In this document: positions 1 through 64,000 of the stretch, one piece after another | Layout of the letters: each line of letters opens with the position of its first letter | Numbering within the stretch: the stretch's first letter is position 1 | Assembly: GCA_963775955.1 (NCBI GenBank) | Contig: CAVZKT010000001.1 | Coordinates: forward strand, 85,437-149,436 | DNA length: 64,000 bases | DNA from: Candidatus Moraniibacteriota bacterium | GTDB lineage: Bacteria; Patescibacteriota; Minisyncoccia; Moranbacterales; UBA2206 | Direction: 5' to 3' | Position numbers and translations under genes: made by a program | Notes under the pieces: generated by a model | The model's input: the letters and a program-made list of their open reading frames with translations, nothing else | Database searches by the model: none | What the model was told of the DNA's origin: nothing

Positions 1-894
1 AGCAGTCTTAGTGTTAAATCCGGGGACACGCTTAGATTTGAAATAGCTTACAAAAACGAGAGTAATATTGGTTATCGCGACGCCATAGTCACAGAAAAAA
101 TAGACAGTCCTGTTTTAGATTATTCAACTCTGCGCTTGGATCAAGGAGCATTTAATTCCGACAGCAAAACTATAACCTGGAAAGCGGCCGATCTTTCTAA
201 TCTGCGATTCCTTGGCCCGGGGCAGAGTGGAATAATTCGTTTTAGCATAAAAGTCAAGGACGTGATTCCTGTTTCCAGTTCAACTGACAAAAATTTTATT
301 ATTTCTGCGCTAGCCAAAATTGACAGTCCGGATATTCCCACGCCAATAAAAACAAATAAAATCATTGCCGGCAATGAAATAGATATGAAACTAATTTCCA
401 AACTTGTTATCAATACTGGGGGATTTTACTATGATCCGATCATTCCCAATTCCGGACCGATTCCGGCGCAAGTCGGAAAAGAAACAACTTATACGGCGCA
501 TTGGATGGTTGGGAATGTCTCTAATGACGTGACCGGAGCCAGAGTTGAAACGGTTTTGCCGACTGGAGTTTCCATGACTGGAAAAATTTATCCGGAAGAT
601 GCGCGATTAACTTATAATGAAAGAAATAATACAATCATTTGGGAAATCGGAAATTTAGGCGCGGGAACCGGCATCATATCTTCTCCGAAAGAAGTGGCTT
701 TTCAAATAAAATTTGTTCCTTCGCCGGAACAGGGCGGAGCCTCTTCGGGCGATATTTTAGGAGTATCAACTTTTTCGGCCAGGGATACTTTTACGGGGAA
801 AGATCTTTCCGCAGCATCAGAAAAAAAGTCAACAATTTTAATGGAAGACACAAAAATGGACTCATCCGGCTATCGAATTTTACCAGCTTCATAG
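1..894 (+). CDS. Repeat-domain (DUF11-like) surface protein, C-terminal part; 5' end lies outside the window
   Basis: Frame 1 is open from nt 1 through the listed Met at 136 to TAG 892-894. Composition is T/S/N/G/I-rich, beta-type. Family assignment is weak. Confidence 0.4.
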   Translation, partial: SSLSVKSGDTLRFEIAYKNESNIGYRDAIVTEKIDSPVLDYSTLRLDQGAFNSDSKTITWKAADLSNLRFLGPGQSGIIRFSIKVKDVIPVSSSTDKNFIISALAKIDSPDIPTPIKTNKIIAGNEIDMKLISKLVINTGGFYYDPIIPNSGPIPAQVGKETTYTAHWMVGNVSNDVTGARVETVLPTGVSMTGKIYPEDARLTYNERNNTIIWEIGNLGAGTGIISSPKEVAFQIKFVPSPEQGGASSGDILGVSTFSARDTFTGKDLSAASEKKSTILMEDTKMDSSGYRILPAS

Positions 895-897
895 AAA

Positions 898-2142
898 ATG
901 TTTGAATTAATAGAAAAAAAACCTGCCCGCAATGCTTCGCATAGCGATGCAGGCAGGGAAAAGGCCAGAACCGGCAAAATAGAAACAAAGAGCGGAGAAA
1001 TAAAAACTCCGTTTTTTATGCCGGACGCGACACGGGGATTTGTAAAATCTTTGGGTCGCGAAGATCTGTTGGAGGCGGGGGTCGGTCCGCTGGTTGTAAA
1101 TGCTTATCATTTATATTTGCAACCGGGGACAAAGCTTATTAAAAAGGCCGGTGGAATCCGCAAATTTATGAACTGGGACGCGCCGCTGCTTTCTGACTCC
1201 GGAGGCTATCAAATTTTTTCTCTGATCCACAAAAATCCGCAAAACGGAAAAATTACGGATGAAAAAGCGATATTTAAATCTCCCTTAGACGGTTCGCTTC
1301 ATGAAATAACTCCCGAAAAGTCCATTCAGATTCAGTTTGATTTGGGCGTGGATATGATGGTGGTTTTGGATGATGTGCCGCCGAATGATTATTCCAAGGA
1401 AAAAATTAGAGACGCAGTTGAGCGGACAATCCGCTGGGCGGAGCGGTGTATGGCTGAATACAAAAAGCAGTTGAAAATCAGAAAAATAAAAAATGAAGAT
1501 CGGCCGCTGATTTTTTGCGTTATTCAAGGAGGAAAATATCCGGATTTAAGAAAAATGTGTGCGGAGGAATTAAAAAAGATTGGATTTTCCGCCAAGGGCG
1601 GACCAGCCTTAGGCTGGGATGGCTATGGTTTCGGTGCAAGGCATATTGATACTGAAGGAAACTTAATGGAGGAAGTGGTGCGCGAAACAGCTGATCTAAT
1701 TCCGGAGGATTCTTTGCGGTTTGCGCTGGGAGTGGGAACGCCGGAGGATATAGTTCGCTGTTTTAATTTAGGCTGGGATATGTTTGATTGCGTAATTCCG
1801 ACAAGAGAAGGCCGCCACGGCCGATTGTTTGTGTGGAAAAACCTCACTCCGACCCTCTCCTTTAAAAGGAGAGGGAGTAACATTGAGAATGGTTTCTATG
1901 AAACCATTAACATTAATAACGAAAAGTTTAAAGAAGATTTTTTACCAGTTGATCCAAATTGTGATTGTGAACTCTGCCAAAATCATTCCCGCGCATATCT
2001 CAAGCATCTTTTCGCGACGGGCGATCCGCTGGCCATGCGCCTGGCCTCAATTCACAATTTAAAATTTTATATGGAACTAATGGAAAAAATAAAATTGACG
2101 TCTTTTCTGCGGAGGGTTGTAAAAATAGCAAAAGCGGGTTAA
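898..2142 (+). CDS. tgt: tRNA-guanine transglycosylase (queuine tRNA-ribosyltransferase)
   Basis: 414-aa ORF with LSDSGGYQIFSL, MMVVLDDV and the Zn site CDCELCQNHSRAYLKHL. Carries two palindromic in-frame extras (922-960, 1853-1875). Confidence 0.93.
   Translation: MFELIEKKPARNASHSDAGREKARTGKIETKSGEIKTPFFMPDATRGFVKSLGREDLLEAGVGPLVVNAYHLYLQPGTKLIKKAGGIRKFMNWDAPLLSDSGGYQIFSLIHKNPQNGKITDEKAIFKSPLDGSLHEITPEKSIQIQFDLGVDMMVVLDDVPPNDYSKEKIRDAVERTIRWAERCMAEYKKQLKIRKIKNEDRPLIFCVIQGGKYPDLRKMCAEELKKIGFSAKGGPALGWDGYGFGARHIDTEGNLMEEVVRETADLIPEDSLRFALGVGTPEDIVRCFNLGWDMFDCVIPTREGRHGRLFVWKNLTPTLSFKRRGSNIENGFYETININNEKFKEDFLPVDPNCDCELCQNHSRAYLKHLFATGDPLAMRLASIHNLKFYMELMEKIKLTSFLRRVVKIAKAG
922..960. repeat. 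Hairpin element P1 (CCTGCCC-GCAATGCTTCGCATAGCGATGC-AGGCAGGG) translated in frame within tgt
   Basis: Flanking inverted repeat CCTGCC/GGCAGG. The 22-nt core recurs as an exact reverse complement at 21518-21539 inside glmS. Confidence 0.85.
1853..1875. repeat. 23-nt perfect palindrome CCCTCTCCTTT-A-AAAGGAGAGGG inside the tgt ORF
   Basis: Read directly from the sequence. It encodes part of an extra segment, LTPTLSFKRRGSNIENG. Confidence 0.85.
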
Positions 2143-2163
2143 GATTGAATAAATTGTAATACC

Positions 2164-3601
2164 ATGGCAATAAAACAGGCCAATTCTATGGATAAAATCG
2201 TCTCCCTTTGCAAAAGGCGAGGGTTTGTGTTTCCGGGAAGCGAGATTTACGGTGGGCTGGCCAATAGCTGGGATTTCGGGCCATATGGAACGGAATTAAA
2301 AAATAATATCAAGCAAGACTGGTGGAAAAATTTTGTGCAAAACCGCGAAGATATAGTTGGATTGGACGCGGCGATTATTATGAATCCAAAAGTGTGGGAA
2401 GCTAGCGGGCATGTTGTTAATTTTTATGATTATTTAATTGAATGTAAAAAGTGTCACAATAGAATAAGGCCAGATACTTTATTAAGCGATGAAGATAAAT
2501 TTAATTCTCGCATCCAAAATAAAAGAAATTAATGCTTTAATAGAAAAAGAAGAAACTAGCGCAACTGCTCAATTAGATAATGTTGAGAAAATTCACAAAG
2601 AAATTCAACAAATATACAAAAAGATAAAATGTCCTACTTGCTCTGAATCCAATTGGACGATGCCGGCAATGTTTAATTTAATGTTTCAGACCAGCATTGG
2701 CCCTAATCGAGAATTAGCTTCAGTCGCATATCTCCGTCCCGAAACGGCGCAGGGAATTTTCGTCAATTTTAAAAATATTTTGGATACCACACGGCAAAAA
2801 TTGCCGTTTGGAATCGCGCAAATAGGCAAAGCTTTTCGCAATGAAATTACGCCTGGAAATTTTATTTTTCGCACGCGCGAATTTGAGCAGATGGAAATCG
2901 AATATTTTTTTAATTCGGAAAAAACAAAATGGGAAGAAAAATTTGACCAGTGGTTGGAAGATTTTAAAATATGGATGAATAAAATCGGAATTGATTCTAA
3001 AAAATTATTTTTTCACAACATAGAAAAAGAAGAACTGGCGCATTATTCCCAAAAAACTATAGATGTAGAATTTGATTTTCCCTTTGGAAGAGAAGAATTG
3101 TTTGGACTGGCTTATCGTACGGATTTTGATTTAAAAAGCCATAAATTAAATTATAGGGATCCAGAAACGCAAAAAGAAATTATTCCCCACGTGATTGAGC
3201 CGAGTTTAGGAGTAGAGAGAATGGCGCTGGCGGTGATGCTTTCGGCTTACATTGAAGAAAAAATTGGAGATGAGATGCGGGTAGTGATGAAATTTAAGAA
3301 TGATCTGGCGCCGATCAAAGTTGCGATTTTTCCGCTTCTGCGCAATAAACCGGAGCTTGTAAAAATTGCCAAAAAGATATATGATGATCTGAAAACTCAA
3401 TTTACGTGTGAGTTTGACGACAACGGGAATATAGGCAAGCGTTATCGCCGGCAGGACGAAATCGGAACGCCCTATTGCGTCACAATTGATTTTGACACTC
3501 TGAAAGATAAGGCGGTAACAGTGCGAGATCGGGATACGATGAAACAGGAGAGGGTTAAGATTGATGATTTGGTAAAATATTTAACCAACAAACTTAAATA
3601 A
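2164..3601 (+). CDS. glyQS: Glycine--tRNA ligase (alpha2 type), frame change within 2489-2532
   Basis: ORFs 2164-2532 (frame 1) and 2489-3601 (frame 2) join into one GlyRS. Motifs: [42 protein letters not shown], plus an anticodon-binding C-terminus. Confidence 0.9.
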
Positions 3602-3604
3602 AAA

Positions 3605-4156
3605 ATGGTCAGTTTTTTTGAAAAAATTTTATCTGGTCAAGCGGGAAGCATTAGCTTTAATAAGAGTCCCGAAAAAATTGTTAAAGAAAAAGAAAATCTT
3701 GAAGGGATATTCAATAAGCTTTTAGCAAGCTTAAACAGTTCTGAAAATCAAGAAAATATTGACAATATTGTCGGTTCAAATTCTGCCAGCGAATTGGCTA
3801 AAAACATTCAAATGGCCAAAGATATTTTAGAAAAAACGGGACTGTTGGCCAGAAGCCACTCAAACGGCAAGGAAATTTTAAGAAATATAGAAGTTTCATT
3901 TAATGGTTTCTTGCGAAGGGATGCTGGAGCTAAAGAAAAAGGATTGGCAGGGTATGCGGATATTATAAAAGAAAACTATAATGAATTGAAAGATTTTGCC
4001 GATTTAATTATTGAATGTGGGGATTACAGAGAAAAAGAATTTGGAGATTATTCCGGATATTTAGCTGAGGACGAAGAAGAAGGTGCAAAGTTGCGGTCAA
4101 ACATGCGCGATTATATAGAAAAGTGCAAGCAAAAAATAAGAAGTCGGAGTAACTAA
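3605..4156 (+). CDS. Hypothetical protein (183 aa, helical, acidic C-terminus)
   Basis: Clean ORF tightly packed between glyQS and the next gene. No motif recognised. Confidence 0.5.
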   Translation: MVSFFEKILSGQAGSISFNKSPEKIVKEKENLEGIFNKLLASLNSSENQENIDNIVGSNSASELAKNIQMAKDILEKTGLLARSHSNGKEILRNIEVSFNGFLRRDAGAKEKGLAGYADIIKENYNELKDFADLIIECGDYREKEFGDYSGYLAEDEEEGAKLRSNMRDYIEKCKQKIRSRSN

Positions 4157-4175
4157 ATTTATAAATATTTATTTT

Positions 4176-5149
4176 ATGACCATCCAACAAATCTACAAGC
4201 TGGCGATTGAATTGGGAATCAAAAATGATTTCCGGCCGAAAACACAAATAGAGAAACAATTAAAAAGGATTAAAGAAAAATATGAGAAACTTTCCAAAGA
4301 CGAGAAAGCTTTATTCGACACGGAGAAGCTCGCCAGTCCATACACTGATTCGCGCATTCATTTTGACAACGGAGTGAAAAATATAAAAAAAGTTATGGCG
4401 GGAATAGATATTGATAGCGCAGAACTGATGATGGCAAAATACTTAACTGATCATAATTCCAAAAAACCGATTGATCTGGTGGTTGCGCATCATCCGGTCG
4501 GGAAAGGGCCTCGCGGATCTCACGGGAGTAATGCACCTCCAGGCGGATGTCCTGGCGCAATACGGCGTGCCGATCAATATTGCCGAAAGTTTGATAAAAA
4601 TAAGAATTGAAGAAGTAACCCGGGGAGTTGATCCGATTAATCATTACAAGCCAGTGGATGCGGCCAGAATTTTAAACTTAAGTTTCATGAATGTCCATAC
4701 GCCGGCGGACAATATGATGGCCAAATTTGTTGAGGCTAAATTAAAAAAAGACAAGCCGGAATATGTCGGCGAAATTTTGAAGTCGCTTTTGGAAATTCCG
4801 GAATATAGAGAAGCGGCCAGGCTGGGAGCTGGGCCGCGGCTTTTTACCGGTTCGGCAGAAAATCGGGCGGGAAAAATTGCTGCTCACGGAGCTTACCGGA
4901 GGAACAGAGGGAAGTCCAAAAATTTATGAAAAAATGTCCCAGGCCGGAATTGGTACGGTCATTTCCATGCACCAAAGCGAAGAGCACAAGAAAGCAGCGG
5001 AAAAAGCGCACATCAATGTCGTCATCGCCGGGCATATTTCTTCCGATTCCATTGGGATGAATTTATTTTTGGACGAGCTGGAGAAAAGAGGAATTGAAAT
5101 TGTGTCATGCTCGGGGCTAATAAGATATAGCCGGGTTAAAAAGAAATGA
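4176..5149 (+). CDS. NIF3/DUF34-like metal-binding protein (tentative), at least 2 frame changes
   Basis: Fragments 4176-4610, 4471-4929 and 4877-5149 join colinearly. AHHP, NVHTPADN and AGHISSDS motifs resemble the NIF3 family. Confidence 0.45.
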
Positions 5150-5150
5150 A

Positions 5151-5184
5151 CCCCGTTAGAATTTTAATCAAAGTTCTCATGGGG
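5151..5184. repeat. Short hairpin of the CCCCGTTAGAA family (CCCCGTTAGAA...TTCTCATGGGG)
   Basis: Imperfect inverted repeat immediately after the TGA stop at 5147-5149. It shares a terminus with the elements at 11278, 29853 and 61149. Confidence 0.6.
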
Positions 5185-5248
5185 CTTGAAGCTAATTTTT
5201 TATATTTTTAATACTTATTATTTTAATAGTAGTATTAATTCTAATGGG

Positions 5249-6523
5249 GTGAAATTCAAAAAAACTACGCTAAAAAATGGCTTGCGCATTCTGACTGTGC
5301 CGATGAAAGATACGCAAACAGCGACAGTGGTTGTTATGGTGGGCGTCGGTTCGCGCTATGAAACTGAAAAAGAAGCCGGAATTTCCCATTTTCTGGAGCA
5401 TATGTTTTTTAAGGGAACGGAAAAGCGGCCGACGACGCTGGATATTTCTTCGGAGCTGGATGCTATTGGCGGAGAATTCAACGCTTTTACGGCTAAAGAT
5501 AAGACCGGATATTATGCCAAAGTGGATTCAAAGCATACAAGCGTTGCATTGGACATTATCTCCGGACATATTTTTAAATTCAAAAATGGAAGCAAAGGAA
5601 ATTGAAAAAGAAAAGGGTACGATTATTCAGGAGATAAATATGTATGAAGATACGCCGAGAATGAAAATAGGGGACGTGTTTGAAAATTTAATTTTTACGG
5701 ACAGTTCTCTGGGAAGGGAAATAATTGGAAATAAAAAGACAGTAAAAAATTTTCAGAGAAAAGAGTTTGTTGGATTATAAAAATAAATTTTATGTGTCCA
5801 ATGATACGGTGGTTTGTGTTGCCGGAAATTTTAATGAAAAGAAAAATATAAAAAGCTTGAGGAATATTTTTCCAGAATGACAAAAAGGGAAAAAACCTGC
5901 ATTTAAAAAGGTCAAGGAAAATCAAAAACAAGCCGCAGGCTATAATGCGAAATTTAAAGAGAACAGATCAAACTCATTTAATACTGGGAAATCTGGCTTA
6001 TCATCATAATCACAAAGACCGTTTTATACTGGGACTTTTGGCCATTATTCTGGGCGGGAATATGAGCAGCCGGCTATTTTCGGAAATACGCGAGAAAAGA
6101 GGTTTGGCATACAGTGTCCATACCGGTGTTGAAGCTTATTCAGATTGCGGCTATATAGCTACGCAAGCCGGAGTAGAACATGGAAATCTTGAAAAAACAG
6201 TTGGAATTATTCTGAAGGAATATAAAAAAATATCAACAGAAAAAGTCAGTGAAAATGAATTAAAAAAAGCCAAAGATTATATTAAAGGGCAGAGTGTGAT
6301 GAATTTTGAATCGTCAGATGAAGTAGCTATGTTTTACATAGATCAGGAATTAATCAGGAAAAAGATAATGAATATGGAGGAGATATTCGCCAAGATTGAC
6401 AAAGTGACGGCAGATGACATACTAAAAGTAGCCAAGGATATTTTCAAAGAAAAAACGCTCAATCTAGCCGTTATTGGACCGCACCAGGACGGCAAAAAAT
6501 TGAAAAGAATACTTAAATTATAA
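5249..6523 (+). CDS. M16 (pitrilysin/insulinase) family zinc peptidase, at least 4 frame changes
   Basis: Contains the HFLEH inverted zincin motif in GISHFLEHMFFKGT. Fragments are 5186-5605, 5331-5780, unlisted frames at 5760-5940, and 5945-6523. The start (GTG 5249 or TTG 5186) is uncertain. Confidence 0.8.
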
Positions 6524-6527
6524 ATTT

Positions 6528-7556
6528 ATGGAAAATAAAAAAACCGTTGATATTTCCACTGGCATTGTTTTCAGAACGGTTTTGATTTTAATCGGCCTGT
6601 GGTTTTTGTATTTCGTCCGCGACATAATCGCCTTGCTTTTTATTTCCATAATTTTGGTGGCGGCCATGGACCCGATTGTTTACCGGCTGCGCCGCAGGCG
6701 AGTGCCGAGATCAATCGGAGTTTTAATTGTTTATGGCTGCCTTTTTGCGGTAATCAGTCTGGCTGTTTCTTTCCTGATTCCTCCGTTGGTCCAACAAATT
6801 AAAGACTTTACCCAGAAACTGCCCGATATCATCCGCAGTTTTGAGAATTCATTTCAGGGAATCAATACCTTTTTTCAAGCCCAGCACATAGCGGTAAGCA
6901 CTCAAGACCTGCTTTCAAGCATTGGAAATACGCTAGCTGGGTCTTCGGGAAATGTTTTCACGGCTACGATCGGCGTATTTTCCGGATTTGTTTCGGTCAT
7001 AATTGTTTTAGTCATGACTTTTTATATGGCGGTCAAAGAAGATGGGATAAAAAATTTCATTGTTTCCATAACGCCGCAAAAGCACAAAGATTATGCCGGC
7101 TCTTTAGTTTTGCGTGTTCAGAAAAAAATCAGCCGCTGGGTTTTGGGACAACTGGCTCTGATGTTTATTATTTTCGCTATGGATTTTATAGGGCTTTCTC
7201 TCTTGAAAGTTCCCTACGCCTTATCTTTGGCGATATTTGCCGGGCTTATGGAAATAATTCCTTTTATCGGACCGATTGTCTCACTGATCCCGGCGGTGCT
7301 GGTGGGGCTCACAATTTCTCCGCTTTCCGGGCTTTTGGTTTTTTTGCTTTATATTCTCGTTCAGCAATTTGAAGGCCATATCATTATTCCGCAGGTTATG
7401 AAAAAGGCGGTAGGACTGCATCCGATCGCGGTGATCCTGGCCTTGCTTGTCGGTTTGAAATTGGGCGGGGTGCTAGGCGCGCTTTTGGCTATTCCAGTGG
7501 CAACCGCCATTAGTGTCTTTGTTGGCGACCTTTTTGAAAAACCAAAAGAAGCGTAA
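6528..7556 (+). CDS. AI-2E family transporter (PerM/YhhT-like, UPF0118)
   Basis: 342 aa, polytopic membrane protein with the typical EIIPFIGPIVS segment. Confidence 0.75.
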   Translation: MENKKTVDISTGIVFRTVLILIGLWFLYFVRDIIALLFISIILVAAMDPIVYRLRRRRVPRSIGVLIVYGCLFAVISLAVSFLIPPLVQQIKDFTQKLPDIIRSFENSFQGINTFFQAQHIAVSTQDLLSSIGNTLAGSSGNVFTATIGVFSGFVSVIIVLVMTFYMAVKEDGIKNFIVSITPQKHKDYAGSLVLRVQKKISRWVLGQLALMFIIFAMDFIGLSLLKVPYALSLAIFAGLMEIIPFIGPIVSLIPAVLVGLTISPLSGLLVFLLYILVQQFEGHIIIPQVMKKAVGLHPIAVILALLVGLKLGGVLGALLAIPVATAISVFVGDLFEKPKEA

Positions 7557-7566
7557 CAAAGTTCCA

Positions 7567-7632
7567 CTTTCTTTTGTCAGCAAAGTATAAGCCTTACTTT
7601 TCTTGTCCCACAAGAAAAGTAACAAAAGAAAG
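7567..7632. repeat. Nested hairpin: outer CTTTCTTTTG/CAAAAGAAAG enclosing perfect TTACTTTTCTTGT-CCC-ACAAGAAAAGTAA
   Basis: Read directly. The inner stem is 13 bp perfect (7594-7622). Confidence 0.8.
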
Positions 7633-7682
7633 GGCCACCCGAAGCTCATCCACTAAAAAATTTTCAACTTTCTCACTAAAAA

Positions 7683-7717
7683 ATACCGGTTGCCCCGAGG
7701 CGGACCGGTATTTTTTT
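7683..7717. terminator. Bidirectional rho-independent terminator
   Basis: ATACCGGT...ACCGGTAT stem with an A-run upstream and T7 downstream. It sits between convergent genes. Confidence 0.75.
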
Positions 7718-7769
7718 ACGCTCGAAAGTCTTAATTTGTAATAGTGTCTGAGCCAGGGTGGGCTATCGG

Positions 7770-8240
7770 TTATTTTATAAATAAAATTATTATAGCGATA
7801 AGGGAAATGACAATATCATTCACGCCATTTCGCAGATTCCAGGCGCAATCGGGAGAAAGAGAAGGATACTTATGGCACCACAAATGGAATTCATAGAGTT
7901 TTTTAAGTAATGGAAAATTAAATTTCCAATATAAAAATGTTAGAGAATCGGGGAATATTGAAGCAAAGATCCCAAGAAAAATGTATTTTATTTGGAGCGC
8001 GCTAAATTGATTAAAATAAATAAGCAGAAGTATAGCAAGAAAACCAACAGAAAAATCCAAAGCCACTTTCCACCAAGTATTTTTAAAAGTGACATTACTG
8101 TCAAAACCTTCCACATATTCCCCGTGGCGGAAAGTGTCCAGAATAAAATGCATGGCCAATGAAAAAATAACAATCAGCCAGGGGTTATGGATTTTTTCGC
8201 CGATGGCGGCGCCGACAAGGGCGTGAGTGGCTAATATCAT
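7770..8240 (-). CDS. Membrane protein, possibly a DUF457/YdjM-like metal-dependent hydrolase
   Basis: 156 aa, 4-5 TM segments. N-terminal MILATHALVGAAIG and HFILDTFRHG His motifs. Confidence 0.45.
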   Translation of the reverse strand: MILATHALVGAAIGEKIHNPWLIVIFSLAMHFILDTFRHGEYVEGFDSNVTFKNTWWKVALDFSVGFLAILLLIYFNQFSALQIKYIFLGIFASIFPDSLTFLYWKFNFPLLKKLYEFHLWCHKYPSLSPDCAWNLRNGVNDIVISLIAIIILFIK

Positions 8241-8348
8241 AATTTTAAATTTTTAATTTCAGATTTTAAAACAATTTCCAATTACTAAATTTTCAAAATT
8301 CTTAAAAGTCGGGTTGATAAACTTTATGTTTTAGGCTAGGATTAATTC

Positions 8349-9019
8349 ATGGATACAGGCATATTATACATCGTCGCCACGCCCATTGGCAATCTGGGAG
8401 ATATTACCTTGCGGGCGCTGGAAACTCTCAAAAAAGCCGATTTGATCGCCTGTGAGGACACGCGGGTGGCTAGAAAGCTACTTGATCGTTATGAAGTCAA
8501 AACTCCGGTCACAAGCTTCTTCCAGCACTCAAAAACGCCTAAAATAGCCAGTATTATTGGGGCTTTAAAAAGCGGACAGAATGTAGCGCTGGTAACGGAC
8601 GCCGGCACGCCGGGCATATCCGACCCGGGAAACAGGCTGGTGGAACAGGCCGTCCTGGAAAATATCGCCGTGATTCCGATTCCGGGTTCCTCGGCGCTGA
8701 CTGCGCTCATCAGCGTGGCCGGAATTGATATGCAGAAGTTTATATTTCTCGGATTTCCTCCGCACAAAAAAGGCAGAGAAACTTTTTTTAAAGAAGTGAT
8801 CGCGCAAAATTATCCGGTCGTGTATTATGAATCTCCGCATCGCGTTCTCAAAAATCTGGAACTTTTGGAAATCTGGGAGCGGGAAAAAATATAATCCTCG
8901 GCCGGGAACTGACAAAAATGTTTGAAGAGACTGTCCGGGGAAATACGGAGGAAGTTTTAAAATATTTTCAAGATAATCCTAGAAAAGTAAAAGGAGAATT
9001 TACGATTATTGTTTATTAA
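8349..9019 (+). CDS. rsmI: 16S rRNA (cytidine1402-2'-O)-methyltransferase, frame change near 8885
   Basis: GILYIVATPIGNLGDITLRALETLKKADLIACEDTR. The C-terminus (GRELTKMFEE...GEFTIIVY) continues in another frame to TAA 9017-9019. Confidence 0.88.
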
Positions 9020-9024
9020 ATTTT

Positions 9025-10437
9025 ATGAAAAATAATTTTATATCACAACCCCAATCTATTATGCCAATGCTAAACCGCATATCGGGCACGCCTACACGAC
9101 CATTGCGGCGGATGTTTTGGCGCGGTTTCACAAACTGCAAAATGAAGAAGTTTTCTTCTTGACCGGCATGGATGAGCACGGAGCTAAAATTCAAAAAGCG
9201 GCCGAAGCGCAAGGCAAAGATCCGCAAAAATTTGTGGACGAGATCGGAGAAGAATTCAAAGATCTCTGGGAAAAGCTTAATATAAAATACGATAATTTTA
9301 TTTGTACCACCAATTCAAAGCACAAGGAGGCGGTGCAAAAAGTTTTGCAAACTCTTTATGACAAGGGCGCGATTTATAAAGGCGAATATAAAGGATTGTA
9401 TTGTGTGGGATGCGAGCAGTTCAAAAATGAAAATGAGCTGGTTGAGGGTAAATGCCCGGATCACAATACTGTTCCAGAAAAAACACGGGAAGAGTGTTAT
9501 CTTTTGAAACTGACTGAAATACAGCCAAAATTGATTGAAAAAATTGAAAAGAACGAATTTGAGATTGCCCCGGAAAGATACAAGAATGAAATACTCTCTT
9601 TTCTTAAAAGCCAGGAACTCAAAGATATTTCTGTTTCCAGGAAGAATGTTGAAATGGGGAGTGCCGCTTCCATTTGACTCGGAGCATACAACCTATGTTT
9701 GGGTGGACGCGTTTTTAAATTATCTCACCGGACTTGGCTGGGATGGCGATATGAATAATATTCCAAAACAATGGCCGGCCGATGTGCAGTTAATCGGCAA
9801 AGATATTTTGCGTGTTCATGCGACTATTTGGCCGGCGATTCTTTTGCATTTAGGGATTGGCCTCCCCAAAATACTTTTTACTCACGGGCATATTCTTTCC
9901 GGCGGGAAAAAAATGAGCAAAACTTTAGGCAATGTGATTAGTATTGATGAAATGCTGGAAAAATTCGGGACGGATGGGACGCGCTATCTTTTGCTTAGCG
10001 CCGGAACATTTGGAGACGATGTGAATGTGACAATGGAAAGAATGATTGAGAAATATAATGCTGATTTGGCGAATGGATTGGGAAATTTAATTTCGCGAGT
10101 TATAAAACTCGCTCAGAATTTCCAATTTCCAATTTCCAATTTCCAATCAATTTCCAATGACCAATTTTTAAATTTTATAAAAAATATAGAAATTGATAAA
10201 GCATTGGATTACGTATGGAATATTATTCAGGCTGATAATAAATACATTGAAGAAAATAAACCATGGGAACTTGTGAAAACCGATAAGAAAAAATTTGAGG
10301 AAGTAATGCGAAAGTTAATTATGGATTTACTTAATATTGCCGATTTAGTATTGCCTTTCATGCCTGAAACTTCGGAGAAAATCAAGAAAGCGCTAGAAAC
10401 CAAAAAAGTTGAACCGCTTTTTCAAAGAATAAAATAA
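9025..10437 (+). CDS. metG: Methionine--tRNA ligase (short form), frame changes near 9035 and 9535-9677
   Basis: ITTPIYYANAKPHIGHAYTTIAAD (HIGH) is readable just after ATG 9025 in a shifted frame. Also FLTGMDEHG, a Zn knuckle CVGCEQF...CPDH, and KMSKTLGN (KMSKS). Confidence 0.88.
10117..10170. repeat. Tandem heptamer array (AATTTCC x4 plus degenerate copies) inside metG
   Basis: Read directly. Translated as NFQFPISNFQSISNDQ. The same word array is in leuS at 19572-19637. Confidence 0.9.
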
Positions 10438-11264
10438 TGTTAATCGATACCCACGCTCATGTCAACTTCGCCGCCTATAAAGACGATGCGGATGAAGTGC
10501 TGAAACGAACGCTTGAAGCGGGCGTTTTTGTCGTGAATGTCGGGTCGCAGTATTCAACCAGCGCGAGAGCCGTAAAGATGGCGGAAAAATATCCGGAGGG
10601 AATATATGCGGCAGTCGGATTGCATCCAATACATCTCGTCAAAAGAAAAATAAATCCCGATGATTCAGAACTTAATGAAAATGATTTTGAAACTACCGGT
10701 GAGATTTTCAATAATCAAAAATATTTGGAACTGGCCAGAAATCCGAAAGTTGTGGCCATCGGCGAAATGGGGCTGGATTATCATCACTTTGAAGAAGGGG
10801 ATAATATAGAAGAATTAAAAAAGAAACAGAAAGAAACTTTTCTTGCGGGTATAAAATTAGCTAATGAAATTAAAAAACCGATAATTATCCATTGCTGGGA
10901 TGCCTATGACGATTTGCTTGAAATTCTTAAAAATAATCCGGTGGAAAAAGAAGGAGTCATTCACAGCTTTATCGGCGGTTACAAAACAGCGCGCAAATTT
11001 ACGGAACTCGGCTACAAAATCGGACTTAATGGCGTTGTGACTTACGCTGAAGATTTTAATCGTTTAATCAAAGAATTGGATATAAGAGATATTGTGCTGG
11101 AAACAGACTGTCCATATCTCACGCCGGTTCCGCATAAAGGCGAAAGAAATGAGCCGCTTTATGTAAAACTAGTAGCTGAAAAAGTGGCTAAAGTAAGAGA
11201 AATTTCAGTTGAAGAGGTGGCGAGTGTTACTACTCAAAATGCGAAAACAATATTTAACTTATAA
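10437..11264 (+). CDS. tatD: TatD family metal-dependent hydrolase
   Basis: MLIDTHAHVNF start, GEMGLDYH, IIHCWDA. The start overlaps the metG stop by 1 nt (TAATG). Confidence 0.88.
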   Translation: MLIDTHAHVNFAAYKDDADEVLKRTLEAGVFVVNVGSQYSTSARAVKMAEKYPEGIYAAVGLHPIHLVKRKINPDDSELNENDFETTGEIFNNQKYLELARNPKVVAIGEMGLDYHHFEEGDNIEELKKKQKETFLAGIKLANEIKKPIIIHCWDAYDDLLEILKNNPVEKEGVIHSFIGGYKTARKFTELGYKIGLNGVVTYAEDFNRLIKELDIRDIVLETDCPYLTPVPHKGERNEPLYVKLVAEKVAKVREISVEEVASVTTQNAKTIFNL

Positions 11265-11277
11265 AAAATTTGATATA

Positions 11278-11394
11278 TTGACCCCGTTAGAAATTCATCT
11301 ATAGCCAGTGCTTTCAGTAAGAACTCGAGTGAAGCGGCTTTGCCTTAGTGTTTAAATATTAGTAGCTATTTGCAAAATTTCTAACGGGGTTGAC
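11278..11394. mobile_element. MITE-like element, termini CCCCGTTAGAAATT / AATTTCTAACGGGG, flanked by direct TTGAC
   Basis: 14-nt terminal inverted repeats. TTGAC at 11278-11282 and 11390-11394. The internal GTGAAGCGGCTTTGCC module is shared with the copy at 61149-61266. Confidence 0.7.
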
Positions 11395-11452
11395 TTTTTT
11401 GCATTTTTAAGAGAAAATAGACAGTGATGTTATAAACATCAATCCTTTATTT

Positions 11453-11677
11453 ATGGCCAATAAAAACCAAAACGAACGACCCTGGAGCGCTCTCGGATTT
11501 GCCTGGCAATTGGGCTATTCCATAACTGTTCCGATAGTAATATTTGCCCTGGCCGGAAGATTTTTAGACAAAAAAATGGGCACTTCGCCCTGGCTTTTAC
11601 TAGGAGGAATATTGATATCAATAATCGTTTCATCATATATGGTCTATAAAAAAACGACAGAAGTGATGAAAGAATAA
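11453..11677 (+). CDS. atpZ: ATP synthase protein I/AtpZ-like small membrane protein
   Basis: 74 aa, two TM helices, first gene of the atp cluster. Confidence 0.7.
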   Translation: MANKNQNERPWSALGFAWQLGYSITVPIVIFALAGRFLDKKMGTSPWLLLGGILISIIVSSYMVYKKTTEVMKE

Positions 11678-11683
11678 TAAAAA

Positions 11684-12436
11684 ATGGAAATTTCACTTGC
11701 CGCGGAACCGATATTTCATATAGGAACTTTTCCGGTCACTAACACTCTTTTGATGACTTTGATTCTGAGCGTTTTGATCATTATCATATCTTTTTTCCTT
11801 AAGAATAAAATCAAGCTTATTCCCAGGGGCTTTCAGAACATTATTGAATCAATTCTGGAAGCTCTTTTAAATTTGGTTGACAGCGTGACGCAGGACAGGA
11901 AGCAGTCGCAAAAGTTTTTTCCGCTAGTCGCGACCATTTTTATTTTTGTCATCCTTTCCAATTGGATTGAAATTATGCCGGGGTTGGGGACAATCGGAAT
12001 AAACGAAATGCATGCGGGAAAAATGACACTGGTGCCGTTTATCCGGAGCGCTTCAGCGGACTTGAATGTCACTCTGGCGATTGCCCTTATTTCCGTTTTT
12101 GCCATCCAGTTTATGGGAATCGCGGCGATTGGCTTGGCGAAATATGCCGGAAAATTTTTCGTAAATCCCTTCCACAAACCGTACTTCATCGGGACCTTTG
12201 TTGGAGCGCTTGAAATAATCAGTGAAATTGCTAAAATAATATCATTCTCCTTCCGTTTATTCGGAAATATTTTCGCGGGAGAGGTGCTGCTGATAGTAAT
12301 GCTTAATCTCGTTCCATATGTCGTGCCTCTGCCGTTTTTATTTTTGGAATTGTTCGTCGGATTTATCCAGGCGCTGGTATTCTCCATGTTAACACTGGTG
12401 TTTCTTAAAATGGCGGTGACGGAAACAGCGCACTAG
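11684..12436 (+). CDS. atpB: F0F1 ATP synthase subunit a
   Basis: 250 aa, FSFRLFGNIFAGE motif. Confidence 0.93.
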   Translation: MEISLAAEPIFHIGTFPVTNTLLMTLILSVLIIIISFFLKNKIKLIPRGFQNIIESILEALLNLVDSVTQDRKQSQKFFPLVATIFIFVILSNWIEIMPGLGTIGINEMHAGKMTLVPFIRSASADLNVTLAIALISVFAIQFMGIAAIGLAKYAGKFFVNPFHKPYFIGTFVGALEIISEIAKIISFSFRLFGNIFAGEVLLIVMLNLVPYVVPLPFLFLELFVGFIQALVFSMLTLVFLKMAVTETAH

Positions 12437-12519
12437 AAAAATTAATTAATTTTATTTAAAATATTTTTCTCCCGATGACCATGAAGCAAATACGTGGGTC
12501 AGGCGAAAAACAAAACATT

Positions 12520-12747
12520 ATGGATGCGGAAGCAGCAAAATCAATCGGAGCGGCCATTGCCATAGCGGTCGGAGCCATAGGCCCGGGCCTGGGCATTGGA
12601 ATCCTGGCCTCAAAAGCCATGGAATCAATCGGGCGCAACCCGGAGGCGACTTCAAAAGTGCAAACCGCGATGATTCTGGCGATTGCTTTCACTGAAGCTA
12701 TCGCGATTTACGCGCTGGTGGTGGCACTGATAATAAAATTTGTTTAA
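12520..12747 (+). CDS. atpE: F0F1 ATP synthase subunit c
   Basis: GAIGPGLGIG loop and the AFTEAIAIYALVVALII helix. ATG 12520 preferred over the upstream 12475 start. Confidence 0.9.
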   Translation: MDAEAAKSIGAAIAIAVGAIGPGLGIGILASKAMESIGRNPEATSKVQTAMILAIAFTEAIAIYALVVALIIKFV

Positions 12748-12804
12748 TACTTTCTCTAAAGTTTAATCTAAAACATTAAGCTTTAGGATAAACTATTAAA
12801 ATTC

Positions 12805-12937
12805 ACCCTGTTAAATAAATTTTGCTAAAGCAAAATTAGATTTGAGAAAAACCGGGTGGATGGGTAAATCAAAAGTAATCATTAGAAAAATAAGGCGATT
12901 CTATAAAAGAATAGACTCAAATCTTATTTAACAGGGT
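12805..12937. mobile_element. MITE-like element (ACCCTGTTAAATAA ... TTATTTAACAGGGT) between atpE and atpF
   Basis: 14-nt perfect terminal inverted repeats. Related to the CCCCGTTAGAA family. The right end is 2 nt from the atpF ATG. Confidence 0.65.
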
Positions 12938-12939
12938 AA

Positions 12940-13425
12940 ATGGAACTACTAAATAATTTGGGAATAAACGGAAAGCTGTTGCTGGCGCAAATGGTCAATT
13001 TTTTGATCCTGCTTTTTGTGTTGCACCGCTTTGCCTACAAGCCCATTCTCAAAATGCTGAACGACCGGACGAATAAAATTGAGAAGGGACTGAAAAATGC
13101 GGAAGAATCGCACAAAAAATTGGCGGAAATTGCCAAAAAAGAAAAAGAAATTATTACAAAAGCCCGCAAAGATGCTCAGGAGATTTTGAAAAAAACCGAA
13201 GATATGGCGAAAAAATCAAAAGATGAAATGGCGCAGGATGCCAAAGCGCAGGCGGAAAAAATAATTTCTGACGCCAAAGCCAGCATTGAATCGGAAAAAA
13301 CCAAGATGTTGCGCGAAGTCAAAGCCGAAGTGGCGGATTTGGTAATTATGGCGACGGAGAAAGTTATTGGAGAAAAAATTGACGATAAAAAAGATAGAGA
13401 ACTAATTGAGAAGAGCATTAAATAA
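12940..13425 (+). CDS. atpF: F0F1 ATP synthase subunit b
   Basis: N-terminal TM helix then a long K/E-rich helix; operon position. Confidence 0.88.
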   Translation: MELLNNLGINGKLLLAQMVNFLILLFVLHRFAYKPILKMLNDRTNKIEKGLKNAEESHKKLAEIAKKEKEIITKARKDAQEILKKTEDMAKKSKDEMAQDAKAQAEKIISDAKASIESEKTKMLREVKAEVADLVIMATEKVIGEKIDDKKDRELIEKSIK

Positions 13426-13827
13426 ATGAAAGTTACAGCCACACAATATGCAAATACTCTGTATGAACTAACTGACGGAAAATCAAAGCAGAAGATTGAT
13501 GATGTTGTTGTTGGATTTTTGAGAGTTTTGCAAAAAAACAATCAGCTGAAAATGGCGGGTAAAATTATTGAAAAATTCAACGGGATTTATAATCAGAAAA
13601 AAGGAATCATAGAAGCGGAAGTTACAAGCCGGGAAGAGCTATGCGGCGAAGTACGTACTAAAGTACTTACTTATGTAAGTAATAAATATAAGGCGAAAGA
13701 AGTTGTGTTGAATAATAAGATTGATGTAAATATAAAAGGCGGAATAATTATCAAAGTCGGAGATGAAATAATAGATGCAAGTATTAAAACACATTTAATA
13801 AATTTGAATAAATTATTAAGAGCTTAA
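13426..13827 (+). CDS. atpH: F0F1 ATP synthase subunit delta (short OSCP)
   Basis: Position between b and alpha. C-terminal [16 protein letters not shown] motif. Confidence 0.85.
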
Positions 13828-13835
13828 TAAAGATT

Positions 13836-15347
13836 ATGAACTCTAAAGATTACGTAGTAAACCAGCTTAAAAAACAAATTGAAGGCTTTGAGGCCGAGGC
13901 GAAAACCGAAAAAGTCGGGACTGTTTTGGAAGTGGGGGATGGCGTGGCGAGGGTTTCGGGACTGTCGGATATTATGGCTTCAGAGATGGTGGAATTCAGC
14001 GATGGTACGATGGGAGTAGTGCTTAATCTTGAAGAAGACCGCATCGGCGTCGTGGTTTTAGGCGAAGATAAAAATATTAAAGAAGGCGACATGGTAAAAT
14101 CCACTGGAAGAATTTTGTCGGTGCCGGTGGGAGAAAACATGATCGGGAGGGTTATCAATCCATTAGGGCAGGCCATTGATGGCAAGGAAGAAATAAAAAC
14201 TGATAAATTTTATCCGATTGAAAAAATTGCTCCCGGTGTTATTACCAGGCAATCAGTCAGCCAGCCGGTGCAGACTGGAATAAAAGCCATTGATGCCATG
14301 ATTCCCATCGGGCGGGGCCAGAGGGAACTTATTATCGGTGACCGGCAAACCGGAAAAACAGCAGTAGCGATTGATACGATTATCAATCAAAAAGGCCAAA
14401 GCATTATTTGCATTTATGTCGCTATCGGGCAGAAGGAATCAAAAATTGCCCGCATTGTGGCAGAATTGCAAAAAAGAGGGGCAATGGATTACACGATCGT
14501 CGTTGTGGCGGGAGCAAGCGATCCGGCGGCATTTTCATATATTGCCCCGTATTCAGGCTGCGCCATCGGCGAATATTTTATGGATCAGGGCAAAGATGTT
14601 CTGGTAATTTACGATGATCTCTCTAAACACGCCTGGGCGTACCGGCAAATTTCTTTGATTTTAAAACGGCCGCCAGGGCGCGAAGCTTATCCCGGAGATA
14701 TTTTTTATTTGCACTCACGGCTTCTGGAGCGCAGCGCCAAACTCAATAAAGATTTTGGAGGCGGATCGCTCACCGCGTTGCCAATTATTGAAACGCAAGC
14801 CGGTGATGTTTCGGCGTATATCCCGACCAATGTTATTTCCATTACTGACGGGCAAATATATCTGGAAGCCGATTTATTTTACAAAGGCATCAGGCCGGCG
14901 CTTAATGTGGGTCTTTCGGTTTCCCGCGTCGGATCGGCGGCGCAAATCAAAGCCATGAAAAAAGTGGCGGGGAAATTGCGCTTGGATCTGGCGCAATTCC
15001 GGGAACTGGAAGCTTTCGCCCAGTTCGGCTCGGATTTGGATGAGAAAACCCGGGCGCAGATTGAACGCGGACGCAGGACGGTGGAAATTTTGAAACAGGA
15101 CCAATATTCTCCGATGCCGGTGGAAAACCAAGTGGCAATTCTTTATGCTCTCACTAATGGATTTTTGGATGATGTGGCGGTGGAAAAAATAAAAAATTGG
15201 GAAAATGATTTTCAAAAATTTATGAAAGCGGAAAAGAAAGAAGTATTGAAATTGATTGCTGATAAAAAAGAGTTAACGGATGATATGGCAATGAAATTAG
15301 AGAAGGCGATCAAGGAATTTAAAGAAATCTATCAGAATGGGAATTAA
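13836..15347 (+). CDS. atpA: F0F1 ATP synthase subunit alpha
   Basis: 503 aa, GDRQTGKT P-loop, intact. Confidence 0.97.
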
Positions 15348-15353
15348 AAATTT

Positions 15354-16312
15354 ATGGCCAGCTCAAAAGACATCAGACGTCGCATAAAGTCTATCAATAA
15401 CACCAAAAAAATAACCCGCGCGATGGAGATGGTTTCGGCTGCCAAAATGAGAAAAGCAGTAGCTTCGGTTTTCGCTATCCGCGCTTATGCGCATAGCGCC
15501 TGGAGCGTGCTCACGAACTTGGCGCGCGCGTTTGCGGAATATAATGTTGGGCTTTTGGAAAAGCGGCCGGTAAAAGCGGTGCTTATAGTAGTCGTTACTT
15601 CCAATAAAGGACTATGCGGATCATTCAATTCCAAATATCCAAAAAAATTATTGAGCAAATAAAAAATCCGGAGAGATTAAAGCTTAACAGGATAAATAAC
15701 AAAAATATTGAATCACCGGTATCTGATAAGGACTTGGTTATCGATTTTATTACTGTCGGCAAAAAAGGCGAAGCGGTGGTGAGGAAAATGGAAAAAAAGA
15801 TTGTTGCCAGTTTTCCGGAACTTACTTATCTTCCCGGGGTTGAAAGCGTGGGAGTTTTGGCGAAAATTGTGATGAATGAATATCTGGCGAAAAAATATGA
15901 CAAAGTGGTGATAATTTATACCGACTATATTTCCACTATTACCCAGCAGACGAAAGTGAGGCAACTTTTGCCAGTTTCCAAAATTGATCTGGAAAAACAA
16001 ATCGCCGAAATGGACAATATGGCCAAGGAATACGGACTCGCGCAGCCGAAAGTGGAATATAAAATTGAACCGAGTCCGGAAATTGTGCTTACCCATATTT
16101 TGCCGAGGCTTCTGGAGATGCAGATTTATCACGCGATTCTGGAATCAAACGCGTCCAAGGAATCGGCGCGCATGATGGCAATGCGCAATGCCACCGACGC
16201 GGCCGGGGAAATGTCAGACGAATTAACATTTGTTTACAACCAATTGCGGCAAATGAAGATCACGCAGGAAATCGCGGAGATTTCAGCAGGCAGAGCAGCG
16301 TTGGAAAATTAA
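15354..16312 (+). CDS. atpG: F0F1 ATP synthase subunit gamma, frame change within 15614-15662
   Basis: KKITRAMEMVSAAKMRKA at the N-terminus and ITQEIAEISAGRAAL at the C-terminus, in two overlapping ORFs. Confidence 0.9.
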
Positions 16313-16342
16313 AATTTAAAAAATTTAAAGCTTAATAAATAT

Positions 16343-17756
<1,414 letters not shown>

Positions 17757-17757
17757 A

Positions 17758-18200
17758 ATGAAAATTAACTTTAAAATTGTTACTCCCGAGAAAACAGTTT
17801 TTGAATCTGAAATTGATCAGGCGACTTTACCCGTGGCCGACGGGGAAGTGACAATTTTGCCCAATCACCGGTCATATATAGCGGCGCTGAAAGCCGGGGA
17901 AATAATGCTGAAAATCGGCAAAGAAGAAATTATCTGGCGATTTCCGGAGGCTTTATTGAATTTAATAAAAATAATCTGGTGGTTTTGGCGGATACGGCGG
18001 AAAGGGCGGAAGAAATTGATTTGAAACGCGCGGAAGAAGCCAAAGCGAGAGCCGAAAAGGTGATGAAAGAAAGGGTCAGAATGGACGATTCTGAATACGC
18101 ACGCGTGGCCGCGGCGATTGAAAAAGAAATGGCGCGGCTTCGGGTCGGTCGAAAACATAGAACAAGAGGGAGTATTAACCTTGGCAATTTTTCAGAATAA
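17758..18200 (+). CDS. atpC: F0F1 ATP synthase subunit epsilon, frame change near 17940-18000
   Basis: IVTPEKTVFESEIDQATLPVADGEVTILPNH plus the helical C-terminus AERAEEIDLKRAEEAKARAE in a second frame. Confidence 0.88.
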
Positions 18201-18209
18201 TTATTCTTC

Positions 18210-18238
18210 TTGACATTTCGCCGAGCCGGAAGTACGAT
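18210..18238 (+). promoter_or_regulatory. Sigma70-type promoter (TTGACA-17-TACGAT)
   Basis: Hexamers at 18210-18215 and 18233-18238, upstream of the ORF at 18281, which has an AAGGAGG RBS. Confidence 0.55.
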
Positions 18239-18280
18239 TTAGGCTGGTGTTAATTTTTAACCAAGGAGGAAAATAATAGC

Positions 18281-18715
18281 ATGCACTATTGCGAAGGAAC
18301 GCTTATTACTTGTGAGGATTTCCGCCTACATCAGCGGAAAGACGGACGCAACTGCGTCGCCAAATTTGTAAAAAACCTTGGCATTGATTGCGATCTGATT
18401 ACCCGGGGAGGAGGCGTGCAGGATATAGTGCGGCCGCCAAGAGAAGACTTTCGTATTTCAATTTTCAGGGACGAAAAAGTTTCCGACAAAATCCACAGTG
18501 CCGGAACGATTATTCTCTTAAACCATGAAGATTGCGGCGCGTACGCGGGCTTAAAGTTTTCTTCAAGGGAGGAGGAATTTGCCCAGCATTACAATGATCT
18601 TAGAGAAGCAAGAAAAATACTTCTTGAAAATTTTCCCGGGAAAGCAGTAATGCTTTATTTCGCGAAGCTTAAGCCCGGAACAAGCGACGCGTTTATTATT
18701 AAAGAAGTGCTATAA
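18281..18715 (+). CDS. Hypothetical protein with beta-carbonic-anhydrase-like CxDxR ... HxxCG motif pair
   Basis: 144 aa. TCEDFRLH and NHEDCGAY motifs, strong RBS. Family call is speculative. Confidence 0.4.
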   Translation: MHYCEGTLITCEDFRLHQRKDGRNCVAKFVKNLGIDCDLITRGGGVQDIVRPPREDFRISIFRDEKVSDKIHSAGTIILLNHEDCGAYAGLKFSSREEEFAQHYNDLREARKILLENFPGKAVMLYFAKLKPGTSDAFIIKEVL

Positions 18716-18877
18716 TCATTTTTTAAGGATTTTAGACAGCAGGACTGCGTTCCTGCCTTTTATTTTTTAATAATTTTAAAGTTTATATTCAAACGCTATC
18801 GCAGACAAATGTTGAAATGCGCGAAGGTTGAAAAAAAAGCGAAAATAGGCTAAAGTTATGGAGTAAACGACACTTTT

Positions 18878-21328
18878 ATGGAAAAATACGATCCAAAGAA
18901 AATAGAACCGAAATGGCAGGAATTTTGGCTTAAAGAAGGCATTTATAAGGATTATGGAAAATCCAAGAAGTTCTACGCTTTGGATATGTTTCCCTATATT
19001 TCCGGCTCCGGCATCCATGTGGGGCATCCGAAGGGGTATATTGCCACTGACGTAGTGTCCCGCTTTAAAATACTCCAAGGATACAGCGTGCTTCATCCGA
19101 TGGGCTGGGACGCTTTCGGGCTGCCAGCGGAAAATTATGCCATTAAAAATAAAATAAATCCCAATATCTTTGTTAAGGAAAATATCATCAGGTTTAAAAA
19201 ACAATTGGAAATGTTCGGCTTTACCTATGATTGGGACAGGGAACTTAGCACTACCGACCCGGATTATTATAAATGGACGCAATGGATATTCCTGAAATTA
19301 TTTGAAAAAAGATTGGCGTATGAATCCAATGAGCCGGTTAATTGGTGTTCCAGCTGTAAAACCGTATTGGCCAACGAAGATTTAGAAGGAGGAAAATGCG
19401 AACGTTGCGGAACCCAAGTAGTCCAAAAGAAGATGAGGCAGTGGGTCCTAAAAATGACCGATTACGCCGACCGTTTGCTTTATGATTTGGATACGGAGGA
19501 TCTGGATTGGGAGGAGCAAATCCTTGAACAGCAGAGAAATTGGATCGGCCGATCAGAAGGAGCCTTGATAGAATTTCCAATTCCCAATTTCCAATTTCCA
19601 AATAAATCCCAAAATCTAAATTCCAAAAATCAAAACTATCTAGAGGTGTTTACCACAAGATTGGACACTATTTACGGCTGCACCTATTGCGTGATCGCGC
19701 CAGAGCACGAAATAATTGAAAAATTGAAAGATAAAATTGAAAATTATGAGGAAGTAAAAAAATATATTATTGCCGCGCAGAATAAAACGGAATTGGAAAG
19801 AATGGAAATGAAAGAAAAAAGCGGAGTAGAACTTAAGGGCATAAAAGTTACCAATCCTTTTAATAATAAAGAAATACCGTTATTCGTGGCGGATTATGTT
19901 TTGGCGCATTACGGCACCGGCGCAGTGATGGCAGTCCCGGCGCACGATGAAAGGGATTTTGAATTCGCCAAGAAGAATAATCTTAAGGTCAAAGAAGCTA
20001 TTAAAAGCGAAGACAGTAAATCTTCCATAGAAAAAGAAGCCTTTATCAATGATGGAGTTTTAGTAAATTCTGAAAAATATTCAGGCTTAACCTCTAAAAA
20101 AGCCCGCGAAAAAATGACCAAGTGGCTGGAAAAAGAAAAGGTCGGCAAGAAAAAAGTAAATTACAAAATGCGCGACTGGGTATTTTCAAGGCAAAGATAT
20201 TGGGGGGAGCCGATTCCCATAATCCACTGCGAAAAATGCGGAACGGTGGCGGTTCCGGAAAAAGAGCTGCCTCTGAAATTGCCGGAGGTCAAAAATTATG
20301 AGCCGACTGGAACGGGCGAAAGTCCGCTAGCCAACATAAAAGATTGGGTTAATACGGTTTGTCCCAAATGCGGCGATCCGGCTAAGCGTGAAACCAACAC
20401 TATGCCGCAATGGGCTGGATCTTCCTGGTATTATCTGCGCTACATCGATCCAAAAAATGACAAAGCTCTGGTTGATAAAGAAAAAGAAAAAAAATGGATG
20501 CCGGTGGATCTGTATGTAGGCGGAGCGGAACATGCCACGCGCCACTTGCTGTATGCCAGATTCTGGCACAAATTTCTCTACGATATTAAAGTGGTTTCCA
20601 CCAAGGAACCTTTTAAAAGATTAATTCATGTCGGTTTGGTTGATGGAGAAGACGGAAAAAAAATGAGCAAGCGCTGGGGGAATGTGATAAATCCTGACGA
20701 TGTGATAAATGAATTCGGAGCCGATTCGCTGCGCCTTTATGAAATGTTTATGGGACCTTTCAGCCAGAACATTGCCTGGAGCACGGATGGCGTAAAAGGA
20801 GTGAGAAGATTTTTAGAAAAAGTTTGGAAATTACATGAAAAAATTAACAAAAATAAATTAGATAATAAAAAAACAGAAGCACTTATCCATAAGACCATTA
20901 AAAAAGTCACGGAAGATATTGAAAATTTCCGGTTCAATACGGCCATCAGCCAGATGATGATATTAGTTAATGAAATGGAAAAAGAAAAAGAGTTACAAGT
21001 TGCAAGTTATGAGTTGCTAATTATTATTTTAAGTTCTTTTGCTCCGCATATTGCCGAAGAGCTTTGGAATAAATTAGGCCGCAAGGAATCAATATTCCTG
21101 CAAAAATGGCCGGAGTATGATCCGGAGATCATTAAAGACGAAAAAATAACTCTAGTGATTCAGGTCAATGGCAAGGTGCGCGATTCAATTGAAGCGGATG
21201 CCGGAATTTCCGAAGCCGAAGCGAAGGAACTGGCCATGCAAAGCGAGAAAATAAAAACCCGGACAGCAGGCAAGGAAATTAAAAAAATCATTTTTGTCAA
21301 AGGCAAATTAATAAATATTGTGCTGTAA
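18878..21328 (+). CDS. leuS: Leucine--tRNA ligase
   Basis: 816 aa, intact. HVGHPKGY (HIGH), KMSKRWGN (KMSKS), CP1 editing domain TTRLDT. Confidence 0.97.
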   Translation: MEKYDPKKIEPKWQEFWLKEGIYKDYGKSKKFYALDMFPYISGSGIHVGHPKGYIATDVVSRFKILQGYSVLHPMGWDAFGLPAENYAIKNKINPNIFVKENIIRFKKQLEMFGFTYDWDRELSTTDPDYYKWTQWIFLKLFEKRLAYESNEPVNWCSSCKTVLANEDLEGGKCERCGTQVVQKKMRQWVLKMTDYADRLLYDLDTEDLDWEEQILEQQRNWIGRSEGALIEFPIPNFQFPNKSQNLNSKNQNYLEVFTTRLDTIYGCTYCVIAPEHEIIEKLKDKIENYEEVKKYIIAAQNKTELERMEMKEKSGVELKGIKVTNPFNNKEIPLFVADYVLAHYGTGAVMAVPAHDERDFEFAKKNNLKVKEAIKSEDSKSSIEKEAFINDGVLVNSEKYSGLTSKKAREKMTKWLEKEKVGKKKVNYKMRDWVFSRQRYWGEPIPIIHCEKCGTVAVPEKELPLKLPEVKNYEPTGTGESPLANIKDWVNTVCPKCGDPAKRETNTMPQWAGSSWYYLRYIDPKNDKALVDKEKEKKWMPVDLYVGGAEHATRHLLYARFWHKFLYDIKVVSTKEPFKRLIHVGLVDGEDGKKMSKRWGNVINPDDVINEFGADSLRLYEMFMGPFSQNIAWSTDGVKGVRRFLEKVWKLHEKINKNKLDNKKTEALIHKTIKKVTEDIENFRFNTAISQMMILVNEMEKEKELQVASYELLIIILSSFAPHIAEELWNKLGRKESIFLQKWPEYDPEIIKDEKITLVIQVNGKVRDSIEADAGISEAEAKELAMQSEKIKTRTAGKEIKKIIFVKGKLINIVL
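19572..19637. repeat. AATTTCC/CCAAA word array inside leuS
   Basis: GAATTTCCAATTCCCAATTTCCAATTTCCAAATAAATCCCAAAATC... translated as FPIPNFQFPNKSQNLNSKNQ, between WIGRSEGA and the editing domain. Confidence 0.88.
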
Positions 21329-21331
21329 TAA

Positions 21332-23197
21332 ATGTGCGGAATCGTGGGTTATATCGGCAAACAAAAAGCGGTGCCGATCCTTATTGAAGGGCTAAAAAGA
21401 CTGGAATACCGGGGCTATGACAGCGCCGGTTTAGCCGTAATTGGAAAGAATAAAATTACAAATGTTAAAGCTGTCGGAAGAGTGGCGGAACTTGAAAATA
21501 AAATCAACGGCCTGCCCGCATCGCTATGCGAAGCATTGCAGGCGGGGAAAAATATTTCAGGAACAATTGGCATAGCGCACACCCGTTGGGCGACGCACGG
21601 AAAACCAAGTGACAGAAATTCCCATCCCCACTCCGATTGCAAAAAAGAAATATACCTTGTCCACAATGGAATCATAGAAAATTATAAAGAACTGAAAGAA
21701 CGGTTAACTAAAAAAGGCCATAAATTTACTTCTGAAACCGACAGTGAAGTTATTGCGCATCTCATTGAAGAATTTAATAAAAAATTAGATTTTAAAAATT
21801 CAGTCATTGAAGCGCTGGAACTGCTTAAAGGAACTTATGGCTTGGCCATTATCAGCAAGCGGGAGCCGGACAAAATAATCGCCGCGCGAATGGGCAGTCC
21901 TTTGGTAATCGGGCTCGGGCGCGATGAAAATATCATTGCTTCCGATGTTTCGGCGATTGTGCGGCACACCGGTCAGGTGATATACCTTGATGACGGAGAA
22001 GTGGCGATTGTCGCGCCGGAAAACTACGAAGTGATAAATATCAAAAAGAAAAAAGTTGAAAAGAAAATCACTAGGCTTGACTGGTCTGTTGAAAAGGCGG
22101 AAAAGGGAGGCTGCGCCCATTTTATGCTCAAGGAAATTTTTGAACAGCCGCATACGATTGAAGATGCAATTCGGGGAAGGTTGGTTGTGCCCGAAGGAAT
22201 GGCAAAATTAGGAGGACTGCGAGATGTCGCAGAACGCTTAAGAGATATTAAAAAAATTATTATTGTCAGCTGCGGAACTTCGTATTATGCCGGGCTTATT
22301 GGCGAATATATGATTGAAGAATACGCTGGAATTCCAGTGGAAGTGGAATATGCCAGCGAATTCCGCTACCGAAAACCAATACTGGGTAAAAATACCGCAG
22401 TGATTGCCATCTCCCAATCCGGTGAAACAGCGGATACTTTGGAAGCGGTGCGAGAGGCAAAAAATAAAGGCGCGCTGGCCCTGGGAATAGTGAATACAGT
22501 CGGATCTACGATTGCCCGGGAAACTGACGCCGGGGTTTACAATTATGCCGGGCCGGAAATTGGGGTGGCTTCAACCAAATCTTTCACTTCGCAGCTTAGC
22601 ATTTTTGTTTTGATAACTCTGATGCTCGGACGACAGCGGGAAATGTCATTTGTGATGGGTAAAAGAATCGCCGGCGAAATGGCAAAAATTCCGAAATTAA
22701 TAAATGTCGTGCTAGAAAAAAGTAGCGACATTAAAAAAATCGCAGCTAAATATCTGAAATATGAAAATTTTTTGTATCTGGGAAGAAAATATAATTTTCC
22801 CATTGCCTGCGAAGGAGCGCTAAAGATAAAAGAAATTTCCTATGTCCACGCGGAAAGATATCCGACGGGCGAAATGAAGCACGGGCCCATCGCCCTGATT
22901 TCCAAAAATTTTCCTTCCATTTTTATTGCTCCACGGGACAGCGTGTATGAAAAAAATATTTCGGGCATGCAGGAAATAAAAGCGCGAGGCGGAAAAATAA
23001 TTGCCATTGCCACCAAGGGGGACAAGGAAATAAAGAAACTGGCCGATGATGTGATTTATATCCCCAAAACCCTGGAGATGCTCACGCCGTTGTTGTCCGT
23101 CGTGCCGTTGCAACTTTTCGCGTATTATGTCGGAACATTAAAAGGCTTTGATGTGGATAAACCCCGTAACCTGGCAAAGTCAGTAACAGTAGAATAG
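21332..23197 (+). CDS. glmS: Glutamine--fructose-6-phosphate aminotransferase
   Basis: MCGIVGY start, GIAHTRWATHG, two SIS domains, C-terminal DVDKPRNLAKSVTVE. Confidence 0.97.
   Translation: MCGIVGYIGKQKAVPILIEGLKRLEYRGYDSAGLAVIGKNKITNVKAVGRVAELENKINGLPASLCEALQAGKNISGTIGIAHTRWATHGKPSDRNSHPHSDCKKEIYLVHNGIIENYKELKERLTKKGHKFTSETDSEVIAHLIEEFNKKLDFKNSVIEALELLKGTYGLAIISKREPDKIIAARMGSPLVIGLGRDENIIASDVSAIVRHTGQVIYLDDGEVAIVAPENYEVINIKKKKVEKKITRLDWSVEKAEKGGCAHFMLKEIFEQPHTIEDAIRGRLVVPEGMAKLGGLRDVAERLRDIKKIIIVSCGTSYYAGLIGEYMIEEYAGIPVEVEYASEFRYRKPILGKNTAVIAISQSGETADTLEAVREAKNKGALALGIVNTVGSTIARETDAGVYNYAGPEIGVASTKSFTSQLSIFVLITLMLGRQREMSFVMGKRIAGEMAKIPKLINVVLEKSSDIKKIAAKYLKYENFLYLGRKYNFPIACEGALKIKEISYVHAERYPTGEMKHGPIALISKNFPSIFIAPRDSVYEKNISGMQEIKARGGKIIAIATKGDKEIKKLADDVIYIPKTLEMLTPLLSVVPLQLFAYYVGTLKGFDVDKPRNLAKSVTVE
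21511..21549. repeat. Hairpin element P1 (inverted copy) translated in frame within glmS
   Basis: CCTGCCC-GCATCGCTATGCGAAGCATTGC-AGGCGGGG. The core is the exact reverse complement of the tgt copy. Confidence 0.85.
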
Positions 23198-23215
23198 CAA
23201 GGGATATGATGCCTG

Positions 23216-23246
23216 CCCCGCACCAAGCGAAGCTTTGGTGCCGGGG
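23216..23246. repeat. Hairpin element P2 (CCCCGCACCAAGC-GAA-GCTTTGGTGCCGGGG)
   Basis: Read directly. A second copy with a flipped loop is at 30921-30951. Confidence 0.85.
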
Positions 23247-23290
23247 TGGATAAGCCTCGGAATCTGGCAAAAAGTGTGACAGTTGAATAG
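23246..23290 (+). other. Second, untranslated copy of the last 14 glmS codons plus stop
   Basis: Encodes VDKPRNLAKSVTVE*, identical to 23153-23197, with 10 nt differences in 8 codons, all synonymous. It is 48 nt downstream of the real stop and in the same frame. Confidence 0.9.
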
Positions 23291-23305
23291 GAAAAGAAAA
23301 TATTT

Positions 23306-23338
23306 AAGTACGTACCCGAGTACGTACTTTTTCTTTTT
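23306..23338 (+). terminator. Rho-independent terminator after the duplicated glmS end
   Basis: AAGTACGTAC-CCGA-GTACGTACTT stem-loop followed by a T-run. Confidence 0.75.
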
Positions 23339-23391
23339 AATAAAAAATTCTGCGTTTTTCCGCGCATAACTCCGCGCCCCTCGGCGGTTAT

Positions 23392-23403
23392 AGTTATCCA
23401 CAG
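23392..23403 (+). promoter_or_regulatory. AGTTATCCACAG motif containing a perfect DnaA box (TTATCCACA)
   Basis: Exact 9-mer consensus. The same 12-mer recurs at 53327-53338 and, reverse-complemented, at 57235-57246. Confidence 0.5.
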
Positions 23404-23419
23404 CCAAGAAAACTCCTTA

Positions 23420-23447
23420 TTGACACCCTTTTAAATTGTTGTATAAT
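23420..23447 (+). promoter_or_regulatory. Sigma70-type promoter (TTGACA-16-TATAAT)
   Basis: Consensus hexamers at 23420-23425 and 23442-23447, in a spacer between convergent genes. Confidence 0.65.
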
Positions 23448-23453
23448 TATATT

Positions 23454-23621
23454 ATCTCAATCTTAGTTTTTAGCTGTTTAACAATAAACCAAAACAGATC
23501 AATGTATCTGATTGGCTCTCCAGGAAAGGAGGTGAAAAGCCATATTATAGTTTCACAAAACGCAAGACCCCTGGGTTAGATCATAGATTTCTATGATTCT
23601 AATCCGGGGGTTACTTATTTT
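23454..23621 (+). ncRNA. Candidate small RNA (unknown class) bounded by a consensus promoter and a long terminator hairpin
   Basis: No ORF. Contains GAAAGGAGGTGA (23524-23535). Has a 20-bp imperfect stem at 23567-23611 followed by a T-rich tail. Confidence 0.4.
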
Positions 23622-23634
23622 AAAATAATAAAAA

Positions 23635-23656
23635 CAGGCTTTTAGCCTGCTTTTTT
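23635..23656. terminator. Bidirectional terminator (CAGGCT-TTT-AGCCTG, A-run / T-run)
   Basis: Read directly. Lies just downstream of the minus-strand gene ending at 23678. Confidence 0.75.
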
Positions 23657-23677
23657 AATTCGTATTGCGGAATTTTG

Positions 23678-24121
23678 TTATTTTCCCATTATCTGCAAGG
23701 CAATTTGCCTGGGACGCGAACGGTCAAGTTCAATGGCGAAAATTCTCTGCCAAGTTCCCAATTGGAGTTGGTTTTTGACGATATTAAGAAAGGTTGAAGT
23801 GGGAAGATGAATGGCTTTGTTGTGAGAATGGCCATTTTTGCATTCCCCATCGCACATATTGACAGTTCTAATTTCAAAGTTATCGTGAAGATATTTGTAA
23901 CTTCTGGGAGCCAGCTTTTCCAGAAAAACTTTCATATCCTGGATGAGAAGCGGCTCGGCCTCGTTAACGAGAATGGCCATAGTGGTGTGCAATGACTGGA
24001 TATTGATCACGCCATTTTTAACTCCGGCTTCTTTTATTTTCCTCTGTATTTTTTCGGTGATGTCTATAAAATCCAAAGTCGTCGCAGTCTTGAGTTTGAT
24101 AATATGGTTTATTATTTTCAT
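23678..24121 (-). CDS. YjbQ/UPF0047 family protein (secondary thiamine-phosphate synthase-like)
   Basis: 147 aa. ITEKIQ...GVINIQSLHTTMAILVNE and NGHSHNKA motifs. Confidence 0.8.
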   Translation of the reverse strand: MKIINHIIKLKTATTLDFIDITEKIQRKIKEAGVKNGVINIQSLHTTMAILVNEAEPLLIQDMKVFLEKLAPRSYKYLHDNFEIRTVNMCDGECKNGHSHNKAIHLPTSTFLNIVKNQLQLGTWQRIFAIELDRSRPRQIALQIMGK

Positions 24122-24207
24122 AGTTTTTTTAATTGTTATTTTGCCTTCCTATTATAGTCTTTTTGGATAAAATTAAAAGGCTCTGTAAAGCAAGAGCCCC
24201 TTTGTCA

Positions 24208-24603
24208 TTATTTTATAAACCCAAAATGTTTCAGAACAGGGACAATATTTGGCGCTAGATTTTTAGGAAGACTCTTAAGATCAATCCAATCCCATTTACG
24301 GATATCTGCGCCAGGCTTGATTTCCCCAATGCGTTTGGCCAAAAAATGAACCAAAATAATATCAATTTTGCCCTCCGGCGTATCTTTGTGGGCAAAAGTG
24401 ATAAAAGGATTTTCATCAAGTAGCTCAATATCAATTCCCATTTCTTCTTTCACTTCCCGCCGAGCATTTTCAATTAAATTAGTTTCGTAATCTTCAACTT
24501 GCCCGCCGCAAAACTTCCAGAAGGTCGTATCCCCGTGCTGGTTAAGTAAAACTTTATTATTTTCCACAATAGCCGGCCCTGATGCGATTATAATCCTTGG
24601 CAT
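24208..24603 (-). CDS. NUDIX hydrolase
   Basis: Nudix box GGQVEDYETNLIENARREVKEEMGI. Confidence 0.88.
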   Translation of the reverse strand: MPRIIIASGPAIVENNKVLLNQHGDTTFWKFCGGQVEDYETNLIENARREVKEEMGIDIELLDENPFITFAHKDTPEGKIDIILVHFLAKRIGEIKPGADIRKWDWIDLKSLPKNLAPNIVPVLKHFGFIK

Positions 24604-24611
24604 AATAATAT

Positions 24612-26184
24612 TTATAAATATTTAACCATATAAGTATCTTTCAGTCTATATCCCAATTTTCGATAATATTCCCTAACTCCCACTCCTGATATTACTACAA
24701 TTTTATTTAAATTAAATTCCTCTTTGGCGATTTGTTCCGCTTTTTGCATTAATTTTTTGCCAAGCCCGATGTGCTGGGGAGAATCCTTACTTTTTTTGCT
24801 TATTTGCGCCATTTTTCCGTAAGTATGAACTTCACGGACAAGGGCAGTATTATTAGAGATGCGGAGGCGGAAGAAGAGCGAATAATTTTCTTTTGTCCGG
24901 CGAAACATATTGTAAAAATATTTCCTTGCCGTCAGAAGCTTCATAATTAATCCTATCCAAAACAATCTTCTCATTAATTTTATAATCCGCTCCAACTTCC
25001 CGGCAGCGGATGCATTGGCACTTTGATTTTTTAGCGATCATCTGGCGGAGGTTTGAAAGCGCTGGTCCGGCAACAATAGAAGTGGCCGGAATGTCTCTTA
25101 CTAACCGCGAAATCCTGGCATAAGGCGGGATAATTTCATTTTTCACCTGCAAAATAAATTTTTCAAACGGTTTGTCATTTAGCGGATTATACCTCCCTTT
25201 TTTCCAAAAATTATATAGAGCGCTGTTTTTCACGACAACAGTCGGGTAAATTTTAAGCATATCAGGCTGAAAGTCCGGATTGGAAAATAATTCCTTGAAC
25301 ATTTCATAATCTTTTTTCAGATTTGATCCCGGAAGTCCGGGCATGATGTGATAATTAATTTTAAATCCTGCGTCTTTCAGTAATTTTGTAGCGCGTATAA
25401 TTTCAACTACACCATGTCCGCGCCTGTTTAATTTCAAAACATCATCAAGAATATTCTGCACTCCCAGCTCCACCCGGGTGCATCCCAATCTCCGGAAATT
25501 CAAAATTTCCTTTTCATCAATATAGTCGGGACGAGTTTCCAGTGTAATTCCCACAATCCGACGTTTTGCTTTCTCGTTTTTTCTTTGCTCGCGTAAAAGT
25601 AAATTATTTAATTTCTTTATAGGCTTTATAAACTTTCTAACTTTATAAACTTTGGGGTATTCATTGCATGCCCTAAAACATTCTTTAATGAACCAAGCTT
25701 GGTAATTTTTTAGCAGATGCGAAAAGGTTCCTCCCATAACGATAAGTTCAATTTTATCGGTTTTGTGCCCGTTAAGTTCCAGCGATCGCAAGCGATTCCA
25801 AACTTGAAGATAGGGATCGAATTTTGAAGCGATAGCGCGCATTACGGCAGGTTCGTTGGAAAGGTAGCTTTTGGGCATATTTTTTTCAGTGGGACAGTAC
25901 AGGCATTTTCCGGGGCAGGGATAAGATTTGGCAAGCACTGCCACGACCGCCACGCCAGATTGGGTTCTCACGCGCCGGCTCAACATTATTTCTTCGAATT
26001 TTAGATCGCGCCTGATTTCTTTCTGTTTTACAAGTTTTTCATATATTTCGCGCAGATCAGCGTTAGTTGGAATAGGCAGTTCCAGCTTTCCTGAAATTTC
26101 CTTTTTTTGAGCCAAAAAATCCTCGCCAGATTTAGGGCGAAATTTGATTGCCAGCTTTACAAAATTGTCGTAAGCTTTAATCAT
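24612..26184 (-). CDS. elp3: Elp3-like radical SAM / GNAT acetyltransferase fusion, frame change within 24853-24995
   Basis: CPGKCLYCP cluster, LETRPDYI, GCTRVELGVQ, HIMPGLPG, and a C-terminal GNAT (QHIGLGKKLMQKAE). Preferred start is MIKAYDNF at 26184. Confidence 0.8.
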
Positions 26185-26887
26185 GGATAAATATGAAGCC
26201 AATAAGATACTGCAAGAAATTGAGTCAGGATATAATTTAATGGCTGACAAATTTTCGGAGACCCGGAAGCATTTTTGGCGGGATTTGGAATTTATCGGAG
26301 ATTGCGCGAAAAATGGGGACAAAGTTTTAGATTATGGATGCGGCAACGGCAGACTCCTTGATTTATTACATGAAAAAAATATCAGCTATACGGGGGTTGA
26401 TGTTTCCCAGAAATTAATTGATATTGCCAGAAACAAATATAAATCGGAAAACAATAGCTTTTACAAAATTAACGCCAGTCAATCCAGTCTACCATTTGAA
26501 AGCAATTATTTCAATACCATTTATTCCATTGCCGTTCTTCACCATATGCCGTCTGAAGAATTAAGAGGTGAAATAACGAGAGAACTGTATCGGGTTTTAA
26601 AGCCCGGAGGGCAAATCATAATTACCGTCTGGAATTTGTGGCAGGGGAGGTATTTAAAAAATATATTTGAGAATTGGCTCAATAAGGTAGTTAAAAAGAA
26701 TAATTTGGATTGGAATGATTGCTACATCGCCTTCAAAAACAATAAAGGAGAATGTTTTAGCCGTTACCATCATGCTTTTACGGGGGATGAGCTGATTAAT
26801 TTATTTCTAAAAACGGGATTTTTCATAGAAAAATGCGAAGTAATTAATAAAAGAAATATAGTTTTGGTTGGAAAAAAGGCGAGATAA
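26183..26887 (+). CDS. Class I SAM-dependent methyltransferase
   Basis: VLDYGCGNGRL motif I and LKPGGQIIITVWN. The ATG overlaps the divergent elp3 start codon. Confidence 0.85.
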   Translation: MDKYEANKILQEIESGYNLMADKFSETRKHFWRDLEFIGDCAKNGDKVLDYGCGNGRLLDLLHEKNISYTGVDVSQKLIDIARNKYKSENNSFYKINASQSSLPFESNYFNTIYSIAVLHHMPSEELRGEITRELYRVLKPGGQIIITVWNLWQGRYLKNIFENWLNKVVKKNNLDWNDCYIAFKNNKGECFSRYHHAFTGDELINLFLKTGFFIEKCEVINKRNIVLVGKKAR

Positions 26888-27062
26888 CGCCTTACCATCG
26901 GCGTTCGTTAAGAGGCATTTAAACATAGAAAAGCTCTCTTTTCAAGAATGGCGAGCTGTGGTATTATTAATTCAAAGAAAAATGAATAACATGCGGGAAA
27001 AATAAATTTGCTTATTATTCTTTGCCGCAAAATAATCCACCAAAATAAAATGGAATATTGTT

Positions 27063-28373
27063 ATGTCGGAGCCAATAATTGATATCAAAAAACTGCAGGT
27101 TGCCTACAATAGGGGCAAAGCCAATGAAATCCGCGCGCTGGATGGCATTGATGTCAAGATCTATCCCGAAGAATATGTTATTATCTGCGGCCCTTCCGGC
27201 TGCGGCAAGTCGACGTTGCTTTATACTATCGCCGGCCTGCAGCCTGCGACCTCCGGCGAGGTGGTCATTGAGAGCAAGGATTTAGCCAGGATGAGCAAAG
27301 AAGAAATGGTTGAACTTCATCAGATGAAAATCGGCATGATTTTTCAGGCTTTCTACCTTATCCCCTCAATCCATGTTCTTTTTAATGTCTGCCTCCCCAA
27401 GATTTTCCGGGGGATAGACAAAAAAACCAGGCAAGAAGGGGGAATGAAGCTTCTTCGCCGTTTTAGCATCGCGGAACAAGCCAGAAAGTTTCCCAGCCAG
27501 CTTTCCGGCGGACAAAAACAAAGAGTGGCTATCGCCAGATCTTTAGTAAATAATCCCGGCATAATTTTGGCTGATGAACCGGTAGGGAACCTGGATAGCG
27601 AATCCGCGGAAAATGTTTTGAATATATTAAAAGAATTGAATGAAGTGGACAAAAAGACAATTATTTTAGTTACTCACAACGCAGAGCACCTTCATTATGC
27701 CGATCGCATATTACACATGAGGGACGGAAAAATTGTCAGCGAGGAAGTAAATAAGGATAAGCGTCCGAAAGACGCGCTAAAAGAAGAAATTGCCAAAGAG
27801 CCGGATGTGATTTCCAGCGAGCTAAAGCTTTTAATGAGAACGTTCAGAAACTTTTCTCCCCAGCAAATTGGAGGGCTTTTAATTCCCTATAAAGCCAAAC
27901 AACTAATCAATCATATTATTATGGAACTGACTGAAGAGCAAATTGCCGCGGCGGAAAATTTTTTGAAAGATCTGCTGTTTAAGAATATTGAAATGGAAGC
28001 TTTTGAAAAAAACATAGATCTAGACCTCAATGAAGGCGGGGGCGGGTGGAACAAGCTGAGAGCAAAATCTTTTTCGGCTAAAGTCAGCGATATTACGGGC
28101 CAGGCAAAGGCTTTGGACAAAGATTACGAAAAAGCCTTACCGGGTTTTGCCGATTATCTTTTGCGTGTTTTTGATCTGAAAATGCAGCCGGAAATTAAAG
28201 CGCGCCTGATTACATTTTTAAAGCTAAGGCTGGAGAATAAAATTGACGCCTTCGGCGTGCAGGAACGCCTAGACGCGCCAATATCTGTTGGTGGAGTGGG
28301 GCTCTATAAAAATACATCTGAAAAAATGATGAGGGAAATAGAGATGGTGATGCTATTAAAATATTCAGCATAG
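27063..28373 (+). CDS. ABC transporter ATP-binding protein (MacB/FtsE-like) with a ~200-aa C-terminal extension
   Basis: [35 protein letters not shown]. The extension is of unknown fold. Confidence 0.9.
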
Positions 28374-28390
28374 ATTAAATTCATCTGGTT

Positions 28391-28547
28391 ATCCCGCACT
28401 AAATTCCGAGTACAATCCGGGGTAATCCAGGGCGTCATTCACGGAATCGCCTGCGGCTTAGATGGTTATTAATAAAAATTTATATTGCGAATTAGTGCGG
28501 GATGCTCAATTTTGTAGCCGCTCGCATAGCTCGCAGACAAAATTGGC
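28391..28547 (+). promoter_or_regulatory. Conserved structured leader/repeat (copy A) abutting the permease start codon
   Basis: Arms are ATCCCGCACTAAATT / AATTAGTGCGGGAT. Blocks shared with copy B (51855-52007): ATTCCGA, CGGAATCGCCTG, GGCTTAG, GGGATGCTCA, GACAAAA. Confidence 0.65.
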
Positions 28548-29762
28548 ATGAGATTTGCGGATCTATTCAAATTATCAACCAGAATGTTTAAAGCGAGGAC
28601 TTCGCGGACACTTTTGACAATTCTCGGCATGAGTATTGGCATTGGGGCCATTCTCTTTTTAGTTTCCTTTGGCGAGGGTTTGCGCAAGACTCTTCTGGAA
28701 AGAATTACAACATCTGAATCCCTGTTGACATTAGACGTGACAGAGGCGAAGGCCGGAATAGTTTTACTCAATGGGGATATGATTAAAAGCATTGAGCAGA
28801 TGAATGGCGTATCAGAAGTAAGCCCGGCGTCGCATCTTACCGCGCAGGGCCTTATGGGCGATATTTCAGCAGACTTAAGCGCGATTTCTGTTAAGCCCTC
28901 CTTTCTCCGGCTGGGCGGAATTAAAATTTTAGAGGGGGAAGCGCTGAATGACGCCAACCCCGAAGGGGTGGTTATGACTTCAGCAATGGCCCAGGTTTTT
29001 GGGAAAAAGGATGCTGCGGAAATGATCGGAAAAGAAATCACCTTTGTTTTCTTTATGCCCAAAAAAATGGAAACTGAAAGCGGGGAAGATTTACAGAATA
29101 ATCTTGAAAAAATGGATTTTGACAAGAAATACAAAATCATCGGAGCAATGGAGGGAGAGGATAATGTGATTTACATCAACTCAAGCTCATTGGATGATTT
29201 GCAACTCAATAGTTTTGTCCAAGCGAAAGTGAAATGTTCATCGCAGCAAGCGATGGGAACAGTGCGTGATACAATTTTGAATCAAGGGCTTTCAGTCTCT
29301 TCTCTTTCGGATACTGTTGACCAAGCTAATCAGATTTTTAGCATCGTCCGCATCGTGCTGATGCTTTTTGGCCTGGTCGCCCTGGTAGTCAGCGCCATTG
29401 GAATGTTTAACACGATGACCATCGCGCTTCTTGAGCGAACCGAAGAAATCGGAATTATGAAATCCATTGGTGCTTCCGATGGCGCAGTGTCCGTGATGTT
29501 TATTATGGAGTCCACCATCATGGGATTTTTGGGCGGGCTGGCCGGAATAGTAATCGGACTTTTGGGCGGCGTGGTTTTCAATCAATTAATTAATTTTATT
29601 GCGTCCCGTTTTGGCGGACAGGCAGTGAGCCTGTTTCACAGCCCGCTTTTATATATTATTGTGATAGTCGTTTTTTCCGGCGTGGTTGGTTTGCTCACTG
29701 GTTTTGTGCCGGCCAGGCGTGCCAGCAAAATCGATCCCCTGGATGCGTTGAGATATAAGTAG
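28548..29762 (+). CDS. ABC transporter permease, FtsX/MacB family
   Basis: 404 aa. N-terminal TM, periplasmic domain, then the C-terminal 3-TM FtsX domain ending RRASKIDPLDALRY. Confidence 0.9.
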   Translation: MRFADLFKLSTRMFKARTSRTLLTILGMSIGIGAILFLVSFGEGLRKTLLERITTSESLLTLDVTEAKAGIVLLNGDMIKSIEQMNGVSEVSPASHLTAQGLMGDISADLSAISVKPSFLRLGGIKILEGEALNDANPEGVVMTSAMAQVFGKKDAAEMIGKEITFVFFMPKKMETESGEDLQNNLEKMDFDKKYKIIGAMEGEDNVIYINSSSLDDLQLNSFVQAKVKCSSQQAMGTVRDTILNQGLSVSSLSDTVDQANQIFSIVRIVLMLFGLVALVVSAIGMFNTMTIALLERTEEIGIMKSIGASDGAVSVMFIMESTIMGFLGGLAGIVIGLLGGVVFNQLINFIASRFGGQAVSLFHSPLLYIIVIVVFSGVVGLLTGFVPARRASKIDPLDALRYK

Positions 29763-29805
29763 AAAGTTTATAAAGTCTGTAAAGTTTAAAGTTCATAAAG
29801 TTTGC

Positions 29806-29831
29806 CGCTGCGTTGCAGCGCTTTTTGTTTT
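29806..29831 (+). terminator. Rho-independent terminator
   Basis: CGCTGC-GTT-GCAGCG followed by CTTTTTGTTTT. Confidence 0.65.
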
Positions 29832-29852
29832 GTGATAGTTTAAAATATATTA

Positions 29853-29948
29853 ACCCTGTTAGAAATTAAGCAGAATTTTTTGCGGGGAGATTTTAATTAT
29901 TTATGTAATTTTGCTGTTTTTAACAGACGGCAGAATTTCTAACGGGGT
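29853..29948. mobile_element. MITE-like element (ACCCTGTTAGAAATT ... GAATTTCTAACGGGGT) abutting folD
   Basis: Terminal inverted repeats of the CCCCGTTAGAA family. The right end overlaps the probable GTG start of folD (29947). Confidence 0.65.
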
Positions 29949-30787
29949 GAAACTACTTAAGGGCAGAAAAATTGCCGATAAAATTTTGGCGGACTTGAAA
30001 AGGGCCGTAAAAAAACAAAAAAGTAAGCCAGCGCTAGCGGTTGTTTTAGTTGGAAAAAATGGGGCGTCCGAAATATATGTTAAGCTAAAAAAACAAGCCG
30101 CCAAAAAAGTCGGCATCAATTTCTCTCTGCATCGATTTTTCAGAAATTCCGGTGAAAGAGAAATTGTCGGAAAAATAAAAGAACTCAATGGGGATAAAAA
30201 AATAAGCGGCATTATCGTCCAATTGCCGCTTCCGAAAAATTTGAGAATGCAGAAAATTATCAACGCCATTTCGCCCGGGAAAGACGCAGACGGATTCCAC
30301 CCGGAAAATTTGAAAAAATTTATGGCCGGGAAAAATGGAGTTGAACCAGTTTTTCCCAAGGCGATTATAAAAATCCTGGAAGCTATTCCAGAATCCGGGA
30401 TTTTGAGAAGGTAAAAAGGCGGCGATTATTACTAATTCCAAAGAATTTGGAAATACTATGCAAGCCGCGCTTAAACAAAAAGGAATTGAGGGACAGTATA
30501 TTCTACACAAAAATTATAAAAAAAGTTTATCCGCCATTGGGCGGACGGACATAGTAATTACTGCTGTTGGAAAACCAGATCTGATTACCAGTGACATGAT
30601 AAAAAAGAATGTGGTAATTATTGACGGAGGAATTGTCAAAAAAGGCAAAAAAGTTTTGGGCGATGTTGATTTTGAGTCAGTAAAAAATAAAGTTTCTTAC
30701 ATAACTCCCGTTCCCGGGGGCGTGGGCCCGGTAACTATTGCATGCCTCCTGGAAAATGTTTTTCTTTTAAGCAAAAAATCCCGGTAA
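29947..30787 (+). CDS. folD: Bifunctional methylenetetrahydrofolate dehydrogenase/cyclohydrolase, frame change near 30403-30407
   Basis: IIVQLPLPKN, GKDADGFHP, TPVPGGVGPVTIACLLEN. GTG start inferred from the alignment pattern MKLLKGRKIA. Confidence 0.88.
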
Positions 30788-30799
30788 AACGGGATTTTT
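30778..30799. terminator. Bidirectional terminator (ATCCCG-GTAAAA-CGGGAT) containing the folD stop codon in its loop
   Basis: A-run upstream and T-run downstream. Serves folD (+) and the tRNA (-). Confidence 0.7.
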
Positions 30800-30806
30800 A
30801 TGGATG

Positions 30807-30889
30807 TGCCCGAGGAGAGAGTCGAACTCTCATGAGATTGCTCTCACACGATTTTGAGTCGTGCGTGTCTGCCATTCCACCACTCGGGC
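30807..30889 (-). tRNA. tRNA-Leu (anticodon CAA)
   Basis: Folded by hand. Acceptor GCCCGAG/CUCGGGC, anticodon stem CACGA/UCGUG with loop CUCAAAA, long variable arm, T arm GAGAG-UUCGACU-CUCUC, discriminator A. CCA is not encoded. Confidence 0.9.
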
Positions 30890-30920
30890 ACCATTTGTGC
30901 GGGGTAAATCTGCCAGCTTG

Positions 30921-30951
30921 CCCCGCACCAAGCTTCGCTTTGGTGCGCGGG
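30921..30951. repeat. Hairpin element P2 (CCCCGCACCAAGC-TTC-GCTTTGGTGCGCGGG)
   Basis: Same stem as 23216-23246 with the loop reverse-complemented. An additional GCGGGG (30899-30904) pairs with CCCCGC. Confidence 0.85.
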
Positions 30952-30990
30952 TTCCGCCATCTCGGCAAATATGATATACTGGAGTTAATT

Positions 30991-31780
30991 ATGGCGAAAA
31001 TTATTTCTTTAGTCAACCAAAAAGGGGGAGTAGGAAAAACCACTTCGGCGATTAATCTGGCGACGTATTTGGCGGCAGCGGGAAAATTTGTACTGTTAGT
31101 CGATCTGGATCCGCAGGGCAATGCTTCTTCCGGGCTAGGCATAGACATCCGCGGCCTTGAGAAAAATCTGTATCATTCAATGATAAATGGCGAGCATCCG
31201 AAAAATATTATTATCAAAACGGAAACTTTGGGGCATGATCTTATTCCATCGTCCCAGGATTTGGCCGGAGCGAGCATTGAACTGGTGCAAATGGAAAATC
31301 GCGAGTTCCGCCTGTATAATGTGCTCCGTGAAATCAGGACTGATTATGATTACATCATTATTGATTCGCCGCCCAGCCTGGGGCTGCTTACGATCAATGG
31401 ATTGGTAGCCAGCGACGAAGTGATAATCCCCGTGCAGACGGAATATTACGCACTGGAGGGATTGAGCCAGCTTCTGAATACCATAAATTTAGTAAAAGAA
31501 AATTTGCAGCCGGATCTCAAAGTAATGGGGGCGGTGCTGACGATGTATGACAAAAGAAACCGGCTGGCGCGCCAGGTCATCAAGGAAGTACAGGATCATT
31601 TCCCGGGGCATGTTTTTGACAGCATTGTTCCGCGCTCGGTACGACTTGGCCGAAGCTCCCGGTTTTGGCAAATCAATTTTAAACTTTGATGCTTTTTCCA
31701 AGGGTGCGCGCGCCTACAAAAATCTGGCGCGGGAGATTATTGAAATGGAAAAAGAAAATAAAAAAGATTTTTCAATTTAA
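30991..31780 (+). CDS. parA: Chromosome partitioning ATPase ParA/Soj, frame change near 31648
   Basis: MAKIISLVNQKGGVGKTT. The C-terminus AEAPGFGKSILNFD... continues in ORF 31547-31780. Extended -10 TGATATACT at 30972-30980. Confidence 0.9.
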
Positions 31781-31786
31781 AAAATC

Positions 31787-31864
31787 CTACAAAATTACAA
31801 AAAAATACAAAAGTGCAAAATTTTGTATTTTTGTAAAAATTCGTAATTTTGTAGAATGATAATT
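31787..31864. repeat. Long imperfect hairpin built from TACAAAA/TTTTGTA words between parA and parB
   Basis: CTACAAAATTAC...GTAATTTTGTAG outer arms, and AAATACAAAA...TTTTGTATTT inner arms. Confidence 0.8.
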
Positions 31865-31888
31865 TATTTTTAAAACGCAAATTTATTT

Positions 31889-32785
31889 ATGACTGCACAA
31901 AACCATGGCCTTGGCCGGGGATTATCCTCGCTCATCCCTAAAAAAACGGACTTACGCAGAACCAGTGCGGACTCGGGCGGAAATATGAACACAGAGAATG
32001 GTTCTCTGTATAAAACTGTCAACAGGACACTGGAAGTTGAAATTGTAAAAATTTCATCCAATCCCCATCAGCCGAGAATGCATTTTGATGAAGAGAAGCT
32101 CAAGGAACTGGCCGACTCTATAAAGGTGCATGGCATTATCCAGCCGATAGTCGCGACTAAAGCTAATAATGGTTACGAAATTATTGTGGGAGAGCGCCGT
32201 TTCCAGGCCGCCAAGCTGGCGGGACTTAAAACAGTGCCGATAATTGTGAGAGACGCGACGGAGCAGCAAAAACTGGAGATGGCCATTGTTGAAAATATCC
32301 AACGGCATGATTTGAATGTTATCGAGGAAGCGAAAGCCTATCAGGAACTGGCCGCGGAGTTTGATTTGAGCCAGGAAGCTATCGCGCAAAAAGTCGGCAA
32401 AAGCCGCAGCGCCGTGGCTAATAAAATCAGGCTTTTAAATTTGCCGGTGGAAATTCAAAGAGCGCTGATTAACGGGCAAATTACTGAAGGGCATGCCAAA
32501 GCGATTTTGGCGATTCCCAATTTGGAAAAACAGAGAGCGCTTTTTGAAATGATATTAAAAAGCAATTTAACGGTTCGCCAAACAGAAGATAAGACCAAAG
32601 AAATTTCCGTGCGCACTCACAAGCGCGTAATTCATATTGATCCAGAAATGAAAGAAGTAGAAAATAAATTAGTGGAAATTTTGGGAACCAGGGTCAAGGT
32701 GGTGAAATCAGGCGGCGGAGGAAAAATTGTGATTGAATATTATTCTCAGGAAGAATTAAATAATATACTTAGCAAAATTTTTTAG
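31889..32785 (+). CDS. parB: Chromosome partitioning protein ParB/Spo0J
   Basis: ISSNPHQPR, IVGERRFQAAKLAG, HTH region. Confidence 0.93.
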   Translation: MTAQNHGLGRGLSSLIPKKTDLRRTSADSGGNMNTENGSLYKTVNRTLEVEIVKISSNPHQPRMHFDEEKLKELADSIKVHGIIQPIVATKANNGYEIIVGERRFQAAKLAGLKTVPIIVRDATEQQKLEMAIVENIQRHDLNVIEEAKAYQELAAEFDLSQEAIAQKVGKSRSAVANKIRLLNLPVEIQRALINGQITEGHAKAILAIPNLEKQRALFEMILKSNLTVRQTEDKTKEISVRTHKRVIHIDPEMKEVENKLVEILGTRVKVVKSGGGGKIVIEYYSQEELNNILSKIF

Positions 32786-32788
32786 AAT

Positions 32789-32939
32789 CTGTTTGAATAG
32801 TCTCTTTCGTCGCGAAATCGTCAAATTTCAAGCGAAAAAAATGAAACGCGAGAAGGCATACTAAAGATATGGCGACGAGCGATGAATTTTTTGCAGCCGA
32901 AATTTGGAGATTGCAGCAGAATATGGACTATTCAAACAG
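32789..32939. repeat. Element with perfect 14-bp terminal inverted repeats CTGTTTGAATAGTC / GACTATTCAAACAG
   Basis: Fills the spacer between convergent parB and relA. There is an inner TCGTCGC/GCGACGA pairing. Confidence 0.8.
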
Positions 32940-32941
32940 GT

Positions 32942-34423
32942 TCACAGCACCCCTTCCCTTTTTAAAGCTTTCTTGATGTGGCTTTTAGCCAAGGTTGTGC
33001 GCACGAAGCGCAGCCAATCCTGGCTGGGTGATTTGTGCTCTTTAGTGGTGATAATTTCAATCACTTCTCCGTTTCTGATTTTATAGTCCAGAGGGACCAT
33101 TTTTCTGTTGGCTTTGGCGCCTACAGCCCGGTCTCCGATTTCGCTATGAACCTTATAGGCAAAATCAACTGGTGTGGCTTCTTCCGGAAGGTCAATAACA
33201 TCCCCATGCGGCGTAAAAGCAAAGATATGGTTTTTAAAAAAATCGATTTTTAACCCTTCAATAAATTCTTCATTGTCCTTTCCTAGTTCACCCTGCCATT
33301 CCTGAAGCTGGCGCACCCAGACTAGTTCTTCATCCGGTACTTTTTCTTTTTTGCCAAAACCAAAAAACGATTTCCACTTTTTGGATTGTTCGCTGTAAAT
33401 CCAGTGGGCGGCGATTCCAAACTCCGCTTCGTCATGCATCTTTTGAGTTCTAATCTGAACCTCCATTATTTTTCCTTCCGGTCCAAAAACTGTGGTATGA
33501 ATGGACTGGTAGCCATTGGGCTTGGGCAGTGATATGTAGTCTTTTATTCTCCCGACCAATGGGCGATATTTTTTGTGGACGATACCCAGAGTTTCATAGC
33601 AATCAGCAACTTCAGGAACAATGATTCTAATGCCGGCTAAATCATAAATTTTATTAATATCCATATCATGCCGCTGCAGTTTTAAAAAGAGCCGGTAGAT
33701 GCGCTTGGTGCGCCCGTAAATGTCGAGAACTTCAATTTTGGATTTTCCTAACTCTTTTTTAAGTTCGCCTACCATTTTTTCCAAATTCTTTTTGCGTATT
33801 CCAAATTCTTTTTCCTCCAGATTTTTTACAAGTTCGTAATTTTTCGGATCCAGGTATTTAAAAGCCAGATCTTCAAGGCGTCCTTTTATTTCTCCGATTC
33901 CCAAGCGGTTGGCGATAGGAACATAAACATCAAGAGTTTCGCGCGCAATGCGTGTTCGTTTTTCGGGCGGGAGCGCTCCCAGGGTTTCCATATTATGCAG
34001 GCGGTCAGCCAATTTTATAATCACCACGCGTATATCTTCCGCCATGGCCAAAAACATTTTGCGCAGATTTTCAAGATAAAGCTCTTCCTTGGTTCCGCGC
34101 AATTTTATTTTTCCCAGCTTTGTGACTCCATCAACCAAAAAAGCGATTTCACGGCCGAATTTATCTTCAATTTCTTTAAGGGTTACATTAGTGTCTTCGG
34201 GAATGTCATGCAAGAGTCCGACTGAAATAGTTTTTGAGCCCATGCCAATATGGGCGATGTTTAGCGCGGTATGCAGGGAATGCTGGATATATTCCTCGCC
34301 GGATTTCCTTTTTTGTCCCTTATGGGCGCGCTCGGCAAATTCAAAAGCGCTGCGAATCAGTTTTTCGCGTTCCGGCGTGTGGGCGCCCCGCAGGTTTTTT
34401 AACACGGTTTCAATGGTAATCAT
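32942..34423 (-). CDS. relA: Bifunctional (p)ppGpp synthetase/hydrolase (RelA/SpoT homologue)
   Basis: HD domain (HDIPEDT), synthetase domain (YQSIHTTV), and TGS (FTPHGDVIDLPEEATPVDFAY). Confidence 0.93.
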   Translation of the reverse strand: MITIETVLKNLRGAHTPEREKLIRSAFEFAERAHKGQKRKSGEEYIQHSLHTALNIAHIGMGSKTISVGLLHDIPEDTNVTLKEIEDKFGREIAFLVDGVTKLGKIKLRGTKEELYLENLRKMFLAMAEDIRVVIIKLADRLHNMETLGALPPEKRTRIARETLDVYVPIANRLGIGEIKGRLEDLAFKYLDPKNYELVKNLEEKEFGIRKKNLEKMVGELKKELGKSKIEVLDIYGRTKRIYRLFLKLQRHDMDINKIYDLAGIRIIVPEVADCYETLGIVHKKYRPLVGRIKDYISLPKPNGYQSIHTTVFGPEGKIMEVQIRTQKMHDEAEFGIAAHWIYSEQSKKWKSFFGFGKKEKVPDEELVWVRQLQEWQGELGKDNEEFIEGLKIDFFKNHIFAFTPHGDVIDLPEEATPVDFAYKVHSEIGDRAVGAKANRKMVPLDYKIRNGEVIEIITTKEHKSPSQDWLRFVRTTLAKSHIKKALKREGVL

Positions 34424-34428
34424 ATTTT

Positions 34429-36656
34429 TTACTTTTCAAACTTACACTCTTTGTTTGAACATTTGATTTTGCCTTTGGCGGCGAAGACAAGAAGGGACTT
34501 GCATTGCGGGCAGATTTCGCCGTTAGGTTTGTTCCAGAGCGCGAAGTCGCATTTGGGATAAGTATTGCAGCCGTAAAACAGACGGCCGCGTTTGGATTTT
34601 CGCTCAACAATATCCCCAACATTGCATTTAGGGCAAGTAATGCCCGTTTTCTTTTCAATTTTTTTAATGCCTTTGCATTGGGGATAATTGGAACAGCCGA
34701 GAAAAGTTCCAAATTTGCCGCGCTTCACCGCCATCGGCGCGCCGCAAATTTCGCAAATTTCGCCCCTATGTTCTTCATCCACTTTTTTTTCCGCGTCTGT
34801 TTTTTCCGTATGCTTGCAATTCGGATAGTTGGAGCAGGCGATGAATTTTCCAAAGCGCCCGAACTTCATGATCAAATCCCCGCCGCAATCGGGGCAGGCG
34901 CGGTCAAGTTTTTCCTGAAAATCTTCCTTTTTCACTTCTTTGGTTTTGGCCTCCAGATTTTTTTGGAAGGGCTTGTAAAATTCGCGGATTACCGGAACCC
35001 ACTTTCTTTTGCCTTCGGCAATTTCGTCAAAATCCATTTCAATGGTGGCGGTGAATTTAATATCCACTATTTCCGGAAAATGAGCGACCAAAAGATCATT
35101 GACTAAGGCGCCGATTTCCAGGGGATATAATCTTTTTTCTTCATTTTTATCGACATATTTTCTTTCAATAATAGTGGAAATTGTCGGCGCGTAAGTTGAC
35201 GGCCGGCCGATGCCGTTTTCTTCCATAACTTTTACCAGGGTGGCCTCATTGTAGCGCGGAGGCGCGGCTGTTTCTTTTTGGGCGGCCAGGATTCCGACCA
35301 AATCCAGATTTTCGCCGATTTTCATTTTTGGCAAAAGATTTTCGCCGTTGGCTTTGCCGTCCGTAGACTTTTGAGATAACCGTCAAATTTAACAGTGGAT
35401 CCATTAGCCTGCAATAAATATTTGTTTTTACCAGTAGCATCCACTTCGAGTTTTACTGAATCGAAAATTGCCGGCTGCATCTGGGAAGCAAGCATCTTTT
35501 TCCAGATGAGGCTGTATAATTTATATTCGCTTGGATCAATTTTGGCTTTCAGGTCATCCGGAGTTTTGTCGGGATAGGCCGGACGGATGGCCTCATGTGC
35601 TTCCTGGGCGCCTTTAGATTTGGTTTTATAAAATTTCGGATCAGGGAGAGCGTAATTTTTTCCGAATAACCGCGCGATGGTTTTTTGCGCGGAAAGCATT
35701 GACTCTAAAGAAAGATTCAGGCTGTCGGTGCGCATATAGGTGATATATCCTTTTTCGTAAAGTTTCTGCGCCTTGCTCATGGTGAACTTGGCGGAAAATC
35801 CCAGATTGCTGATAGCCGCCTGCTGCAGGGAAGAAGTGGTGAAAGGAGGGGAGGGATAACGCAGAGTTTCTTTTTCAGTTATATTACTGACTTTGAATTT
35901 AGCGCGCTTAAGATCGGCCACAATTTCGTCAGCCTTTTTCTGGCTGTCGATTAAAGTCTTTTTAATTTTATAATCGCCGGCGAATAATTTTAAGATTGCG
36001 GCTTGTTCAATTTTCTCACCGTTTTTTTCCGTGAGATTGGCCGTAAAATCCTGCTTTGAGCTCTGAACTTTGAACTTTGAATTTATAGCGTAGTATTTTT
36101 CAGACTTGAATTTTTCGATTTCTCTTTCTCTTTCAACGATCAGGCGCAGAGCTACCGATTGCACGCGCCCGGCGGAAAGTCCGCGGCGGATTTTTTTCCA
36201 GAGGAACGGGGAAAGTTCAAAACCGACCAGACGGTCCAAAATTCTTCTGGCTTGCTGGGCGTCCACCAGATTAAGATCAATCGCGCGCGGATTGTCTAAT
36301 GCTTTTTCAATGGCGCTTTTGGTAATTTCGTGAAAAACAATGCGCTTTGCTTCTTTGGGATTTAAATCCAAGGCTGAAACCAAATGCCAGGAAATAGCTT
36401 CTCCTTCGCGGTCTTCGTCAGTGGCGAGAATCACGTCTTCAGATTTTTTGGCCAGTTCTTTGAGTTCCTCTACTCTCTCGGCGGATTTGGCCGGAATAAC
36501 ATATTCCGGCGCAAAGTTATTCTCAATATCAATGCCCATTTTTTTGGCGGGCAGATCGCGGATATGGCCGTAGGAAGATTTAACGGTAAAAGCCTTCCCT
36601 AAAAATTTGGAAATAGTTTTGGCTTTAGTGGGGGACTCAACTATAACTAGCTTCAT
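34429..36656 (-). CDS. topA: DNA topoisomerase I, frame change near 35322-35334
   Basis: KLVIVESPTKAKTI, TOPRIM DEDREGE, and four C-terminal Cys4 zinc ribbons. Start at MKLVIVES (36656); an alternative is 36677. Confidence 0.92.
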
Positions 36657-36728
36657 GGAGCATGGAACATGGAACATGGAACAATTTTTCTTTAAATTGT
36701 TTTATGTTCTATGTTATGTGTTATGTGA
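36654..36728. repeat. Hairpin built from CATGGAA words (left) and GTTCTATG/GTTATGTG words (right)
   Basis: CATGGAGCATGGAACATGGAACATGGAAC ... GTTCTATGTTATGTGTTATGTG. It overlaps the topA start and the dprA stop. Confidence 0.75.
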
Positions 36729-37809
36729 TTATATAATTCTGTCCTCCGATATTTTTTACCCAGCCTTTTATTTCCATCAAAGCGAGCGTGGAAGAAACGG
36801 ACACTGCTCCCAGTTTAGACAGTTTGGAAATATTGTCAATATGAATGGGATCGCCGGACAAATATTTTAATAAAATTTCTTCTTCTTTATTTTCGGGAAT
36901 TTTGGGAAGCGGACTGGTTTTTTCCCGGCCTTCGTTTAAGTTTAATTCTTCCAGAATATCTTTGACGCCAGTGGCGATTTTCGCGCCCTGGCGCAAAAGA
37001 TTATTGGTGCCGGCCGATTGCGGAGAAAATATCGAACCGGGGACGGAAAAAACTTCGCGGTTATATTCCAGCGCGCAACTGGCGGTAATGAGCGTTCCAC
37101 TTTCTTCGCCCGCCTCAACGACCAAAGTTCCCAGGGATAGCCCGGCGATGATCCGGTTTCTGGCCGGAAAATTTCCCGGCAGCCCCGCCGGTGTTTCAAT
37201 TGGATAGTCTGAGATAAGCGCGCCGTTTTCCATAATCTCGCGCGCCAAATTGAAATTCACGCGCGGATAAATATTGGCATCGTCCAGGCTTCCTCCCAAA
37301 ACGGCGATTGTTTTTCCGCCGCCATCAAGCGCGCCGCGGTGGGCGATGGCGTCAATACCAATAGCCATTCCACTCACTACTGTTACGCCGGCACCGGCCA
37401 AGTCTTTGGCAAAAGAACTGGCGGCTTGCGCGCCATAAGAAGTATATTTTCTGGAACCGACAATGGAAATCATAGGACGCGCGTTCAGGTCCAAAGTTTC
37501 GTCATTTGACTTCATGTATATAATATAAGGCGGATTGGAGGTTTCTTTGAGAAGCGCAGGATAATTGGGGCTGGGAAAGGTAATCATTTTAACATTTTCT
37601 TTTTGCATTTTTTTCCACTCAGCGTCCGGGTCAATGATTTTTCTTTGCTCGCAAATCTTTTCCGCTATTTTTTCACCGACTTTGCTCGCCAAAAGCGTGT
37701 TAAAATCGGCCTGCCAGATATTTTCCGGCTCGCCGAAATAAGAAAGCAAGGCGCGCATTTTCTGCGAGCCCAGTCCCTGGATTTTATTGAGAGCGTTTAA
37801 GTATTTCAA
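36721..37809 (-). CDS. dprA: DNA processing protein DprA
   Basis: 362 aa, SGMAIGIDAIAHRGAL Rossmann-like core, C-terminal wHTH. Confidence 0.92.
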   Translation of the reverse strand: MKYLNALNKIQGLGSQKMRALLSYFGEPENIWQADFNTLLASKVGEKIAEKICEQRKIIDPDAEWKKMQKENVKMITFPSPNYPALLKETSNPPYIIYMKSNDETLDLNARPMISIVGSRKYTSYGAQAASSFAKDLAGAGVTVVSGMAIGIDAIAHRGALDGGGKTIAVLGGSLDDANIYPRVNFNLAREIMENGALISDYPIETPAGLPGNFPARNRIIAGLSLGTLVVEAGEESGTLITASCALEYNREVFSVPGSIFSPQSAGTNNLLRQGAKIATGVKDILEELNLNEGREKTSPLPKIPENKEEEILLKYLSGDPIHIDNISKLSKLGAVSVSSTLALMEIKGWVKNIGGQNYIIT

Positions 37810-37867
37810 GTTTTTTTATTGATAATTGAGGCTTGATTTTTCTCTTGTTTTATGATATCATTATCTT

Positions 37868-38116
37868 ATGAGAAAGAAAAATTTAAAACCGATTAAGTTC
37901 CGCCAGGAGCTTTTTTGGGACGTTAATCTCAAGACAATTGATCCCAAAAAACACGCTGAATATATCATCGAGCGGATTTTGGATTTTGGGAGAGATAATG
38001 AAGTGAGGTGGATGAATAAATTTTATTCAAGAGTAATTATCAAAAGAACTCTAGATGGTTCCAGGGTTTTACACAATAAGACAAGAGCTTTATGGCAACT
38101 ACTGCTAAAAAACTAG
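37868..38116 (+). CDS. Small protein paired with AbiEii-type nucleotidyltransferase (putative antitoxin/partner)
   Basis: 82 aa, overlaps the next ORF by 25 nt. No HTH recognised. Confidence 0.5.
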   Translation: MRKKNLKPIKFRQELFWDVNLKTIDPKKHAEYIIERILDFGRDNEVRWMNKFYSRVIIKRTLDGSRVLHNKTRALWQLLLKN

Positions 38117-38778
38117 AAAACACGGAATTAAAATTTGAAATCTTGCCATCAAAAACAAAAAAAGCTTTTTTGTATTGCGCGGAAAGTTTTTTCTGGTTGA
38201 ATAAGTATGGATTATATCTTGCTGGTGGAACAGCACTGGCCTTGCAGACTGGCCACAGACAATCAGTGGATCTTGATTTTTTTACAAGAAAAGATGACTT
38301 TAACAATGTATCTTTGGAAAGAAAATTATTATCTACTAAAAATTGGGAAACAACATACGCTGAAGAAGGAACGATTTACGGAAAACTAGCCGGCGCAAAA
38401 ATGAGCCTTATCGCTTATCCTTTTTTTATTCCTGCCAGGCCGTTTTTAAAATTTGGAAAGTTAAGAATTTTAGCCAAAGAAGATATCGCAGTTATGAAAA
38501 TAATCGCAATTAGCCAGAGAGGTCGTAAACGTGATTTTGTGGACTTGTATTGGTATTTTAGAAACTGTGAACCGCTTATAGATGTGCTTCGGCGGGTAAA
38601 AAAACAATATCCTCAACAGAAACACAATATGCATCATTTTTTAAAAAGTCTGGTATACTTTGACGATGCAGAAAAAGATCCGATGCCATCTCTGTTTTTT
38701 TCTGTTTCATGGAAAGAGATCAAAAGTTATTTTCAAAAAGAAATTAAGCAGGTTTCGGAATCTTTAAATTTATTATAA
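38092..38778 (+). CDS. Nucleotidyltransferase, AbiEii/AbiGii toxin family (DUF1814-like)
   Basis: LAGGTALALQTGHRQSVDLDFFT motif. Confidence 0.75.
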   Translation: MATTAKKLENTELKFEILPSKTKKAFLYCAESFFWLNKYGLYLAGGTALALQTGHRQSVDLDFFTRKDDFNNVSLERKLLSTKNWETTYAEEGTIYGKLAGAKMSLIAYPFFIPARPFLKFGKLRILAKEDIAVMKIIAISQRGRKRDFVDLYWYFRNCEPLIDVLRRVKKQYPQQKHNMHHFLKSLVYFDDAEKDPMPSLFFSVSWKEIKSYFQKEIKQVSESLNLL

Positions 38779-38817
38779 TTTTAAATCTTAGGTAAGCACC
38801 ACCTTCCTGGGCAGCGC

Positions 38818-38846
38818 TTGACAAGAGGGCTGTTTTTTGATACGCT
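38818..38846 (+). promoter_or_regulatory. Sigma70-type promoter (TTGACA-17-TACGCT)
   Basis: Hexamers at 38818-38823 and 38841-38846, in a gene-free region. Confidence 0.55.
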
Positions 38847-38852
38847 CTAATG

Positions 38853-38980
38853 TCGTTATAAAATTGGTTTTCACGGTCCCGTTCGTAAGTTTGAATGCAA
38901 GCCTCCTCCTTGGTTTGCGTTTGAGTAAGCGCAACTCAAAGTGATAATTCACCGCGGGATGCCGCTTGCGCGCGGGACCG
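38853..38980 (+). ncRNA. Candidate structured RNA (unknown class)
   Basis: 13-bp closing helix TTTCACGGTCCCG/CGGGACCGTGAAA (38869-38881 / 38963-38975). Internal hairpins are GCAAGCC-TCCTCCTT-GGTTTGC and TTTGAGT-AAGCGCA-ACTCAAA. No ORF. Confidence 0.45.
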
Positions 38981-39188
38981 TGAAAGGCAAGGGAGAAAAT
39001 AAAAAAACATTATACCAGGCAAGTATGATCATACTTTAAAATGGCATAATGCATTTTTATAAAAGCTTTTTGATCCTCCTTCGCCAAAGCTATGGAAGGA
39101 TTTCACTCAATTTATTTTTGTAGGAGTTGTTCAATTTCATTTAAGATATCAGGTGATATCTTTTTTACCCCAGCACTTTTTTGTTTTC

Positions 39189-39776
39189 TTAATTCGTATT
39201 TAGAATTAATTTTGGCAGCTCGTTTTCAATTATTTGCAAAAGTGCGGGGTAAATTTTTTCAGATTCATCTTCGGTAAATTTATCTAATACATAATCTTGT
39301 GCGCCCAACCTGCATTTTTTAGAGTCCTCGATAGAATCCTCTTTAGAGGCCTCTACTCCGATGCCGATGCGGATGCGTTTGAATTTTTGCGTGCCTAAGT
39401 TTTCAATAATATTCTCAACTCCGTGATGACCGGCGGAAGAGGAATCGGTCGCGATTTTATATTTTTCAACAGCAATGTCCAGATCGTCGTGGATGACGAT
39501 AATATCATCAGCCGTTAATTTATAAAAATCCAAAATATTTTTTACAGTGGTGCCGGAGAGATTCATATATGTTGCTGGCTTAATCAAGAGAAGTTTGTAG
39601 TTTGTAGTTTGTAGTTTGTAGTTTCCTTCGGATATTTTAGAATTAAATTTTTTATTGTATGCAAATGGAGGAAAATCCCAAAGCTCGCGCAACTTATCCG
39701 TAAAGAAAAAGCCGACATTGTGGCGGGTGTTTTCATATTCTTTGCCGGGATTACCTAAACCAAAAATTATTTTCAT
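39189..39776 (-). CDS. pth: Peptidyl-tRNA hydrolase
   Basis: MKIIFGLGNPGKEYENTRHNVGF, YMNLSG, HDDLD. Confidence 0.93.
   Translation of the reverse strand: MKIIFGLGNPGKEYENTRHNVGFFFTDKLRELWDFPPFAYNKKFNSKISEGNYKLQTTNYKLLLIKPATYMNLSGTTVKNILDFYKLTADDIIVIHDDLDIAVEKYKIATDSSSAGHHGVENIIENLGTQKFKRIRIGIGVEASKEDSIEDSKKCRLGAQDYVLDKFTEDESEKIYPALLQIIENELPKLILNTN
39592..39626. repeat. Tandem heptamer AGTTTGT x4.7 inside pth
   Basis: Read directly. Translated on the minus strand as NYKLQTTNYKL. Confidence 0.9.
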
Positions 39777-39778
39777 AA

Positions 39779-41284
39779 TTAATTTTTATTAAATTCTAAA
39801 TTATCCTGATTGTCCCTCTCGCTGTTCAAATCTTGAATCGTTCCTTCTTCCATATTATACCTTTCCACCAGATCTTTTCCAATCACCAAAATCATATCGG
39901 TTTTTTGGTTGCCGGCCAATTTTTGGATCTCCGGCGCAACAGAATATGAAACAACCGCCGGCAGCCTGGTCGCCAGCTCATCAAGCGTAAAAGGCTTGGC
40001 GCCATTTTTCAAATCATAAGCCATAGTTTTGTCAGCAACAAAATTTCCAATGCCGGCCACCGCCACGTTTTTATAATTCAAATTCACGCTCAAAAGTTTT
40101 TTAAGGGCATTTAAAATTTTGTAATCCCCGCTGGCGTTTATGAGAGTGATGCTCGCGTCTTCCTTTTCAATTTCAGCGCGCCGCCTCTTGAGGACATTCA
40201 AATCAAAAACATTCTGGGCCAGCTCCTGGATTTCGCTTAAGTTTCCCACCCTCGGCACCAGCGCGGAAAATTGTGAATTGTTTCCATTGATATGAACTAT
40301 TTTTAAAAGGCTGTCTTTGTTCCAAGCGTCCAAAACAACATTATTGATATTTTGCGTATCCATTTTTCGGGCAAGTTCCAAAAAGCTTACAATTTCAGCG
40401 GGAGTGACATTGGTAATGATGTTGTCTCCCAGCGCGTCAAAAAGATTATTAATTGCGATCGGATTGAAAAAAATTCCGGCGGAAAATATTTTGTTTTTGG
40501 CGGACTGTAAAACTTGCTGCTGCCTTTTGGCCCGGCCGAAATCGCCTTCGGGATCATTATGCCTTTCGCGGGCATATTTGAGCGCCGTGGCTCCATCCAG
40601 ATGATGAAAGCCCTTTTCCAATTTAAAAGGCGCGTAACTATAATTAGGTCCGGGATAACTGGGGTCGCTTATATCTCTTTCATTCACGATGTTAATTCCG
40701 CCGATGGTGTCGATTATTTTTTCAAAACCGCCAAAATTCAAAATCGCGTAATAATTTATTTTCTGCGCGGTTAGCTCCTCAATTGTCTTCACGATTAAAT
40801 CCGCTCCGGGGGCGGAATCATTCTTGCCACTGTTTAATCCCGCCTGATAGACCGTATTAATTTTCGCCGAGAAATTCCAGCCGGGAATTTCAACATACAT
40901 ATCCCGGGGAATGGAATAAAGCGCTACCTGATTTGTTTTGGTATTGAGGCTTACGAGCATGATAGTGTCGGTGAGATTTTGGCCGGGGTGCCCCTTGCCG
41001 CCGATGCCGAGAAGCAGGATATTGATCCGGCCGTCTTCGTATCCTTTCAAATCAAAAGAAGAAGCCGAAGTGAGGGATTTCGCGGTTTGCAAAAATGACG
41101 GCGGGCTCGCGTTTTCAATATTTATTTTTTTGCCGACGGAATAAATCTTATAAGTCAGAAAAGATCCGTAAATCGAGCCGGCAATAATTAAAAACAAAAA
41201 CAGCCAAAGAGCCAGCTTTTTTAGAAAAGCCGACCCGGGAGCTTTGTTTGTGTATGGGTAAGAGATCTCATCCATCCTTTTCAT
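39779..41284 (-). CDS. LytR-CpsA-Psr (LCP) family cell-envelope phosphotransferase
   Basis: N-terminal TM, NILLLGIGG...TDTIMLVSLN, ARERH motif, LytR_C-like tail. Confidence 0.88.
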   Translation of the reverse strand: MKRMDEISYPYTNKAPGSAFLKKLALWLFLFLIIAGSIYGSFLTYKIYSVGKKINIENASPPSFLQTAKSLTSASSFDLKGYEDGRINILLLGIGGKGHPGQNLTDTIMLVSLNTKTNQVALYSIPRDMYVEIPGWNFSAKINTVYQAGLNSGKNDSAPGADLIVKTIEELTAQKINYYAILNFGGFEKIIDTIGGINIVNERDISDPSYPGPNYSYAPFKLEKGFHHLDGATALKYARERHNDPEGDFGRAKRQQQVLQSAKNKIFSAGIFFNPIAINNLFDALGDNIITNVTPAEIVSFLELARKMDTQNINNVVLDAWNKDSLLKIVHINGNNSQFSALVPRVGNLSEIQELAQNVFDLNVLKRRRAEIEKEDASITLINASGDYKILNALKKLLSVNLNYKNVAVAGIGNFVADKTMAYDLKNGAKPFTLDELATRLPAVVSYSVAPEIQKLAGNQKTDMILVIGKDLVERYNMEEGTIQDLNSERDNQDNLEFNKN

Positions 41285-41411
41285 TTTACTATAATATTGG
41301 AGATACTAAAAATCGGGCTTTAATACGGGTTAAATTGCTCTTGCCAAGGGCTGAAAATTATGATAAGCTGGTAAAGTCAAATGATTTTCAAGGGTCTTTT
41401 AAAGATAAATT

Positions 41412-42035
41412 ATGGATTTTGAACCAAAAAAGAACACAAAAGAAGAGCAATACTATGGCATTGGCGGTTTTATTTTGGAAATAATCAAAGTTTTTGTTTT
41501 GGCGCTGGTCATTATTTTACCAATCAGGGTTTTTTTGTTTCAGCCTTTTTTTGTGCAGGGCGCTTCCATGGAGCCGAATTTTGAAGACAGCCAATATCTC
41601 ATCATCAATGAACTTGGCTATAAACAAACCGCGGTGGATATAAGTAATTTTCATTTGTTTACTGTAAGTCCTTTTCGGGAACTGGAAAGGCAAGAAGTCG
41701 CAGTTTTTCGCTATCCGAAAAATCGCAGCCAATTTTTCATTAAAAGAATAATCGGCCTGCCGGGAGAAAAGGTGCAAATAAAAGAAGGAGTAGTGACTAT
41801 ATTTAACAAAGAAAATGCAGATGGTTTTCTTCTGGATGAAAGCGCCTATCTTTCTTCCAAAGTGAAAACTCAGGGAGAGATGGCGCTTGCCCTCAAGGAT
41901 GATGAATATTTCGTCATGGGAGATAACCGCGGCGCCAGTTCAGATTCCCGCTCCTGGGGTCCGGTAAAGGAAAATAATATTATTGGAAAAGTATTATTGC
42001 GGGCGTGGCCGCTTGATCAGCTATCGCTGTATTAA
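41412..42035 (+). CDS. lepB: Signal peptidase I
   Basis: GASMEPNF (Ser box), RIIGLPGE, GDNRGASSDSR. Confidence 0.92.
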   Translation: MDFEPKKNTKEEQYYGIGGFILEIIKVFVLALVIILPIRVFLFQPFFVQGASMEPNFEDSQYLIINELGYKQTAVDISNFHLFTVSPFRELERQEVAVFRYPKNRSQFFIKRIIGLPGEKVQIKEGVVTIFNKENADGFLLDESAYLSSKVKTQGEMALALKDDEYFVMGDNRGASSDSRSWGPVKENNIIGKVLLRAWPLDQLSLY

Positions 42036-42160
42036 ATCCAAAATCCAAAATCTCAAATTCCAAATAAATAATAAATTCAAAAACCAAAATACAAAACTCT
42101 CTATATTTTAAAAATTATAATTTTAAATTTGTTTGTGATTTGTAATTTTGTATTTGTAAT
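42036..42160. repeat. Word-hairpin element (CCAAAAT words / ATTTGTAATTTTG words) abutting hisS
   Basis: Shares a ~60-nt core (AAATTATAATTTTRAATTT...GATTTGTAATTTTGWATTTGTAATTT) with 60205-60336. Confidence 0.8.
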
Positions 42161-42169
42161 TTAAGCAGT

Positions 42170-43576
42170 ATGGCAAAGAAAAAAATTAAGCTAAAGAGAA
42201 AGGTTAAAATTAAATTCAAATCAGTAAAAAAGCTGAAACTTAAAAAAAGCGGAGAAACTATTGAAACGATTATTTTGCAGCCGCCACGGGGCATGAAAGA
42301 TATTTTGCCGGAAGAACAGCCCTATTGGGATCAAGTCAGAAGAACGACAGAAAGACTGGCGCGCGAATACGGTTTTTCCCGGATTGACGTTCCGGTGGTT
42401 GAGTATGCCAATCTTTTCAATCGCAGTATCGGGGAAGGAACTGATATAGTCAGCAAGGAAATGTATGCCTTTGTCACTAAGGGCGGGGATAAGGTAGCGT
42501 TGCGCCCCGAATTTACAGCCGGCATTGCTCGCGCCTACATCCAGCATGGAATGAGCGTTTGGCCGAAGCCGATCAAGCTTTTTTCCACAGGATCAGCCTA
42601 TCGCTATAATCGCCCGCAAGAAGGCAGATACCGGGAATTTTTTCAGGTTAATTATGATATTTTGGGGGAGCAAGATCCGATTTTGGACGCGCAGATAATC
42701 CAGGTGGCGCATCGCGTCGTCCAAAGTCTAGGCATTAAGTCGGTGCAAATCCAAGTCAACTCAATCGGCTGTCCCGGTTGCCGCAAGGAATATAAAGAAT
42801 TGCTGGTGAATTATCTGGAATCGAAAAAACAAAAACTTTGCCAGGATTGCAAAAATCGCCTGGAAAAAAATCCGCTACGAGTTTTGGATTGCAAAGAGGA
42901 TAAGTGCGCGCAAGTGGCGGCCACGGCGCCGCAATCCATTGATCATCTTTGCGATGAATGCCGGGTGCATTTCAAACATGTTTTGGAGTATCTGGATGAG
43001 TTGGAATTGAACTATGTTATCAACCCGCAAATGGTGCGCGGACTGGATTATTATACCAAGACGGTTTTTGAAGTCTGGTCGGGTTCGGAAGAAGGCAGAA
43101 AGAGCTCCTTGGGTGGAGGCGGAAGATATGACGGGCTCGTGAAAATGCTGGGAGGAGAACTGACGCCGGCCATTGGTTTTGGTTTTGGCGTGGAAAGGCT
43201 GATTTTGGAAATGAAGCGGGTGCAGGCCAAGCCGTACCGCATGCCGCGGCCCAAAGTCTTTTTGGCGCAGCTGGGGGAATTGGCCAAGAAAAAAAGTCTG
43301 AAGCTTTTTTCCGAATTGGAAAAAAATGGAATTCTCACCGCTGAAAGTTTCGGGCGCGGAAGCCTGAAATCGCAGCTGCGCGAGGCGGACAGGCTGGGCG
43401 TGGAAATAACTTTGATTCTGGGCCAGAAAGAAGCGCTGGACAAAACTGTAATAATAAAAAATATGACATCGGGCGTGCAGGAAATTGTGAGTGTGGATAA
43501 GTTGGTTGATTTGGTGAAAAGAAAACTTAAGGCGGACAATGTGGTCGTATACCACGAAAATTCGCATAACACATAA
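42170..43576 (+). CDS. hisS: Histidine--tRNA ligase with Lys-rich N-terminal extension
   Basis: GMKDILPEE, ALRPEFT, RYDGL, and an anticodon-binding C-terminus. About 35 extra K-rich residues at the N-terminus. Confidence 0.93.
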   Translation: MAKKKIKLKRKVKIKFKSVKKLKLKKSGETIETIILQPPRGMKDILPEEQPYWDQVRRTTERLAREYGFSRIDVPVVEYANLFNRSIGEGTDIVSKEMYAFVTKGGDKVALRPEFTAGIARAYIQHGMSVWPKPIKLFSTGSAYRYNRPQEGRYREFFQVNYDILGEQDPILDAQIIQVAHRVVQSLGIKSVQIQVNSIGCPGCRKEYKELLVNYLESKKQKLCQDCKNRLEKNPLRVLDCKEDKCAQVAATAPQSIDHLCDECRVHFKHVLEYLDELELNYVINPQMVRGLDYYTKTVFEVWSGSEEGRKSSLGGGGRYDGLVKMLGGELTPAIGFGFGVERLILEMKRVQAKPYRMPRPKVFLAQLGELAKKKSLKLFSELEKNGILTAESFGRGSLKSQLREADRLGVEITLILGQKEALDKTVIIKNMTSGVQEIVSVDKLVDLVKRKLKADNVVVYHENSHNT

Positions 43577-43592
43577 CAGAAAGGGGGTCTTT

Positions 43593-43853
43593 ATGATTGA
43601 AGTAAAAAAGAAGGACAGGGAAACCAGTGAAAGCTTGATCAGACGTTTTAGCCGCCGGATTCAACAAAGCGGTGTTTTGGTGCACGCCAGAAAAACGCGC
43701 TTTCGCCAGGAAGAAAAAAGCAAGCGGGAAATCAGAGAGGGAGCGATGTATAAAGCCAAAGTCAAAAAAGTCGTGGACCGGCTCAAAAAAATGGGCAAGT
43801 TTGACGAAGGAACTTTTAGAAACGTAAAAAAGAAATTAATTCCGAAAGAGTAA
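43593..43853 (+). CDS. rpsU: 30S ribosomal protein S21
   Basis: MIEVKKKDRETSESLIRRFSRRIQQSGVL. ATG 43593 follows an AAAGGGGG RBS. Confidence 0.85.
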   Translation: MIEVKKKDRETSESLIRRFSRRIQQSGVLVHARKTRFRQEEKSKREIREGAMYKAKVKKVVDRLKKMGKFDEGTFRNVKKKLIPKE

Positions 43854-43854
43854 T

Positions 43855-43934
43855 CATATAACATACAACATGAAACATGTAACAAAAACTACTAATTAGA
43901 AAATTGTTACATGCTATATGCTTCATGCTTCATG
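43855..43934. repeat. Hairpin built from ACATG/CATGA words
   Basis: CATATAACATACAACATGAAACATGTAACAA ... TTGTTACATGCTATATGCTTCATGCTTCATG. The right arm runs into the next ORF's start. Confidence 0.75.
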
Positions 43935-44390
43935 AGTATTTCTTTAAAACAAAAAATATTTTCCGATCTAAAAGAAGCGATGAAGGCGGGGGACGCGTTG
44001 AAGCGCGATACTCTGCGGATGCTGGATGCAATGATAAAAAACACGGAAATAGAAAAAATGAAAAAGGAAGATGGGCTGACTGACGCGGAAACTGTTGAAG
44101 TTTTGTCGCGCGCGGTAAAGCAGAGGCGCGACAGCGTAGAGCAATTTGAAAAAGGCGGCCGGCAGGATTTAGCCGAAAAAGAAAAAAAAGAAATAGAAAT
44201 CATTTCCGCCTATCTTCCGGAACAACTGGGCGAGGATAAAATCAGGGAAATTATCAAAGAAGTTATCACGGCCGCCGGAGCCAGCTCCAAAGCTGACATC
44301 GGAAAAGTTATGGGGCAGGCGATGGGCAAATTAAAAGGCCAGGCGGACGGGAACATGGTGAAAAAAATTGCGGAAGAAGAATTGCCGTAA
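43932..44390 (+). CDS. yqeY: GatB/YqeY domain protein
   Basis: LKEAMKAGDALKRDTLRML and GKVMGQAMGKLKGQADG motifs. Confidence 0.88.
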   Translation: MSISLKQKIFSDLKEAMKAGDALKRDTLRMLDAMIKNTEIEKMKKEDGLTDAETVEVLSRAVKQRRDSVEQFEKGGRQDLAEKEKKEIEIISAYLPEQLGEDKIREIIKEVITAAGASSKADIGKVMGQAMGKLKGQADGNMVKKIAEEELP

Positions 44391-44449
44391 TTACCAGAGA
44401 AATATAGAAAAGCGGCTCTTTCGGGAGCTGTTTTTTTACATAAAAACGC

Positions 44450-44478
44450 TTGACAAAATAAGAATCACATGATAATAT
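44450..44478 (+). promoter_or_regulatory. Sigma70-type promoter (TTGACA-17-TAATAT)
   Basis: Upstream of ORF 44534 (RBS AAAAGGAGGG, GTG start). Confidence 0.55.
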
Positions 44479-44533
44479 TTTCTGATTTGCATATTAACAA
44501 AAGAAAAGAAAAAATATAAAAAGGAGGGATCTA

Positions 44534-44833
44534 GTGGAGAGTTATTTAATTACCGAAATAAAAAAATTAGCGGAAGAGCTCGTTAAAAATTTGAAACAAA
44601 AAAGAGTGGATGAAGTTGAAATATCAGCGGACATCAATTTTTTTATAATGCCGCTATGCGAGCTATGGGGCCATGGTGTGGCGGTAAAAATAGAGAAAAA
44701 AGTGTTCGTTTATATTATTGTCGAAAAAGCTTGTTCCCGCATCTATATCAGAAAAAGCAAACTTTATGAAAAATATCCTTGGGAATATAGAAAAACAGTA
44801 GAGGAGATTATGCAAAAATATGATATTTTTTAA
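44534..44833 (+). CDS. Hypothetical protein (99 aa)
   Basis: ORF with strong RBS, own promoter and own terminator. No motif recognised. Confidence 0.55.
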   Translation: MESYLITEIKKLAEELVKNLKQKRVDEVEISADINFFIMPLCELWGHGVAVKIEKKVFVYIIVEKACSRIYIRKSKLYEKYPWEYRKTVEEIMQKYDIF

Positions 44834-44851
44834 AAGTCCGAAAAAAATAGC

Positions 44852-44882
44852 AGGGCCGAAGATAACTTCGGCCCTTTGTTTT
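44852..44882 (+). terminator. Rho-independent terminator
   Basis: AGGGCCGAAG-ATAA-CTTCGGCCCT then TTTGTTTT. A second hairpin TCCCGG-CAC-CCGGGA plus T-run follows at about 44915-44940. Confidence 0.8.
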
Positions 44883-44955
44883 AATAATACGACAAAGATG
44901 CAAATTTCCCGGCACCCGGGATTTTTCTTTTTAAATTTGCTTTTTACCCGCTTAT

Positions 44956-44976
44956 TTGCTACGATAAAATACTTTG
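44956..44976 (+). promoter_or_regulatory. Shared 21-nt motif TTGCTACGATAAAATACTTTG (copy 1)
   Basis: Identical to the copy at 48541-48561 and 20/21 to the copy at 46467-46487. Followed by a GATCTTTGACA block. 51 nt upstream of ATG 45027. Confidence 0.7.
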
Positions 44977-45026
44977 AAAAGAGCGGATCTTTGACAATTT
45001 AAATTTGAAAAAGAAAGGAAGGCAAT

Positions 45027-45641
45027 ATGAATATTTTTTTGTTTCTCTATCCAATTATTCCTTATATGGATTTTCTGGTTAAAGAGTATGATTATCCTTT
45101 TAAGAGAAAACGTTGCGATGTTAATTGGTTAAATAATATCATAGAAAAACGTTATCGGAGCAAAAAATTTCAAATTGCATGGGTATATTTTTCGGAAAAT
45201 GGCAAAGTCTCGCCTGATATTACAATGCATTACGGTCTGATTAAAAAGAAAACAGACGATTTAAATATTAATGCAGGGTTGAGTTTTATGCGGCATATGC
45301 AGGAAAAAATATATTCTGATCCAGCATGCATTATTGGCCAGCTTCCACAGCCAATTGAAAATCTTGTAGTCGGCGGATTTCATCGTTCTGATTGCGTTGA
45401 CCGTGTTGCAGAATACGCGCATAAGAAGGGAATCTCAGTGGCAGTTGACGAAGACACAACAGAATTTTTCTTTGTAATTACTTCGCTTCATGGGAAAATA
45501 CCCCTTAGAAGAAATACTCGTTTCTTACCAAAATATTTAATTCGGTTTGCTTATGATAAGGCGGGCGGAAAATCTCTAATTTTGGAACATATAAAGAAAC
45601 ATCGCGAAGAACGTCCATGGCTTGCGCAAATCAGATTGTAA
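45027..45641 (+). CDS. Divergent isochorismatase-like (cysteine hydrolase fold) protein
   Basis: LVVGGFHRSDCVDRVAEYAHKKGISVAVDEDTT matches the G-x5-CV...G..V.V.ED pattern of the family. The N-terminal catalytic Asp is not evident. Confidence 0.45.
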   Translation: MNIFLFLYPIIPYMDFLVKEYDYPFKRKRCDVNWLNNIIEKRYRSKKFQIAWVYFSENGKVSPDITMHYGLIKKKTDDLNINAGLSFMRHMQEKIYSDPACIIGQLPQPIENLVVGGFHRSDCVDRVAEYAHKKGISVAVDEDTTEFFFVITSLHGKIPLRRNTRFLPKYLIRFAYDKAGGKSLILEHIKKHREERPWLAQIRL

Positions 45642-45659
45642 TACGAATTTAAAATATTC

Positions 45660-45689
45660 CTGGCAGGGAACCAACCTGCCAGTTTTTTT
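45660..45689 (+). terminator. Rho-independent terminator
   Basis: CTGGCAGG-GAACCAA-CCTGCCAG followed by T7. Confidence 0.85.
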
Positions 45690-45701
45690 ATGACAAAATT
45701 T

Positions 45702-45723
45702 AATACGTATTATAATACGTATT
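45702..45723. promoter_or_regulatory. Tandem perfect palindromes AATACGTATT-AT-AATACGTATT (candidate operator)
   Basis: Read directly, followed by a half-site AATAC. Located where a -35 element would sit for the -10 at 45747. Confidence 0.55.
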
Positions 45724-45743
45724 TTAATACTTACCCTTTTTAG

Positions 45744-45752
45744 TGGTATAAT
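45744..45752 (+). promoter_or_regulatory. Extended -10 (TGGTATAAT), 6 nt upstream of ATG 45759 (leaderless geometry)
   Basis: TATAAT at 45747-45752. No room for an SD. Confidence 0.55.
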
Positions 45753-45758
45753 TATTTT

Positions 45759-46415
45759 ATGAGTCTGAAGAATATTCTGCCTAAAAAAGAATATAGGATT
45801 TTGAAAAAATTAAAGACTCCGGCTAGGATCCAGGATTTTTTAGATACCATGCCGATGAATTTTGAAGAAGATGACGACACTTGTTTTTCTCCCAGGACAG
45901 TTTTGGAAAAAGGAACTTGCCATTGCATCGAGGGCGCCATATTAGCCGCCTTGGCCTTGCGAGTGAACGGCTACCCGCCGCTTCTTTTGGATTTGACGGC
46001 AGATAAAACTGATTATGACCATGTGGTGGCTGTTTTCAAAATTGATGGCAAGTGGGGAGCTATTTCCAAAACCAATCATTCTGTTTTGCGCTATCGCGAA
46101 CCAATTTACAGCTCCATCCGGGAATTGGCCATGAGCTATTTCCACGATTATGTGAATATTAACACTGGTAAGAAAACTTTGCGCAGTTTCGCGCGGCCGG
46201 TAAATTTGAAGCGTTTTGATTCTTTGGGCTGGATGACAACCAAGGAAGAAGTTTTTTATATCCCCGCGCACTTGGCTGACGTTAAGCACTACAAAATTTT
46301 GAATCGGAAACAAATTCGGAATTTACGTCCAGCCGATGCGGTTGAGGTCAAAGGCGGCAGTATTCAGGAGTGGCAAGACTCGCAGGGCAGCGCGCCCAAG
46401 TATCCATCCTGCTGA
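45759..46415 (+). CDS. Transglutaminase-like (papain-fold) cysteine peptidase family protein
   Basis: GTCHCIEGAILAALALRVNGYP (Cys), DHVVAVFKIDGKWGAISKTN (His/Asn). Confidence 0.55.
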   Translation: MSLKNILPKKEYRILKKLKTPARIQDFLDTMPMNFEEDDDTCFSPRTVLEKGTCHCIEGAILAALALRVNGYPPLLLDLTADKTDYDHVVAVFKIDGKWGAISKTNHSVLRYREPIYSSIRELAMSYFHDYVNINTGKKTLRSFARPVNLKRFDSLGWMTTKEEVFYIPAHLADVKHYKILNRKQIRNLRPADAVEVKGGSIQEWQDSQGSAPKYPSC

Positions 46416-46466
46416 AAAAAAGTTTACATGCGGGAAGCTGTTTGCACTTGCCTTTCTGGGTAATAC

Positions 46467-46487
46467 TTGCTACGATTAAATACTTTG
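46467..46487 (+). promoter_or_regulatory. Shared 21-nt motif TTGCTACGATTAAATACTTTG (copy 2)
   Basis: 20/21 identity to copies 1 and 3. A GGTCTTTAACA block lies 18 nt downstream. Confidence 0.7.
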
Positions 46488-46612
46488 AAATGGAGGGCAA
46501 AGCTGGTCTTTAACATCTGAATATATATAAATCCAAAATTTTTGGAAAATGGATGGAATATGAAACTCACGGAAAATCAGCCGTAAAAATTCAAAAAAGA
46601 AAGGAGATTAGT

Positions 46613-46921
46613 ATGGCAAAGGAAAAAATGATAATTTATCTGGAAACGCTAGGACTATGCGAACATTGCGGTCAGTTAATTACTTTACAAGACATGCCGG
46701 CGGATTCCATGGATGCTGAATGGAAATGTCCGAAGTGTGAAAAAATACTTGGCAATAATACATTCGGATACGAAAAAGTTGGAAAAGAGGGGAACCGGGA
46801 AAAATATGAGAAAACGCGGTGGGTTGGTCCTGGAAAAAAATGGGTTGAACAAAAACCAACTAAAGATTTTGATTTGGGCAACTGGCACATTATGATAAAT
46901 GTTCCACGCCATTATTTTTGA
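46613..46921 (+). CDS. Small zinc-ribbon protein
   Basis: CEHCGQ...CPKCEK. ATG 46613 follows AAAGGAG; an alternative upstream start is 46553. Confidence 0.55.
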   Translation: MAKEKMIIYLETLGLCEHCGQLITLQDMPADSMDAEWKCPKCEKILGNNTFGYEKVGKEGNREKYEKTRWVGPGKKWVEQKPTKDFDLGNWHIMINVPRHYF

Positions 46922-46951
46922 AAAAATCAGTACCATAAAAGGAGATAGAAT

Positions 46952-48232
46952 ATGAAAGTTTTAGTGATTGGAGGCGGAGGAAGAGAACACGCGATTTGCG
47001 AAAAAGTAGCCGAGTCCAATTTTGCGGATATATGTTTTTGGGCGCCGGGAAACAAAACGCTGGATGCGAGGGGTAAAATCAAACCAATTAATATCCCCGT
47101 AAAGGACACTGAAAGCCTGATTAGGTTTTCCAAAGACAATGGCATTGACCTTATAATTCCCGGTCCGGAAGATCCGTTATGCAATGGCTTTGTTAATAAA
47201 GCGAGAGAAGCAGGGATAAAAATTTTCGGGCCGACCAAGGAGGCAGCTATTCTTGAGGGATCTAAAGTATTTGCAAAACGATTCATGAAAAGGAACGGAA
47301 TCCCAACAGCCGCTTTTAAGGTTTTTGATAACGCGCCGAATGCAATCAACTATGCCTATCTGGCAAAATATCCTCTGGTTATCAAGGCCGATGGTCTGGC
47401 TGCCGGGAAGGGCGTTTACATTTGCGAATCAACTGATGAAGCAATTGGTGCCATAACGGAAATAATGATAATCCGCAAATATGGGAAGGCGGGGGACAAG
47501 ATTGTTATTGAAGATTTTATTCCTGGCGAGGAAGCATCGCACATTGAAATGGTTGATGTTAAGGGGAATGATCGTCCGTTAGCCTCATCCCAGGATCACA
47601 AGCGTGTGCTTGACGGCGACAAGGGACCGAACACCGGCGGAATGGGCGCTTATTCGCCGGCACCGATAGTAACTCCCGAGGTGGAAGAAAAAATTCTTTC
47701 CCGAATTGTTTATCCGACAATCAAAGGAATGAAAAAAGAAGGGAGGCCATATGTCGGGTTTCTCTATTTCGGACTAATGATTGATGAAAATGGAAATCCG
47801 CAGCTGCTGGAATACAATGTGCGGCTGGGAAACCCGGAAACTCAAGCAATATTGCCCAGAATGAAAACCGATTTCGTATGGCTTGTAAACCAAGCCCTTA
47901 TCGGCAACCTGAACAGTGTCAGGATCAAATGGGATCCTCGTCCGGCCGTGTGTGTGGTTATGGCTTCTGAAGGATATCCGGCTTCTTCCACAAAAGGCGC
48001 GGTTATCAACGGAATTAAGTACGCTAAAAAAATTGGCGCTAGCGTATATTTTGCGGGAACTACCCTAAATGAAAAGGGACAAATCGTCACGGCCGGCGGC
48101 AGGATTCTCAATATAACCGCCAAGGGAAATAATTTCGCCGAAGCCCAGCGCAATGCTTACGCGGCGGTCAAAGCAATCCGTTGCGATAAGCTTTTCTATA
48201 GGACTGATATCGCCAACCGGGCGATAATATAG
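46952..48232 (+). CDS. purD: Phosphoribosylamine--glycine ligase
   Basis: MKVLVIGGGGREHAI, ATP-grasp core, PNTGGMGAYSP, RLGNPE. Confidence 0.9.
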   Translation: MKVLVIGGGGREHAICEKVAESNFADICFWAPGNKTLDARGKIKPINIPVKDTESLIRFSKDNGIDLIIPGPEDPLCNGFVNKAREAGIKIFGPTKEAAILEGSKVFAKRFMKRNGIPTAAFKVFDNAPNAINYAYLAKYPLVIKADGLAAGKGVYICESTDEAIGAITEIMIIRKYGKAGDKIVIEDFIPGEEASHIEMVDVKGNDRPLASSQDHKRVLDGDKGPNTGGMGAYSPAPIVTPEVEEKILSRIVYPTIKGMKKEGRPYVGFLYFGLMIDENGNPQLLEYNVRLGNPETQAILPRMKTDFVWLVNQALIGNLNSVRIKWDPRPAVCVVMASEGYPASSTKGAVINGIKYAKKIGASVYFAGTTLNEKGQIVTAGGRILNITAKGNNFAEAQRNAYAAVKAIRCDKLFYRTDIANRAII

Positions 48233-48250
48233 ATATGAGGTCAAAACAAT

Positions 48251-48305
48251 GAGGCAACATTAATTGCGCCAGCGAGCGTGAAAAAGTGTTGCCTCTTTTA
48301 TTTTT
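48251..48305 (+). terminator. Terminator-like hairpin after purD
   Basis: GAGGCAACA...TGTTGCCTC (27-nt loop) followed by a T-rich tract. Confidence 0.55.
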
Positions 48306-48325
48306 AGGGCAATATTTTTTGGAGC

Positions 48326-48363
48326 AGTGTGATTTTTTCCGCATATGCGGAAAAAATCACACT
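48326..48363. repeat. 38-nt perfect palindrome AGTGTGATTTTTTCCGCAT|ATGCGGAAAAAATCACACT
   Basis: Read directly. Confidence 0.95.
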
Positions 48364-48388
48364 TGGTAAATAATTATTTCTTTTATGT

Positions 48389-48420
48389 CTGTTATTTTCT
48401 GCGTAAGCAAAAAATAACAG
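48389..48420. repeat. Hairpin CTGTTATTTTCTGC-GTAA-GCAAAAAATAACAG
   Basis: 14-bp stem with one mismatch and a GTAA loop. Confidence 0.9.
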
Positions 48421-48457
48421 GTTTTTGAGATTTTTGTTTTAAGAAATTATTCAGTGG

Positions 48458-48485
48458 CGATGTAAGTAATTAATTACTTACATCG
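48458..48485. repeat. 28-nt perfect palindrome CGATGTAAGTAATT|AATTACTTACATCG
   Basis: Read directly. Confidence 0.95.
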
Positions 48486-48540
48486 AATTTTTATTACAGC
48501 ATAATTTTAAATTTCCGCAAGTTGCGGATTGGGCGGAAAA

Positions 48541-48561
48541 TTGCTACGATAAAATACTTTG
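48541..48561 (+). promoter_or_regulatory. Shared 21-nt motif TTGCTACGATAAAATACTTTG (copy 3)
   Basis: Identical to copy 1. Overlaps the hairpin CTTTGCG-AAGT-CGCAAAG. A GATCTTTAAAA block lies 15 nt downstream. Confidence 0.7.
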
Positions 48562-48652
48562 CGAAGTCGCAAAGCGATCTTTAAAAACTGAAAAAGATTA
48601 GCGTAAAAACAATAAAAATCGGCTAAAAAAACCGGAAAGGAAAGGGTGATAT

Positions 48653-49037
48653 ATGCTAGTTCTTGCGATTGATGACGATTTACATTTTCAAAGAATTTTC
48701 AAAGAAGAATTTGAAGACAGAGGGCATGAAGTTTTGCTGGCCATAGACGGTCAGGAAGCTTTGGAAATTTATGAGCGAGAACAGAATCGCATTGATGTTG
48801 TGACTATTGATATTATACTGCCCGATATAGACGGCATCCGGCTGCTTAGGAGGTTTGTAGAAATAAACAAAAAGATTCCGAAGATTATGCTGAGCGCCTA
48901 CGACTACCGGGATGACTTTGCGATTTGGGCATCGGATGCATATATAGTTAAGAGCAGTGATTTCGAAGAAATCATTATCACGGTCAGAAAAACTGGCTGC
49001 GGGATATGGGGAGCAACGAGCAAAAAACAAACTGTAA
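48653..49037 (+). CDS. Stand-alone response-regulator receiver domain protein, probable frame change in the A-run near 48988
   Basis: LAIDDD, DIILPDIDG and IMLSAY motifs. The listed ORF runs to 49129 with an implausible C/W/R-rich tail. Shifting one base gives ...VRKLAAGYGEQRAKNKL* ending at TAA 49035-49037, just before the next RBS. Confidence 0.75.
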
Positions 49038-49050
49038 AAGGAGGAATAAG

Positions 49051-49368
49051 ATGGAGAAGAGGAAAGATCAATATGTTCCAGTTTCTCGGGAAATGCACGA
49101 CTTTTTGTTGCAGATGTATGATGCAGTAATGACAAAGTCTCCAGAGGAAAGTAAATTGTGGTGTGAAAGGCTCAAAGGAGCCCTGGAAGGATGGCGGGCT
49201 GCGAGAATGGGCGGAATGTTTCCTGTATTTCTGATCAGTGAGTTCCACAAAGATATCACCCATGTCATGGGAGTAGTCCATAAAAAGGTGAAAGTTGAAA
49301 AACTGGCTGAGCATCAGAAAGTCTTTACTTTCAATATGGCTACTCTGCAAAACGAGTTCAGGGATTAA
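49051..49368 (+). CDS. Hypothetical protein (105 aa)
   Basis: ATG 49051 is preceded by AAAGGAGGAATAAG. No motif recognised. Confidence 0.55.
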   Translation: MEKRKDQYVPVSREMHDFLLQMYDAVMTKSPEESKLWCERLKGALEGWRAARMGGMFPVFLISEFHKDITHVMGVVHKKVKVEKLAEHQKVFTFNMATLQNEFRD

Positions 49369-49386
49369 TAGTTGTGAAATATAGTC

Positions 49387-49418
49387 GGCCGTGGTCTTTG
49401 TGATCACGGCCTTTTTTT
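49387..49418 (+). terminator. Rho-independent terminator
   Basis: GGCCGTGGTC-TTTGT-GATCACGGCC followed by T7. Confidence 0.85.
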
Positions 49419-49419
49419 G

Positions 49420-49428
49420 TGCTATAAT
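49420..49428 (+). promoter_or_regulatory. Extended -10 (TGCTATAAT), 6 nt upstream of the ybeY ATG (leaderless geometry)
   Basis: TATAAT at 49423-49428, ATG at 49435. Confidence 0.5.
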
Positions 49429-49434
49429 TTATCT

Positions 49435-49886
49435 ATGCCGATTAATATTGAATTCAACAACACCACCAAAAACCCGATTCGGAAAAAGTTTTTGGAAGAC
49501 GCGGTGAAAAAAACGCTCAAGGCCAGCGGGCTGGATTTTTTGGCGCGGAAAAGCATAACTTTAAGCATTGCGGTAGTCAGCGCGCGGGAAATAAAAAGGC
49601 TGAATAAAATTTATCGCAAGACTGACGCGGTGACGGATGTGTTGTCATTCGCGGAATATAAAAATGTGGAAGCCCTAAGGGAGGCTATGGACAAACCGCC
49701 CAAGGGCGAGTCGGCGGAATATTTCTCGGCGAGCTGATTTTGTGCTATACTGATATCAGGGAATATGCCCGAAAAAACAAGATTGGTCTTGCGCAAGAAT
49801 TAGCCAATGTTGTTTCTCATGGTGTTCTGCACCTTTTGGGAATGAAGCATGGGAAAAAAATGTTTGAAATACAAAAAAGGTTATAA
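49435..49886 (+). CDS. ybeY: Endoribonuclease YbeY, frame change near 49725
   Basis: TDVLSF in the first frame, and HGVLHLLGMKHG (H-x3-H-x5-H) in the second. Confidence 0.85.
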
Positions 49887-49933
49887 ATTCATCCCATGGA
49901 GTAATTTTTCCTCCGGAAAAATAATTTCGTTCT

Positions 49934-50338
49934 ATGAAATTTACCCCACGGGGTAAAAAAACAAAAATGCCTGACGATATTAGAAAATTAGGGAAAAGCT
50001 GCCGGCATGCCTGCCGGGGCATCAAGTATGTGCTGGCCAATGAAAGAAATTTTCAAATCGAACTGATAATCGGATTTTTCGTGGTCATTCTGATTTTTAT
50101 TTTCAAAATTAAGAACTGGGAGGCCGTGATTCTGATGCTCATAATTATGTGGGTGCTGATCGCGGAACTTACCAATACCGTAGTTGAGCGCGTGGTGGAT
50201 ATTTTAAAACCCCGCATCCATCCCTATGCCCGCCTGGTCAAAGACATTATGGCAGCCGTAGTGCTCATCTCGGCCGTCATGGCCGTGGTTGTCGGCGTAA
50301 TTATTTTCTATCCTTATTTTAGAAGCCTTATTAATTAG
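49934..50338 (+). CDS. dgkA: Diacylglycerol/undecaprenol kinase family protein
   Basis: ERNFQIEL, and AELTNTVVERVVD (E..NT..E..VD). Confidence 0.85.
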   Translation: MKFTPRGKKTKMPDDIRKLGKSCRHACRGIKYVLANERNFQIELIIGFFVVILIFIFKIKNWEAVILMLIIMWVLIAELTNTVVERVVDILKPRIHPYARLVKDIMAAVVLISAVMAVVVGVIIFYPYFRSLIN

Positions 50339-50343
50339 AAGCT

Positions 50344-51609
50344 ATGGCAAAAAACGAAATTATTGTCGGCATCGATGTGGGTTCGGCGAATGTCCGGACA
50401 GTGATCGTTCAAATTTTTCCCGAGGAAGAACTCCCGCGGGTTATTGGCGTGGGTGTTTCCGAGTCGGCCGGCATCAGAAAGGGCATAATCGTTGATTTGG
50501 AAGAAGCGATTAAAGCAGTCAATGACTCGGTGGAGAAAGCGGAAAGAAGCGCCGGCGTTTCAGTGAAGAGCGCGGTCGTGAGCATTGGAGGAAATCATAT
50601 TATTTCCCAGAACTCAAAAGGCGTGATCGCGGTGGGGCGCGCCGACGGAGAAGTGACTGAAGACGATATAGAGCGGGTGATCAACGCAGCGCAGGCCATT
50701 TCCATCCCGCCCAACAAAGAAATAATCCATATCATTCCGCGCAGCTATTCCCTGGACGACCAAAAAAATATCAAAGATCCGCTGAGCATGAATGGGGTGC
50801 GCCTGGAGGTGGACGCCATGATTATTGAAGGATCTGCTCCGGTTATCAAAAATCTCCAGAAATCCATTGAACAGGCCGGCATAGAAATCGGGGAATTTGT
50901 GCTGGCGCCCCTGGCCGCGGCCAAGGCTACCCTTTCCAAACGGCAAAAAGAATTGGGAGTCGTTTTGGTGGATATTGGCGGAGGGACGACATCCATCGCG
51001 GTTTATGAAGAGAACGATCTTTTGCATACGGCCATTTTACCGGTGGGCGGCAATCATATTACCAATGATCTGGCGATAGGCCTGCGCACCTCCATCGACG
51101 TGGCGGAAAAAGTGAAGATAGAATTCGGCAACGCTCTGCCGCGCGATATTAACAAAAAAGAAGATATTAATCTGGCGGAAATTGATCCCAATGAAGAAGG
51201 CATGGTATCGCGGCATCATGTGGCAGAAATTATTGAGGCCAGACTGGAAGAAATTTTGAATATGGTGAATAAGGAATTAAAAATGATCGCCCGTGACAAG
51301 CTTCTGCCGGGCGGAGTCGTGCTGGCAGGCGGAACCGCCAAACTTCCGGGAGTGGTTGATTTGGCAAAAAATATTTTGGGGCTTCCTGCGCAAACCGGAT
51401 TTCCGGTGCGGCTCGGCGGGCTGGTTGACAAAGTTGACGAGCCGTCATTCGTGACGGCGGTCGGCCTGGTGCTTTGGGGGGTGGAGAACGCAAGCCGGGG
51501 ATCGCATGGGGGCGGATTTTTCGGAAAAAAAATAGCCGGGCATATTGGAGGCAGTGTGGGAGGCTCAGTGGAGCATATGAAAAAATGGCTGGGCAAATTT
51601 CTGCCGTAA
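50344..51609 (+). CDS. ftsA: Cell division protein FtsA
   Basis: 421 aa, actin-like. VGIDVGSANV, VDIGGGTTSIAVY. Confidence 0.93.
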   Translation: MAKNEIIVGIDVGSANVRTVIVQIFPEEELPRVIGVGVSESAGIRKGIIVDLEEAIKAVNDSVEKAERSAGVSVKSAVVSIGGNHIISQNSKGVIAVGRADGEVTEDDIERVINAAQAISIPPNKEIIHIIPRSYSLDDQKNIKDPLSMNGVRLEVDAMIIEGSAPVIKNLQKSIEQAGIEIGEFVLAPLAAAKATLSKRQKELGVVLVDIGGGTTSIAVYEENDLLHTAILPVGGNHITNDLAIGLRTSIDVAEKVKIEFGNALPRDINKKEDINLAEIDPNEEGMVSRHHVAEIIEARLEEILNMVNKELKMIARDKLLPGGVVLAGGTAKLPGVVDLAKNILGLPAQTGFPVRLGGLVDKVDEPSFVTAVGLVLWGVENASRGSHGGGFFGKKIAGHIGGSVGGSVEHMKKWLGKFLP

Positions 51610-51854
51610 AAAAGGGGTAAAACTTGATTTTCCGTAACGCATTTGACAGGATAGACAGCCATATGATAGATTTAGATACTGAGAAAGCGGGGATTCTTTA
51701 GGTGAAAATCAGGCGTTTTTCAAAACCAAAACCAAAAGTCTAAAACAAAAAATATTAAAAACTGATTGATAGAAACAGGTTTTTGATTTTTATTTTTAGG
51801 CTTATTTTTTTTGAATTTTTTAAATTTTCAAGTATATTAAAGAAATAGTAAGGC

Positions 51855-52007
51855 ATCCCAGTACCGATTCCGACTGAGATTTGCCAAATATAATAATTTT
51901 TCTGCGGAATCGCCTGATGGCTTAGTCAGGGTATAATTTAAAGATTTAATTTAGAATCGGTACGGGATGCTCATTTTTGCAGCTTCTCGCTATCGCTCAA
52001 GACAAAA
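51855..52007 (+). promoter_or_regulatory. Conserved structured leader/repeat (copy B) abutting the ftsZ start codon
   Basis: Arms are ATCCCAGTACCGATTC / GAATCGGTACGGGAT. Same conserved blocks as copy A (28391-28547). An internal GGGTATAAT is present. Confidence 0.65.
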
Positions 52008-53214
52008 ATGGCAGAAATCAAACCACCCGTAGAAACATTCGCGCGCATTAAAGTCGTGGGCGTTGGCGGTTCTGGAGGAAGCGCGATCAGCCGGATGATT
52101 GAATCAAAACTGCGCGGCGTTGAATTCGTGGCGATCAATACTGACGCGCAGGCCCTGCATCACAATAAAGCCACGGAAAAAGTGCATATCGGAAAAAATC
52201 TGACCAAGGGACTGGGGGCCGGGATGAATCCGGATATCGGACGGCAGGCGGCCGAAGAGAACCGCGAAGAAATTCAGGAGGTGCTTAAAGGGCTCGGATA
52301 TGGTTTTTGTCACTTGCGGATTAGGCGGCGGAACCGGGACAGGCGCGGCGCCGATTGTGGCGGAAACTGCCAAAGAACTGGGAGCTCTCACGGTCGCGGT
52401 GGTAACTAAGCCGTTTGCTTTTGAAGGCGCGCAAAGAAGGGCGATTGCGGAAGAGGGACTGGAAAATTTGCGCGAACGAGTAGATACTCTCATTATTATT
52501 CCCAACGACAAGCTGCTGCAGATTATCGACAAGAAAACGACGCTTATAAATTCCTTTCAAGATTGTGGATGATGTCCTGCGCCAGGGCGTGCAGGGGATT
52601 TCGGATCTTATTACCAAGCCAGGAGTGGTGAATGTTGACTTTGCCGACGTGAAAGCGATTATGGCAAGACAGCGGGTCAGCTCTTATGGGGATTGGCGTG
52701 GGACCGGGGGAAAATCGCGCGGCGGACGCGGCCAAGGCGGCCATCAACAGCCCGCTTTTGGAACTTTCCATTGACGGCGCCAAAGGCGTGCTTTTCAATG
52801 TCAGCGGGATCCAATGATCTGACAATGCTGGAAATCAATGAAGCGGCCAATATTATCACTGAATCCATTGACCCGAACGCCAAAGTCATTTTCGGCGCGG
52901 TGGTGGAGGAAACTATCAGAAAAGGGGAGGTGCAGATTACAGTAGTCGCGACCGGATTTGACGCGGAAAGAGTGAAGGAATCTCCAATAGAAAAAATGTC
53001 GCGGCTTTCCATTGAGCGCGGTAAAAATCAGGAAAGCGAAGGAAAAGAAAAGTCAAAAATTACTTTTCCGGCGCAGGGCGAGCACAAAATGATTATCGAG
53101 GAAAAGGTCCAGCCGAAACCGCAAAGAACTTTCACGCAGGTGGAAAAATCTTTAGAGGATGAGGATGACGAACTGGAAATCCCGGCGTTCATCCGGAGGA
53201 AGATGGGGAAGTAG
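52008..53214 (+). CDS. ftsZ: Cell division protein FtsZ, 4 frame changes
   Basis: [42 protein letters not shown], and C-terminal [12 protein letters not shown]. Junctions near 52295, 52560, 52665 and 52812 each look like one extra base in a GG/GGG or AA run. Confidence 0.93.
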
Positions 53215-53225
53215 ATTCACGTGGC

Positions 53226-53318
53226 ACATAACTCGTAACTCATAACGCATATTTATTAAAATAACCTTGAGAAATCAGGGTTATTTTTTTAGTGTCGAGT
53301 TATGGGTTACGAGAGTTG
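53226..53318. repeat. Word hairpin (CATAACTCGTAACTCATAAC / GTTATGGGTTACGAG) enclosing the ftsZ terminator
   Basis: The inner AATAACCTTGA-GAAA-TCAGGGTTATT hairpin plus T7 (53260-53290) is a rho-independent terminator. Confidence 0.75.
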
Positions 53319-53326
53319 AGGTAAAA

Positions 53327-53338
53327 AGTTATCCACAG
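53327..53338 (+). promoter_or_regulatory. AGTTATCCACAG motif with a perfect DnaA box; part of 17-mer AAAAGTTATCCACAGGC (53324-53340)
   Basis: Exact consensus TTATCCACA. The 17-mer recurs inverted at 57233-57249. Confidence 0.55.
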
Positions 53339-53346
53339 GCGGGAGT

Positions 53347-53374
53347 TTGACAGGATATTGCTTAGTGATATAAT
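53347..53374 (+). promoter_or_regulatory. Sigma70-type promoter (TTGACA-16-TGATATAAT) for lexA
   Basis: Consensus hexamers with an extended -10. Confidence 0.65.
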
Positions 53375-53404
53375 AACACTATAATCAACTAACAATATAA
53401 ACCT

Positions 53405-54070
53405 ATGGAACAATTAACATCAAAGCAAAATACGGTTTTGGAAACTATCCGGGAAATTATTGAGGCGGAAAAAGAAAATCCGACGACTTATCGCGTGCAT
53501 AAATTTTTGGAAGAAAGGGGGGTGGAAGTCGGCAGCCTCAAGGGAACAGTCCAAGTCATTGAAGCGCTGGAGAAAAAAGATCTGCTTAAGCGCGATAAAA
53601 GCAAAAAAATATATCTGGTGGAAAATGATAATTATGCCAACCTGGGAAATATTTTTTCCATTCCGATGTATGGCCTGGCTTCCTGTGGAGAAGCGCTGGC
53701 TTATGCCGAAGGCAATGTGGATGGATATCTCCAAATTTCCGAAAGCCTTTTCAGAAAGGCCGATCCGGCCAAACTTTTTGCCGTAAAAGCTTTGGGTGAT
53801 TCCATGGACAAAGAGGAAATCGGCGACGGTGATTATGTAGTTTTTGAAAAATGCGAACTGGACCAGGATTTTGAAAATAAAATAGTGGTGGCAGTCATCA
53901 ACGGCATGGCGACGATCAAGAGATATAAAAAACTCAAGCACGGCATCATCGGACTTTTTCCGCAATCGCGAAATCCCATCCACCAGCCGATTTATTTGGA
54001 TGAATCAGACTCCATTCTCATTGCCGGAATTTTCCGCAAAGTCCTGCCGGTGGCGTATGTGAGCTTGTAA
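53405..54070 (+). CDS. lexA: LexA-type repressor (wHTH plus S24 peptidase)
   Basis: N-terminal LTSKQNTVLETIRE wHTH, an ASCGEALAYAEG cleavage-site region, GDSM (Ser) and ATIKRY (Lys). Confidence 0.88.
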   Translation: MEQLTSKQNTVLETIREIIEAEKENPTTYRVHKFLEERGVEVGSLKGTVQVIEALEKKDLLKRDKSKKIYLVENDNYANLGNIFSIPMYGLASCGEALAYAEGNVDGYLQISESLFRKADPAKLFAVKALGDSMDKEEIGDGDYVVFEKCELDQDFENKIVVAVINGMATIKRYKKLKHGIIGLFPQSRNPIHQPIYLDESDSILIAGIFRKVLPVAYVSL

Positions 54071-54104
54071 AAGACGGGGTAAAAACCAATAAAAAGCTGA
54101 AATT

Positions 54105-54929
54105 ATGGAAACAACAAAAATAGTTTTATTTAGAAATCGAAAAATCAGGAAAACTTTGCATAATAATGAGTGGTGGTTTGTGGTTGAAGATGTTGTATTT
54201 GCGCTTACGGATTCAGTTAATCCCAAGGATTATATAAATAAGATGAGGACCAGAGATAAAGAATTAAACAAGGGGTATGGACAAATTGTCCATACCCTTG
54301 AGGTTCCAACTGGGGGAGGAAAACAAAAAATGAATTGTGCGGATACGGAAGGCATTTTTCGCATTATTCAATCAATCCCGTCATCCAAAGCCGAACCATT
54401 TAAGCGCTGGCTGGCGAAAGTTGGGTATGAACGAGTGCAAGAAATTAAAAACCCGGAACTGGCAACTAAAAGAACAAGGATACTTTATAAGCTCAAAGGA
54501 TATAGCGATGACTGGATTGAAAAACGGATGCGCGGAATCGCTGTCCGCGAAGAATTGACGGACGAATGGCAAAAGCGAGGCGCGCGCGAACAAAAAAATT
54601 ATGAAATTCTGACGGCGGAAATTTCCAGGGCGACTTTCGGAATGACCCCGGGCAAATACAAAAAATATAAAAACCTGAAGCGCGAAAATTTGCGGGATCA
54701 CATGGATGATTTGGAACTGATTTTCACTATGCTGGGAGAAAGGGCAACAACGGAAATTCATCGCGACGAAAATTCTTATGGTATGCCAAAATTAAAAACT
54801 GATGCCAGGGAAGGCGGCGATATTGCCGGCGGAGCAAGGAGAAAATTGGAAAAAAGGCTAGGGAGACCTGTTACGACCAGGAGCAATTATAAGAAAATAA
54901 AACCGGGGAAGATTATAGAACGGCGATAG
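54105..54929 (+). CDS. Bro-N domain protein with DinD-like C-terminal region (DNA-damage-inducible protein D-like / antirepressor-like)
   Basis: WWFVVEDVVFALTD...GGGKQKMNCADTEGIFRIIQSIPSSKAEPFKRWLAKV (Bro-N pattern). The C-terminus KNLKRENLRDHMDDLELIF resembles DinD as recalled from memory. Confidence 0.65.
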   Translation: METTKIVLFRNRKIRKTLHNNEWWFVVEDVVFALTDSVNPKDYINKMRTRDKELNKGYGQIVHTLEVPTGGGKQKMNCADTEGIFRIIQSIPSSKAEPFKRWLAKVGYERVQEIKNPELATKRTRILYKLKGYSDDWIEKRMRGIAVREELTDEWQKRGAREQKNYEILTAEISRATFGMTPGKYKKYKNLKRENLRDHMDDLELIFTMLGERATTEIHRDENSYGMPKLKTDAREGGDIAGGARRKLEKRLGRPVTTRSNYKKIKPGKIIERR

Positions 54930-55087
54930 TATTCTTTTTCGGAAAGTTATGCTGGAAGTGTACGTGAATTTGTAAAATTGCTTTAGTGCGTTAAAAAGAC
55001 TATAATTATAAAAGAAACAGTAAAATAAAAAAATAACACTTACAGTATGTCGCAAATCAATATTGTAAATAATAATTTTATTAAAAT

Positions 55088-55285
55088 ATGATTGATGCCA
55101 GAAAGCCAAATTATTCAGAAACAGTAGACCAAACTCAAGAATTAATTTTTCTAATTGAAAAGCTCGAGAAAAATGTTTTGTTTCAGCTTCCACAAGGCAT
55201 TGCTAATAATTTTATCGCAACAAAAAATATTTTTTTGAATTGGATCGAAGAAGTCGAGTTCACTTTGGAAAATTATAAAAAATAA
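55088..55285 (+). CDS. Hypothetical small protein (65 aa) in AT-rich islet
   Basis: ORF only. No RBS, no motif. Confidence 0.35.
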   Translation: MIDARKPNYSETVDQTQELIFLIEKLEKNVLFQLPQGIANNFIATKNIFLNWIEEVEFTLENYKK

Positions 55286-55298
55286 TAAAAAATCAAAT

Positions 55299-55805
55299 AT
55301 GATTAAGTATCAATTTTTTCCAAGATCAGTTGGAATAAATAAACAAGTCCAAAAAATTATTGATTGCTTTTTAGCTGTTAATGATAGAATTTGTTCGCCA
55401 GAGCACACTCTTTCAAGTAATGAGGTCCTGTCAATTTTAAGATTGCAGTTGCTTAAAGTGCCAATGAGAGTTGAACAAGGGAAAGCTAGGGGATCAAAAA
55501 TTCCTGTCCCTGTCTTATTTGGTCTTGATAATAAAATTGATCAGCATTTCGATGCTGATGCATTAAGTTCTGATGGAACAATTGTTTTAGAAGTAGAAGC
55601 AGGAAGAGCGGTTGATAATTATCAGTTTTTAAAAGATATATTTCAAGCCTCAATGATGTATGGAGTTGAATACTTAGTTTTAGCTGTAAGAAATAATTAT
55701 CGCGGGCATGATGATTTTAAGAAAATATATACTTTTTTAGAAACACTTTATATTAGCAATAGGCTCCATCTACCACTAAAAGGTGTTTTGTTGGTAGGGT
55801 ATTGA
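55299..55805 (+). CDS. Hypothetical protein with PD-(D/E)xK-like D...ExE signature (BamHI-like arrangement)
   Basis: FDADALSSDGTIVLEVEAGRAVDNYQFLKD. Compare the BamHI D94...E111-F-E113 layout recalled from memory. AT-rich and lacks an SD. Confidence 0.4.
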   Translation: MIKYQFFPRSVGINKQVQKIIDCFLAVNDRICSPEHTLSSNEVLSILRLQLLKVPMRVEQGKARGSKIPVPVLFGLDNKIDQHFDADALSSDGTIVLEVEAGRAVDNYQFLKDIFQASMMYGVEYLVLAVRNNYRGHDDFKKIYTFLETLYISNRLHLPLKGVLLVGY

Positions 55806-55927
55806 TTTTTTGGATATTTTAAAATTTATCTAAATAGTATCTCCAATTTTTTAAATGAAAACAATCAAACCAAAACCAAGCGACAAGGAATATATTTTTA
55901 AAATAGAGTTACTTTTGAAGAATAACT

Positions 55928-57244
55928 ATGAACCAAAAAACCGCGTTGGAAATTTTAAAGCTGGGGCATAATGTTTTTTTGACCGGGGCGGCGGGAAGCG
56001 GGAAAACCTATCTTTTAAACCAATATATCCAATATCTTAAAAGTAAAAATATCAAAACAGCGGTGACAGCTTCCACCGGCATTGCGGCCACGCATATGAG
56101 CGGCATCACGATTCATTCATGGTCGGGCATGGGCATTAAAGATAAAATTACGGAGATTGATTTGCGCAAGCTTTCCCGCAACCGGCGCGTGCAAAAGCGG
56201 ATGGAAAAAACCAAAGTCTTGATTATCGATGAGATCTCAATGCTCCATGCCCATCAGTTGGACAATGTAGACAAAATTTGCCGATATCTGAAAGAAGAAA
56301 CCTTCTTGCCCTTTGGCGGCTTGCAAGTTGTGTTGTGCGGTGATTTTTTTCAACTTCCGCCGGTACAAAAAAACAGAAGTGAAAAAGTAAAATTTGCCCA
56401 TACTTCTCAAGTCTGGCAAGAAATGAAACTCAAGGTGTGTTATCTGGATGAACAGCACCGGCAAGAGGATGATCGCATGCTGGAGCTGCTAAATGATATC
56501 CGAGGCGCTAGGGTGAGCGAAAGAACTTGGGAAATAATATTGTCGCGCGGAAACAAGGAAATTTCAGAAATTAGCCAACCGACAAAACTTTTTACGCACA
56601 ATGTTGATGTTGACGGGATTAATAATCGCGAGTTGGAAAAAATTAAAGAAAAATCACTGGGCTATGAAATGCAAGCCAGGGGCAATAAAAAATTGATTGA
56701 ATTTCTCAAGCAAAGCTGTTTGGCGCCGGAGAAGTTGGTTCTCAAAAAAGGCGCGCGGGTAATGTTTGTCAAAAATAATTTTGATGAAGGATATGTTAAT
56801 GGAACAGTTGGAGATATAATCGGTTTTAATCCGGAAAACAATTTTCCGGTGGTCAAGACCTTGCAGGGAAGAAAAATAATTGTTTCTCCGGCGACCTGGG
56901 AAGTGCTGGAAGATGATGTGGCGCTGGCTAGAATAAAGCAAATCCCGTTGCGCCTGGCTTGGGCGATTACGGTGCATAAAAGCCAAGGCATGAGTTTGGA
57001 CGCGGCTGAAATTGATTTAGGAAAATCATTTGAATATGGAATGGGTTATGTGGCGTTGTCGCGCGTCAGAAAACTTTCCGGTATAAAGCTTTTAGGAATT
57101 AATGAAATGGCTTTGGAAATAAGCGAAGAAATATATAAACTGGATAATGAGTTGCAAAAGTTATCAGAGGATGCCAAACAAGAACTGGAAAAAATAGATT
57201 GGTTTGAAAAAAGAGAAAAACAAAGAAAGTTTGCCTGTGGATAA
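55928..57244 (+). CDS. pif1: PIF1/RecD-family SF1 DNA helicase
   Basis: FLTGAAGSGKT (Walker A), LIIDEISM (Walker B), LCGDFFQLPPV, ITVHKSQGMSLD. Confidence 0.88.
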   Translation: MNQKTALEILKLGHNVFLTGAAGSGKTYLLNQYIQYLKSKNIKTAVTASTGIAATHMSGITIHSWSGMGIKDKITEIDLRKLSRNRRVQKRMEKTKVLIIDEISMLHAHQLDNVDKICRYLKEETFLPFGGLQVVLCGDFFQLPPVQKNRSEKVKFAHTSQVWQEMKLKVCYLDEQHRQEDDRMLELLNDIRGARVSERTWEIILSRGNKEISEISQPTKLFTHNVDVDGINNRELEKIKEKSLGYEMQARGNKKLIEFLKQSCLAPEKLVLKKGARVMFVKNNFDEGYVNGTVGDIIGFNPENNFPVVKTLQGRKIIVSPATWEVLEDDVALARIKQIPLRLAWAITVHKSQGMSLDAAEIDLGKSFEYGMGYVALSRVRKLSGIKLLGINEMALEISEEIYKLDNELQKLSEDAKQELEKIDWFEKREKQRKFACG

Positions 57245-57246
57245 CT
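57235..57246 (-). promoter_or_regulatory. AGTTATCCACAG motif (reverse strand) with a perfect DnaA box; part of the inverted 17-mer 57233-57249
   Basis: The + strand reads GCCTGTGGATAACTTTT. It overlaps the pif1 stop codon. Confidence 0.55.
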
Positions 57247-57344
57247 TTTCCAGAGGATTTAAAAATAGCTTTAAAAGGGGCTGTTTTTAAAACTCTTGCC
57301 AAAGCTTGGCGGATTTTGTAGTTGTGGTATAATAGTATTTACAT

Positions 57345-57360
57345 ACACAATATGTGGTAT
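57345..57360. promoter_or_regulatory. Candidate NrdR box (ACACAATATGTGGTAT)
   Basis: 13/16 match to the recalled consensus acaCwAtATaTwGtgt. Lies 12 nt downstream of the extended -10 TGGTATAAT (57325-57333), upstream of nrdR-nrdD. Confidence 0.3.
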
Positions 57361-57367
57361 ATACTAG

Positions 57368-57456
57368 TTATAAAGTTTATAAAGTTAGAAAGTTTATAAA
57401 AAAAATAGTTAGAAAGAATAATCTTTACGAACTTTAAAAACTTGATAAACTTTTTT
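57368..57456. repeat. Word hairpin (ATAAAGTTT words / AAACTTT words) upstream of nrdR
   Basis: TTATAAAGTTTATAAAGTTAGAAAGTTTATAAA ... TCTTTACGAACTTTAAAAACTTGATAAACTTTTTT. Confidence 0.75.
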
Positions 57457-57467
57457 AACTTATTTTT

Positions 57468-57920
57468 ATGGATTGTCCTTTTTGCAATCATACGGAAACC
57501 AAAGTAGTTGATTCGCGCGAAACGAATGAAGGAAAAATTACCCGTCGGAGAAGGGAATGCGAAAAATGCGGTGCTCGCTTCAGCACTTATGAAGAAGTGG
57601 AGCTTTTGCGCCTCACCGTCGTGAAAAAAAACGGAGAAAAAGTGGACTATGACAAGACGAAAATAGAAACCGGAATAAGAAGAGCGCTGGTCAAGAGGCC
57701 GGTTTCTGAAGAAAAAATTGCCAAACTGGTGGGCGACATTGAATATGAAATTCAATCGCTGGAAAAACCGGAGGTGACCACGCGGGAAATAGGCAGAATT
57801 ATACTTAAAAAACTGAAAGAGCTGGATGAAGTGGCTTATGTCCGGTTCGCCAGCGTCTACAAATCATTTGGAAGCATCGAGAGTTTCAAAAAGGAACTGG
57901 ACATGCTGGAGGATAAGTAA
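57468..57920 (+). CDS. nrdR: Transcriptional repressor NrdR
   Basis: MDCPFCNHTETKVVDSRE...RRRRECEKCGARFSTYE zinc ribbon plus ATP-cone. Confidence 0.95.
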   Translation: MDCPFCNHTETKVVDSRETNEGKITRRRRECEKCGARFSTYEEVELLRLTVVKKNGEKVDYDKTKIETGIRRALVKRPVSEEKIAKLVGDIEYEIQSLEKPEVTTREIGRIILKKLKELDEVAYVRFASVYKSFGSIESFKKELDMLEDK

Positions 57921-57966
57921 GGTTAATTTGTTTTCTAATATTTAAATAATTCGGGGGAACAAGATT

Positions 57967-60138
57967 ATGGTAGGTAAATACAAAAATAAAATTACTAAAG
58001 TCATCAAAAGAAGCGGGAACGTCGTGGAGCTTGATCCGGAAAAAATTACCAAAGCGGTAATAAAAGCGTTTGCAGCCACCGGCGAAGGCAGTAAGGCGGA
58101 CGCCCAAAAAGTCAGCGACAAAGTCGTCCAGCTTCTCAATAAAAATTACAAAAAAGGCTATATTCCGGAAATTGAAGAAATCCAGGATTTAGTGGAAAGA
58201 GTGCTGATGATTTTGGATTTTGAGGAAACAGCCAAGGCCTACATTCTTTATCGCGAACAGCACCGGAAAATCCGCGAAACCGAAGAAACCTTGAAAGAGG
58301 CGGTGGATTTGGTGGATAAATATATCCAGGAAATTGACTGGAAAGTGAAAGAAAATGCCAATATGGCCTATTCCCTCCAGGGACTTAATAATTATATTTC
58401 TTCCATTGTCAGTTCCAAATATTGGATGAACAAGGTTTACACCAAAGAAATCCGCGAAGCGCACGAAAGCGGAGATTTTCATATCCATGATCTGCAGCTG
58501 GTGGCGGCTTATTGCTGCGGCTGGGATTTGCAGGATCTTATCCGCCGGGGTTTTACGGGAGTTCCCGGAAAAGTTGCCTGCAAGCCGGCCAAACATTTTG
58601 GTTCAATTTTGGGGCAGATGGTGAATTTTATCTATACTCTTCAGGGGGAAGTGGCCGGCGCGCAAGCTTTTTCCAATTTTGACACCTTGCTGGCTCCGTT
58701 TGTCCGTTATGATAAATTGACTTATGAAAAAGTAAAACAGGAGATCCAGTCTTTTGTTTTTAATATGAATGTTTCCACGCGCGTCGGATTTCAAACGCCC
58801 TTTTCCAATATCACCATGGACATCAACGCGCCCAAGACCCTGGCCAAGGAAACAGTGATAATCGGCGGAGTTCCGCAAAAAGAAACCTACGGAGAATTTC
58901 AGGAAGAAATGAATATGATCAATCGCGCTTTTGCCGAAGTGATGACCGAAGGCGATGCCAGCGGGCGAATTTTTACTTTTCCGATTCCGACTTATAACAT
59001 CGGAAAAGATTTTGACTGGAATGACGAAAAATTCAATCCGATTTGGGAAATGACGGCCAAATATGGCATTCCCTATTTTGCCAATTTCATAAATTCCGAT
59101 ATGGATCCGGATGACGCGCGTTCCATGTGTTGCCGGCTGCGGCTGGATAATCGCGAACTGCACAAGCGCGGCGGCGGACTTTTTGGCGCGAATCCTCTGA
59201 CCGGATCGGTCGGCGTGGTTACGATAAATATGCCGCGCCTGGGCTATCTGCCAAAAGCAAAAAAGATTTTTTTGCGCAGCTTAGACAAGCTGATGGATCT
59301 GGCCAAAGAAAGTTTGGAAACCAAAAGAAAAATAATGGAAACATTGACGGAAAAAGGATTATATCCATATTCCAAATTTTATCTGGATGCCATCAAGATG
59401 CGCCGGGGCGAATATTGGGCCAATCATTTTTCAACTATCGGCCTGGTCGGCATGAATGAAGCGCTGTTGAATTTGATTGGAAAAGATATAACTTCAAAAG
59501 CCGGGCAAAAATTGGCGGAGGAAATTTTATCGCATATGCGCGACAGGATAATCAAGTATCAGGAAGAAACCGGCAATATGTATAATTTGGAAGCCACGCC
59601 GGCCGAAGGAACATCCTACCGCCTGGCGCGCAAAGACCGGCTGCGATTTCCGGAAATGATTTTTGCCAACGATGAAGCGGTCAAGCATAAGGGGGCGGAA
59701 CCGTATTATACCAATTCCTCGCAGCTGCCGGTGCATTTTACGGAAGATATTTTTGAAGCGCTGGATCTGCAGGAGGATTTGCAGACAAAATATACCGGCG
59801 GGACGGTTTTGCATGGATTTCTGGGAGAGCGGATTTGGGACATTGAAACCACAAAAAAATTGGTCAGAAAAATCGCCGAAAGCTATACGTTGCCGTATTT
59901 CACGCTGACTCCGACTTTCAGCATCTGTCCGGTGCACGGCTATATCGCCGGCGAACATTACACTTGCCCGAAATGCGTAGTGGAACAAAAAACTGAAGTT
60001 TACTCCCGCGTAGTCGGCTATATCCGGCCGGTTGAACAATGGAACAGGGGCAAGCAGGCCGAATTCAACGACCGCAAAGAGTATGTGGTAAAGCAAAAAC
60101 GAAAAGCCGGACAGAAACAAAAACAGCTGGCGTTGTAA
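57967..60138 (+). CDS. nrdD: Anaerobic ribonucleoside-triphosphate reductase (class III)
   Basis: 723 aa. N-terminal ATP-cone, C-terminal Zn site CPVHG...CPKC, and the glycyl-radical motif SRVVGYIRP. Confidence 0.95.
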   Translation: MVGKYKNKITKVIKRSGNVVELDPEKITKAVIKAFAATGEGSKADAQKVSDKVVQLLNKNYKKGYIPEIEEIQDLVERVLMILDFEETAKAYILYREQHRKIRETEETLKEAVDLVDKYIQEIDWKVKENANMAYSLQGLNNYISSIVSSKYWMNKVYTKEIREAHESGDFHIHDLQLVAAYCCGWDLQDLIRRGFTGVPGKVACKPAKHFGSILGQMVNFIYTLQGEVAGAQAFSNFDTLLAPFVRYDKLTYEKVKQEIQSFVFNMNVSTRVGFQTPFSNITMDINAPKTLAKETVIIGGVPQKETYGEFQEEMNMINRAFAEVMTEGDASGRIFTFPIPTYNIGKDFDWNDEKFNPIWEMTAKYGIPYFANFINSDMDPDDARSMCCRLRLDNRELHKRGGGLFGANPLTGSVGVVTINMPRLGYLPKAKKIFLRSLDKLMDLAKESLETKRKIMETLTEKGLYPYSKFYLDAIKMRRGEYWANHFSTIGLVGMNEALLNLIGKDITSKAGQKLAEEILSHMRDRIIKYQEETGNMYNLEATPAEGTSYRLARKDRLRFPEMIFANDEAVKHKGAEPYYTNSSQLPVHFTEDIFEALDLQEDLQTKYTGGTVLHGFLGERIWDIETTKKLVRKIAESYTLPYFTLTPTFSICPVHGYIAGEHYTCPKCVVEQKTEVYSRVVGYIRPVEQWNRGKQAEFNDRKEYVVKQKRKAGQKQKQLAL

Positions 60139-60204
60139 GGTTTAGGAAAAAACAAAGAGATAAAGGGGCGGCTTTGGTTTTTAAATCAGGTCGCCCTTAA
60201 TTTA

Positions 60205-60336
60205 AAAAATCCAAAATTCGAAATCACAAATTCCAAACAAATTACAATGTTCAAAAAACAAAACCCAAAACATTTTGAATTTTGAAAATTATAATTTTGA
60301 ATTTATTTAGGATTTGTAATTTTGAATTTGTAATTT
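60205..60336. repeat. Word-hairpin element abutting the nrdG start (same family as 42036-42160)
   Basis: AATCCAAAATTCGAAATCACAAATTCCAAAC ... GATTTGTAATTTTGAATTTGTAATTTT. The shared core contains ATTATAAT. Confidence 0.8.
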
Positions 60337-60337
60337 T

Positions 60338-61041
60338 ATGGTGTTGGGCGGTTACCAAAAACTTACCCTCATTGATTATCCCGGAAAAATTGCCACCACG
60401 GTTTTTACGGTTGGCTGCAGTTTTCGCTGTCCGTTTTGCCATAATCCGGAATTAGTTAAACATGGAACATGGAACATGGAACAAAGAACAACGATGGAAA
60501 AAGAGTTTTTTGAGTTTTTGAAAAAAAGCAAAGGCAAGCTGGAAGGCGTGTGCATTACTGGAGGCGAGCCGGCGATCCAGCCTGATTTGGAAGAATTTAT
60601 CAAAAAAATAAAAAAGCTGGGTTTTTTGGTAAAGCTGGATACTAATGGCAGCCGGCCGGATGTGCTCAAGAAACTTATGGATAAAAAACTTCTGGATTTT
60701 GTGGCAATGGACATAAAAAGCAGCTCGAAAAATTATATTAAAACGACAGGATTAAAAGTGGATATCAAAAGGATAAAATTAAGCGTTAATTTGATAATGA
60801 AACAGCAAACTGCCGTATGAATTTCAGAACTACGGTTGTGCCCGGCATCCACACGGAAAAAGATTTTGAGGAAATCGCCAAATGGATCAAAGGCGCCAAG
60901 ACTTATTATCTCCAGGAATACCGCGAAATTAAAATTCTGGATCCCAAGCTTAAGAAAAAAACCAAAGGCAAAACCATTGATCTGGAAAAAATTAAGAAAA
61001 AAATCGAGAAAAATTTCGGGAAGATGGGAATCAGGAGGTAA
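60338..61041 (+). CDS. nrdG: Anaerobic RNR activating enzyme (radical SAM), 2 frame changes near 60800-60825
   Basis: CSFRCPFCHN cluster, ITGGEP. YEFRTTVVPG is readable only after removing one A (AAA run) and one base in ATTTCAG. Confidence 0.88.
60461..60482. repeat. CATGGAA x3 array inside nrdG
   Basis: The 22-mer CATGGAACATGGAACATGGAAC is identical to 36663-36684. Translated as HGTWNMEQ. Confidence 0.9.
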
Positions 61042-61051
61042 AATCATACCT

Positions 61052-61383
61052 ATGAGAATTTATATAAAAGTCCTGCCTCGTTCGTCAAAAAATGAGGTCG
61101 CGAAAGTTTCCGAAGGGGAATATAAAGTGAAGCTGACCGCCCCACCAATTGACCCCGTACGAAGTTCATCAACAATTTTGTTTTTACAAACACGCTCAAG
61201 CGAAGCGGCTTCGCCTCTATATTTTTCTGTCAGCAAGCGCTTCTCAAAACTTCTAACGGGGTTGACGGCGCGGCCAATAAAATGCTATTAGATATACTAG
61301 CGGAGTATTTTAGTATTAGCAGAAGTTCGTTAAAAATCATCGGCGGAAAAACTGCCAGGGTTAAATTAGTAGAAATTTCATAA
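61052..61383 (+). pseudogene. yggU: DUF167/YggU family gene interrupted by a 113-nt MITE-like insertion
   Basis: MRIYIKVLPRSSKNEVAKVSEGEYKVKLTAPPID (frame 2) resumes as GAANKMLLDILAEYFSISRSSLKIIGGKTARVKLVEIS* (frame 1) after the insertion. Confidence 0.8.
61149..61266. mobile_element. MITE-like element (CCCGTACGAAGTT ... AACTTCTAACGGGG) flanked by direct TTGAC, inside yggU
   Basis: TTGAC at 61149-61153 and 61262-61266. The internal CTCAAGCGAAGCGGCTTCGCC module matches the copy at 11278-11394. Confidence 0.75.
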
Positions 61384-61399
61384 ATTTAAGGAGGTTTTT

Positions 61400-61594
61400 A
61401 TGAGAGATGCGATGGAAATAGCGGGGAAAAATAAGAGATTCAGCAATCCATTAGATTGGGATATGACGACTCTTCGCATAGAACACGATCGTGAATATAC
61501 TCCTCTGGGTAGGCCTATTTACAAAGGAGAAAGACCAAGCGATATTATAAGAAAATGTCGTGAGGCGGAAAAAGAGTTAAGGAAAACTATATAG
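61400..61594 (+). CDS. Hypothetical small protein (64 aa)
   Basis: AAGGAGG RBS 7 nt upstream, followed by a terminator. Confidence 0.55.
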   Translation: MRDAMEIAGKNKRFSNPLDWDMTTLRIEHDREYTPLGRPIYKGERPSDIIRKCREAEKELRKTI

Positions 61595-61624
61595 GGGGCG
61601 GAGAAATCCACCCCTTCTTTTTTT
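61595..61624 (+). terminator. Rho-independent terminator
   Basis: GGGGCGGA-GAAA-TCCACCCC followed by a T-rich run. Confidence 0.8.
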
Positions 61625-61628
61625 AGAG

Positions 61629-61634
61629 TATAAT
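61629..61634 (+). promoter_or_regulatory. -10 box TATAAT, 6 nt upstream of the comEC ATG (leaderless geometry)
   Basis: TATAAT at 61629-61634, ATG at 61641. Confidence 0.45.
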
Positions 61635-61640
61635 AACTTT

Positions 61641-63092
61641 ATGACCAAATCCAAAATCTTCCTCGTTTTATCTTTAAGTTTTATTTCCGGAATTTTTTTA
61701 GCGTCTTTTTTCAAACTAGATGCTTTTTTATTTTACGCGCTGGCGGTAATTTCCGTCATAATTGTTACCTTGGGTTATAAAAATAAAATCGCACTGATTG
61801 TGGGGTTGGCAATTTTATTTCTGGCATTGGGAATCTGGCGGACGCAAAGCGATCTTCAAAAAATTGCGGAAAATAATCTGGACGGAAAAAATATTTCTGA
61901 AAATGTGGTGGTCGCCAAAGAGCCGGAGGAAAAAGATAATTACAAAAATATTGTGGTAAAAACAGAAGAAGGGCTAAAAGTTTTAGTACGCGCGAACATT
62001 AATTCTGACATAAATTACGGCGATGAATTAAAAATTGAATGCGCGCTGAAAATTCCGGAAAACAAGGAAGATTTTGATTATAAAATGTATTTAGCCAAGG
62101 ACAAAATTTTCTATCTTTGCCAAGGCGCCAAATTCGAGAAAACCGGAAATAATCGGGGCAACAAACTCTATGCGGGAATATTAAATTTAAAAAACAAAAT
62201 GGCGGGCAATATCAACCGCGTGGTTCCCTATCCGGAATCGGCTTTGGGAAGCGGGCTTATTTTCGGCGGAAGCGGAGATTTGCCGAAGGAACTGAAAAAT
62301 AATTTTTCCCGCACCGGCATGACCCATATCGTGGCTGTTTCCGGCTATAATGTCACAATCATCGCGGAATATCTGATTTTATTCGGCATATTTTTCGGAC
62401 TTGGGAGAAAACAAGCTTTTTGGTTCGCGATTTTCGGAATAATTTTATTTGTAACGATGATCGGCCTCCCTTCCTCGGCGGTGCGCGCCGGAGTGATGGG
62501 TTCACTTCTGCTTTGGGCGATGAAAAACGGGCGGCTCGCCAATTCCTGGAACGCCATAATTTTTGCCGGCGCGGTGATGCTTTTCATTAACCCGCTGGTT
62601 TTGCGCTGGGATATCGGGTTCCAGCTTTCATTTCTGGCGGCCATCGGCATAATCGCGCTCGCGCCTTTTTGGGAAAAGGTGTTTATTAAAAACCACAAAG
62701 CATTAGGCTTTTCCGAAATATTTTTTTTGACTTTTTCGGCTCAGATTTTTGTCCTGCCGGTGATTCTTTATAATTTTCAAACTCTGTCAGTCGTATCTCT
62801 GGCCGCCAATTTGTTGATTTTTCCCGTCATTCCCGTTTCCATGCTCCTGGTTTTCTTGACCGCGGTTGCCGGATTGATTTTTACAACCCTGTCTTTGCCC
62901 TTTGCCTGGCTGGCGTATCTTCCGCTAAAATACGAGGTGTGGATAATTGAGACTTTGGGAGGCCTGACTTGGGCCAGCAAGCCAATAAAAAGTTTTGGCT
63001 GGCAAGGATTCTTTTTATGGTATCTGGCGCTGGGTCTGGCGGTTTATCTATTAAAGAAAAAATTAAATGCTAAACCGGAAAATAATTTATAG
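61641..63092 (+). CDS. comEC: ComEC/Rec2 DNA internalisation channel (DUF4131 plus competence domain)
   Basis: 483 aa, polytopic. GMTHIVAVSGYNVTII motif. Confidence 0.88.
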   Translation: MTKSKIFLVLSLSFISGIFLASFFKLDAFLFYALAVISVIIVTLGYKNKIALIVGLAILFLALGIWRTQSDLQKIAENNLDGKNISENVVVAKEPEEKDNYKNIVVKTEEGLKVLVRANINSDINYGDELKIECALKIPENKEDFDYKMYLAKDKIFYLCQGAKFEKTGNNRGNKLYAGILNLKNKMAGNINRVVPYPESALGSGLIFGGSGDLPKELKNNFSRTGMTHIVAVSGYNVTIIAEYLILFGIFFGLGRKQAFWFAIFGIILFVTMIGLPSSAVRAGVMGSLLLWAMKNGRLANSWNAIIFAGAVMLFINPLVLRWDIGFQLSFLAAIGIIALAPFWEKVFIKNHKALGFSEIFFLTFSAQIFVLPVILYNFQTLSVVSLAANLLIFPVIPVSMLLVFLTAVAGLIFTTLSLPFAWLAYLPLKYEVWIIETLGGLTWASKPIKSFGWQGFFLWYLALGLAVYLLKKKLNAKPENNL

Positions 63093-63930
63093 CGTTCTCG
63101 CGATGCTTTTGGCGCTCGGCGTTATTCTGTTCCTGATTTTATGTTCTTTCGCGCATAGCCAGAATCTCAAAGTGATTTTTTTTGACGTCGGGCAGGGCGA
63201 CGCGATTCTCATAAGCCAGGGGCAGAATCAAGTGCTGATTGACGGCGGAAAAGACGGTAAAATAATTCTGGAAAAACTGGGGAAATACGTTCCTTTCTGG
63301 GACCGGACGATTGAAATGGTCATCGCCACTCATCCGGACGCGGATCATATCGGAGGGCTGATTGAGGTGGCGAGAAATTATAAAATCGAAACTGTTTTGG
63401 AAACTGATGCCAAGAGCGATTCGCAAACTTTCAAGACCTGGGAAGATTTAATTAATAGTAAAAATATTGAAAAAACAGAAGCCTTAAAAAATACGGCCAT
63501 CAAGTTTCCCAATGAAGCGCAAATTCAAATTTTGTATCCGTTCTCTCTGGCAAACAGTTCCGGATCCGACAGCAATGACTGGAGCGTCGCGGCCAGGTTG
63601 AATTTCGGAAAAAATAAATTCTTGTTTACCGGCGACCTGCCAAGCGCCAAAGAAGCTGAGTTGATGAACAGTAAAAGCGATGTAAGCGCGGATGTTTTAA
63701 AAGTTTCCCATCACGGGTCAAAATACGCGACCAGTGAAGAATTTTTGAACGCGGTTAGCCCCGAAGAAGCGGTGATTTCCGTCGGCAAAAATAATTCTTA
63801 CGGCCATCCGGCGCCGGAAATTATTGAAAGGTTGCTTAAAAATGGAACAAAAATTTGGCGGACAGACGAGGCGGGAGATATAAGATATACTTGTGCCAAT
63901 CCGGAAACGCGCTGCGCGATTGCCAACTGA
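63067..63930 (+). CDS. MBL-fold metallo-hydrolase (ComEC C-terminal domain encoded as a separate ORF)
   Basis: FFDVGQGDAILI, HPDADHIGG, VSHHGSK. Overlaps comEC by 26 nt. Confidence 0.88.
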   Translation: MLNRKIIYSVLAMLLALGVILFLILCSFAHSQNLKVIFFDVGQGDAILISQGQNQVLIDGGKDGKIILEKLGKYVPFWDRTIEMVIATHPDADHIGGLIEVARNYKIETVLETDAKSDSQTFKTWEDLINSKNIEKTEALKNTAIKFPNEAQIQILYPFSLANSSGSDSNDWSVAARLNFGKNKFLFTGDLPSAKEAELMNSKSDVSADVLKVSHHGSKYATSEEFLNAVSPEEAVISVGKNNSYGHPAPEIIERLLKNGTKIWRTDEAGDIRYTCANPETRCAIAN

Positions 63931-64000
63931 ATTTTTTTATGGTAAACTGTTTACGTGGCGCCTCGGAAGAGGTTTTTAATTAGCACTTATTTAATGAAAC

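Follow-up and report, generated by a model that had tools for sequence, protein, structure and literature searches.

Inverted-repeat elements in the window

The window, that is, the whole 64-kb stretch of DNA analysed, contains five copies of a small inverted-repeat element (94-131 nt, without a conserved ORF), located upstream of the atp operon (element A), inside yggU (B), at the starts of folD (C) and of an M16 peptidase gene (D), and in the atpE-atpF spacer (E). Elements A and B and the features around them are:

11278-11281, unstranded: left TTGA duplication of element A, read directly in the sequence
11282-11389, unstranded: element A, non-autonomous hairpin element of 108 nt, bounded by terminal inverted repeats of 14 nt without mismatch, CCCCGTTAGAAATT
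11282-11295 and 11376-11389: arms of element A, 15 nt if the flanking A/T is counted
11390-11393, unstranded: right TTGA duplication of element A, equal to the first 4 bases of the -35 hexamer
11390-11418, + strand: sigma-70-like promoter of the atp operon, TTGACT-17-GAAAAT, older than element A
61052-61383, + strand: yggU, split by element B, with the N-terminal part to 61152 and the C-terminal part from 61262
61149-61152, unstranded: left TTGA duplication of element B, inside the yggU codons ATT GAC
61153-61261, unstranded: element B, copy of 109 nt within yggU (DUF167), with 2 substitutions in the left arm (CCCCGTACGAAGTT)
61262-61265, unstranded: right TTGA duplication of element B

The arms of element A are perfect inverted repeats of 14 nt, as originally predicted, whereas its length, put at about 112 nt, is actually 108 nt (116 nt when the two TTGA copies are included). 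The sequence TTGAC does read on both sides of A and B, but the duplication is TTGA rather than TTGAC, because the C on the left is the first base of the repeat. Element A is predicted to fold into a long hairpin (z-scores of -4.0 and -5.6 for the two strands), and in a relative (L123) a single TTGA without the element stands at the corresponding position, representing an empty site.

Between 11100 and 11600, TTGACT-17-GAAAAT was the only promoter-like match, in agreement with the suggestion that the right-hand TTGAC could serve as the -35 of the atp operon. What needs correction is the origin of this promoter: because TTGACTTTTTT...GAGAAT is conserved in relatives without the element, it was not made by element A, and in three relatives (L120, L122 and L123) there is little or no variation in the block TTGACTTTTTT..AAGAGAGAAT. 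As judged from these sequences, the promoter pre-dates element A, which inserted into the -35 hexamer, kept whole by the duplication.

Element B has the same architecture as A, with TTGA on both sides; the two are 71% identical overall and have the internal module CTCRAGYGAAGCGGCTTYGCC in common, both points as anticipated. The insertion, 113 nt and out of frame as assembled, separates yggU halves matching positions 3-38 and 45-76 of the DUF167 profile, and removal of element B and one TTGA restores a 72-aa protein that matches positions 3-76 of 76 of PF02594 (73.8 bits). Insertions in relatives lie at the identical nucleotide position of yggU. One of them, in a Logan assembly (run SRR22388209), is a 109-nt copy, equally out of frame and at the same codon as B; this independent assembly weakens the idea that an assembly indel masks an in-frame element B. 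The L289 copy, a possible orthologue of B, is 70-73% identical to it, the same level as between A and B. Frameshifts were also noticed in metG, topA, atpD, folD and nrdG of the window.

The remaining copies are:

29854-29947, unstranded: element C, 94 nt, flanks TTAA/TGAA, its last base overlapped by the GTG start of folD
5147-5253, unstranded: element D with its TGAA/TGAA duplication; the element itself, 99 nt (5151-5249), lies on the ATG of the M16 peptidase gene
12806-12936, unstranded: element E, 131 nt, a divergent relative with CCCTGTTAAATAA as its ends, flanked by TTCA/TAAA

A copy at 29853-29948 had been proposed and is real (C). The supposed short copy at 5151-5184 is real too, but is only the left part of full-length element D, downstream of which the M16 peptidase gene now starts at a GTG formed by the last G of D and the following TG. 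The region 12805-12937 does hold a relative (E), though one with a different terminus; it lies 3 nt before the ATG of atpF and is absent in three relatives, the spacers of which are 54-79 bp versus 192 bp here.

A widespread family with common ends

The termini are common to the copies. In the window, CCCCGTTAGAAATT with at most one mismatch occurs 6 times versus 0.06 expected from shuffles, and CCCYGTTARAW 8 times versus 0.34, and the possibility that the copies are unrelated hairpins is not upheld. The family ends consist of about 13 nt, CCCCGTTAGAAAT, at both tips in inverted orientation, with subfamilies including CCCCGTTAGAA versus CCCCGCACTAAC. The pair pattern CCCCGTTAGAA-N65-95-TTCTAACGGGG was found at at least 119 loci in GTDB genomes, about 2 chance matches being expected by our own estimate. 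Scanning metagenomes for a single terminus gave at least 144 termini, of which 132 among those listed had a mate within 170 nt, and this mate, on which no constraint had been placed, was conserved at 85-99% in positions 1-13.

The pooled set comprised 267 copies from 239 loci in other genomes, among the matches listed. Sizes range from 26 to 200 nt, with interiors that are unrelated and of any length; mini forms of 26-30 nt resemble two 11-bp arms around a 4-7-nt spacer, and a 40-nt form was seen at 7 loci. Identical copies were present at different sites on four contigs of MAG DX4.bin27, as many as 3-4 copies were counted in single 8-kb loci, and one element had a mini-copy nested in it, itself flanked by a TAAA duplication. 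Complete genomes such as CP113000.1 also carry copies. The hosts belong to at least a dozen bacterial phyla, including Patescibacteria, Desulfobacterota, Planctomycetota, Omnitrophota and Nitrospirota, and the 13 terminal nt are kept identical across at least 12 phyla while the interiors drift. In viral contigs the pair pattern had no match, and the 20 single-terminus matches there were mostly due to chance. No Rfam match was obtained on the elements at either gathering or E-value thresholds, and a literature search covering the end sequence, the peptides encoded by the elements and MITEs of Patescibacteria returned nothing relevant.

Target-site duplication

Identical flanking 4-mers were observed in 76/120 and 68/116 copies of two sets (among the matches listed), and identical 5-mers in none. 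The duplication is thus 4 bp, with the form TNNA, and the preferred target is G|TNNA|C; G is enriched at position -5, and enrichment of C at +5 is seen among the genomes but is missing from the metagenomes. About 40% of the pooled copies have no identical flanks. Two other lengths were considered and rejected: a 5-bp TTGAC duplication, with 0/120 copies having identical 5-mers against 76 with identical 4-mers, and a 2-bp duplication with the A/T inside the element, as the outer bases are not complementary in TGGG, TATG, TGAG and CATA. The TTGAC flanks had been taken as a feature of the family; comparison of flanks revealed many duplicated tetramers (TTTA/TAAA, TGAA/TTCA, TTGA/TCAA and others), and since TTGA is only one of these, the flanks are not a family property, whereas the ends are.

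Since there are empty sites in Moranbacteria-like relatives (for A and E), yggU can be reconstructed, and about 60% of the 267 pooled copies have identical flanking 4-mers, the original assignment to a MITE-like family is supported: by these sequence features, the copies are probably small non-autonomous inverted-repeat mobile elements with target-site duplications. They are non-coding and shorter than about 500 bp, have inverted repeats in common, show a fixed 4-bp duplication together with empty sites, and occur as several dispersed copies. Recombination sites (integron attC-like or Xer/dif-like) were considered, since GTTAGAA/TTCTAAC resembles the attC core GTTRRRY/RYYYAAC and the mini forms amount to two 11-bp arms and a short spacer. 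However, the core runs in the opposite sense to attC (5'-GTTAGAA...TTCTAAC-3' here), the copies are single and dispersed with neither cassette arrays nor an integrase nearby, and the 4-bp duplications at their flanks are variable; chance hairpins are ruled out by the shuffles. We consider recombination sites or chance hairpins to be an extremely improbable explanation.

Sites at which copies survive

Insertions avoid ORFs, 38/219 lying in one compared with 502/744 random positions. Genic insertions had a length that is a multiple of 3 in 21/32 cases (p = 1.9e-4), and 12 genic copies are read through, in genes for IF-2, DnaX, IorA-like and Fdh-like proteins and others; in-frame, translated insertion in conserved genes was thus seen in external copies, but not in element B (113 nt, out of frame). 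Two of the three frames are open in each end, which is translated as xPVRN...ISNGV or as PLE...LTG. The interiors were not significantly depleted of stop codons (77 open versus 64 expected), which gives no indication of designed translatability. Exactly on a regenerated GTG start lie 28 external copies, in the same arrangement as element D, and 16/26 TTGAC-flanked copies elsewhere have a TAnnnT (-10 motif) at 16-18 nt. The persisting copies lie where they do little harm: in -35 boxes rebuilt by the duplication (TTGA|CA), as with A; on start codons at ATGAA (A|TGAA), where the terminal G regenerates GTG, as with C and D; at stop codons; or in frame inside genes.

The site in yggU is a hot spot, with one or both of its sides fitting the target consensus in 3/3 genomes (VDG/IDG coded by RTT GAC), and the intactness of both yggU halves in these genomes is attributed to repeated independent insertions at a site that matches the consensus. 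Another explanation of these intact halves, with insertions at the same codon, is a structured RNA or an insert that is lost from the RNA or skipped in translation, in yggU by splicing or by a hop of the ribosome from GAC to GAC, for instance. Consistent with it are the strong RNA folds of the elements (z-scores of -3.3 to -6.7), the identical GAC codons on either side of B and the fact that both left-arm substitutions of B are synonymous in the yggU frame. On the other hand, there is no Rfam match, the interiors are unrelated and of any length, and the take-off codon is followed by neither a stop codon nor another known bypass signal; genic copies enriched for multiples of 3 and translated through behave as DNA insertions under selection, unlike spliced or bypassed inserts. 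Moreover, repeated independent hits at a site that matches the target explain the intact halves, and the copy in yggU of L290 belongs to a different subfamily. Removal or bypass is accordingly rated as very improbable.

Search for a mobilising partner

In agreement with the original prediction, no transposase was found in the 64-kb window by Pfam scans of 38 ORFs (six without a Pfam match) and by tblastn/HMM searches for IS1380 and GIY-YIG proteins, nor was a GIY-YIG gene found there. In the other genomes, none of about 410 inspected termini adjoins a transposase gene, and in 1.6 Mb no neighbour gene or transposase family was recurrent near the copies. A search for IS-sized terminus pairs with matching flanks in 0.88 Mb of loci revealed no transposase-coding element, the few matching pairs being separate copies. 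It had been proposed to look for an autonomous partner carrying the same termini; a DDE element of this kind was not found, but three independent elements with the same ends that code for a GIY-YIG protein were (281-318 nt, compared with 267 non-coding copies), and these are putative partners:

L174, 1860-2177: ends CCCCGTTAGAAAC, duplication TGAA/TGAA, GIY-YIG ORF only
L026, 6919-7199: ends CCCCGTTAGAGA, orthologues in L291 and L292, GIY-YIG ORF only
L290, 212-503: 18-nt ends CCCCGCACTAACTTTTTT, duplication TTGA, at the same yggU nucleotide as B, GIY-YIG ORF only

The encoded proteins (84-93 aa) match PF01541 at 52-54 bits, have no other domain and fill the interior of the element. The L290 ends represent a different subfamily (4/11 positions differ), and related GIY-YIG genes without recognisable ends were found in L118 and L198. 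The nearest solved chains are the UPF0213 protein BH0048 (1ZG2, E 2.8e-7) and EF2693.

The partner is probably not a transposase gene and, from its sequence, looks like an element of about 280-320 nt with a small GIY-YIG nuclease. We consider it fairly probable that the window copies are non-autonomous members of a hairpin family with a GIY-YIG-coding autonomous form, and we infer that they are mobilised by the nuclease. Against this stands general background: a 4-bp duplication is the classic signature of DDE transposases, GIY-YIG nucleases carry out DNA hydrolysis only, and we know of no DNA transposon with GIY-YIG as its sole enzyme. The GIY-YIG ORF could instead be a passenger, or a homing-endonuclease gene that invaded the elements.

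With the ORFs as passengers, the copies would be ordinary MITEs derived from and moved by an unsampled DDE insertion sequence, for which the IS1380/piggyBac lineage would be the best candidate. The likeness lies in the 4-bp duplication (4-5 bp in the IS1380 family, with ends CC), in the symmetric TNNA target G|TNNA|C, which resembles the TTAA of piggyBac (ends CCCTAGAAAG), and in ends of CCC followed by TAGA(A). The IS1380 members examined begin with CC(C)TA(G/A)A (ISEcp1, CCTAGATTCTACG; an environmental clade, CCCTAAAAAAGAGATAGG), and in L157 an IS1380-type transposase and a copy are 4.4 kb apart. However, no such transposase with the family ends was present at any examined locus, and the IS1380 elements examined differ from the family in their ends and duplicate 5 bp; this also holds for the ends of the environmental clade next to the L157 copy, which was discarded as a partner. 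Searches with ISEcp1 (tblastn and protein) returned close relatives only, and a profile scan of viral contigs only ISEcp1-like elements. Together with the lack of transposase genes beside the inspected termini and of a transposase family recurrent near the copies, and with the finding that every coding element found with the family ends specifies a GIY-YIG protein, this makes a DDE partner an unlikely source.

Comparison with known systems

The closest known system is Ssn/NTS. Ssn nucleases have an IS-like architecture, in which the gene is bracketed by inverted copies of a hairpin repeat (NTS/SRM) that is scattered genome-wide, and their hosts include Rickettsia and Wolbachia, the genes of which are known to contain palindromic elements (Chenal et al. 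2025, Nat Commun, PMC11893778). The elements described here are alike in having a stand-alone GIY-YIG protein of about 90 aa, the gene of which is flanked by a dispersed repeat (L174, L026/L291/L292 and L290). They differ in that the SRM consensus HGTCWY..YYVSBRH..WNVSBRG..RNCYNB matches no window or coding element, while it matches the NTS control; in that variable DNA lies between the arms, which can be separated by as much as about 200 nt; and in having 4-bp duplications and empty sites, neither of which is reported for NTS. Among solved relatives the nuclease here is nearest to UPF0213, and it is likened to Ssn (cd10448) by size, domain and repeat layout. The hosts also differ, being mainly Patescibacteria, Desulfobacterota, Planctomycetota and Omnitrophota.

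REP/REPIN-RAYT systems, in which hairpin repeats with a GTAG head and no target duplication are dispersed by an IS200/IS605-like Y1 (HUH) enzyme, and in which inheritance of REPs is largely vertical within genera, are similar in combining hairpin repeats with one small enzyme of the nuclease type, which is active on hairpins in single-stranded DNA and has its gene flanked by the repeats. In the present family, however, the enzyme candidate is GIY-YIG, there are 4-bp duplications, the ends start with CCCC and no neighbour gene is recurrent. By analogy with either system, the copies might be domesticated hairpins of the Ssn/NTS or REP/RAYT type, with a host-kept nuclease and a role in, for instance, recombination control, transformation or transcript stability, rather than parasites with ongoing transposition. 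Documented Ssn genes are flanked by hairpin repeats with hundreds of dispersed copies, and in our set the ends stay conserved from phylum to phylum, the interiors being free to drift, with many copies at gene boundaries. Nevertheless, the duplications, the nested insertions, the disruption of yggU and the empty sites of close relatives point to recent insertion and not to a fixed functional array, synteny of the copies between relatives is lacking, and both the SRM motif and the features of REPs are absent (no GTAG head; REPs lack the duplication). We therefore regard domestication as improbable.

Like bacterial MITEs (Correia/NEMIS, RUP, ERIC and MITEAba12), the elements are small, non-coding and numerous, with inverted repeats and a duplication, and bacterial MITEs too often lie beside promoters or gene ends and are co-transcribed as hairpins. 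To our knowledge, a known MITE does not extend beyond one genus or family and has its ends in common with a DDE insertion sequence, whereas the present family spans at least 12 phyla, is found down to 26-40 nt still with duplications, and has no DDE partner found. The Rickettsia palindromic elements (RPE) described by Ogata et al. in 2000 reportedly are palindromic inserts in frame in protein-coding genes, essential ones included; Coxiella MITEs are grouped with them as palindromic elements in frame inside genes. The external copies resemble RPE in being in-frame genic palindromes translated as extra peptide segments. They differ from RPE in that the ends determine which frame is translated (xPVRN...ISNGV or PLE...LTG), the duplications are clear and many phyla are involved, and element B is out of frame.

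Possible mode of movement and significance

Elements lacking a gene would need to be moved in trans. On the reading that we prefer, mobilisation by a GIY-YIG nuclease, the autonomous form would be an element of 281-318 nt with the same ends and duplication and with one ORF for an 84-93-aa stand-alone nuclease resembling UPF0213/Ssn. In single-stranded DNA the two ends may pair to form a hairpin, which the nuclease would recognise and cut beside, by analogy with Ssn nucleases and NTS hairpins; host repair, ligation or replication would then finish excision and insertion, giving rise to the 4-bp repeat.

A wider reading, put forward tentatively and doubtful as it stands, is that the family represents a previously unrecognised class of DNA transposon, the only protein of which is a GIY-YIG nuclease of about 85 aa. 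It would be the smallest known autonomous mobile element of bacteria (about 280 bp), moving via a single-stranded hairpin intermediate, still leaving a 4-bp duplication, and possessing self-healing ends. On this reading at least one copy, L174, would lack a start codon and have no space for a promoter, and would use the ribosome-binding site and ATG of the host gene instead: the duplicated ATGAA would supply the nuclease ORF with its start, and the host gene would begin anew at a GTG formed from the last G of the element. The self-healing ends, which would restore start codons, -35 boxes and reading frames, might allow it to colonise the streamlined genomes of Patescibacteria and to cross phyla.

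In practical terms, gene calls are broken or extended by these elements (false frameshifts, split genes and shifted starts) in MAGs of Patescibacteria, Desulfobacterota, Planctomycetota and Omnitrophota, and the 13-nt end motif plus the TNNA duplication suffices for their annotation. The preference for TTGAC(A) and ATGAA makes the copies natural markers of unmapped promoters and start codons, and a sequence-specific ssDNA nuclease with a new specificity would be a useful reagent. If the link with GIY-YIG is true, a nuclease superfamily would be added to the short list of enzymes of DNA transposition, the Ssn ssDNA nucleases would have a plausible selfish origin, and the source of the palindromic inserts in essential genes of many uncultured lineages would be explained.

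Inverted-repeat elements in the window

Five copies of an inverted-repeat hairpin were located:
Element A, 11282-11389, before the atp operon: 108 nt, TTGA on each side, ends perfect 14-nt inverted CCCCGTTAGAAATT (arms 11282-11295 and 11376-11389)
Element B, 61153-61261, inside yggU: architecture as in A, left arm with two substitutions
Element C, 29854-29947: a real copy
Element D, 5151-5249: full 99-nt copy, flanks TGAA/TGAA
Element E, 12806-12936: related ends, CCCTGTTAAATAA

The original prediction gave A 14-nt terminal repeats, which are indeed perfect, a length of about 112 nt, which was slightly too long for this small element, and direct TTGAC on both sides. TTGAC can be read there, but the repeat is TTGA, since the left C is the first base of the inverted repeat; the C after the right TTGA is the next genomic base, outside the element. 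B is built like A (71% identity), and the predicted internal module, GAAGCGGCTTYGCC, is their common core. The supposed short copy at 5151-5184 is only the left part of D; as for the related copies proposed at 29853-29948 and 12805-12937, C is genuine and E has related but divergent ends. The family terminus (≤1 mismatch) occurs six times in the window versus 0.06 expected from shuffles, and all window copies fold into long hairpins (z-scores -3.3 to -6.7). An Rfam search returned no match on these elements.

Evidence for insertion

The window elements are insertions, and the MITE-like reading is upheld by empty sites in relatives, reconstruction of yggU and duplications in other genomes. The window's host resembles Moranbacteria/Parcubacteria. 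In relatives with 84-88% identical TatD, tatD-atp synteny is conserved; one of them (L123) has a single TTGA at the site of A, and E is absent in 3/3, the atpE-atpF spacer being 54-79 bp versus 192 bp in the window. Deletion of B and one TTGA yields a 72-aa protein with an end-to-end DUF167 match (73.8 bits), the halves split by B covering profile positions 3-38 and 45-76. It was also noticed that another relative, L120, has only AACGGGG-TTGAC (TTTTTTAACGGGG-TTGAC) at the site of A (~6400-6430), downstream of an additional sigma-70 gene with its terminator; probably it is a remnant, a solo right end after rearrangement.

Distribution and target site

The pattern CCCCGTTAGAA-N65-95-TTCTAACGGGG was found at no fewer than 119 loci (at least) in GTDB genomes and at none in viral contigs. 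Among the matches listed, record titles gave these hosts, none archaeal:
Patescibacteria, many classes: about 39 loci
Desulfobacterota: about 29 loci
Planctomycetota: 13 loci
Omnitrophota: 7 loci
Nitrospirota: 4 loci
Further hosts: Bdellovibrionales, Gammaproteobacteria, Elusimicrobia, Cloacimonadota, Edwardsbacteria, Stahlbacteria, Clostridia

Among the GTDB matches listed, flanking 4-mers were identical in 76/120 copies and 5-mers in 0/120, which rejects TTGAC as a 5-bp duplication; copies do share ends and many carry duplications, but TTGAC is not a family-wide flank. The main duplication classes in these matches were TTTA/TAAA (40), TTGA/TCAA (14) and TTCA/TGAA (11); position -5 is rich in G and +5 in C, so that the preferred insertion target is G-TNNA-C. 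A metagenome scan with a single terminus, the mate left unconstrained, returned at least 144 termini; among the matches listed, 132/144 had a mate ≤170 nt away, positions 1-13 of the mate were 85-99% conserved, and 68/116 copies had identical flanks. Interiors are mostly unrelated, except in one Desulfobacterota subfamily of 27, and lengths span 26-200 nt, with duplications even at 26-45 nt and one 40-nt form at seven loci. L104 (6124-6231) has a tandem pair of 52-nt copies sharing one TGAA in between. In MAG DX4.bin27 (L003, L005, L025, L048), identical 94-nt copies lie within a larger repeat of ~325 bp, two of which in L005 are inverted, composite-like, around a gene for a 686-aa secreted protein.

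Positions relative to genes

ORFs are avoided (38/219 insertion sites within ORFs versus 502/744 random positions). The length gain of ORF-internal insertions is a multiple of 3 in 21/32 (p = 1.9e-4), versus no length bias in all remaining copies (76/74/60). Twelve ORF-internal copies lack a stop and, read through, encode xPVRN...ISNGV or PLE...LTG; such in-frame, translated copies inside genes, all external to the window, resemble the Rickettsia RPE. Host genes of in-frame copies include, checked by Pfam, IF-2, DnaX, an IorA-like enzyme and a molybdopterin oxidoreductase (two copies) and, named by eye from translated ORFs, HemK-, ExeA-like and glycogen-debranching-like proteins. In P0373, a YggU homologue of 127 aa, the reading frame continues through an insert, YPVKSSLLRGVRPSGQFNGVK, which is not at the B site and resembles the translation product of a related element.

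Twenty-eight copies are placed exactly at start codons (target A-TGAA), a GTG start being rebuilt from the last G of the element plus TG; the N-termini downstream are genuine (LepA, AtpD, pilins), and two window copies are of this type, D at the M16 peptidase gene and C at folD. In pooled external copies, a long host ORF enters the element and stops at its TAG (CCC CGT TAG) on 22/488 sides, and the host stop codon falls inside the duplicated tetramer on 17 of 488.

TTGAC-flanked copies continue as TTGACA in 15/26 and have TAnnnT at 16-18 nt in 16/26. A belongs to this -35 class, and its TTGACT-17-GAAAAT, the sole promoter-like site in the region, lies in a block that is invariant or nearly so in relatives. 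Because the block is conserved in relatives without the element, the promoter is older than A and was preserved upon insertion; the proposed atp -35 is therefore promoter-like, but not supplied by the element.

The yggU hot spot

A search with the yggU N-terminal ORF of the window against 1.84 billion representative proteins revealed truncated YggU fragments in two relatives, L289 and L290. Three related genomes thus have insertions at one nucleotide of yggU:
L289 copy, 1325-1433: 109 nt, TTGA duplication, at the nucleotide of the B site
L290 element, 212-503: 292 nt, TTGA duplication, same nucleotide, perfect 18-nt ends CCCCGCACTAACTTTTTT
B: 109 nt

Neither B, which adds 113 nt, nor the L289 copy preserves the frame, yet the two yggU halves are intact in all three genomes; B itself is open in both reading frames, and its two arm substitutions are synonymous. 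In 3/3 genomes at least one side of the site fits the target consensus (G/A-TTGA-C in RTT GAC, encoding VDG/IDG), and this conserved codon pair is an insertion hot spot. Given the consensus site and the different subfamily in L290, the simplest explanation is that the site was hit several times independently.

Assembly indels have to be weighed, since several essential window genes are frameshifted. These conserved and mostly essential genes, each split by single frameshifts, most likely reflect indels left by the assembly of a long contig (287 kb) rather than real pseudogenes:
metG, 9117-10437: frameshift near 9642, one extra base versus relative L122
topA, 34432-36677: two ORFs
atpD, 16521-17390: only 290 aa
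folD, 29947-30787: frameshift near 30410, T4 run
nrdG, 60338-61041: frameshift near 60817
M16 peptidase, 5250-6520: in pieces

Other repeats and genes in the window

Three copies of a low-complexity repeat of the TTTCCAATTTCCAA type are present (8237-8307, 10113-10183, 19568-19638), one of them inside metG, encoding QNFQFPISNFQSISN, and another inside leuS. Short tandem CATGGAACATGGAACA motifs lie near gene ends (36654-36684, 43855-43885, 60461-60491), the third within nrdG, encoding GTWNMEQ. Possible prophage or defence-island remnants lie at 53405-54926 and 38092-38775: a gene for a Peptidase_S24 (LexA/CI-like) protein, a BRO-N domain gene behind it, and a gene for an AbiEii toxin.

Search for an autonomous partner

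As predicted, no transposase domain was detected in the 38 window ORFs, nor was any integrase domain. Loci around copies contained no IS-size element bounded by a pair of termini and no recurring neighbouring genes. The 4-bp TNNA duplication and CCC...TAGAA ends pointed to IS1380/piggyBac; however, ISEcp1 and an environmental IS1380 clade have other ends (CCTAGATTCTACG; CCCTAAAAAAGAGATAGG) and both duplicate 5 bp, not 4, and no IS1380 partner was found among the elements examined. In L157, a member of this clade is 4.4 kb away from a copy (clade member at 10030-11355; ends CCCTAAAAAAGAGATAGG / CCCAAATCCCGATATAG, the left strikingly piggyBac-like; 5-bp duplications CTCCT and GGGTT). This environmental element is very abundant (also L246-L257), its relatives being 85-96% identical and mostly on 1.6-2.5 kb contigs.

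The L290 element codes for a GIY-YIG protein of 84 aa, with the stop codon of the ORF falling in the right end, and homologues of the protein were found in loci collected solely for element copies:
L174 element, 1860-2177: ends CCCCGTTAGAAAC, duplication TGAA/TGAA
L026 element, 6919-7199: ends CCCCGTTAGAGA, orthologous copies in L291 and L292

The L174 nuclease ORF lacks its own start codon; it continues the PVRN frame that the left end provides, joined in frame to the host ATG within the duplicated ATGAA. Nested in frame in this ORF is a mini-copy of 32 nt, itself flanked by a TAAA duplication, and beyond the element the host gene starts anew at a GTG made with the last G of the element. The copies in L291 and L292 orthologous to the L026 element sit between the etfB stop and the etfA ATG. 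All these proteins match PF01541 alone (52-54 bits), with UPF0213 proteins as nearest solved structures. Independent coding elements numbered only three, and the 64-kb window has no GIY-YIG ORF. To join DNA, a GIY-YIG enzyme, being hydrolytic, depends on host functions.

The nearest known system is Ssn, a family of GIY-YIG nucleases with a single domain and 94 aa, which cleave ssDNA next to the hairpin repeat NTS/SRM, a repeat that flanks the Ssn gene and has hundreds of dispersed copies; the IS-like architecture was remarked by Chenal et al. 2025 (PMC11893778). Both systems have a small GIY-YIG gene bracketed by its own dispersed hairpin repeat, whereas the present family does not match the published SRM motif, has separable arms, leaves 4-bp duplications with empty sites in relatives, and occupies other phyla.

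Apart from an autonomous partner, which is putative, the family has all the structural features of MITEs; the shared ends make the GIY-YIG element a candidate, which may mobilise the non-coding copies.

Follow-up and report, generated by a model that had tools for sequence, protein, structure and literature searches.

Tn7 inserts ~20-25 bp downstream of glmS, where it generates a 5-bp duplication and leaves no copy of the gene end, and its TnsD protein recognizes the final 36 bp of the gene at non-wobble positions (PMC2918618). Elements of the IS200/IS605 family have subterminal hairpins, move as single-stranded DNA, and insert 3' of a short target, and their excision restores the interrupted gene (PMC2806898; PMC5934647). 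Strand-specific cleavage and joining of single-stranded DNA with seamless excision has been established for ISDra2 and IS608 (PMC5934647, PMC2806898). REPIN-RAYT systems persist vertically in lineages. Phages and islands that integrate into tRNA genes, and SCCmec at rlmH, produce direct repeats of a gene end in which the copy brought by the element is the working one and the native end lies downstream.

In the 64-kb stretch of DNA analyzed here (the window), the end of glmS is present twice, with a hairpin between the two copies. The duplicated stretch of 36-45 nt corresponds to the site bound by TnsD (PMC2918618), but the features of Tn7 itself are absent from the locus. Neither tnsA/B/C/D (TniQ) genes nor TGT...ACA ends with 22-bp TnsB sites were found downstream of the window glmS, no rve, TniQ, or TnsA domain was detected among the 47 window ORFs scanned, and the repeat is 45 nt long and consists of the glmS end itself. 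With the integrative elements of gene ends the locus shares copies that differ at silent positions and the occurrence of tandem arrays; however, those elements measure kilobases and carry an integrase, whereas the insert in glmS is ~90 nt, lacks an identical crossover core, and has no recombinase gene in its vicinity. Diversity-generating retroelements (DGRs) also have an untranslated, protein-like copy of a 3' end just downstream of the coding copy, which is followed by a hairpin, but we discarded this possibility, as there is no reverse transcriptase among the genes near glmS and the differences are not adenine-specific. IStrons (PMC4227781), mobile introns, and inteins survive in essential conserved genes by neutralizing their own damage, as the glmS insert would do. 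They leave at the RNA or protein level, whereas a cassette in glmS would avoid the damage at the DNA level, by means of a spare end and a stop codon.

Two ends for one glmS gene

The window glmS (positions 21332-23197, forward strand) codes for a protein of 621 amino acids with Pfam GATase_6/GATase_7 and two SIS domains, 70-87% identical to GlmS of Moranbacteria and Parcubacteria. The gene ends in copy 1 (23153-23197, forward strand; GTGGATAAACCCCGTAACCTGGCAAAGTCAGTAACAGTAGAATAG), which comprises the translated last 14 codons and TAG and encodes VDKPRNLAKSVTVE*. Copy 2 (23246-23290, forward strand; GTGGATAAGCCTCGGAATCTGGCAAAAAGTGTGACAGTTGAATAG) is an untranslated repeat of the same 14 codons plus TAG that would give the same VDKPRNLAKSVTVE*, and the pair is the longest close direct repeat of the window. 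The initial annotation had described this repetition 48 nt downstream, with 10 nucleotide differences in 8 codons, all synonymous and including TCA versus AGT for serine, and our coordinates, translations, and counts agree with it. At the sites where the copies differ, copy 2 has G, T, G, T, A, AGT, G, and T. The distance from copy 1 to copy 2 is 93 nt, so the two share a reading frame, as was also annotated; what that description left out is a TGA at 23207-23209, within the spacer and in frame with glmS, because of which readthrough cannot reach copy 2. Copy 2 has no start codon and has an in-frame stop upstream.

The 48-nt spacer (23198-23245, forward strand) contains a conserved 5' motif, GATGCCTG, at 23208-23215, followed by a hairpin (23215-23247, forward strand) whose foot, CCCCGCA / (C)CGGGG, is conserved and whose top is variable, with a single bulged C. 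The spacer is thus mostly hairpin, as had been stated, and the 3' foot of the hairpin touches or overlaps the first base of copy 2. On its own, this sequence folds at -21.6 kcal/mol (z = -2.9). The terminator that had been placed after copy 2 was found as well, in the form of an intrinsic-terminator-like hairpin and T run (23306-23339, forward strand; hairpin at 23306-23329) with a 10-bp stem and a 4-nt loop followed by TTTCTTTTT. The neighboring genes downstream of glmS code for YjbQ/UPF0047, NUDIX, GNAT, radical SAM, methyltransferase, and ABC ATPase proteins. Several other genes of the window, such as topA and the MetRS gene, seem to be split, and the assembly may therefore contain single-base indel errors.

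Recurrence and coding-type divergence

The two-copy glmS end is not peculiar to the window assembly. When the glmS 3' ends of 80 related species-representative genomes were compared, two of them (L003 and L007) showed the arrangement, and a metagenome scan that was agnostic to the hairpin added 39 contigs, in most of which a hairpin abuts copy 2. The hosts range from candidate-phyla-radiation (CPR) bacteria to organisms with 74% G+C, and some have arrays of copies. Identical versions were recovered from separate samples (L003, L095, and L114 in one case and L084, L110, and L118 in another), which, together with the presence of the same architecture in independent assemblies, excludes a chance origin. 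In the literature, we found no description of a duplicated glmS end.

Neither the hairpin nor copy 2 is present in the five genomes closest to the window (82-87% GlmS identity). Among CPR contigs, the hairpin motif is found beside glmS only where copy 2 exists; on the glmS strand it is absent from all 77 single-copy loci, and a single antisense match was seen in L056, ~60 nt beyond the stop codon. Therefore, hairpin and copy 2 come and go as a unit. Outside the CPR, the hairpins are different or missing and some cases resemble plain tandem amplification, so the metagenome set may mix several processes. Near-identical tandem units that include flanking DNA, or amplified arrays, are present in L094, L106, L113, L087, and L119, and L088 has 38 identical nt across both copies. 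In several genomes, copy 1 and copy 2 have no identical core longer than 5-8 nt.

Across 29 independent pairs, we counted 85 synonymous versus 4 non-synonymous differences at unconstrained codons (the count covers only codons left free by the search pattern), and each of the 29 second copies is closed by a stop codon, which is TAA, TAG, or TGA but never TGG. These values indicate that both copies are, or recently were, real coding ends, and they bear out what the initial annotation had deduced from the purely synonymous divergence of the window. The serine codon family is discordant between the copies in 9 of 23 pairs, the same frequency as between unrelated genes. When second copies of related genomes are compared with each other, the differences are again nearly all synonymous, including first-position changes of the CGN/AGR and CTN/TTR types. 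In the CPR cases, there are 9-16 differences between the copies (10 in the window), none of them non-synonymous.

Related pairs of two-copy genomes conserve the hairpin and the non-wobble sites of copy 2, with wobble changes accumulating at about the neutral rate. Between L105 and L115, there were no changes at the 30 non-wobble sites of copy 2, and 42 of 45 spacer positions are identical; between L003 and L082, the hairpin shows a compensatory stem change. In both pairs, copy 2 is undecayed across a synonymous divergence of 0.3-0.6.

The hairpin family and a Y1 transposase gene beside glmS

The window hairpin belongs to a family known from at least 13 CPR contigs, and GAYGCYTG followed by CCCCGYR is common to at least 15 hairpins from CPR contigs. 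The foot is constant and the 5' motif conserved, while the upper stem varies with its pairing kept and with bulges; folds were computed sequence by sequence, and loop lengths differ among the members. In 18 of the 22 members folded, the sense strand gives the more stable structure of the two strands, and G-U pairs are present. A scan of the window against Rfam 15 returned only tRNA at the gathering score and, at E <= 10, no match that overlaps either the hairpin or copy 2; in eight other two-copy loci nothing was found over this region at E <= 1. Hairpin divergence follows host divergence, which matches the vertical persistence of REPIN-RAYT systems.

In sister lineages of L003/L082, a gene coding for a 219-amino-acid Y1_Tnp protein (3002-3661 in L218) lies directly after glmS, flanked by identical palindromes. 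The protein scores 28.2 bits with the Pfam Y1_Tnp model (gathering score 23) and 28 bits with the NCBIfam RAYT model (cut-off 80), and its gene keeps its place beside glmS even where the downstream gene changes. In L228, the right palindrome of this gene is followed by GGGTGGATAAGC, which is the junction sequence of the window. These flanking palindromes are of a different sequence family than the window hairpin, and the loci that have them carry no full second glmS end. Searches with the Moranbacteria protein (tblastn and phmmer) found no Y1 transposase in the 64-kb window or in the two-copy contigs, and Pfam detected no Y1 domain among the 47 of 65 window ORFs scanned.

As in REP/REPIN-RAYT systems and miniature IS200/IS605 derivatives, we see a repeated, short imperfect palindrome, conserved at its foot and 5' flank and placed just after genes, with several copies per genome, tandem clusters (four hairpins in L007), a strand-specific structure, and persistence in host lineages. 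The palindrome-flanked Y1 transposase gene of the sister lineages, at the very same glmS site, is a further resemblance. However, REP/REPIN and IS200/IS605 elements are not known to carry a piece of the neighboring gene or to lie inside a coding end, whereas a glmS cassette would do both. In addition, a REPIN is a doublet and classical IS200/IS605 elements have two different hairpin ends, compared with a single hairpin in glmS, and no RAYT was found in the window.

Origin of the second end

Single glmS ends of the nearest relatives are closer to copy 2 than to copy 1 in 11 of 16 comparisons. In the L003 clade, which has the closest comparators, copy 2 matches the relatives at 31-32 of 36 nt and copy 1 at 24 of 36, and, judging by this resemblance, copy 2 behaves like the native end, pushed downstream, and copy 1 like the newcomer. 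Against its nearest single-copy relative (L213), the window gives 22 of 36 nt for copy 1 and 28 of 36 for copy 2, an ambiguous result, given that two more distant relatives favor copy 1 and that wobble sites are near saturation; under the reading given below, copy 1 would be the imported one here too. The suggestion of the initial annotation that an element brought in a replacement end is therefore backed by the L003 clade, with the window itself equivocal. Distance correlations do not discriminate which copy travels with the hairpin, as wobble sites are saturated. A compositionally distant donor was discarded, since the GC3 of both copies follows that of the host (r = 0.73 and 0.80).

Our best reading, to which we give slightly less than an even chance, is that the insert is a REP/IS200-type miniature hairpin element with a replacement end for glmS. 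The 48-nt hairpin spacer and one copy of the gene end would form a miniature non-autonomous mobile cassette, derived from REP/REPIN or IS200/IS605 elements of the single-strand hairpin kind and presumably mobilized in trans by a Y1 (HUH) transposase. Such a cassette would consist of a replacement for the last 14 codons, a stop codon, a short spacer, and the hairpin, and would sit at codon -14 of glmS. The gene would then end in the cassette-borne copy 1, and the native end (copy 2) would be displaced just past the hairpin, where it is untranslated. Since such elements excise seamlessly, the native end would come back into use when the cassette leaves. Excision would thus be reversible, and with it both copies would stay protein-competent while their wobble positions diverge. 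The undecayed copy 2 of L105/L115 and L003/L082 means that, under the model, the cassette must have left and re-entered repeatedly or been inserted recently and independently; we observed neither of these, and we saw no sample that held an occupied and an empty site together. The broader proposal of a widespread new class of elements, in which a single hairpin and the recoded last 11-14 codons of glmS are mobilized by a Y1/HUH enzyme and enter the 36-45 bp recognized by Tn7, with a spare end that offsets the damage and a reversible excision that keeps both ends coding over long times, is possible but doubtful.

If a REP/IS200-like cassette is indeed what lies in glmS, it would widen the known repertoire of hairpin elements, and a spare gene end would represent a third way into an essential gene, besides self-splicing and safe-harbor targeting. 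The glmS end would be a target for more than Tn7, and the locus would provide a natural example of a recoded duplicate that is kept stable because its wobble positions differ. The combination of a Y1 protein, a defined hairpin, and a defined target would also give a handle on REP-like movement, which is still poorly understood. In practical terms, genomes with at least two TnsD-type sites after glmS may mislead mini-Tn7 tools and gene callers.

The initial annotation had favored an attL/attR-type scar, that is, a conventional integrative element (a phage, ICE, or island with a tyrosine or serine integrase) that entered the 3' end of glmS and lost its interior, leaving its attachment sites ~50 nt apart. 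Integration into the 3' end of a gene does yield two diverged, protein-competent direct copies, and here copy 1 and copy 2 are direct repeats of the target end that flank the insert; copy 2 looks native in L003, and the copy arrays resemble tandem accretion. However, there is no integrase, recombinase, or Tn7 gene among the 47 window ORFs scanned or, reading the ORFs by eye, downstream on 14 long two-copy contigs, and it is always a small hairpin that lies between the copies. No clear case of a larger insert between recognizable copies was found, the spacer being 48 nt in the window and 195 nt at most (L007), and independent deletions would not each leave the same conserved 40-60-nt hairpin. 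The identical core shared by the copies, of at most 5-8 nt in several genomes, also argues against a site-specific crossover of this kind. IMG/VR yielded no hairpin plus copy borne by a phage: in a search for a phage or plasmid attP, two hairpin patterns gave 0 matches, another pattern gave one chance match, and the 92 glmS-end matches on viral contigs (80 loci analyzed) were nearly all full-length or contig-truncated glmS, with one short fragment that is not glmS-like (L137). The analogy with Tn7 is only partial, as Tn7 does not duplicate the gene end (PMC2918618). Altogether, we consider such a scar rather improbable. A plain local tandem duplication that arose through replication slippage or unequal exchange and then drifted could explain the near-identical metagenome units and arrays mentioned above, including the 38-nt identity of L088. 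A drifting untranslated copy should, however, hold most of the differences, about three quarters of them protein-changing, while the copies of the window and other CPR contigs differ at 9-16 positions with no non-synonymous change, and their serine families are as discordant as those of unrelated genes. The substitution pattern rejects this origin for the window; the conserved hairpin family would also be left unexplained, and we consider this reading highly improbable. As for a collapsed or chimeric assembly of alleles, the split topA and MetRS genes suggest indel errors, but such noise cannot produce ten substitutions and a structured spacer in a 45-nt copy, and the same structure appears in at least 40 independent assemblies of different projects, with identical sequences in separate samples, so that an artefact is scarcely credible.

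Other explanations give copy 2 a function where it stands. It could be translated by stop readthrough, by ribosomes hopping over the hairpin, or after removal of the spacer from the RNA, and its amino-acid-type constraint, stop codon included, as well as the 10 of 13 CPR spacers that are multiples of three, would fit this idea. A hairpin beside a stop codon also recalls bypass signals such as that of T4 gene 60. However, copy 2 is not translatable in place. A test for programmed readthrough or bypass found no open or conserved frame linking the copies: the window has the TGA at 23207, L003, L082, and L086 have in-frame TAA or TAG codons in their spacers, and spacer lengths over 36 pairs split 16:12:8 modulo three. 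The spacers of L105 and L115 differ in length by one base, and thus in frame, yet copy 2 is intact in both. There is no start codon either, and hopping would give the same protein with no evident benefit. We therefore rule out readthrough or an in-frame extension and regard translation of copy 2 by any of these routes as very unlikely. A small ORF starting in the spacer was discarded, since the conserved ATG (within GATGCC) lies in a different frame that meets a stop, and L003 and L082 lack a start codon. An antisense gene behind the codon periodicity was also discarded; a shadow ORF exists (23125-23367, reverse strand), but TCN/AGY swaps keep the sense serine and change the antisense residue. 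A host-selected glmS 3' module, with the hairpin acting as an RNA 3' structure or terminator and copy 2 kept as a decoy or landing pad of the TnsD/TniQ type or as a spare end used after damage, agrees with the conservation of the hairpin and of the non-wobble sites of copy 2 in L105/L115 and L003/L082, with a hairpin divergence that follows the hosts, and with the sense-strand stability bias and its G-U pairs. Besides, copy 2 contains what appears by sequence to be a complete TnsD-type attachment site. Nevertheless, a DNA-binding reader leaves unexplained the first-position changes that preserve the amino acid, the TCN/AGY swaps, and the use of three stops but never TGG; there are no Tn7-like genes nearby, no described RNA family matches, and the module is missing from the five closest relatives and from 77 of the 80 genomes, and is therefore dispensable. 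We think this explanation unlikely. Alternatively, the untranslated copy 2 may be under amino-acid-type selection in place through a novel read-out, which would be an unusual protein-like constraint on untranslated DNA.

Some further candidates were rejected. Gene conversion from copy 1, as a means of keeping copy 2 intact, would homogenize the wobble sites, which are near saturation, and selection through lethal deletion products offers no advantage within two-copy lineages. A CRISPR origin (repeat-spacer unit, Cas1-type duplication, or homing spacer) does not fit homologous hairpins that vary in their upper stem and copies that are not identical; the scanned window ORFs contain no cas domains, and copy 2 has 10 mismatches to the glmS end of its own genome.

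The hairpin is also found away from glmS. A second member of the family, ~90% identical, is located at 30920-30952 (forward strand) in the window, between a tRNA-Leu gene on the reverse strand and parA on the forward strand, and its 3-nt loop is inverted relative to that of the glmS hairpin (TTC versus GAA). With this copy and the tandem of four in L007, the hairpin behaves like a dispersed repeat. The adjoining tRNA-Leu(CAA), at 30806-30889 (reverse strand), was identified with ARAGORN and Rfam. The 14 nt right after the second hairpin (30952-30965, forward strand) resemble the end of this tRNA gene (30875-30887): of the 14 aligned nt, 13 match and 1 does not, and the alignment also has one single-base gap. 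The likeness, which was spotted post hoc, has a P of ~0.002-0.004 when restricted by location and of 0.11 when unrestricted. The geometry of this hairpin and the tRNA-end-like 14 nt is the same as that of the hairpin and copy 2 at glmS.

The second glmS end and its recurrence

The glmS gene (21332-23197) codes for a 621-aa GlmS with Pfam GATase_6/7 and two SIS domains. As claimed by the initial annotation, its last 14 codons and TAG stop (copy 1, 23153-23197, VDKPRNLAKSVTVE) are repeated 48 nt downstream (copy 2, 23246-23290, VDKPRNLAKSVTVE) with synonymous differences only: 10 nt differ in 8 codons, including a three-base switch of a Ser codon (TCA/AGT). The pair is the longest close direct repeat of the window. 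The two other elements described there are also present, a stable hairpin in the 48-nt spacer (23215-23247) and, 3' of copy 2, a hairpin and T run resembling a terminator. The offset of 93 nt does place copy 2 in the glmS frame, as proposed, but a TGA (23207-23209, codon 4 past the glmS stop) intervenes in frame, and no start codon precedes copy 2 in its frame; hence, copy 2 is out of reach of simple readthrough.

Comparing the glmS 3' ends of related genomes, we found a perfect second copy downstream in 2 of 80 loci, those of Moranbacteria RIFOXYB1_FULL_43_19 (L003) and of a Parcubacteria genome (L007, with a 195-nt spacer carrying four tandem hairpins), and degenerate second copies in none of the 80. 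The hairpins of L007 (4841-5028) belong to the candidate-phyla-radiation (CPR) family, have very different tops, and fill the 195 nt between the glmS ends, a stretch with no stop codon past the glmS TAG. A metagenome scan with a hairpin-agnostic pattern (two glmS ends separated by 55-85 nt, with codons 1-8 of the second left unconstrained) retrieved 39 contigs; adding the window, L003, and L007 gives 36 distinct copy pairs, from genomes of 33-74% G+C. The second copy is 14 or 11-12 codons long, in rare cases 7-8, and in most pairs a hairpin runs exactly up to the start of this copy. Arrays of 3-6 units, mostly a two-copy unit amplified in tandem (ordered A-B-A-B-A-B in L087 and A-B-A' in L107), occur on six contigs. 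In organisms outside the CPR, some of them high in G+C, arrays of 3-6 copies lie 3' of glmS (L087 2160-2740, L094 4008-4352, L113 10887-11053, L106 1517-1767), and the units of L113 and L083 are ~40 nt long, without an intervening hairpin. The metagenome set is heterogeneous, and simple tandem amplification is the probable origin of some cases outside the CPR. On IMG/VR viral contigs (L121-L200), the glmS-end pattern gave 92 matches, and the 80 analyzed were mostly full-length or contig-truncated glmS genes; some of these contigs are giant-virus bins, and others start within glmS, as expected for adjoining prophages.

Divergence and origin of the two copies

Because the scan pattern fixed the six terminal codons of copy 2, differences were measured in the free part only. 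In codons -11 to -7 of 29 homologous pairs, there were 85 synonymous versus 4 non-synonymous codon differences, with 22, 4, and 82 nucleotide differences at codon positions 1, 2, and 3. A stop codon closes each of the 29 second copies (TAA 15, TAG 9, TGA 5), of which the pattern imposed the T alone, and the Ser codon family differs between copies in 9 of 23 pairs, approximately the rate for two unrelated glmS genes. These counts uphold the earlier proposal that both copies evolved as coding sequence. In seven pairs of related genomes with the structure in both members, the second copies differ almost solely at silent sites; their five free codons, counted by eye, hold 23 third-, 5 first-, and 2 second-position changes, the 5 first-position changes all being synonymous (CGN/AGR or CTN/TTR type). 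With a host wobble divergence of 28%, L105 and L115 have no copy 2 change at 30 non-wobble sites, and their spacers are identical at 42 of 45 nt; those of L003 and L082 are identical at 38 of 45 nt, with one compensatory stem change. Since first-position changes occur only when the amino acid is preserved, TCN is equivalent to AGY, and the stop is kept, the constraint is that of translation and not that of a DNA reader.

Translation of copy 2 where it lies is very unlikely, however, considering that spacer lengths modulo 3 are distributed 16:12:8 in the 36 pairs, that in-frame stops interrupt the spacers of the window, L003, L082, and L086, and that the spacers of the close relatives L105 and L115 differ by 1 base in length with copy 2 intact in both. 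An odd exception is the CPR group, with multiples of three in 10 of 13 spacers by hand count. A plain tandem duplication followed by drift is hardly credible: a freely drifting untranslated copy should hold most of the differences, about three quarters of them protein-altering, and the scarcity of non-synonymous differences leads us to reject it for the window. An assembly artifact is excluded for all practical purposes by the identical versions found in separate samples (L003 = L095 = L114; L084 = L110 = L118). The arrangement is therefore real. With a translation-type constraint and no translation in place, each second copy must have served as a functional gene end, either recently or from time to time. 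Literature searches and Rfam yielded no description of this arrangement.

We compared both copies with the glmS ends of the nearest relatives that have just one (16 comparisons); copy 2 was nearer in 11 and copy 1 in 3. This is clearest for L003, whose copy 2 agrees with the relatives at 31-32 of 36 nt, the level anticipated for genes 83-85% identical, versus 24 of 36 for copy 1, which is the background level. The window matches its nearest relative (L213) at 28 positions with copy 2 versus 22 with copy 1, and two more distant relatives show the reverse, so that the window by itself is not decisive on the native copy. The GC3 of both copies tracks the host, which points to copy donors of similar base composition. 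Together, the substitution pattern and the native-like copy 2 of L003 support the core of the initial proposal, two independently evolved coding ends of which one was brought in.

Hairpins, a Y1 transposase, and possible mechanisms

CPR spacers share the motif GAYGCYTG-CCCCGYR...YRCGGGG, directly followed by GTNGAYAAR. The foot and 5' motif of these hairpins are conserved, while the upper stem and loop vary with pairing kept. Bulges occur commonly, one or two G-U pairs are found in every hairpin, and 18 of 22 are more stable on the sense strand. Beside glmS and on its strand, the motif is confined to loci with a second copy (0 of 77 single-copy loci; in L056, a single antisense match lies ~60 nt 3' of the stop), and the five closest relatives of the window, two of which share its downstream gene, have neither hairpin nor second copy. 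Hence, both are gained and lost jointly. A second hairpin of the family, ~90% identical with its three-base loop inverted, lies at 30920-30952, between tRNA-Leu (minus strand) and parA (plus strand). The 14 nt directly 3' of it resemble the near end of the tRNA-Leu gene (13 matches, 1 mismatch, and one single-base gap), a likeness noticed post hoc with P ~0.002-0.004 if restricted by location and 0.11 if unrestricted. Just 5' of this hairpin lies GTGCGGGG, complementary to the hairpin's own foot. Another hairpin, with a nearly perfect 18-19-bp stem, is common to a high-G+C group (L088, L093, L098, L120) and conserved better than the host genes, the spacers matching at 41 of 47 nt between hosts with glmS tails 73% identical. 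No Rfam family matches the CPR or high-G+C hairpins.

Directly 3' of glmS, relatives of L003 (GlmS 85-91% identical; P0122, P0123, P0128, P0130, P0140, L001, L004) carry a 219-aa ORF that matches Pfam Y1_Tnp (IS200-like) with 28.2 bits (gathering score, 23) and the NCBI REP-associated tyrosine transposase model below its cut-off. An identical palindrome of 23-25 nt lies on either side of this Y1 gene, which keeps its place beside glmS even as the following gene varies (Nramp, a kinase, or an intervening PHP-domain protein). In L003 and L082, the hairpin and second copy occupy the site of the relatives' Y1 unit. The right palindrome of L228 is followed by GGGTGGATAAGC, a short tandem TCTCGGGTGGATAA(GC/AT) (L228 3545-3595); it contains the 11-mer GGGTGGATAAG, which also forms the hairpin/copy 2 junction in the window and in L007 and has just three occurrences in 1.87 Mb of compared sequence. 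The Y1-flanking palindromes belong to a sequence family other than that of the window hairpin, and no Y1 homolog was found in the 64-kb window or on two-copy contigs. Y1 units were located in L218 (2933-3690), L220 (2831-3570), L228 (2831-3600), L001, L004, L219, and L221-L227 (many Moranbacteria).

IS200/IS605 elements act on single-stranded DNA, recognize hairpins, and integrate just 3' of a short target; their excision is seamless and restores the interrupted gene (ISDra2, PMC2806898; IS608, PMC5934647). REP/RAYT systems likewise involve single-stranded DNA and hairpin recognition, and REPIN-RAYT systems show long vertical persistence. We tentatively favor, with a little less than even confidence, a miniature hairpin cassette of the IS200/REP type with a replacement end. 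The cassette (replacement end, stop, spacer, and hairpin) would have been placed at glmS codon -14, copy 2 being the displaced native end, which would become the working end again upon seamless excision. Cycling between occupied and empty states, in a lineage or population, would keep both copies protein-competent while silent sites drift apart; here, the enzyme, the direction of insertion in the window, and the reversibility of excision are all inferred. This reading accounts for the synonymous-only divergence, the intact stop, the frame independence, the precise junction of hairpin and copy, their gain and loss as one, the arrays, and the co-divergence of the hairpin with its hosts.

A 3' module selected by the host, or a decoy for readers of glmS ends such as Tn7 TnsD, would fit the conservation in related pairs, and copy 2 constitutes a full TnsD-type site. 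Nevertheless, we consider it unlikely, since it explains neither the amino-acid-type constraint nor the patchy distribution, and a TnsD-type reader of DNA shape or bases would not equate TCN with AGY or demand a stop codon. The scar of a large integrase-type element (attL/attR), as originally suggested, has the logic of a replacement end in common with the cassette, but it is distinctly improbable: we found no integrase (in 47 window ORFs or, by eye, downstream on 14 long two-copy contigs), no identical core, and no clear case of a larger insert between the copies, and a conserved hairpin of constant size is left unexplained.

Gene content of the window

The host is a CPR bacterium near Moranbacteria/Parcubacteria, its GlmS having best matches of 70-72% identity among species representatives and of 82-87% identity when a large protein collection is searched. 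The window carries the genes of ordinary chromosomal DNA (ATP synthase, tRNA synthetases, parAB, relA, topA, dprA, comEC). Some housekeeping genes look split or truncated (34429-36677, 9117-10437, 16521-17393), with topA as two overlapping ORFs, MetRS as two ORFs, and an ATP synthase beta of just 290 aa, which suggests assembly indel errors or pseudogenes. There is an AbiEii-type toxin gene (38092-38778), and a LexA-like S24 peptidase, a Bro-N protein, and a PIF1 helicase form a cluster (53405-57244) that may be a prophage or mobile remnant. The presence of dprA (36721-37809) and comEC (61641-63092) indicates a capacity for DNA uptake.

A perfect promoter (TTGACA-16-TATAAT, 23420-23447) precedes ~200 nt without ORFs and a terminator (23635-23649). 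This stretch (23420-23650), for which Rfam gave no convincing match, may be a small RNA or leader. Within it, a 37-nt block (23524-23560, GAAAGGAGGTGAAAAGCCATATTATAGTTTCACAAAA) is identical at ~31 of 37 nt to a block 3' of glmS in the relative L214.

Follow-up and report, generated by a model that had tools for sequence, protein, structure and literature searches.

Intercistronic RNase III hairpins of phage T7 can stabilise the mRNA or activate translation of the gene that follows. IS elements of the IS200/IS605 group, such as IS608, insert 3' of a short specific sequence that an internal guide recognises by base pairing. Among the small dispersed repeats of bacteria, the Correia elements of Neisseria (CREE or NEMIS) create promoters and RNase III sites that alter the expression of the adjacent gene, and their occupancy is strain-dependent (PMC2649163). 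The YPAL/RU-2 element of Yersinia, 168 bp in length, has internal inverted repeats, no TA ends and target duplications of 3 to 26 bp; its mobility was inferred from the comparison of empty and occupied sites (PMC2229807). The ERIC (or IRU) sequences of enterobacteria are co-transcribed and alter mRNA stability (PMC2229807). The two structured leaders analysed here probably belong to a family of dispersed, structured and insertion-prone repeats that is specific to Moranbacteria. This family is previously undescribed in Rfam 15 or in the literature searched.

The window is the whole stretch of DNA that was analysed, i.e. 64,000 nt of a Candidatus Moraniibacteriota genome. An earlier note on it had pointed to a pair of leaders, one at 28391-28547 in front of an FtsX-like permease gene (copy A) and the other at 51855-52007 in front of ftsZ (copy B). 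These coordinates are correct and the similarity is real, with a mean column identity of 77% between the two copies. Within the 64-kb window, the conserved 12-mer CGGAATCGCCTG and 17-mer CGGGATGCTCANTTTTG have exact matches at these two sites only. The blocks ATTCCGA, CGGAATCGCCTG, GGCTTAG, CGGGATGCTCA-N-TTTTG-N-AGC and AGACAAAA-N-TGGCA are common to both copies, but the two-nucleotide gap between CGGAATCGCCTG and GGCTTAG, formerly attributed to both, is of 2 nt in copy B and of 1 nt in copy A. Both leaders had been said to end at the start codon: copy A does end directly before ATG 28548 and copy B, as first delimited, before ATG 52008, but the 3' hairpin of copy B pairs beyond that point, with the ATG and the GC of codon 2.

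The outer helix (P1), with one bulged A per copy, differs in sequence between the copies yet keeps its pairing, three base pairs being changed on both sides, and the second helix (P2), ATTCCG/CGGAAT, was found in both, as had been proposed. A third helix, absent from the earlier description, is the long 3' hairpin (P4) present in both copies (CAATTTTGT with ACAAAATTG in copy A, CATTTTTG with CAAAAATG in copy B); it shows compensated change between A and B, and in B it encloses the ftsZ start codon. As single sequences, the two copies fold more stably than shuffled ones (z of -2.4 and -4.2). At 23213-23246 and 30921-30953 the window has short hairpins with the same sequence as P1. The features of both loci are listed in Table 1.

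Table 1. Positions of the two copies, of their structural parts and of the neighbouring features in the window
Feature	Position	Strand	Basis
Copy A, class II (start codon directly after the element)	28391..28547	+	covariance-model match, 158 bits, E 2.7e-37
ABC ATPase gene, 5' flank of copy A	27063-28373		Pfam
MacB/FtsX-like permease gene, 3' flank of copy A	28548-29762		Pfam
Spacer ATTAAATTCATCTGGTT, from the ATPase TAG stop (28371-28373) to P1	28374..28390	+	comparison with L097, L098, L099
Copy A, P1 5' strand ATCCCGCACTAA, partner 28492-28503	28391..28402	+	sequence, covariation
Copy A, P2 arm: ATTCCG 28403-28408 with CGGAAT 28442-28447, internal loop and variable distal hairpin between	28403..28447	+	
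Copy A, P3 mini-hairpin GCC-TGC-GGC, then conserved TTAG	28449..28461	+	
Copy A, A/U-rich linker, fixed length, predicted unstructured	28462..28491	+	
Copy A, P1 3' strand TTAGTGCGGGAT	28492..28503	+	sequence, covariation
Copy A, P4 long hairpin: GC(T)CAATTTTGT with ACAAAATTGGC, mid-stem, UC/UC internal loop and apical GC/GC stem; ends directly before ATG 28548	28504..28547	+	
Copy B, class I, in the ftsZ 5' UTR (ftsA-ftsZ spacer, Pfam)	51855..52012	+	covariance-model match, 131 bits, E 1.5e-30
AAGGC, putative relic of the original ftsZ ATGGC start, directly 5' of copy B	51850..51854	+	relatives' leaders
Copy B, P1 5' strand ATCCC(A)GTACCG, partner 51958-51968	51855..51866	+	sequence, fold, covariation
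Copy B, P2 arm: ATTCCG 51867-51872 with CGGAAT 51905-51910	51867..51910	+	fold, covariation
Copy B, P3 mini-hairpin GCC-TGAT-GGC plus TTAG	51912..51925	+	
Copy B, A/U-rich linker, containing GGGTATAAT of the earlier note	51926..51957	+	
Copy B, P4: GC(T)CATTTTTG with CAAAAATGGC, ftsZ start codon included (3' end: ATG 52008-52010 and GC of codon 2)	51969..52012	+	
ftsZ promoter, sigma-70-type, TTGACA-18-(TG)TAGATT, outside the repeat	51643..51672	+	10/12 matches; conserved in L091-L096

A scan of the window with Rfam 15 at gathering thresholds returned one tRNA and no family match, only noise, at E 5, appeared when the two copies were scanned permissively up to E 10, and a scan of 144 kb of related loci gave tRNAs only. 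Known RNA families (riboswitches, r-protein leaders, T-box, ribozymes, tRNA-like) were rejected because of this lack of a match in Rfam 15, whether gathering or permissive. Further copies were found in public sequences. Scanning one genome per species with the pattern CGGAATCGCCTGN{1,3}GGCTTAG gave 38 loci, 37 of them in Candidatus Moranbacteria or in unclassified Patescibacteria-type (CPR) MAGs; the remaining one, in Methylococcus, was a chance match. The whole 160-nt unit, ending at the start of an ORF, is present in every true genome match. A covariance model (R1) was built from public copies (33 aligned). The covariance-model search that had been called for then yielded 45-49 copies in the genome-scan loci, and these further copies covary; in the window, R1 found the two known copies and no others. 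An independent scan of metagenomes with a pattern of the 5' strand, ATCCCGCACCAAN{0,1}TTCCGAA, gave 52 loci, of which 36 carry true copies (48 covariance-model matches) and 16 are chance matches. Altogether the family has about 90 members of 160-180 nt, nearly all of them from Candidatus Moranbacteria (CPR), in genomes or metagenomes. Viral contigs yielded none, and a phage origin was rejected on that ground. In the literature we found no earlier account of such an element for Moranbacteria or other CPR bacteria.

The fold comprises four parts, P1, P2, a mini-hairpin (P3) and the long P4 hairpin, which holds the start codon. P1 is a helix of 11-12 bp (AUCCCGCACCAA / UUGGUGCGGGAU). The base of P2, AUUCCG/CGGAAU, is followed by an internal loop and a variable distal hairpin, and this distal arm folds better than its shuffles (median z of -1.2 for 66 copies). 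P3 is GCC-UNC-GGC followed by UUAG; its stem is constant while the loop varies (UGC, UCC, UAC, UUC, UGAU). The A/U-rich linker, of 29-30 nt, is predicted to be unstructured (median MFE of 0.0). P4 is a long irregular hairpin, (U/C)GC(U)CAUUUUUGU-AG-CUNC-UC-GC-loop-GC-UC-GNAG-A-ACAAAAAUGGC(A/G), and the median MFE of this region is -15.6 kcal/mol. Segment lengths are nearly fixed, with 54-59 nt from CCC to GCCU and, in 42 of 45 copies, 39-41 nt from GGCU to CGGGA, and the unpaired nucleotides are strongly conserved across copies.

From the two window copies, the earlier note had argued for a selected structure rather than a recent duplicate, and the larger set bears this out: among 45 copies, the 32 modelled pairs are paired in 95.8% of cases and 22 of them show double-sided changes (101 cells), values to be read with the caveat that the alignment was fitted to the model and that some changes were inherited by sub-families. 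None of 500 shuffles matched the observed pairing and covariation, and slid controls were 32-45% paired. P1 is 96.4% paired, with 8 of 11 pairs changed on both sides; for P4 the values are 95.3% and 13 of 15. In the pair that closes P4, a base of the element faces position 3 of codon 2; 33 copies have U-A here and 10 have C-G, without any one-sided change, and orthologous nusG copies show both forms. In the S12 and S7 copies, where the start is AUGCCA, the 5' strand is re-tuned (UUGGCAU or UGUGCAU) and pairing is restored. Such compensation against gene-specific bases of codon 2 indicates that the P4 hairpin is maintained at each locus, beyond what a master copy would provide.

A number of resemblances carried by individual segments were considered and set aside. 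The P1 5' strand CCCGCACCA is similar to a tRNA 3' end, and GCUCAU to the anticodon loop of the initiator; since neither ARAGORN nor the tRNA model of Rfam gave a match at any copy, this likeness to a tRNA or permuted tRNA was taken as a coincidence. CGGAAUCGC and CCCGCAC resemble two universal 16S segments. Mimicry of rRNA for an r-protein repressor was dropped, as the pairing partners differ and the 9-mer match is near chance expectation; none of the loci contained an rRNA for comparison. A BoxA (NusB/NusE site) in UGCUCAUUUUUGU was discarded because its bases covary with the start region and its sequence is not conserved. A conserved upstream ORF running through P4 (LVRDAHF...) does not hold, as the loop length varies by 2 nt and the frame is lost. 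An intrinsic terminator made of an extended P1 and a U run was rejected as well: transcription reaches the competing strand only afterwards, and a multiloop of 100 nt lies within P1.

All copies lie on the sense strand at the start of a gene, and in about 90% of them the start codon is at an offset of -16/-17 (class I) or -11 (class II) from the end of the model. In class I, the last five bases of the element, ATGGC, are the gene's own ATG-GCN, so that the AUG lies within P4 and the element ends 5 nt past the AUG; the proteins begin with Met-Ala, or with Met-Pro for S12 and S7. In class II, about one third of the copies, the element ends in ...TGGC directly before the gene's ATG or GTG, and the real start codon is outside the hairpin. 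For the AUG, the probability of being unpaired has a median of 0.00 in class I and of 0.39 in class II. Exceptions to the register are two truncated copies (L004 and L034), one with a collapsed P4 (L008) and one shifted by 9 nt (L026).

More than 40 different genes are found downstream, most of them ribosomal-protein genes. Those confirmed with Pfam are L3, L5, L11, L14, L16, L23, L27, L28, L36, S3, S7, S8, S12, S14, S17 and S19, together with the non-ribosomal NusG, NusB, Obg, MnmA, SecY, MreB, MraZ, MurA, GAPDH, ATP-cone ribonucleotide reductase, HlyD adaptor and MacB permease; L7/L12, L15, L18, L22, L29, S5, MraY, a PilC-like protein and a site-2 protease were assigned by N-terminal sequence and gene order. 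There are also unrelated carriers, likewise identified with Pfam: HypA, a class IV aminotransferase and DUF3048. Two contigs (L072 and L018) have four copies inside one S10-spc cluster. In the genome of the window, Shine-Dalgarno sequences are almost unused and native leaders are A/U-rich.

Seven ribosomal junctions are occupied or empty depending on the Moranbacteria contig: L5-S14, S14-S8, S5-L15, L15-SecY, L6-L18, L22-S3 and S17-L14. Empty S14 sites consist of the stop codon, an A/T-rich spacer of 13-71 nt and ATGGCAAA; occupied ones of the stop codon, about 10 nt, (A/G)TGG(G)C, a T, ATCCC...GACAAAA and ATGGCAAAG. The same comparison was made for the two window sites. An exact-protein look-up of the window's FtsA gave no record. 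In six relatives (FtsA 92% to 71% identical), the ftsA-ftsZ spacer is of 170-319 nt and lacks the element; all six share the promoter TTGACA-17/18-TAGATT and a native leader ending in ...AAAA(C)AT followed by ATGGCAGAAAT, with the form ...AAAA(C)AT followed by ATGGC(A/G)GAAAT. In the window, the order is promoter, native-like leader, AAGGC, element, then ATGGCAGAA / ATGGCAGAAATC. This alignment of leaders indicates that the element inserted at ATGGC with duplication, the upstream start codon being inactivated. Since the conserved promoter is upstream of copy B, the whole element is expected to lie within the ftsZ 5' UTR.

At the other site, the ATPase and permease genes of three relatives (permease 87%, 84% and 73% identical) overlap (GCATGAGA) or abut, without element, and in a fourth relative an unrelated CGAAT-rich repeat occupies the place of the element. 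The spacer ATTAAATTCATCTGGTT and the ATPase TAG are missing from the empty site of the relatives; by composition per position upstream of P1, the CTGGT that this spacer holds is a variant of an upstream NTGGC motif. A longer target duplication at copy A was not convincing, as the flank ATAGATTAAATTCATCTGGT and the permease 5' end agree at about 13 of 22 positions.

The set of carrier genes thus varies between related genomes, and both window copies are lineage-specific gains. The earlier note had seen in the two leaders a shared cis-regulatory RNA of cell-division or envelope genes. This idea is not supported, on two counts: the more than 40 carriers, mostly ribosomal-protein genes, and the absence of the element from both sites in relatives (six at ftsA-ftsZ, four at ATPase/permease). 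The pairing of ftsZ with an FtsX-like gene is best seen as an accident of two independent insertions. Presence at orthologous genes of relatives, as would befit a gene-specific leader, was found only for nusG and rplK, in several MAGs.

The flanks are informative as to how copies arrive. P1 is immediately preceded by TGG[CGT] in 22 of the 47 copies of class I and in 5 of the 26 of class II, the background frequency being 4.6% (Fisher p 0.024). In front of many class I copies one can still recognise the native ATGGC, usually with a mutated ATG, and this remnant, of which ftsZ offers a clear case, points to insertion at ATGGC with duplication; class II insertions are without clear duplication. 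Within some contigs (L072/L086 and L018/L031) the variable arms are identical, which suggests recent bursts of copies. For the orthologous rplK copies (L011, L035, L029) the variable arm is common across MAGs, suggesting vertical inheritance after insertion. Other palindromic repeat families are found in the same slots (L081, L072, L100). Like a MITE, the element is short, non-coding and multicopy, with occupied and empty sites. It has no terminal inverted repeats, its 5' end TATCCCGCACC and 3' end GTAGACAAAA(ATGGC) not being reverse complements; its inverted repeats, those of P1, lie inside it and span no more than the first two thirds of its length.

Could the family nevertheless be a dedicated cis-regulatory leader, i.e. 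a riboswitch or a protein operator through which a single ligand or protein, by melting or forming P4 over the start codon, controls the translation of a growth regulon (ribosomal-protein, Nus-factor, division and envelope genes), the copies having arisen by duplication and been kept for regulation? The strong conservation of unpaired nucleotides, the fixed segment lengths, the enrichment of growth functions downstream and the nusG and rplK copies common to several MAGs would be in keeping with this, but related genomes differ freely in their carrier genes, which include the unrelated hypA, class IV aminotransferase and DUF3048, and close relatives are without both window copies. The paired start codon of class I would also fit, but in the one third of copies that belong to class II the real start codon is outside the hairpin. 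The AUGGC of the 5' flank and that of the 3' end can pair with the same GCUCAU, in a switch-like arrangement; the upstream AUGGC is however tied to class I instead of being present in all copies, and an insertion scar fits it better than an anti-sequestor. On balance we regard a dedicated leader as a rather unlikely explanation.

A mobile promoter is a very improbable alternative. In such a scheme a -10 box would be contributed either by the A/T-rich linker (with GGGTATAAT in copy B) or by the A/T-rich sequence 5' of the element, and transcription would start in or just before the element. The linker does contain TATAAT-like words, -10-like hexamers are often found 5-8 nt upstream of the TGG motif, and TTGAAT-16-TATATT lies directly 5' of copy B. 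Yet the 73 aligned flanks show A/T richness only, without position-specific -10 signal or phased boxes, and the scan around copy A found no promoter-like site. As for the internal GGGTATAAT, which had been put forward as a possible promoter, neither its sequence nor its position is conserved across copies and the promoter scan does not call it. A start in the linker would, moreover, leave the covariation of P1 and P2 unexplained.

Which strand folds is a separate matter. Where helix cells depart from Watson-Crick pairing, A.C/C.A is commoner than G.U/U.G (44 versus 16, and 25 versus 14 in the metagenome set), and one P4 pair has 11 A.C cells and zero G.U; a preference for G.U over A.C on the transcribed strand was thus looked for and seen in neither set. 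The MFE of the sense and antisense strands is equal. Taken together, the A.C excess and the equal folding of the strands imply that the folded strand could be the bottom strand or DNA. Selection on a sense RNA would predict the opposite of this excess; the asymmetry could reflect a bottom-strand fold (DNA or cDNA), and a mutation bias could also produce it.

This sense-strand excess is one of the observations that speak for purely selfish DNA, a non-autonomous palindrome of the REP, PATE or YPAL kind with hairpins that would serve single-strand DNA transposition or recombination, possibly of the bottom strand; only insertions at start codons would survive, since there a usable start is restored, and the RNA fold would be functionless. 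The sites occupied in some genomes and empty in others, the copy bursts, the duplicated ATGGC flank, the short P1-sequence hairpins of the window and the other palindromic families in the same slots go in the same direction. But the termini are without inverted repeats, viral contigs are without copies, and every copy points in the sense direction and keeps its register to the nucleotide. Old diverged copies retain every helix, as the 77% identical window pair illustrates, and P4 compensates against codon 2 of nusG, S12 and S7, which selection for transposability alone does not predict. We regard this reading, too, as rather unlikely.

The explanation that we favour, and consider somewhat better than even, is that of a portable leader, mobile and transcribed together with its gene, that takes the place of the native translation start region. 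Co-transcription, mRNA processing and any effect on translation are here inferred from the sequences and their arrangement. The element would be co-transcribed with its gene, being downstream of a conserved promoter at ftsZ and splitting normally overlapping genes at the ABC pair. The native leader would be swapped for a standard one, in which P1, a closing helix of 12 bp, surrounds a junction with the P2 arm, the mini-hairpin GCC-UNC-GGC and an unstructured, A/U-rich strand of 30 nt; the long irregular P4 would come next, its 3' strand being the A-rich translation start region ACAAAAAUGGC. Because the genome hardly uses Shine-Dalgarno sequences, the element would most likely act as a portable cassette for translation initiation and mRNA processing. 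Ribosomes may land or stand by on the A/U-rich strand, and P4 may control how accessible the start codon is; P4 and P1 could both plausibly be cut by nucleases, and a common factor may read the conserved core. Several observations go against parts of this scheme. The A.C excess and the equal folding of both strands cut against a simple sense-RNA reading, the ends lack inverted repeats, and class II has no clear duplication. A plain translation cassette explains poorly that the start codon is buried in a hairpin before genes needing high expression, and the nusG and rplK copies persist in a number of MAGs, which is what one would expect of a regulatory leader.

A bolder reading, to which we give little weight, is that the element homes to start codons. 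The internal guide GC(U)CAU would pair with the target AUG-GC and direct insertion, possibly by way of an intermediate of bottom-strand DNA or of cDNA; this would account for the sense-strand excess of A.C over G.U. Once the element is in place, the same pairing would make up a standard translational operator and hence a mobile, uniform point of control, recognised by a single trans-acting factor or by the ribosome, in front of ribosomal-protein and growth genes of a Shine-Dalgarno-less CPR lineage. GCUCAU is complementary to both the ATGGC of the 5' flank and the terminal ATGGC, and in the S12 copy (L010) the flank is AAGCC, the end ATGCC and the guide UUGGCAU; class II flanks do not fit.

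Small repeats that alter expression are known, but one that docks on the start codon to the single nucleotide, itself providing that codon or pairing with it, at up to four junctions per ribosomal-protein contig, is undescribed in Rfam 15 and in the literature searched. The hosts are uncultured CPR bacteria; their genomes are tiny, and Shine-Dalgarno sequences are nearly absent from this window. If the element acts as RNA, it would give entry to translation start and to the coordination of ribosomal proteins in CPR bacteria; if it is only selfish, it would be a clean case in which the survival of a mobile element depends on rebuilding the initiation region of a gene. Shared leaders of this kind will mislead the inference of regulons in CPR genomes.

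When compared with known systems, the element resembles Correia elements in that both are non-coding dispersed repeats (about 100-160 bp for Correia) which adjoin genes and form long hairpins, and in that co-transcription, a property of Correia elements, is likely here too. Correia elements have terminal inverted repeats, a TA target duplication, either orientation and a variable distance to the gene, whereas the Moranbacteria element has no terminal inverted repeats, one orientation and a nucleotide-exact start-codon register. YPAL and ERIC have no sequence similarity to it and belong to Proteobacteria, not to CPR bacteria; they are not tied to start codons, which they neither supply nor pair with. 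Two reviews of bacterial small mobile repeats make no mention of a nucleotide-exact start-codon register (PMC2229807, PMC10969869). The lack of terminal inverted repeats and the dependence on hairpins are common to REP/BIME and IS200/IS605-derived elements, but REPs are of 20-40 bp, IS200/IS605 elements make no duplication and class II copies have no shared target. The r-protein autoregulatory leaders, and riboswitch platforms that sequester the start codon or the Shine-Dalgarno sequence, are likewise structured 5' leaders, before ribosomal-protein genes, with the initiation region in a covarying helix; the known r-protein leaders are gene-specific rRNA mimics at orthologous positions, whereas here one sequence precedes more than 40 unrelated genes with variable occupancy. 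The T7 hairpins are, like P4, repeated, irregular, with internal loops, and placed between cistrons just 5' of the next start codon; unlike the element, they are single hairpins of about 60 nt without a P1-P3 domain, and immobile. To conclude, the nearest known kinds are the small dispersed, co-transcribed repeats that alter the expression of their neighbours, and the element belongs to none of Correia, ERIC and YPAL/RU-2.

The repeat that docks at start codons is itself a target for nested insertions. Three copies of separate origin have the small palindrome GCCAGCCTACCGGCAGGCAGGTAGC inside helix P4, and the P3 mini-hairpin is expanded in the copies of loci L046 and L080. The positions of the copies with inserts and of the other features are listed in the table. 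Within ribosomal-protein operons, and at the ATPase/permease junction, a second, CGAAT-rich palindromic family (...TACGAATTACGAATCAATACGAATATAC...GTATATTCGTACAAATTCGTAATTCGTAG...) occupies the spacers that the element also uses; in one of its members the terminus, GTAGACAAATGGC directly followed by ATG, is identical to that of the start-codon-docking element.

Short hairpins with the sequence of helix P1 are found elsewhere in the window. The final 13 codons of a glmS-like gene (DKPRNLAKSVTVE, then the stop) are present twice, with differences at synonymous positions only, and one such hairpin lies between the two copies. This hairpin, in the segment 23150-23290, looks like a mini-insertion that brought its own copy of the end of the gene. 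The second hairpin adjoins a tRNA gene. In L093, a relative without the element, the leader of ftsZ carries about 55 nt upstream of the gene a long hairpin similar to P1 of copy A, the element copy preceding the MacB/FtsX-like permease gene. Among the remaining repeats of the window, a distinct long inverted repeat stands just past a gene end, is followed by a T run and gives a weak match (23 bits) to the covariance model of the element.

Features associated with the element, its host junctions and other repeats (window coordinates unless a locus, L, is named)
Feature	Position	Context
Element copies with GCCAGCCTACCGGCAGGCAGGTAGC in P4	L037 3316-3512; L050 611-807; L087 1745-1942	
Element copy with related or similar insert in P2	L052 1194-1388	
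CGAAT-rich repeats	L081	spacers S17-L14, L5-S14, S14-S8, S5-L15, L6-L18
CGAAT-rich repeats	L072	spacers L22-S3, S17-L14
CGAAT-rich repeat	L100 2355-2467	ATPase/permease junction
glmS-like gene-end copies	23156-23197; 23249-23290	
34-nt P1-sequence hairpin, CCCCGCACCAAGC-GAAG-CTTTGGTGCCGGGG	23213-23246	between gene-end copies
P1-sequence hairpin, CCCCGCACCAAGC-TTCG-CTTTGGTGCGCGGG	30921-30953	adjoins tRNA-Leu(CAA)
tRNA-Leu(CAA)	30806-30889	adjoins hairpin at 30921-30953
Additional GTGCGGGG word	30894-30904	near tRNA-Leu(CAA) and the hairpin at 30921-30953
Long hairpin ATCCAGCACTAACTTTGCAC...GTGCAAAGTTAGTGCTGGAT	L093 about 4006-4068	ftsZ 5' UTR
Inverted repeat TTGACCCCGTTAGAAATT ... AATTTCTAACGGGGTTGAC	11278-11394	flanks about 80 nt
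Partial copies of its 3' arm	29922-29952; 61236-61266	
Short tandem-like CATGGAACATGGAACATGGAACA repeats (family D9)	36654-36684; 43855-43885; 60461-60491	three sites
ftsZ	52008-53300	behind copy B
Single-base insertions in ftsZ	near 52283, 52553, 52666, 52806	versus three relatives

The ftsZ gene behind copy B, the element copy at its start, contains four extra single bases, three of them within short homopolymer runs. Its frame is disrupted, the longest open reading frame from the start being of 133 amino acids; the broken gene is either an assembly error or a pseudogene. As to initiation signals, when all gene starts in the window are considered, a Shine-Dalgarno sequence is missing at almost every gene, clear GGAGG-type sites being confined to positions ahead of the ORFs at 18281 and 46952, and the upstream regions are A/T-rich.
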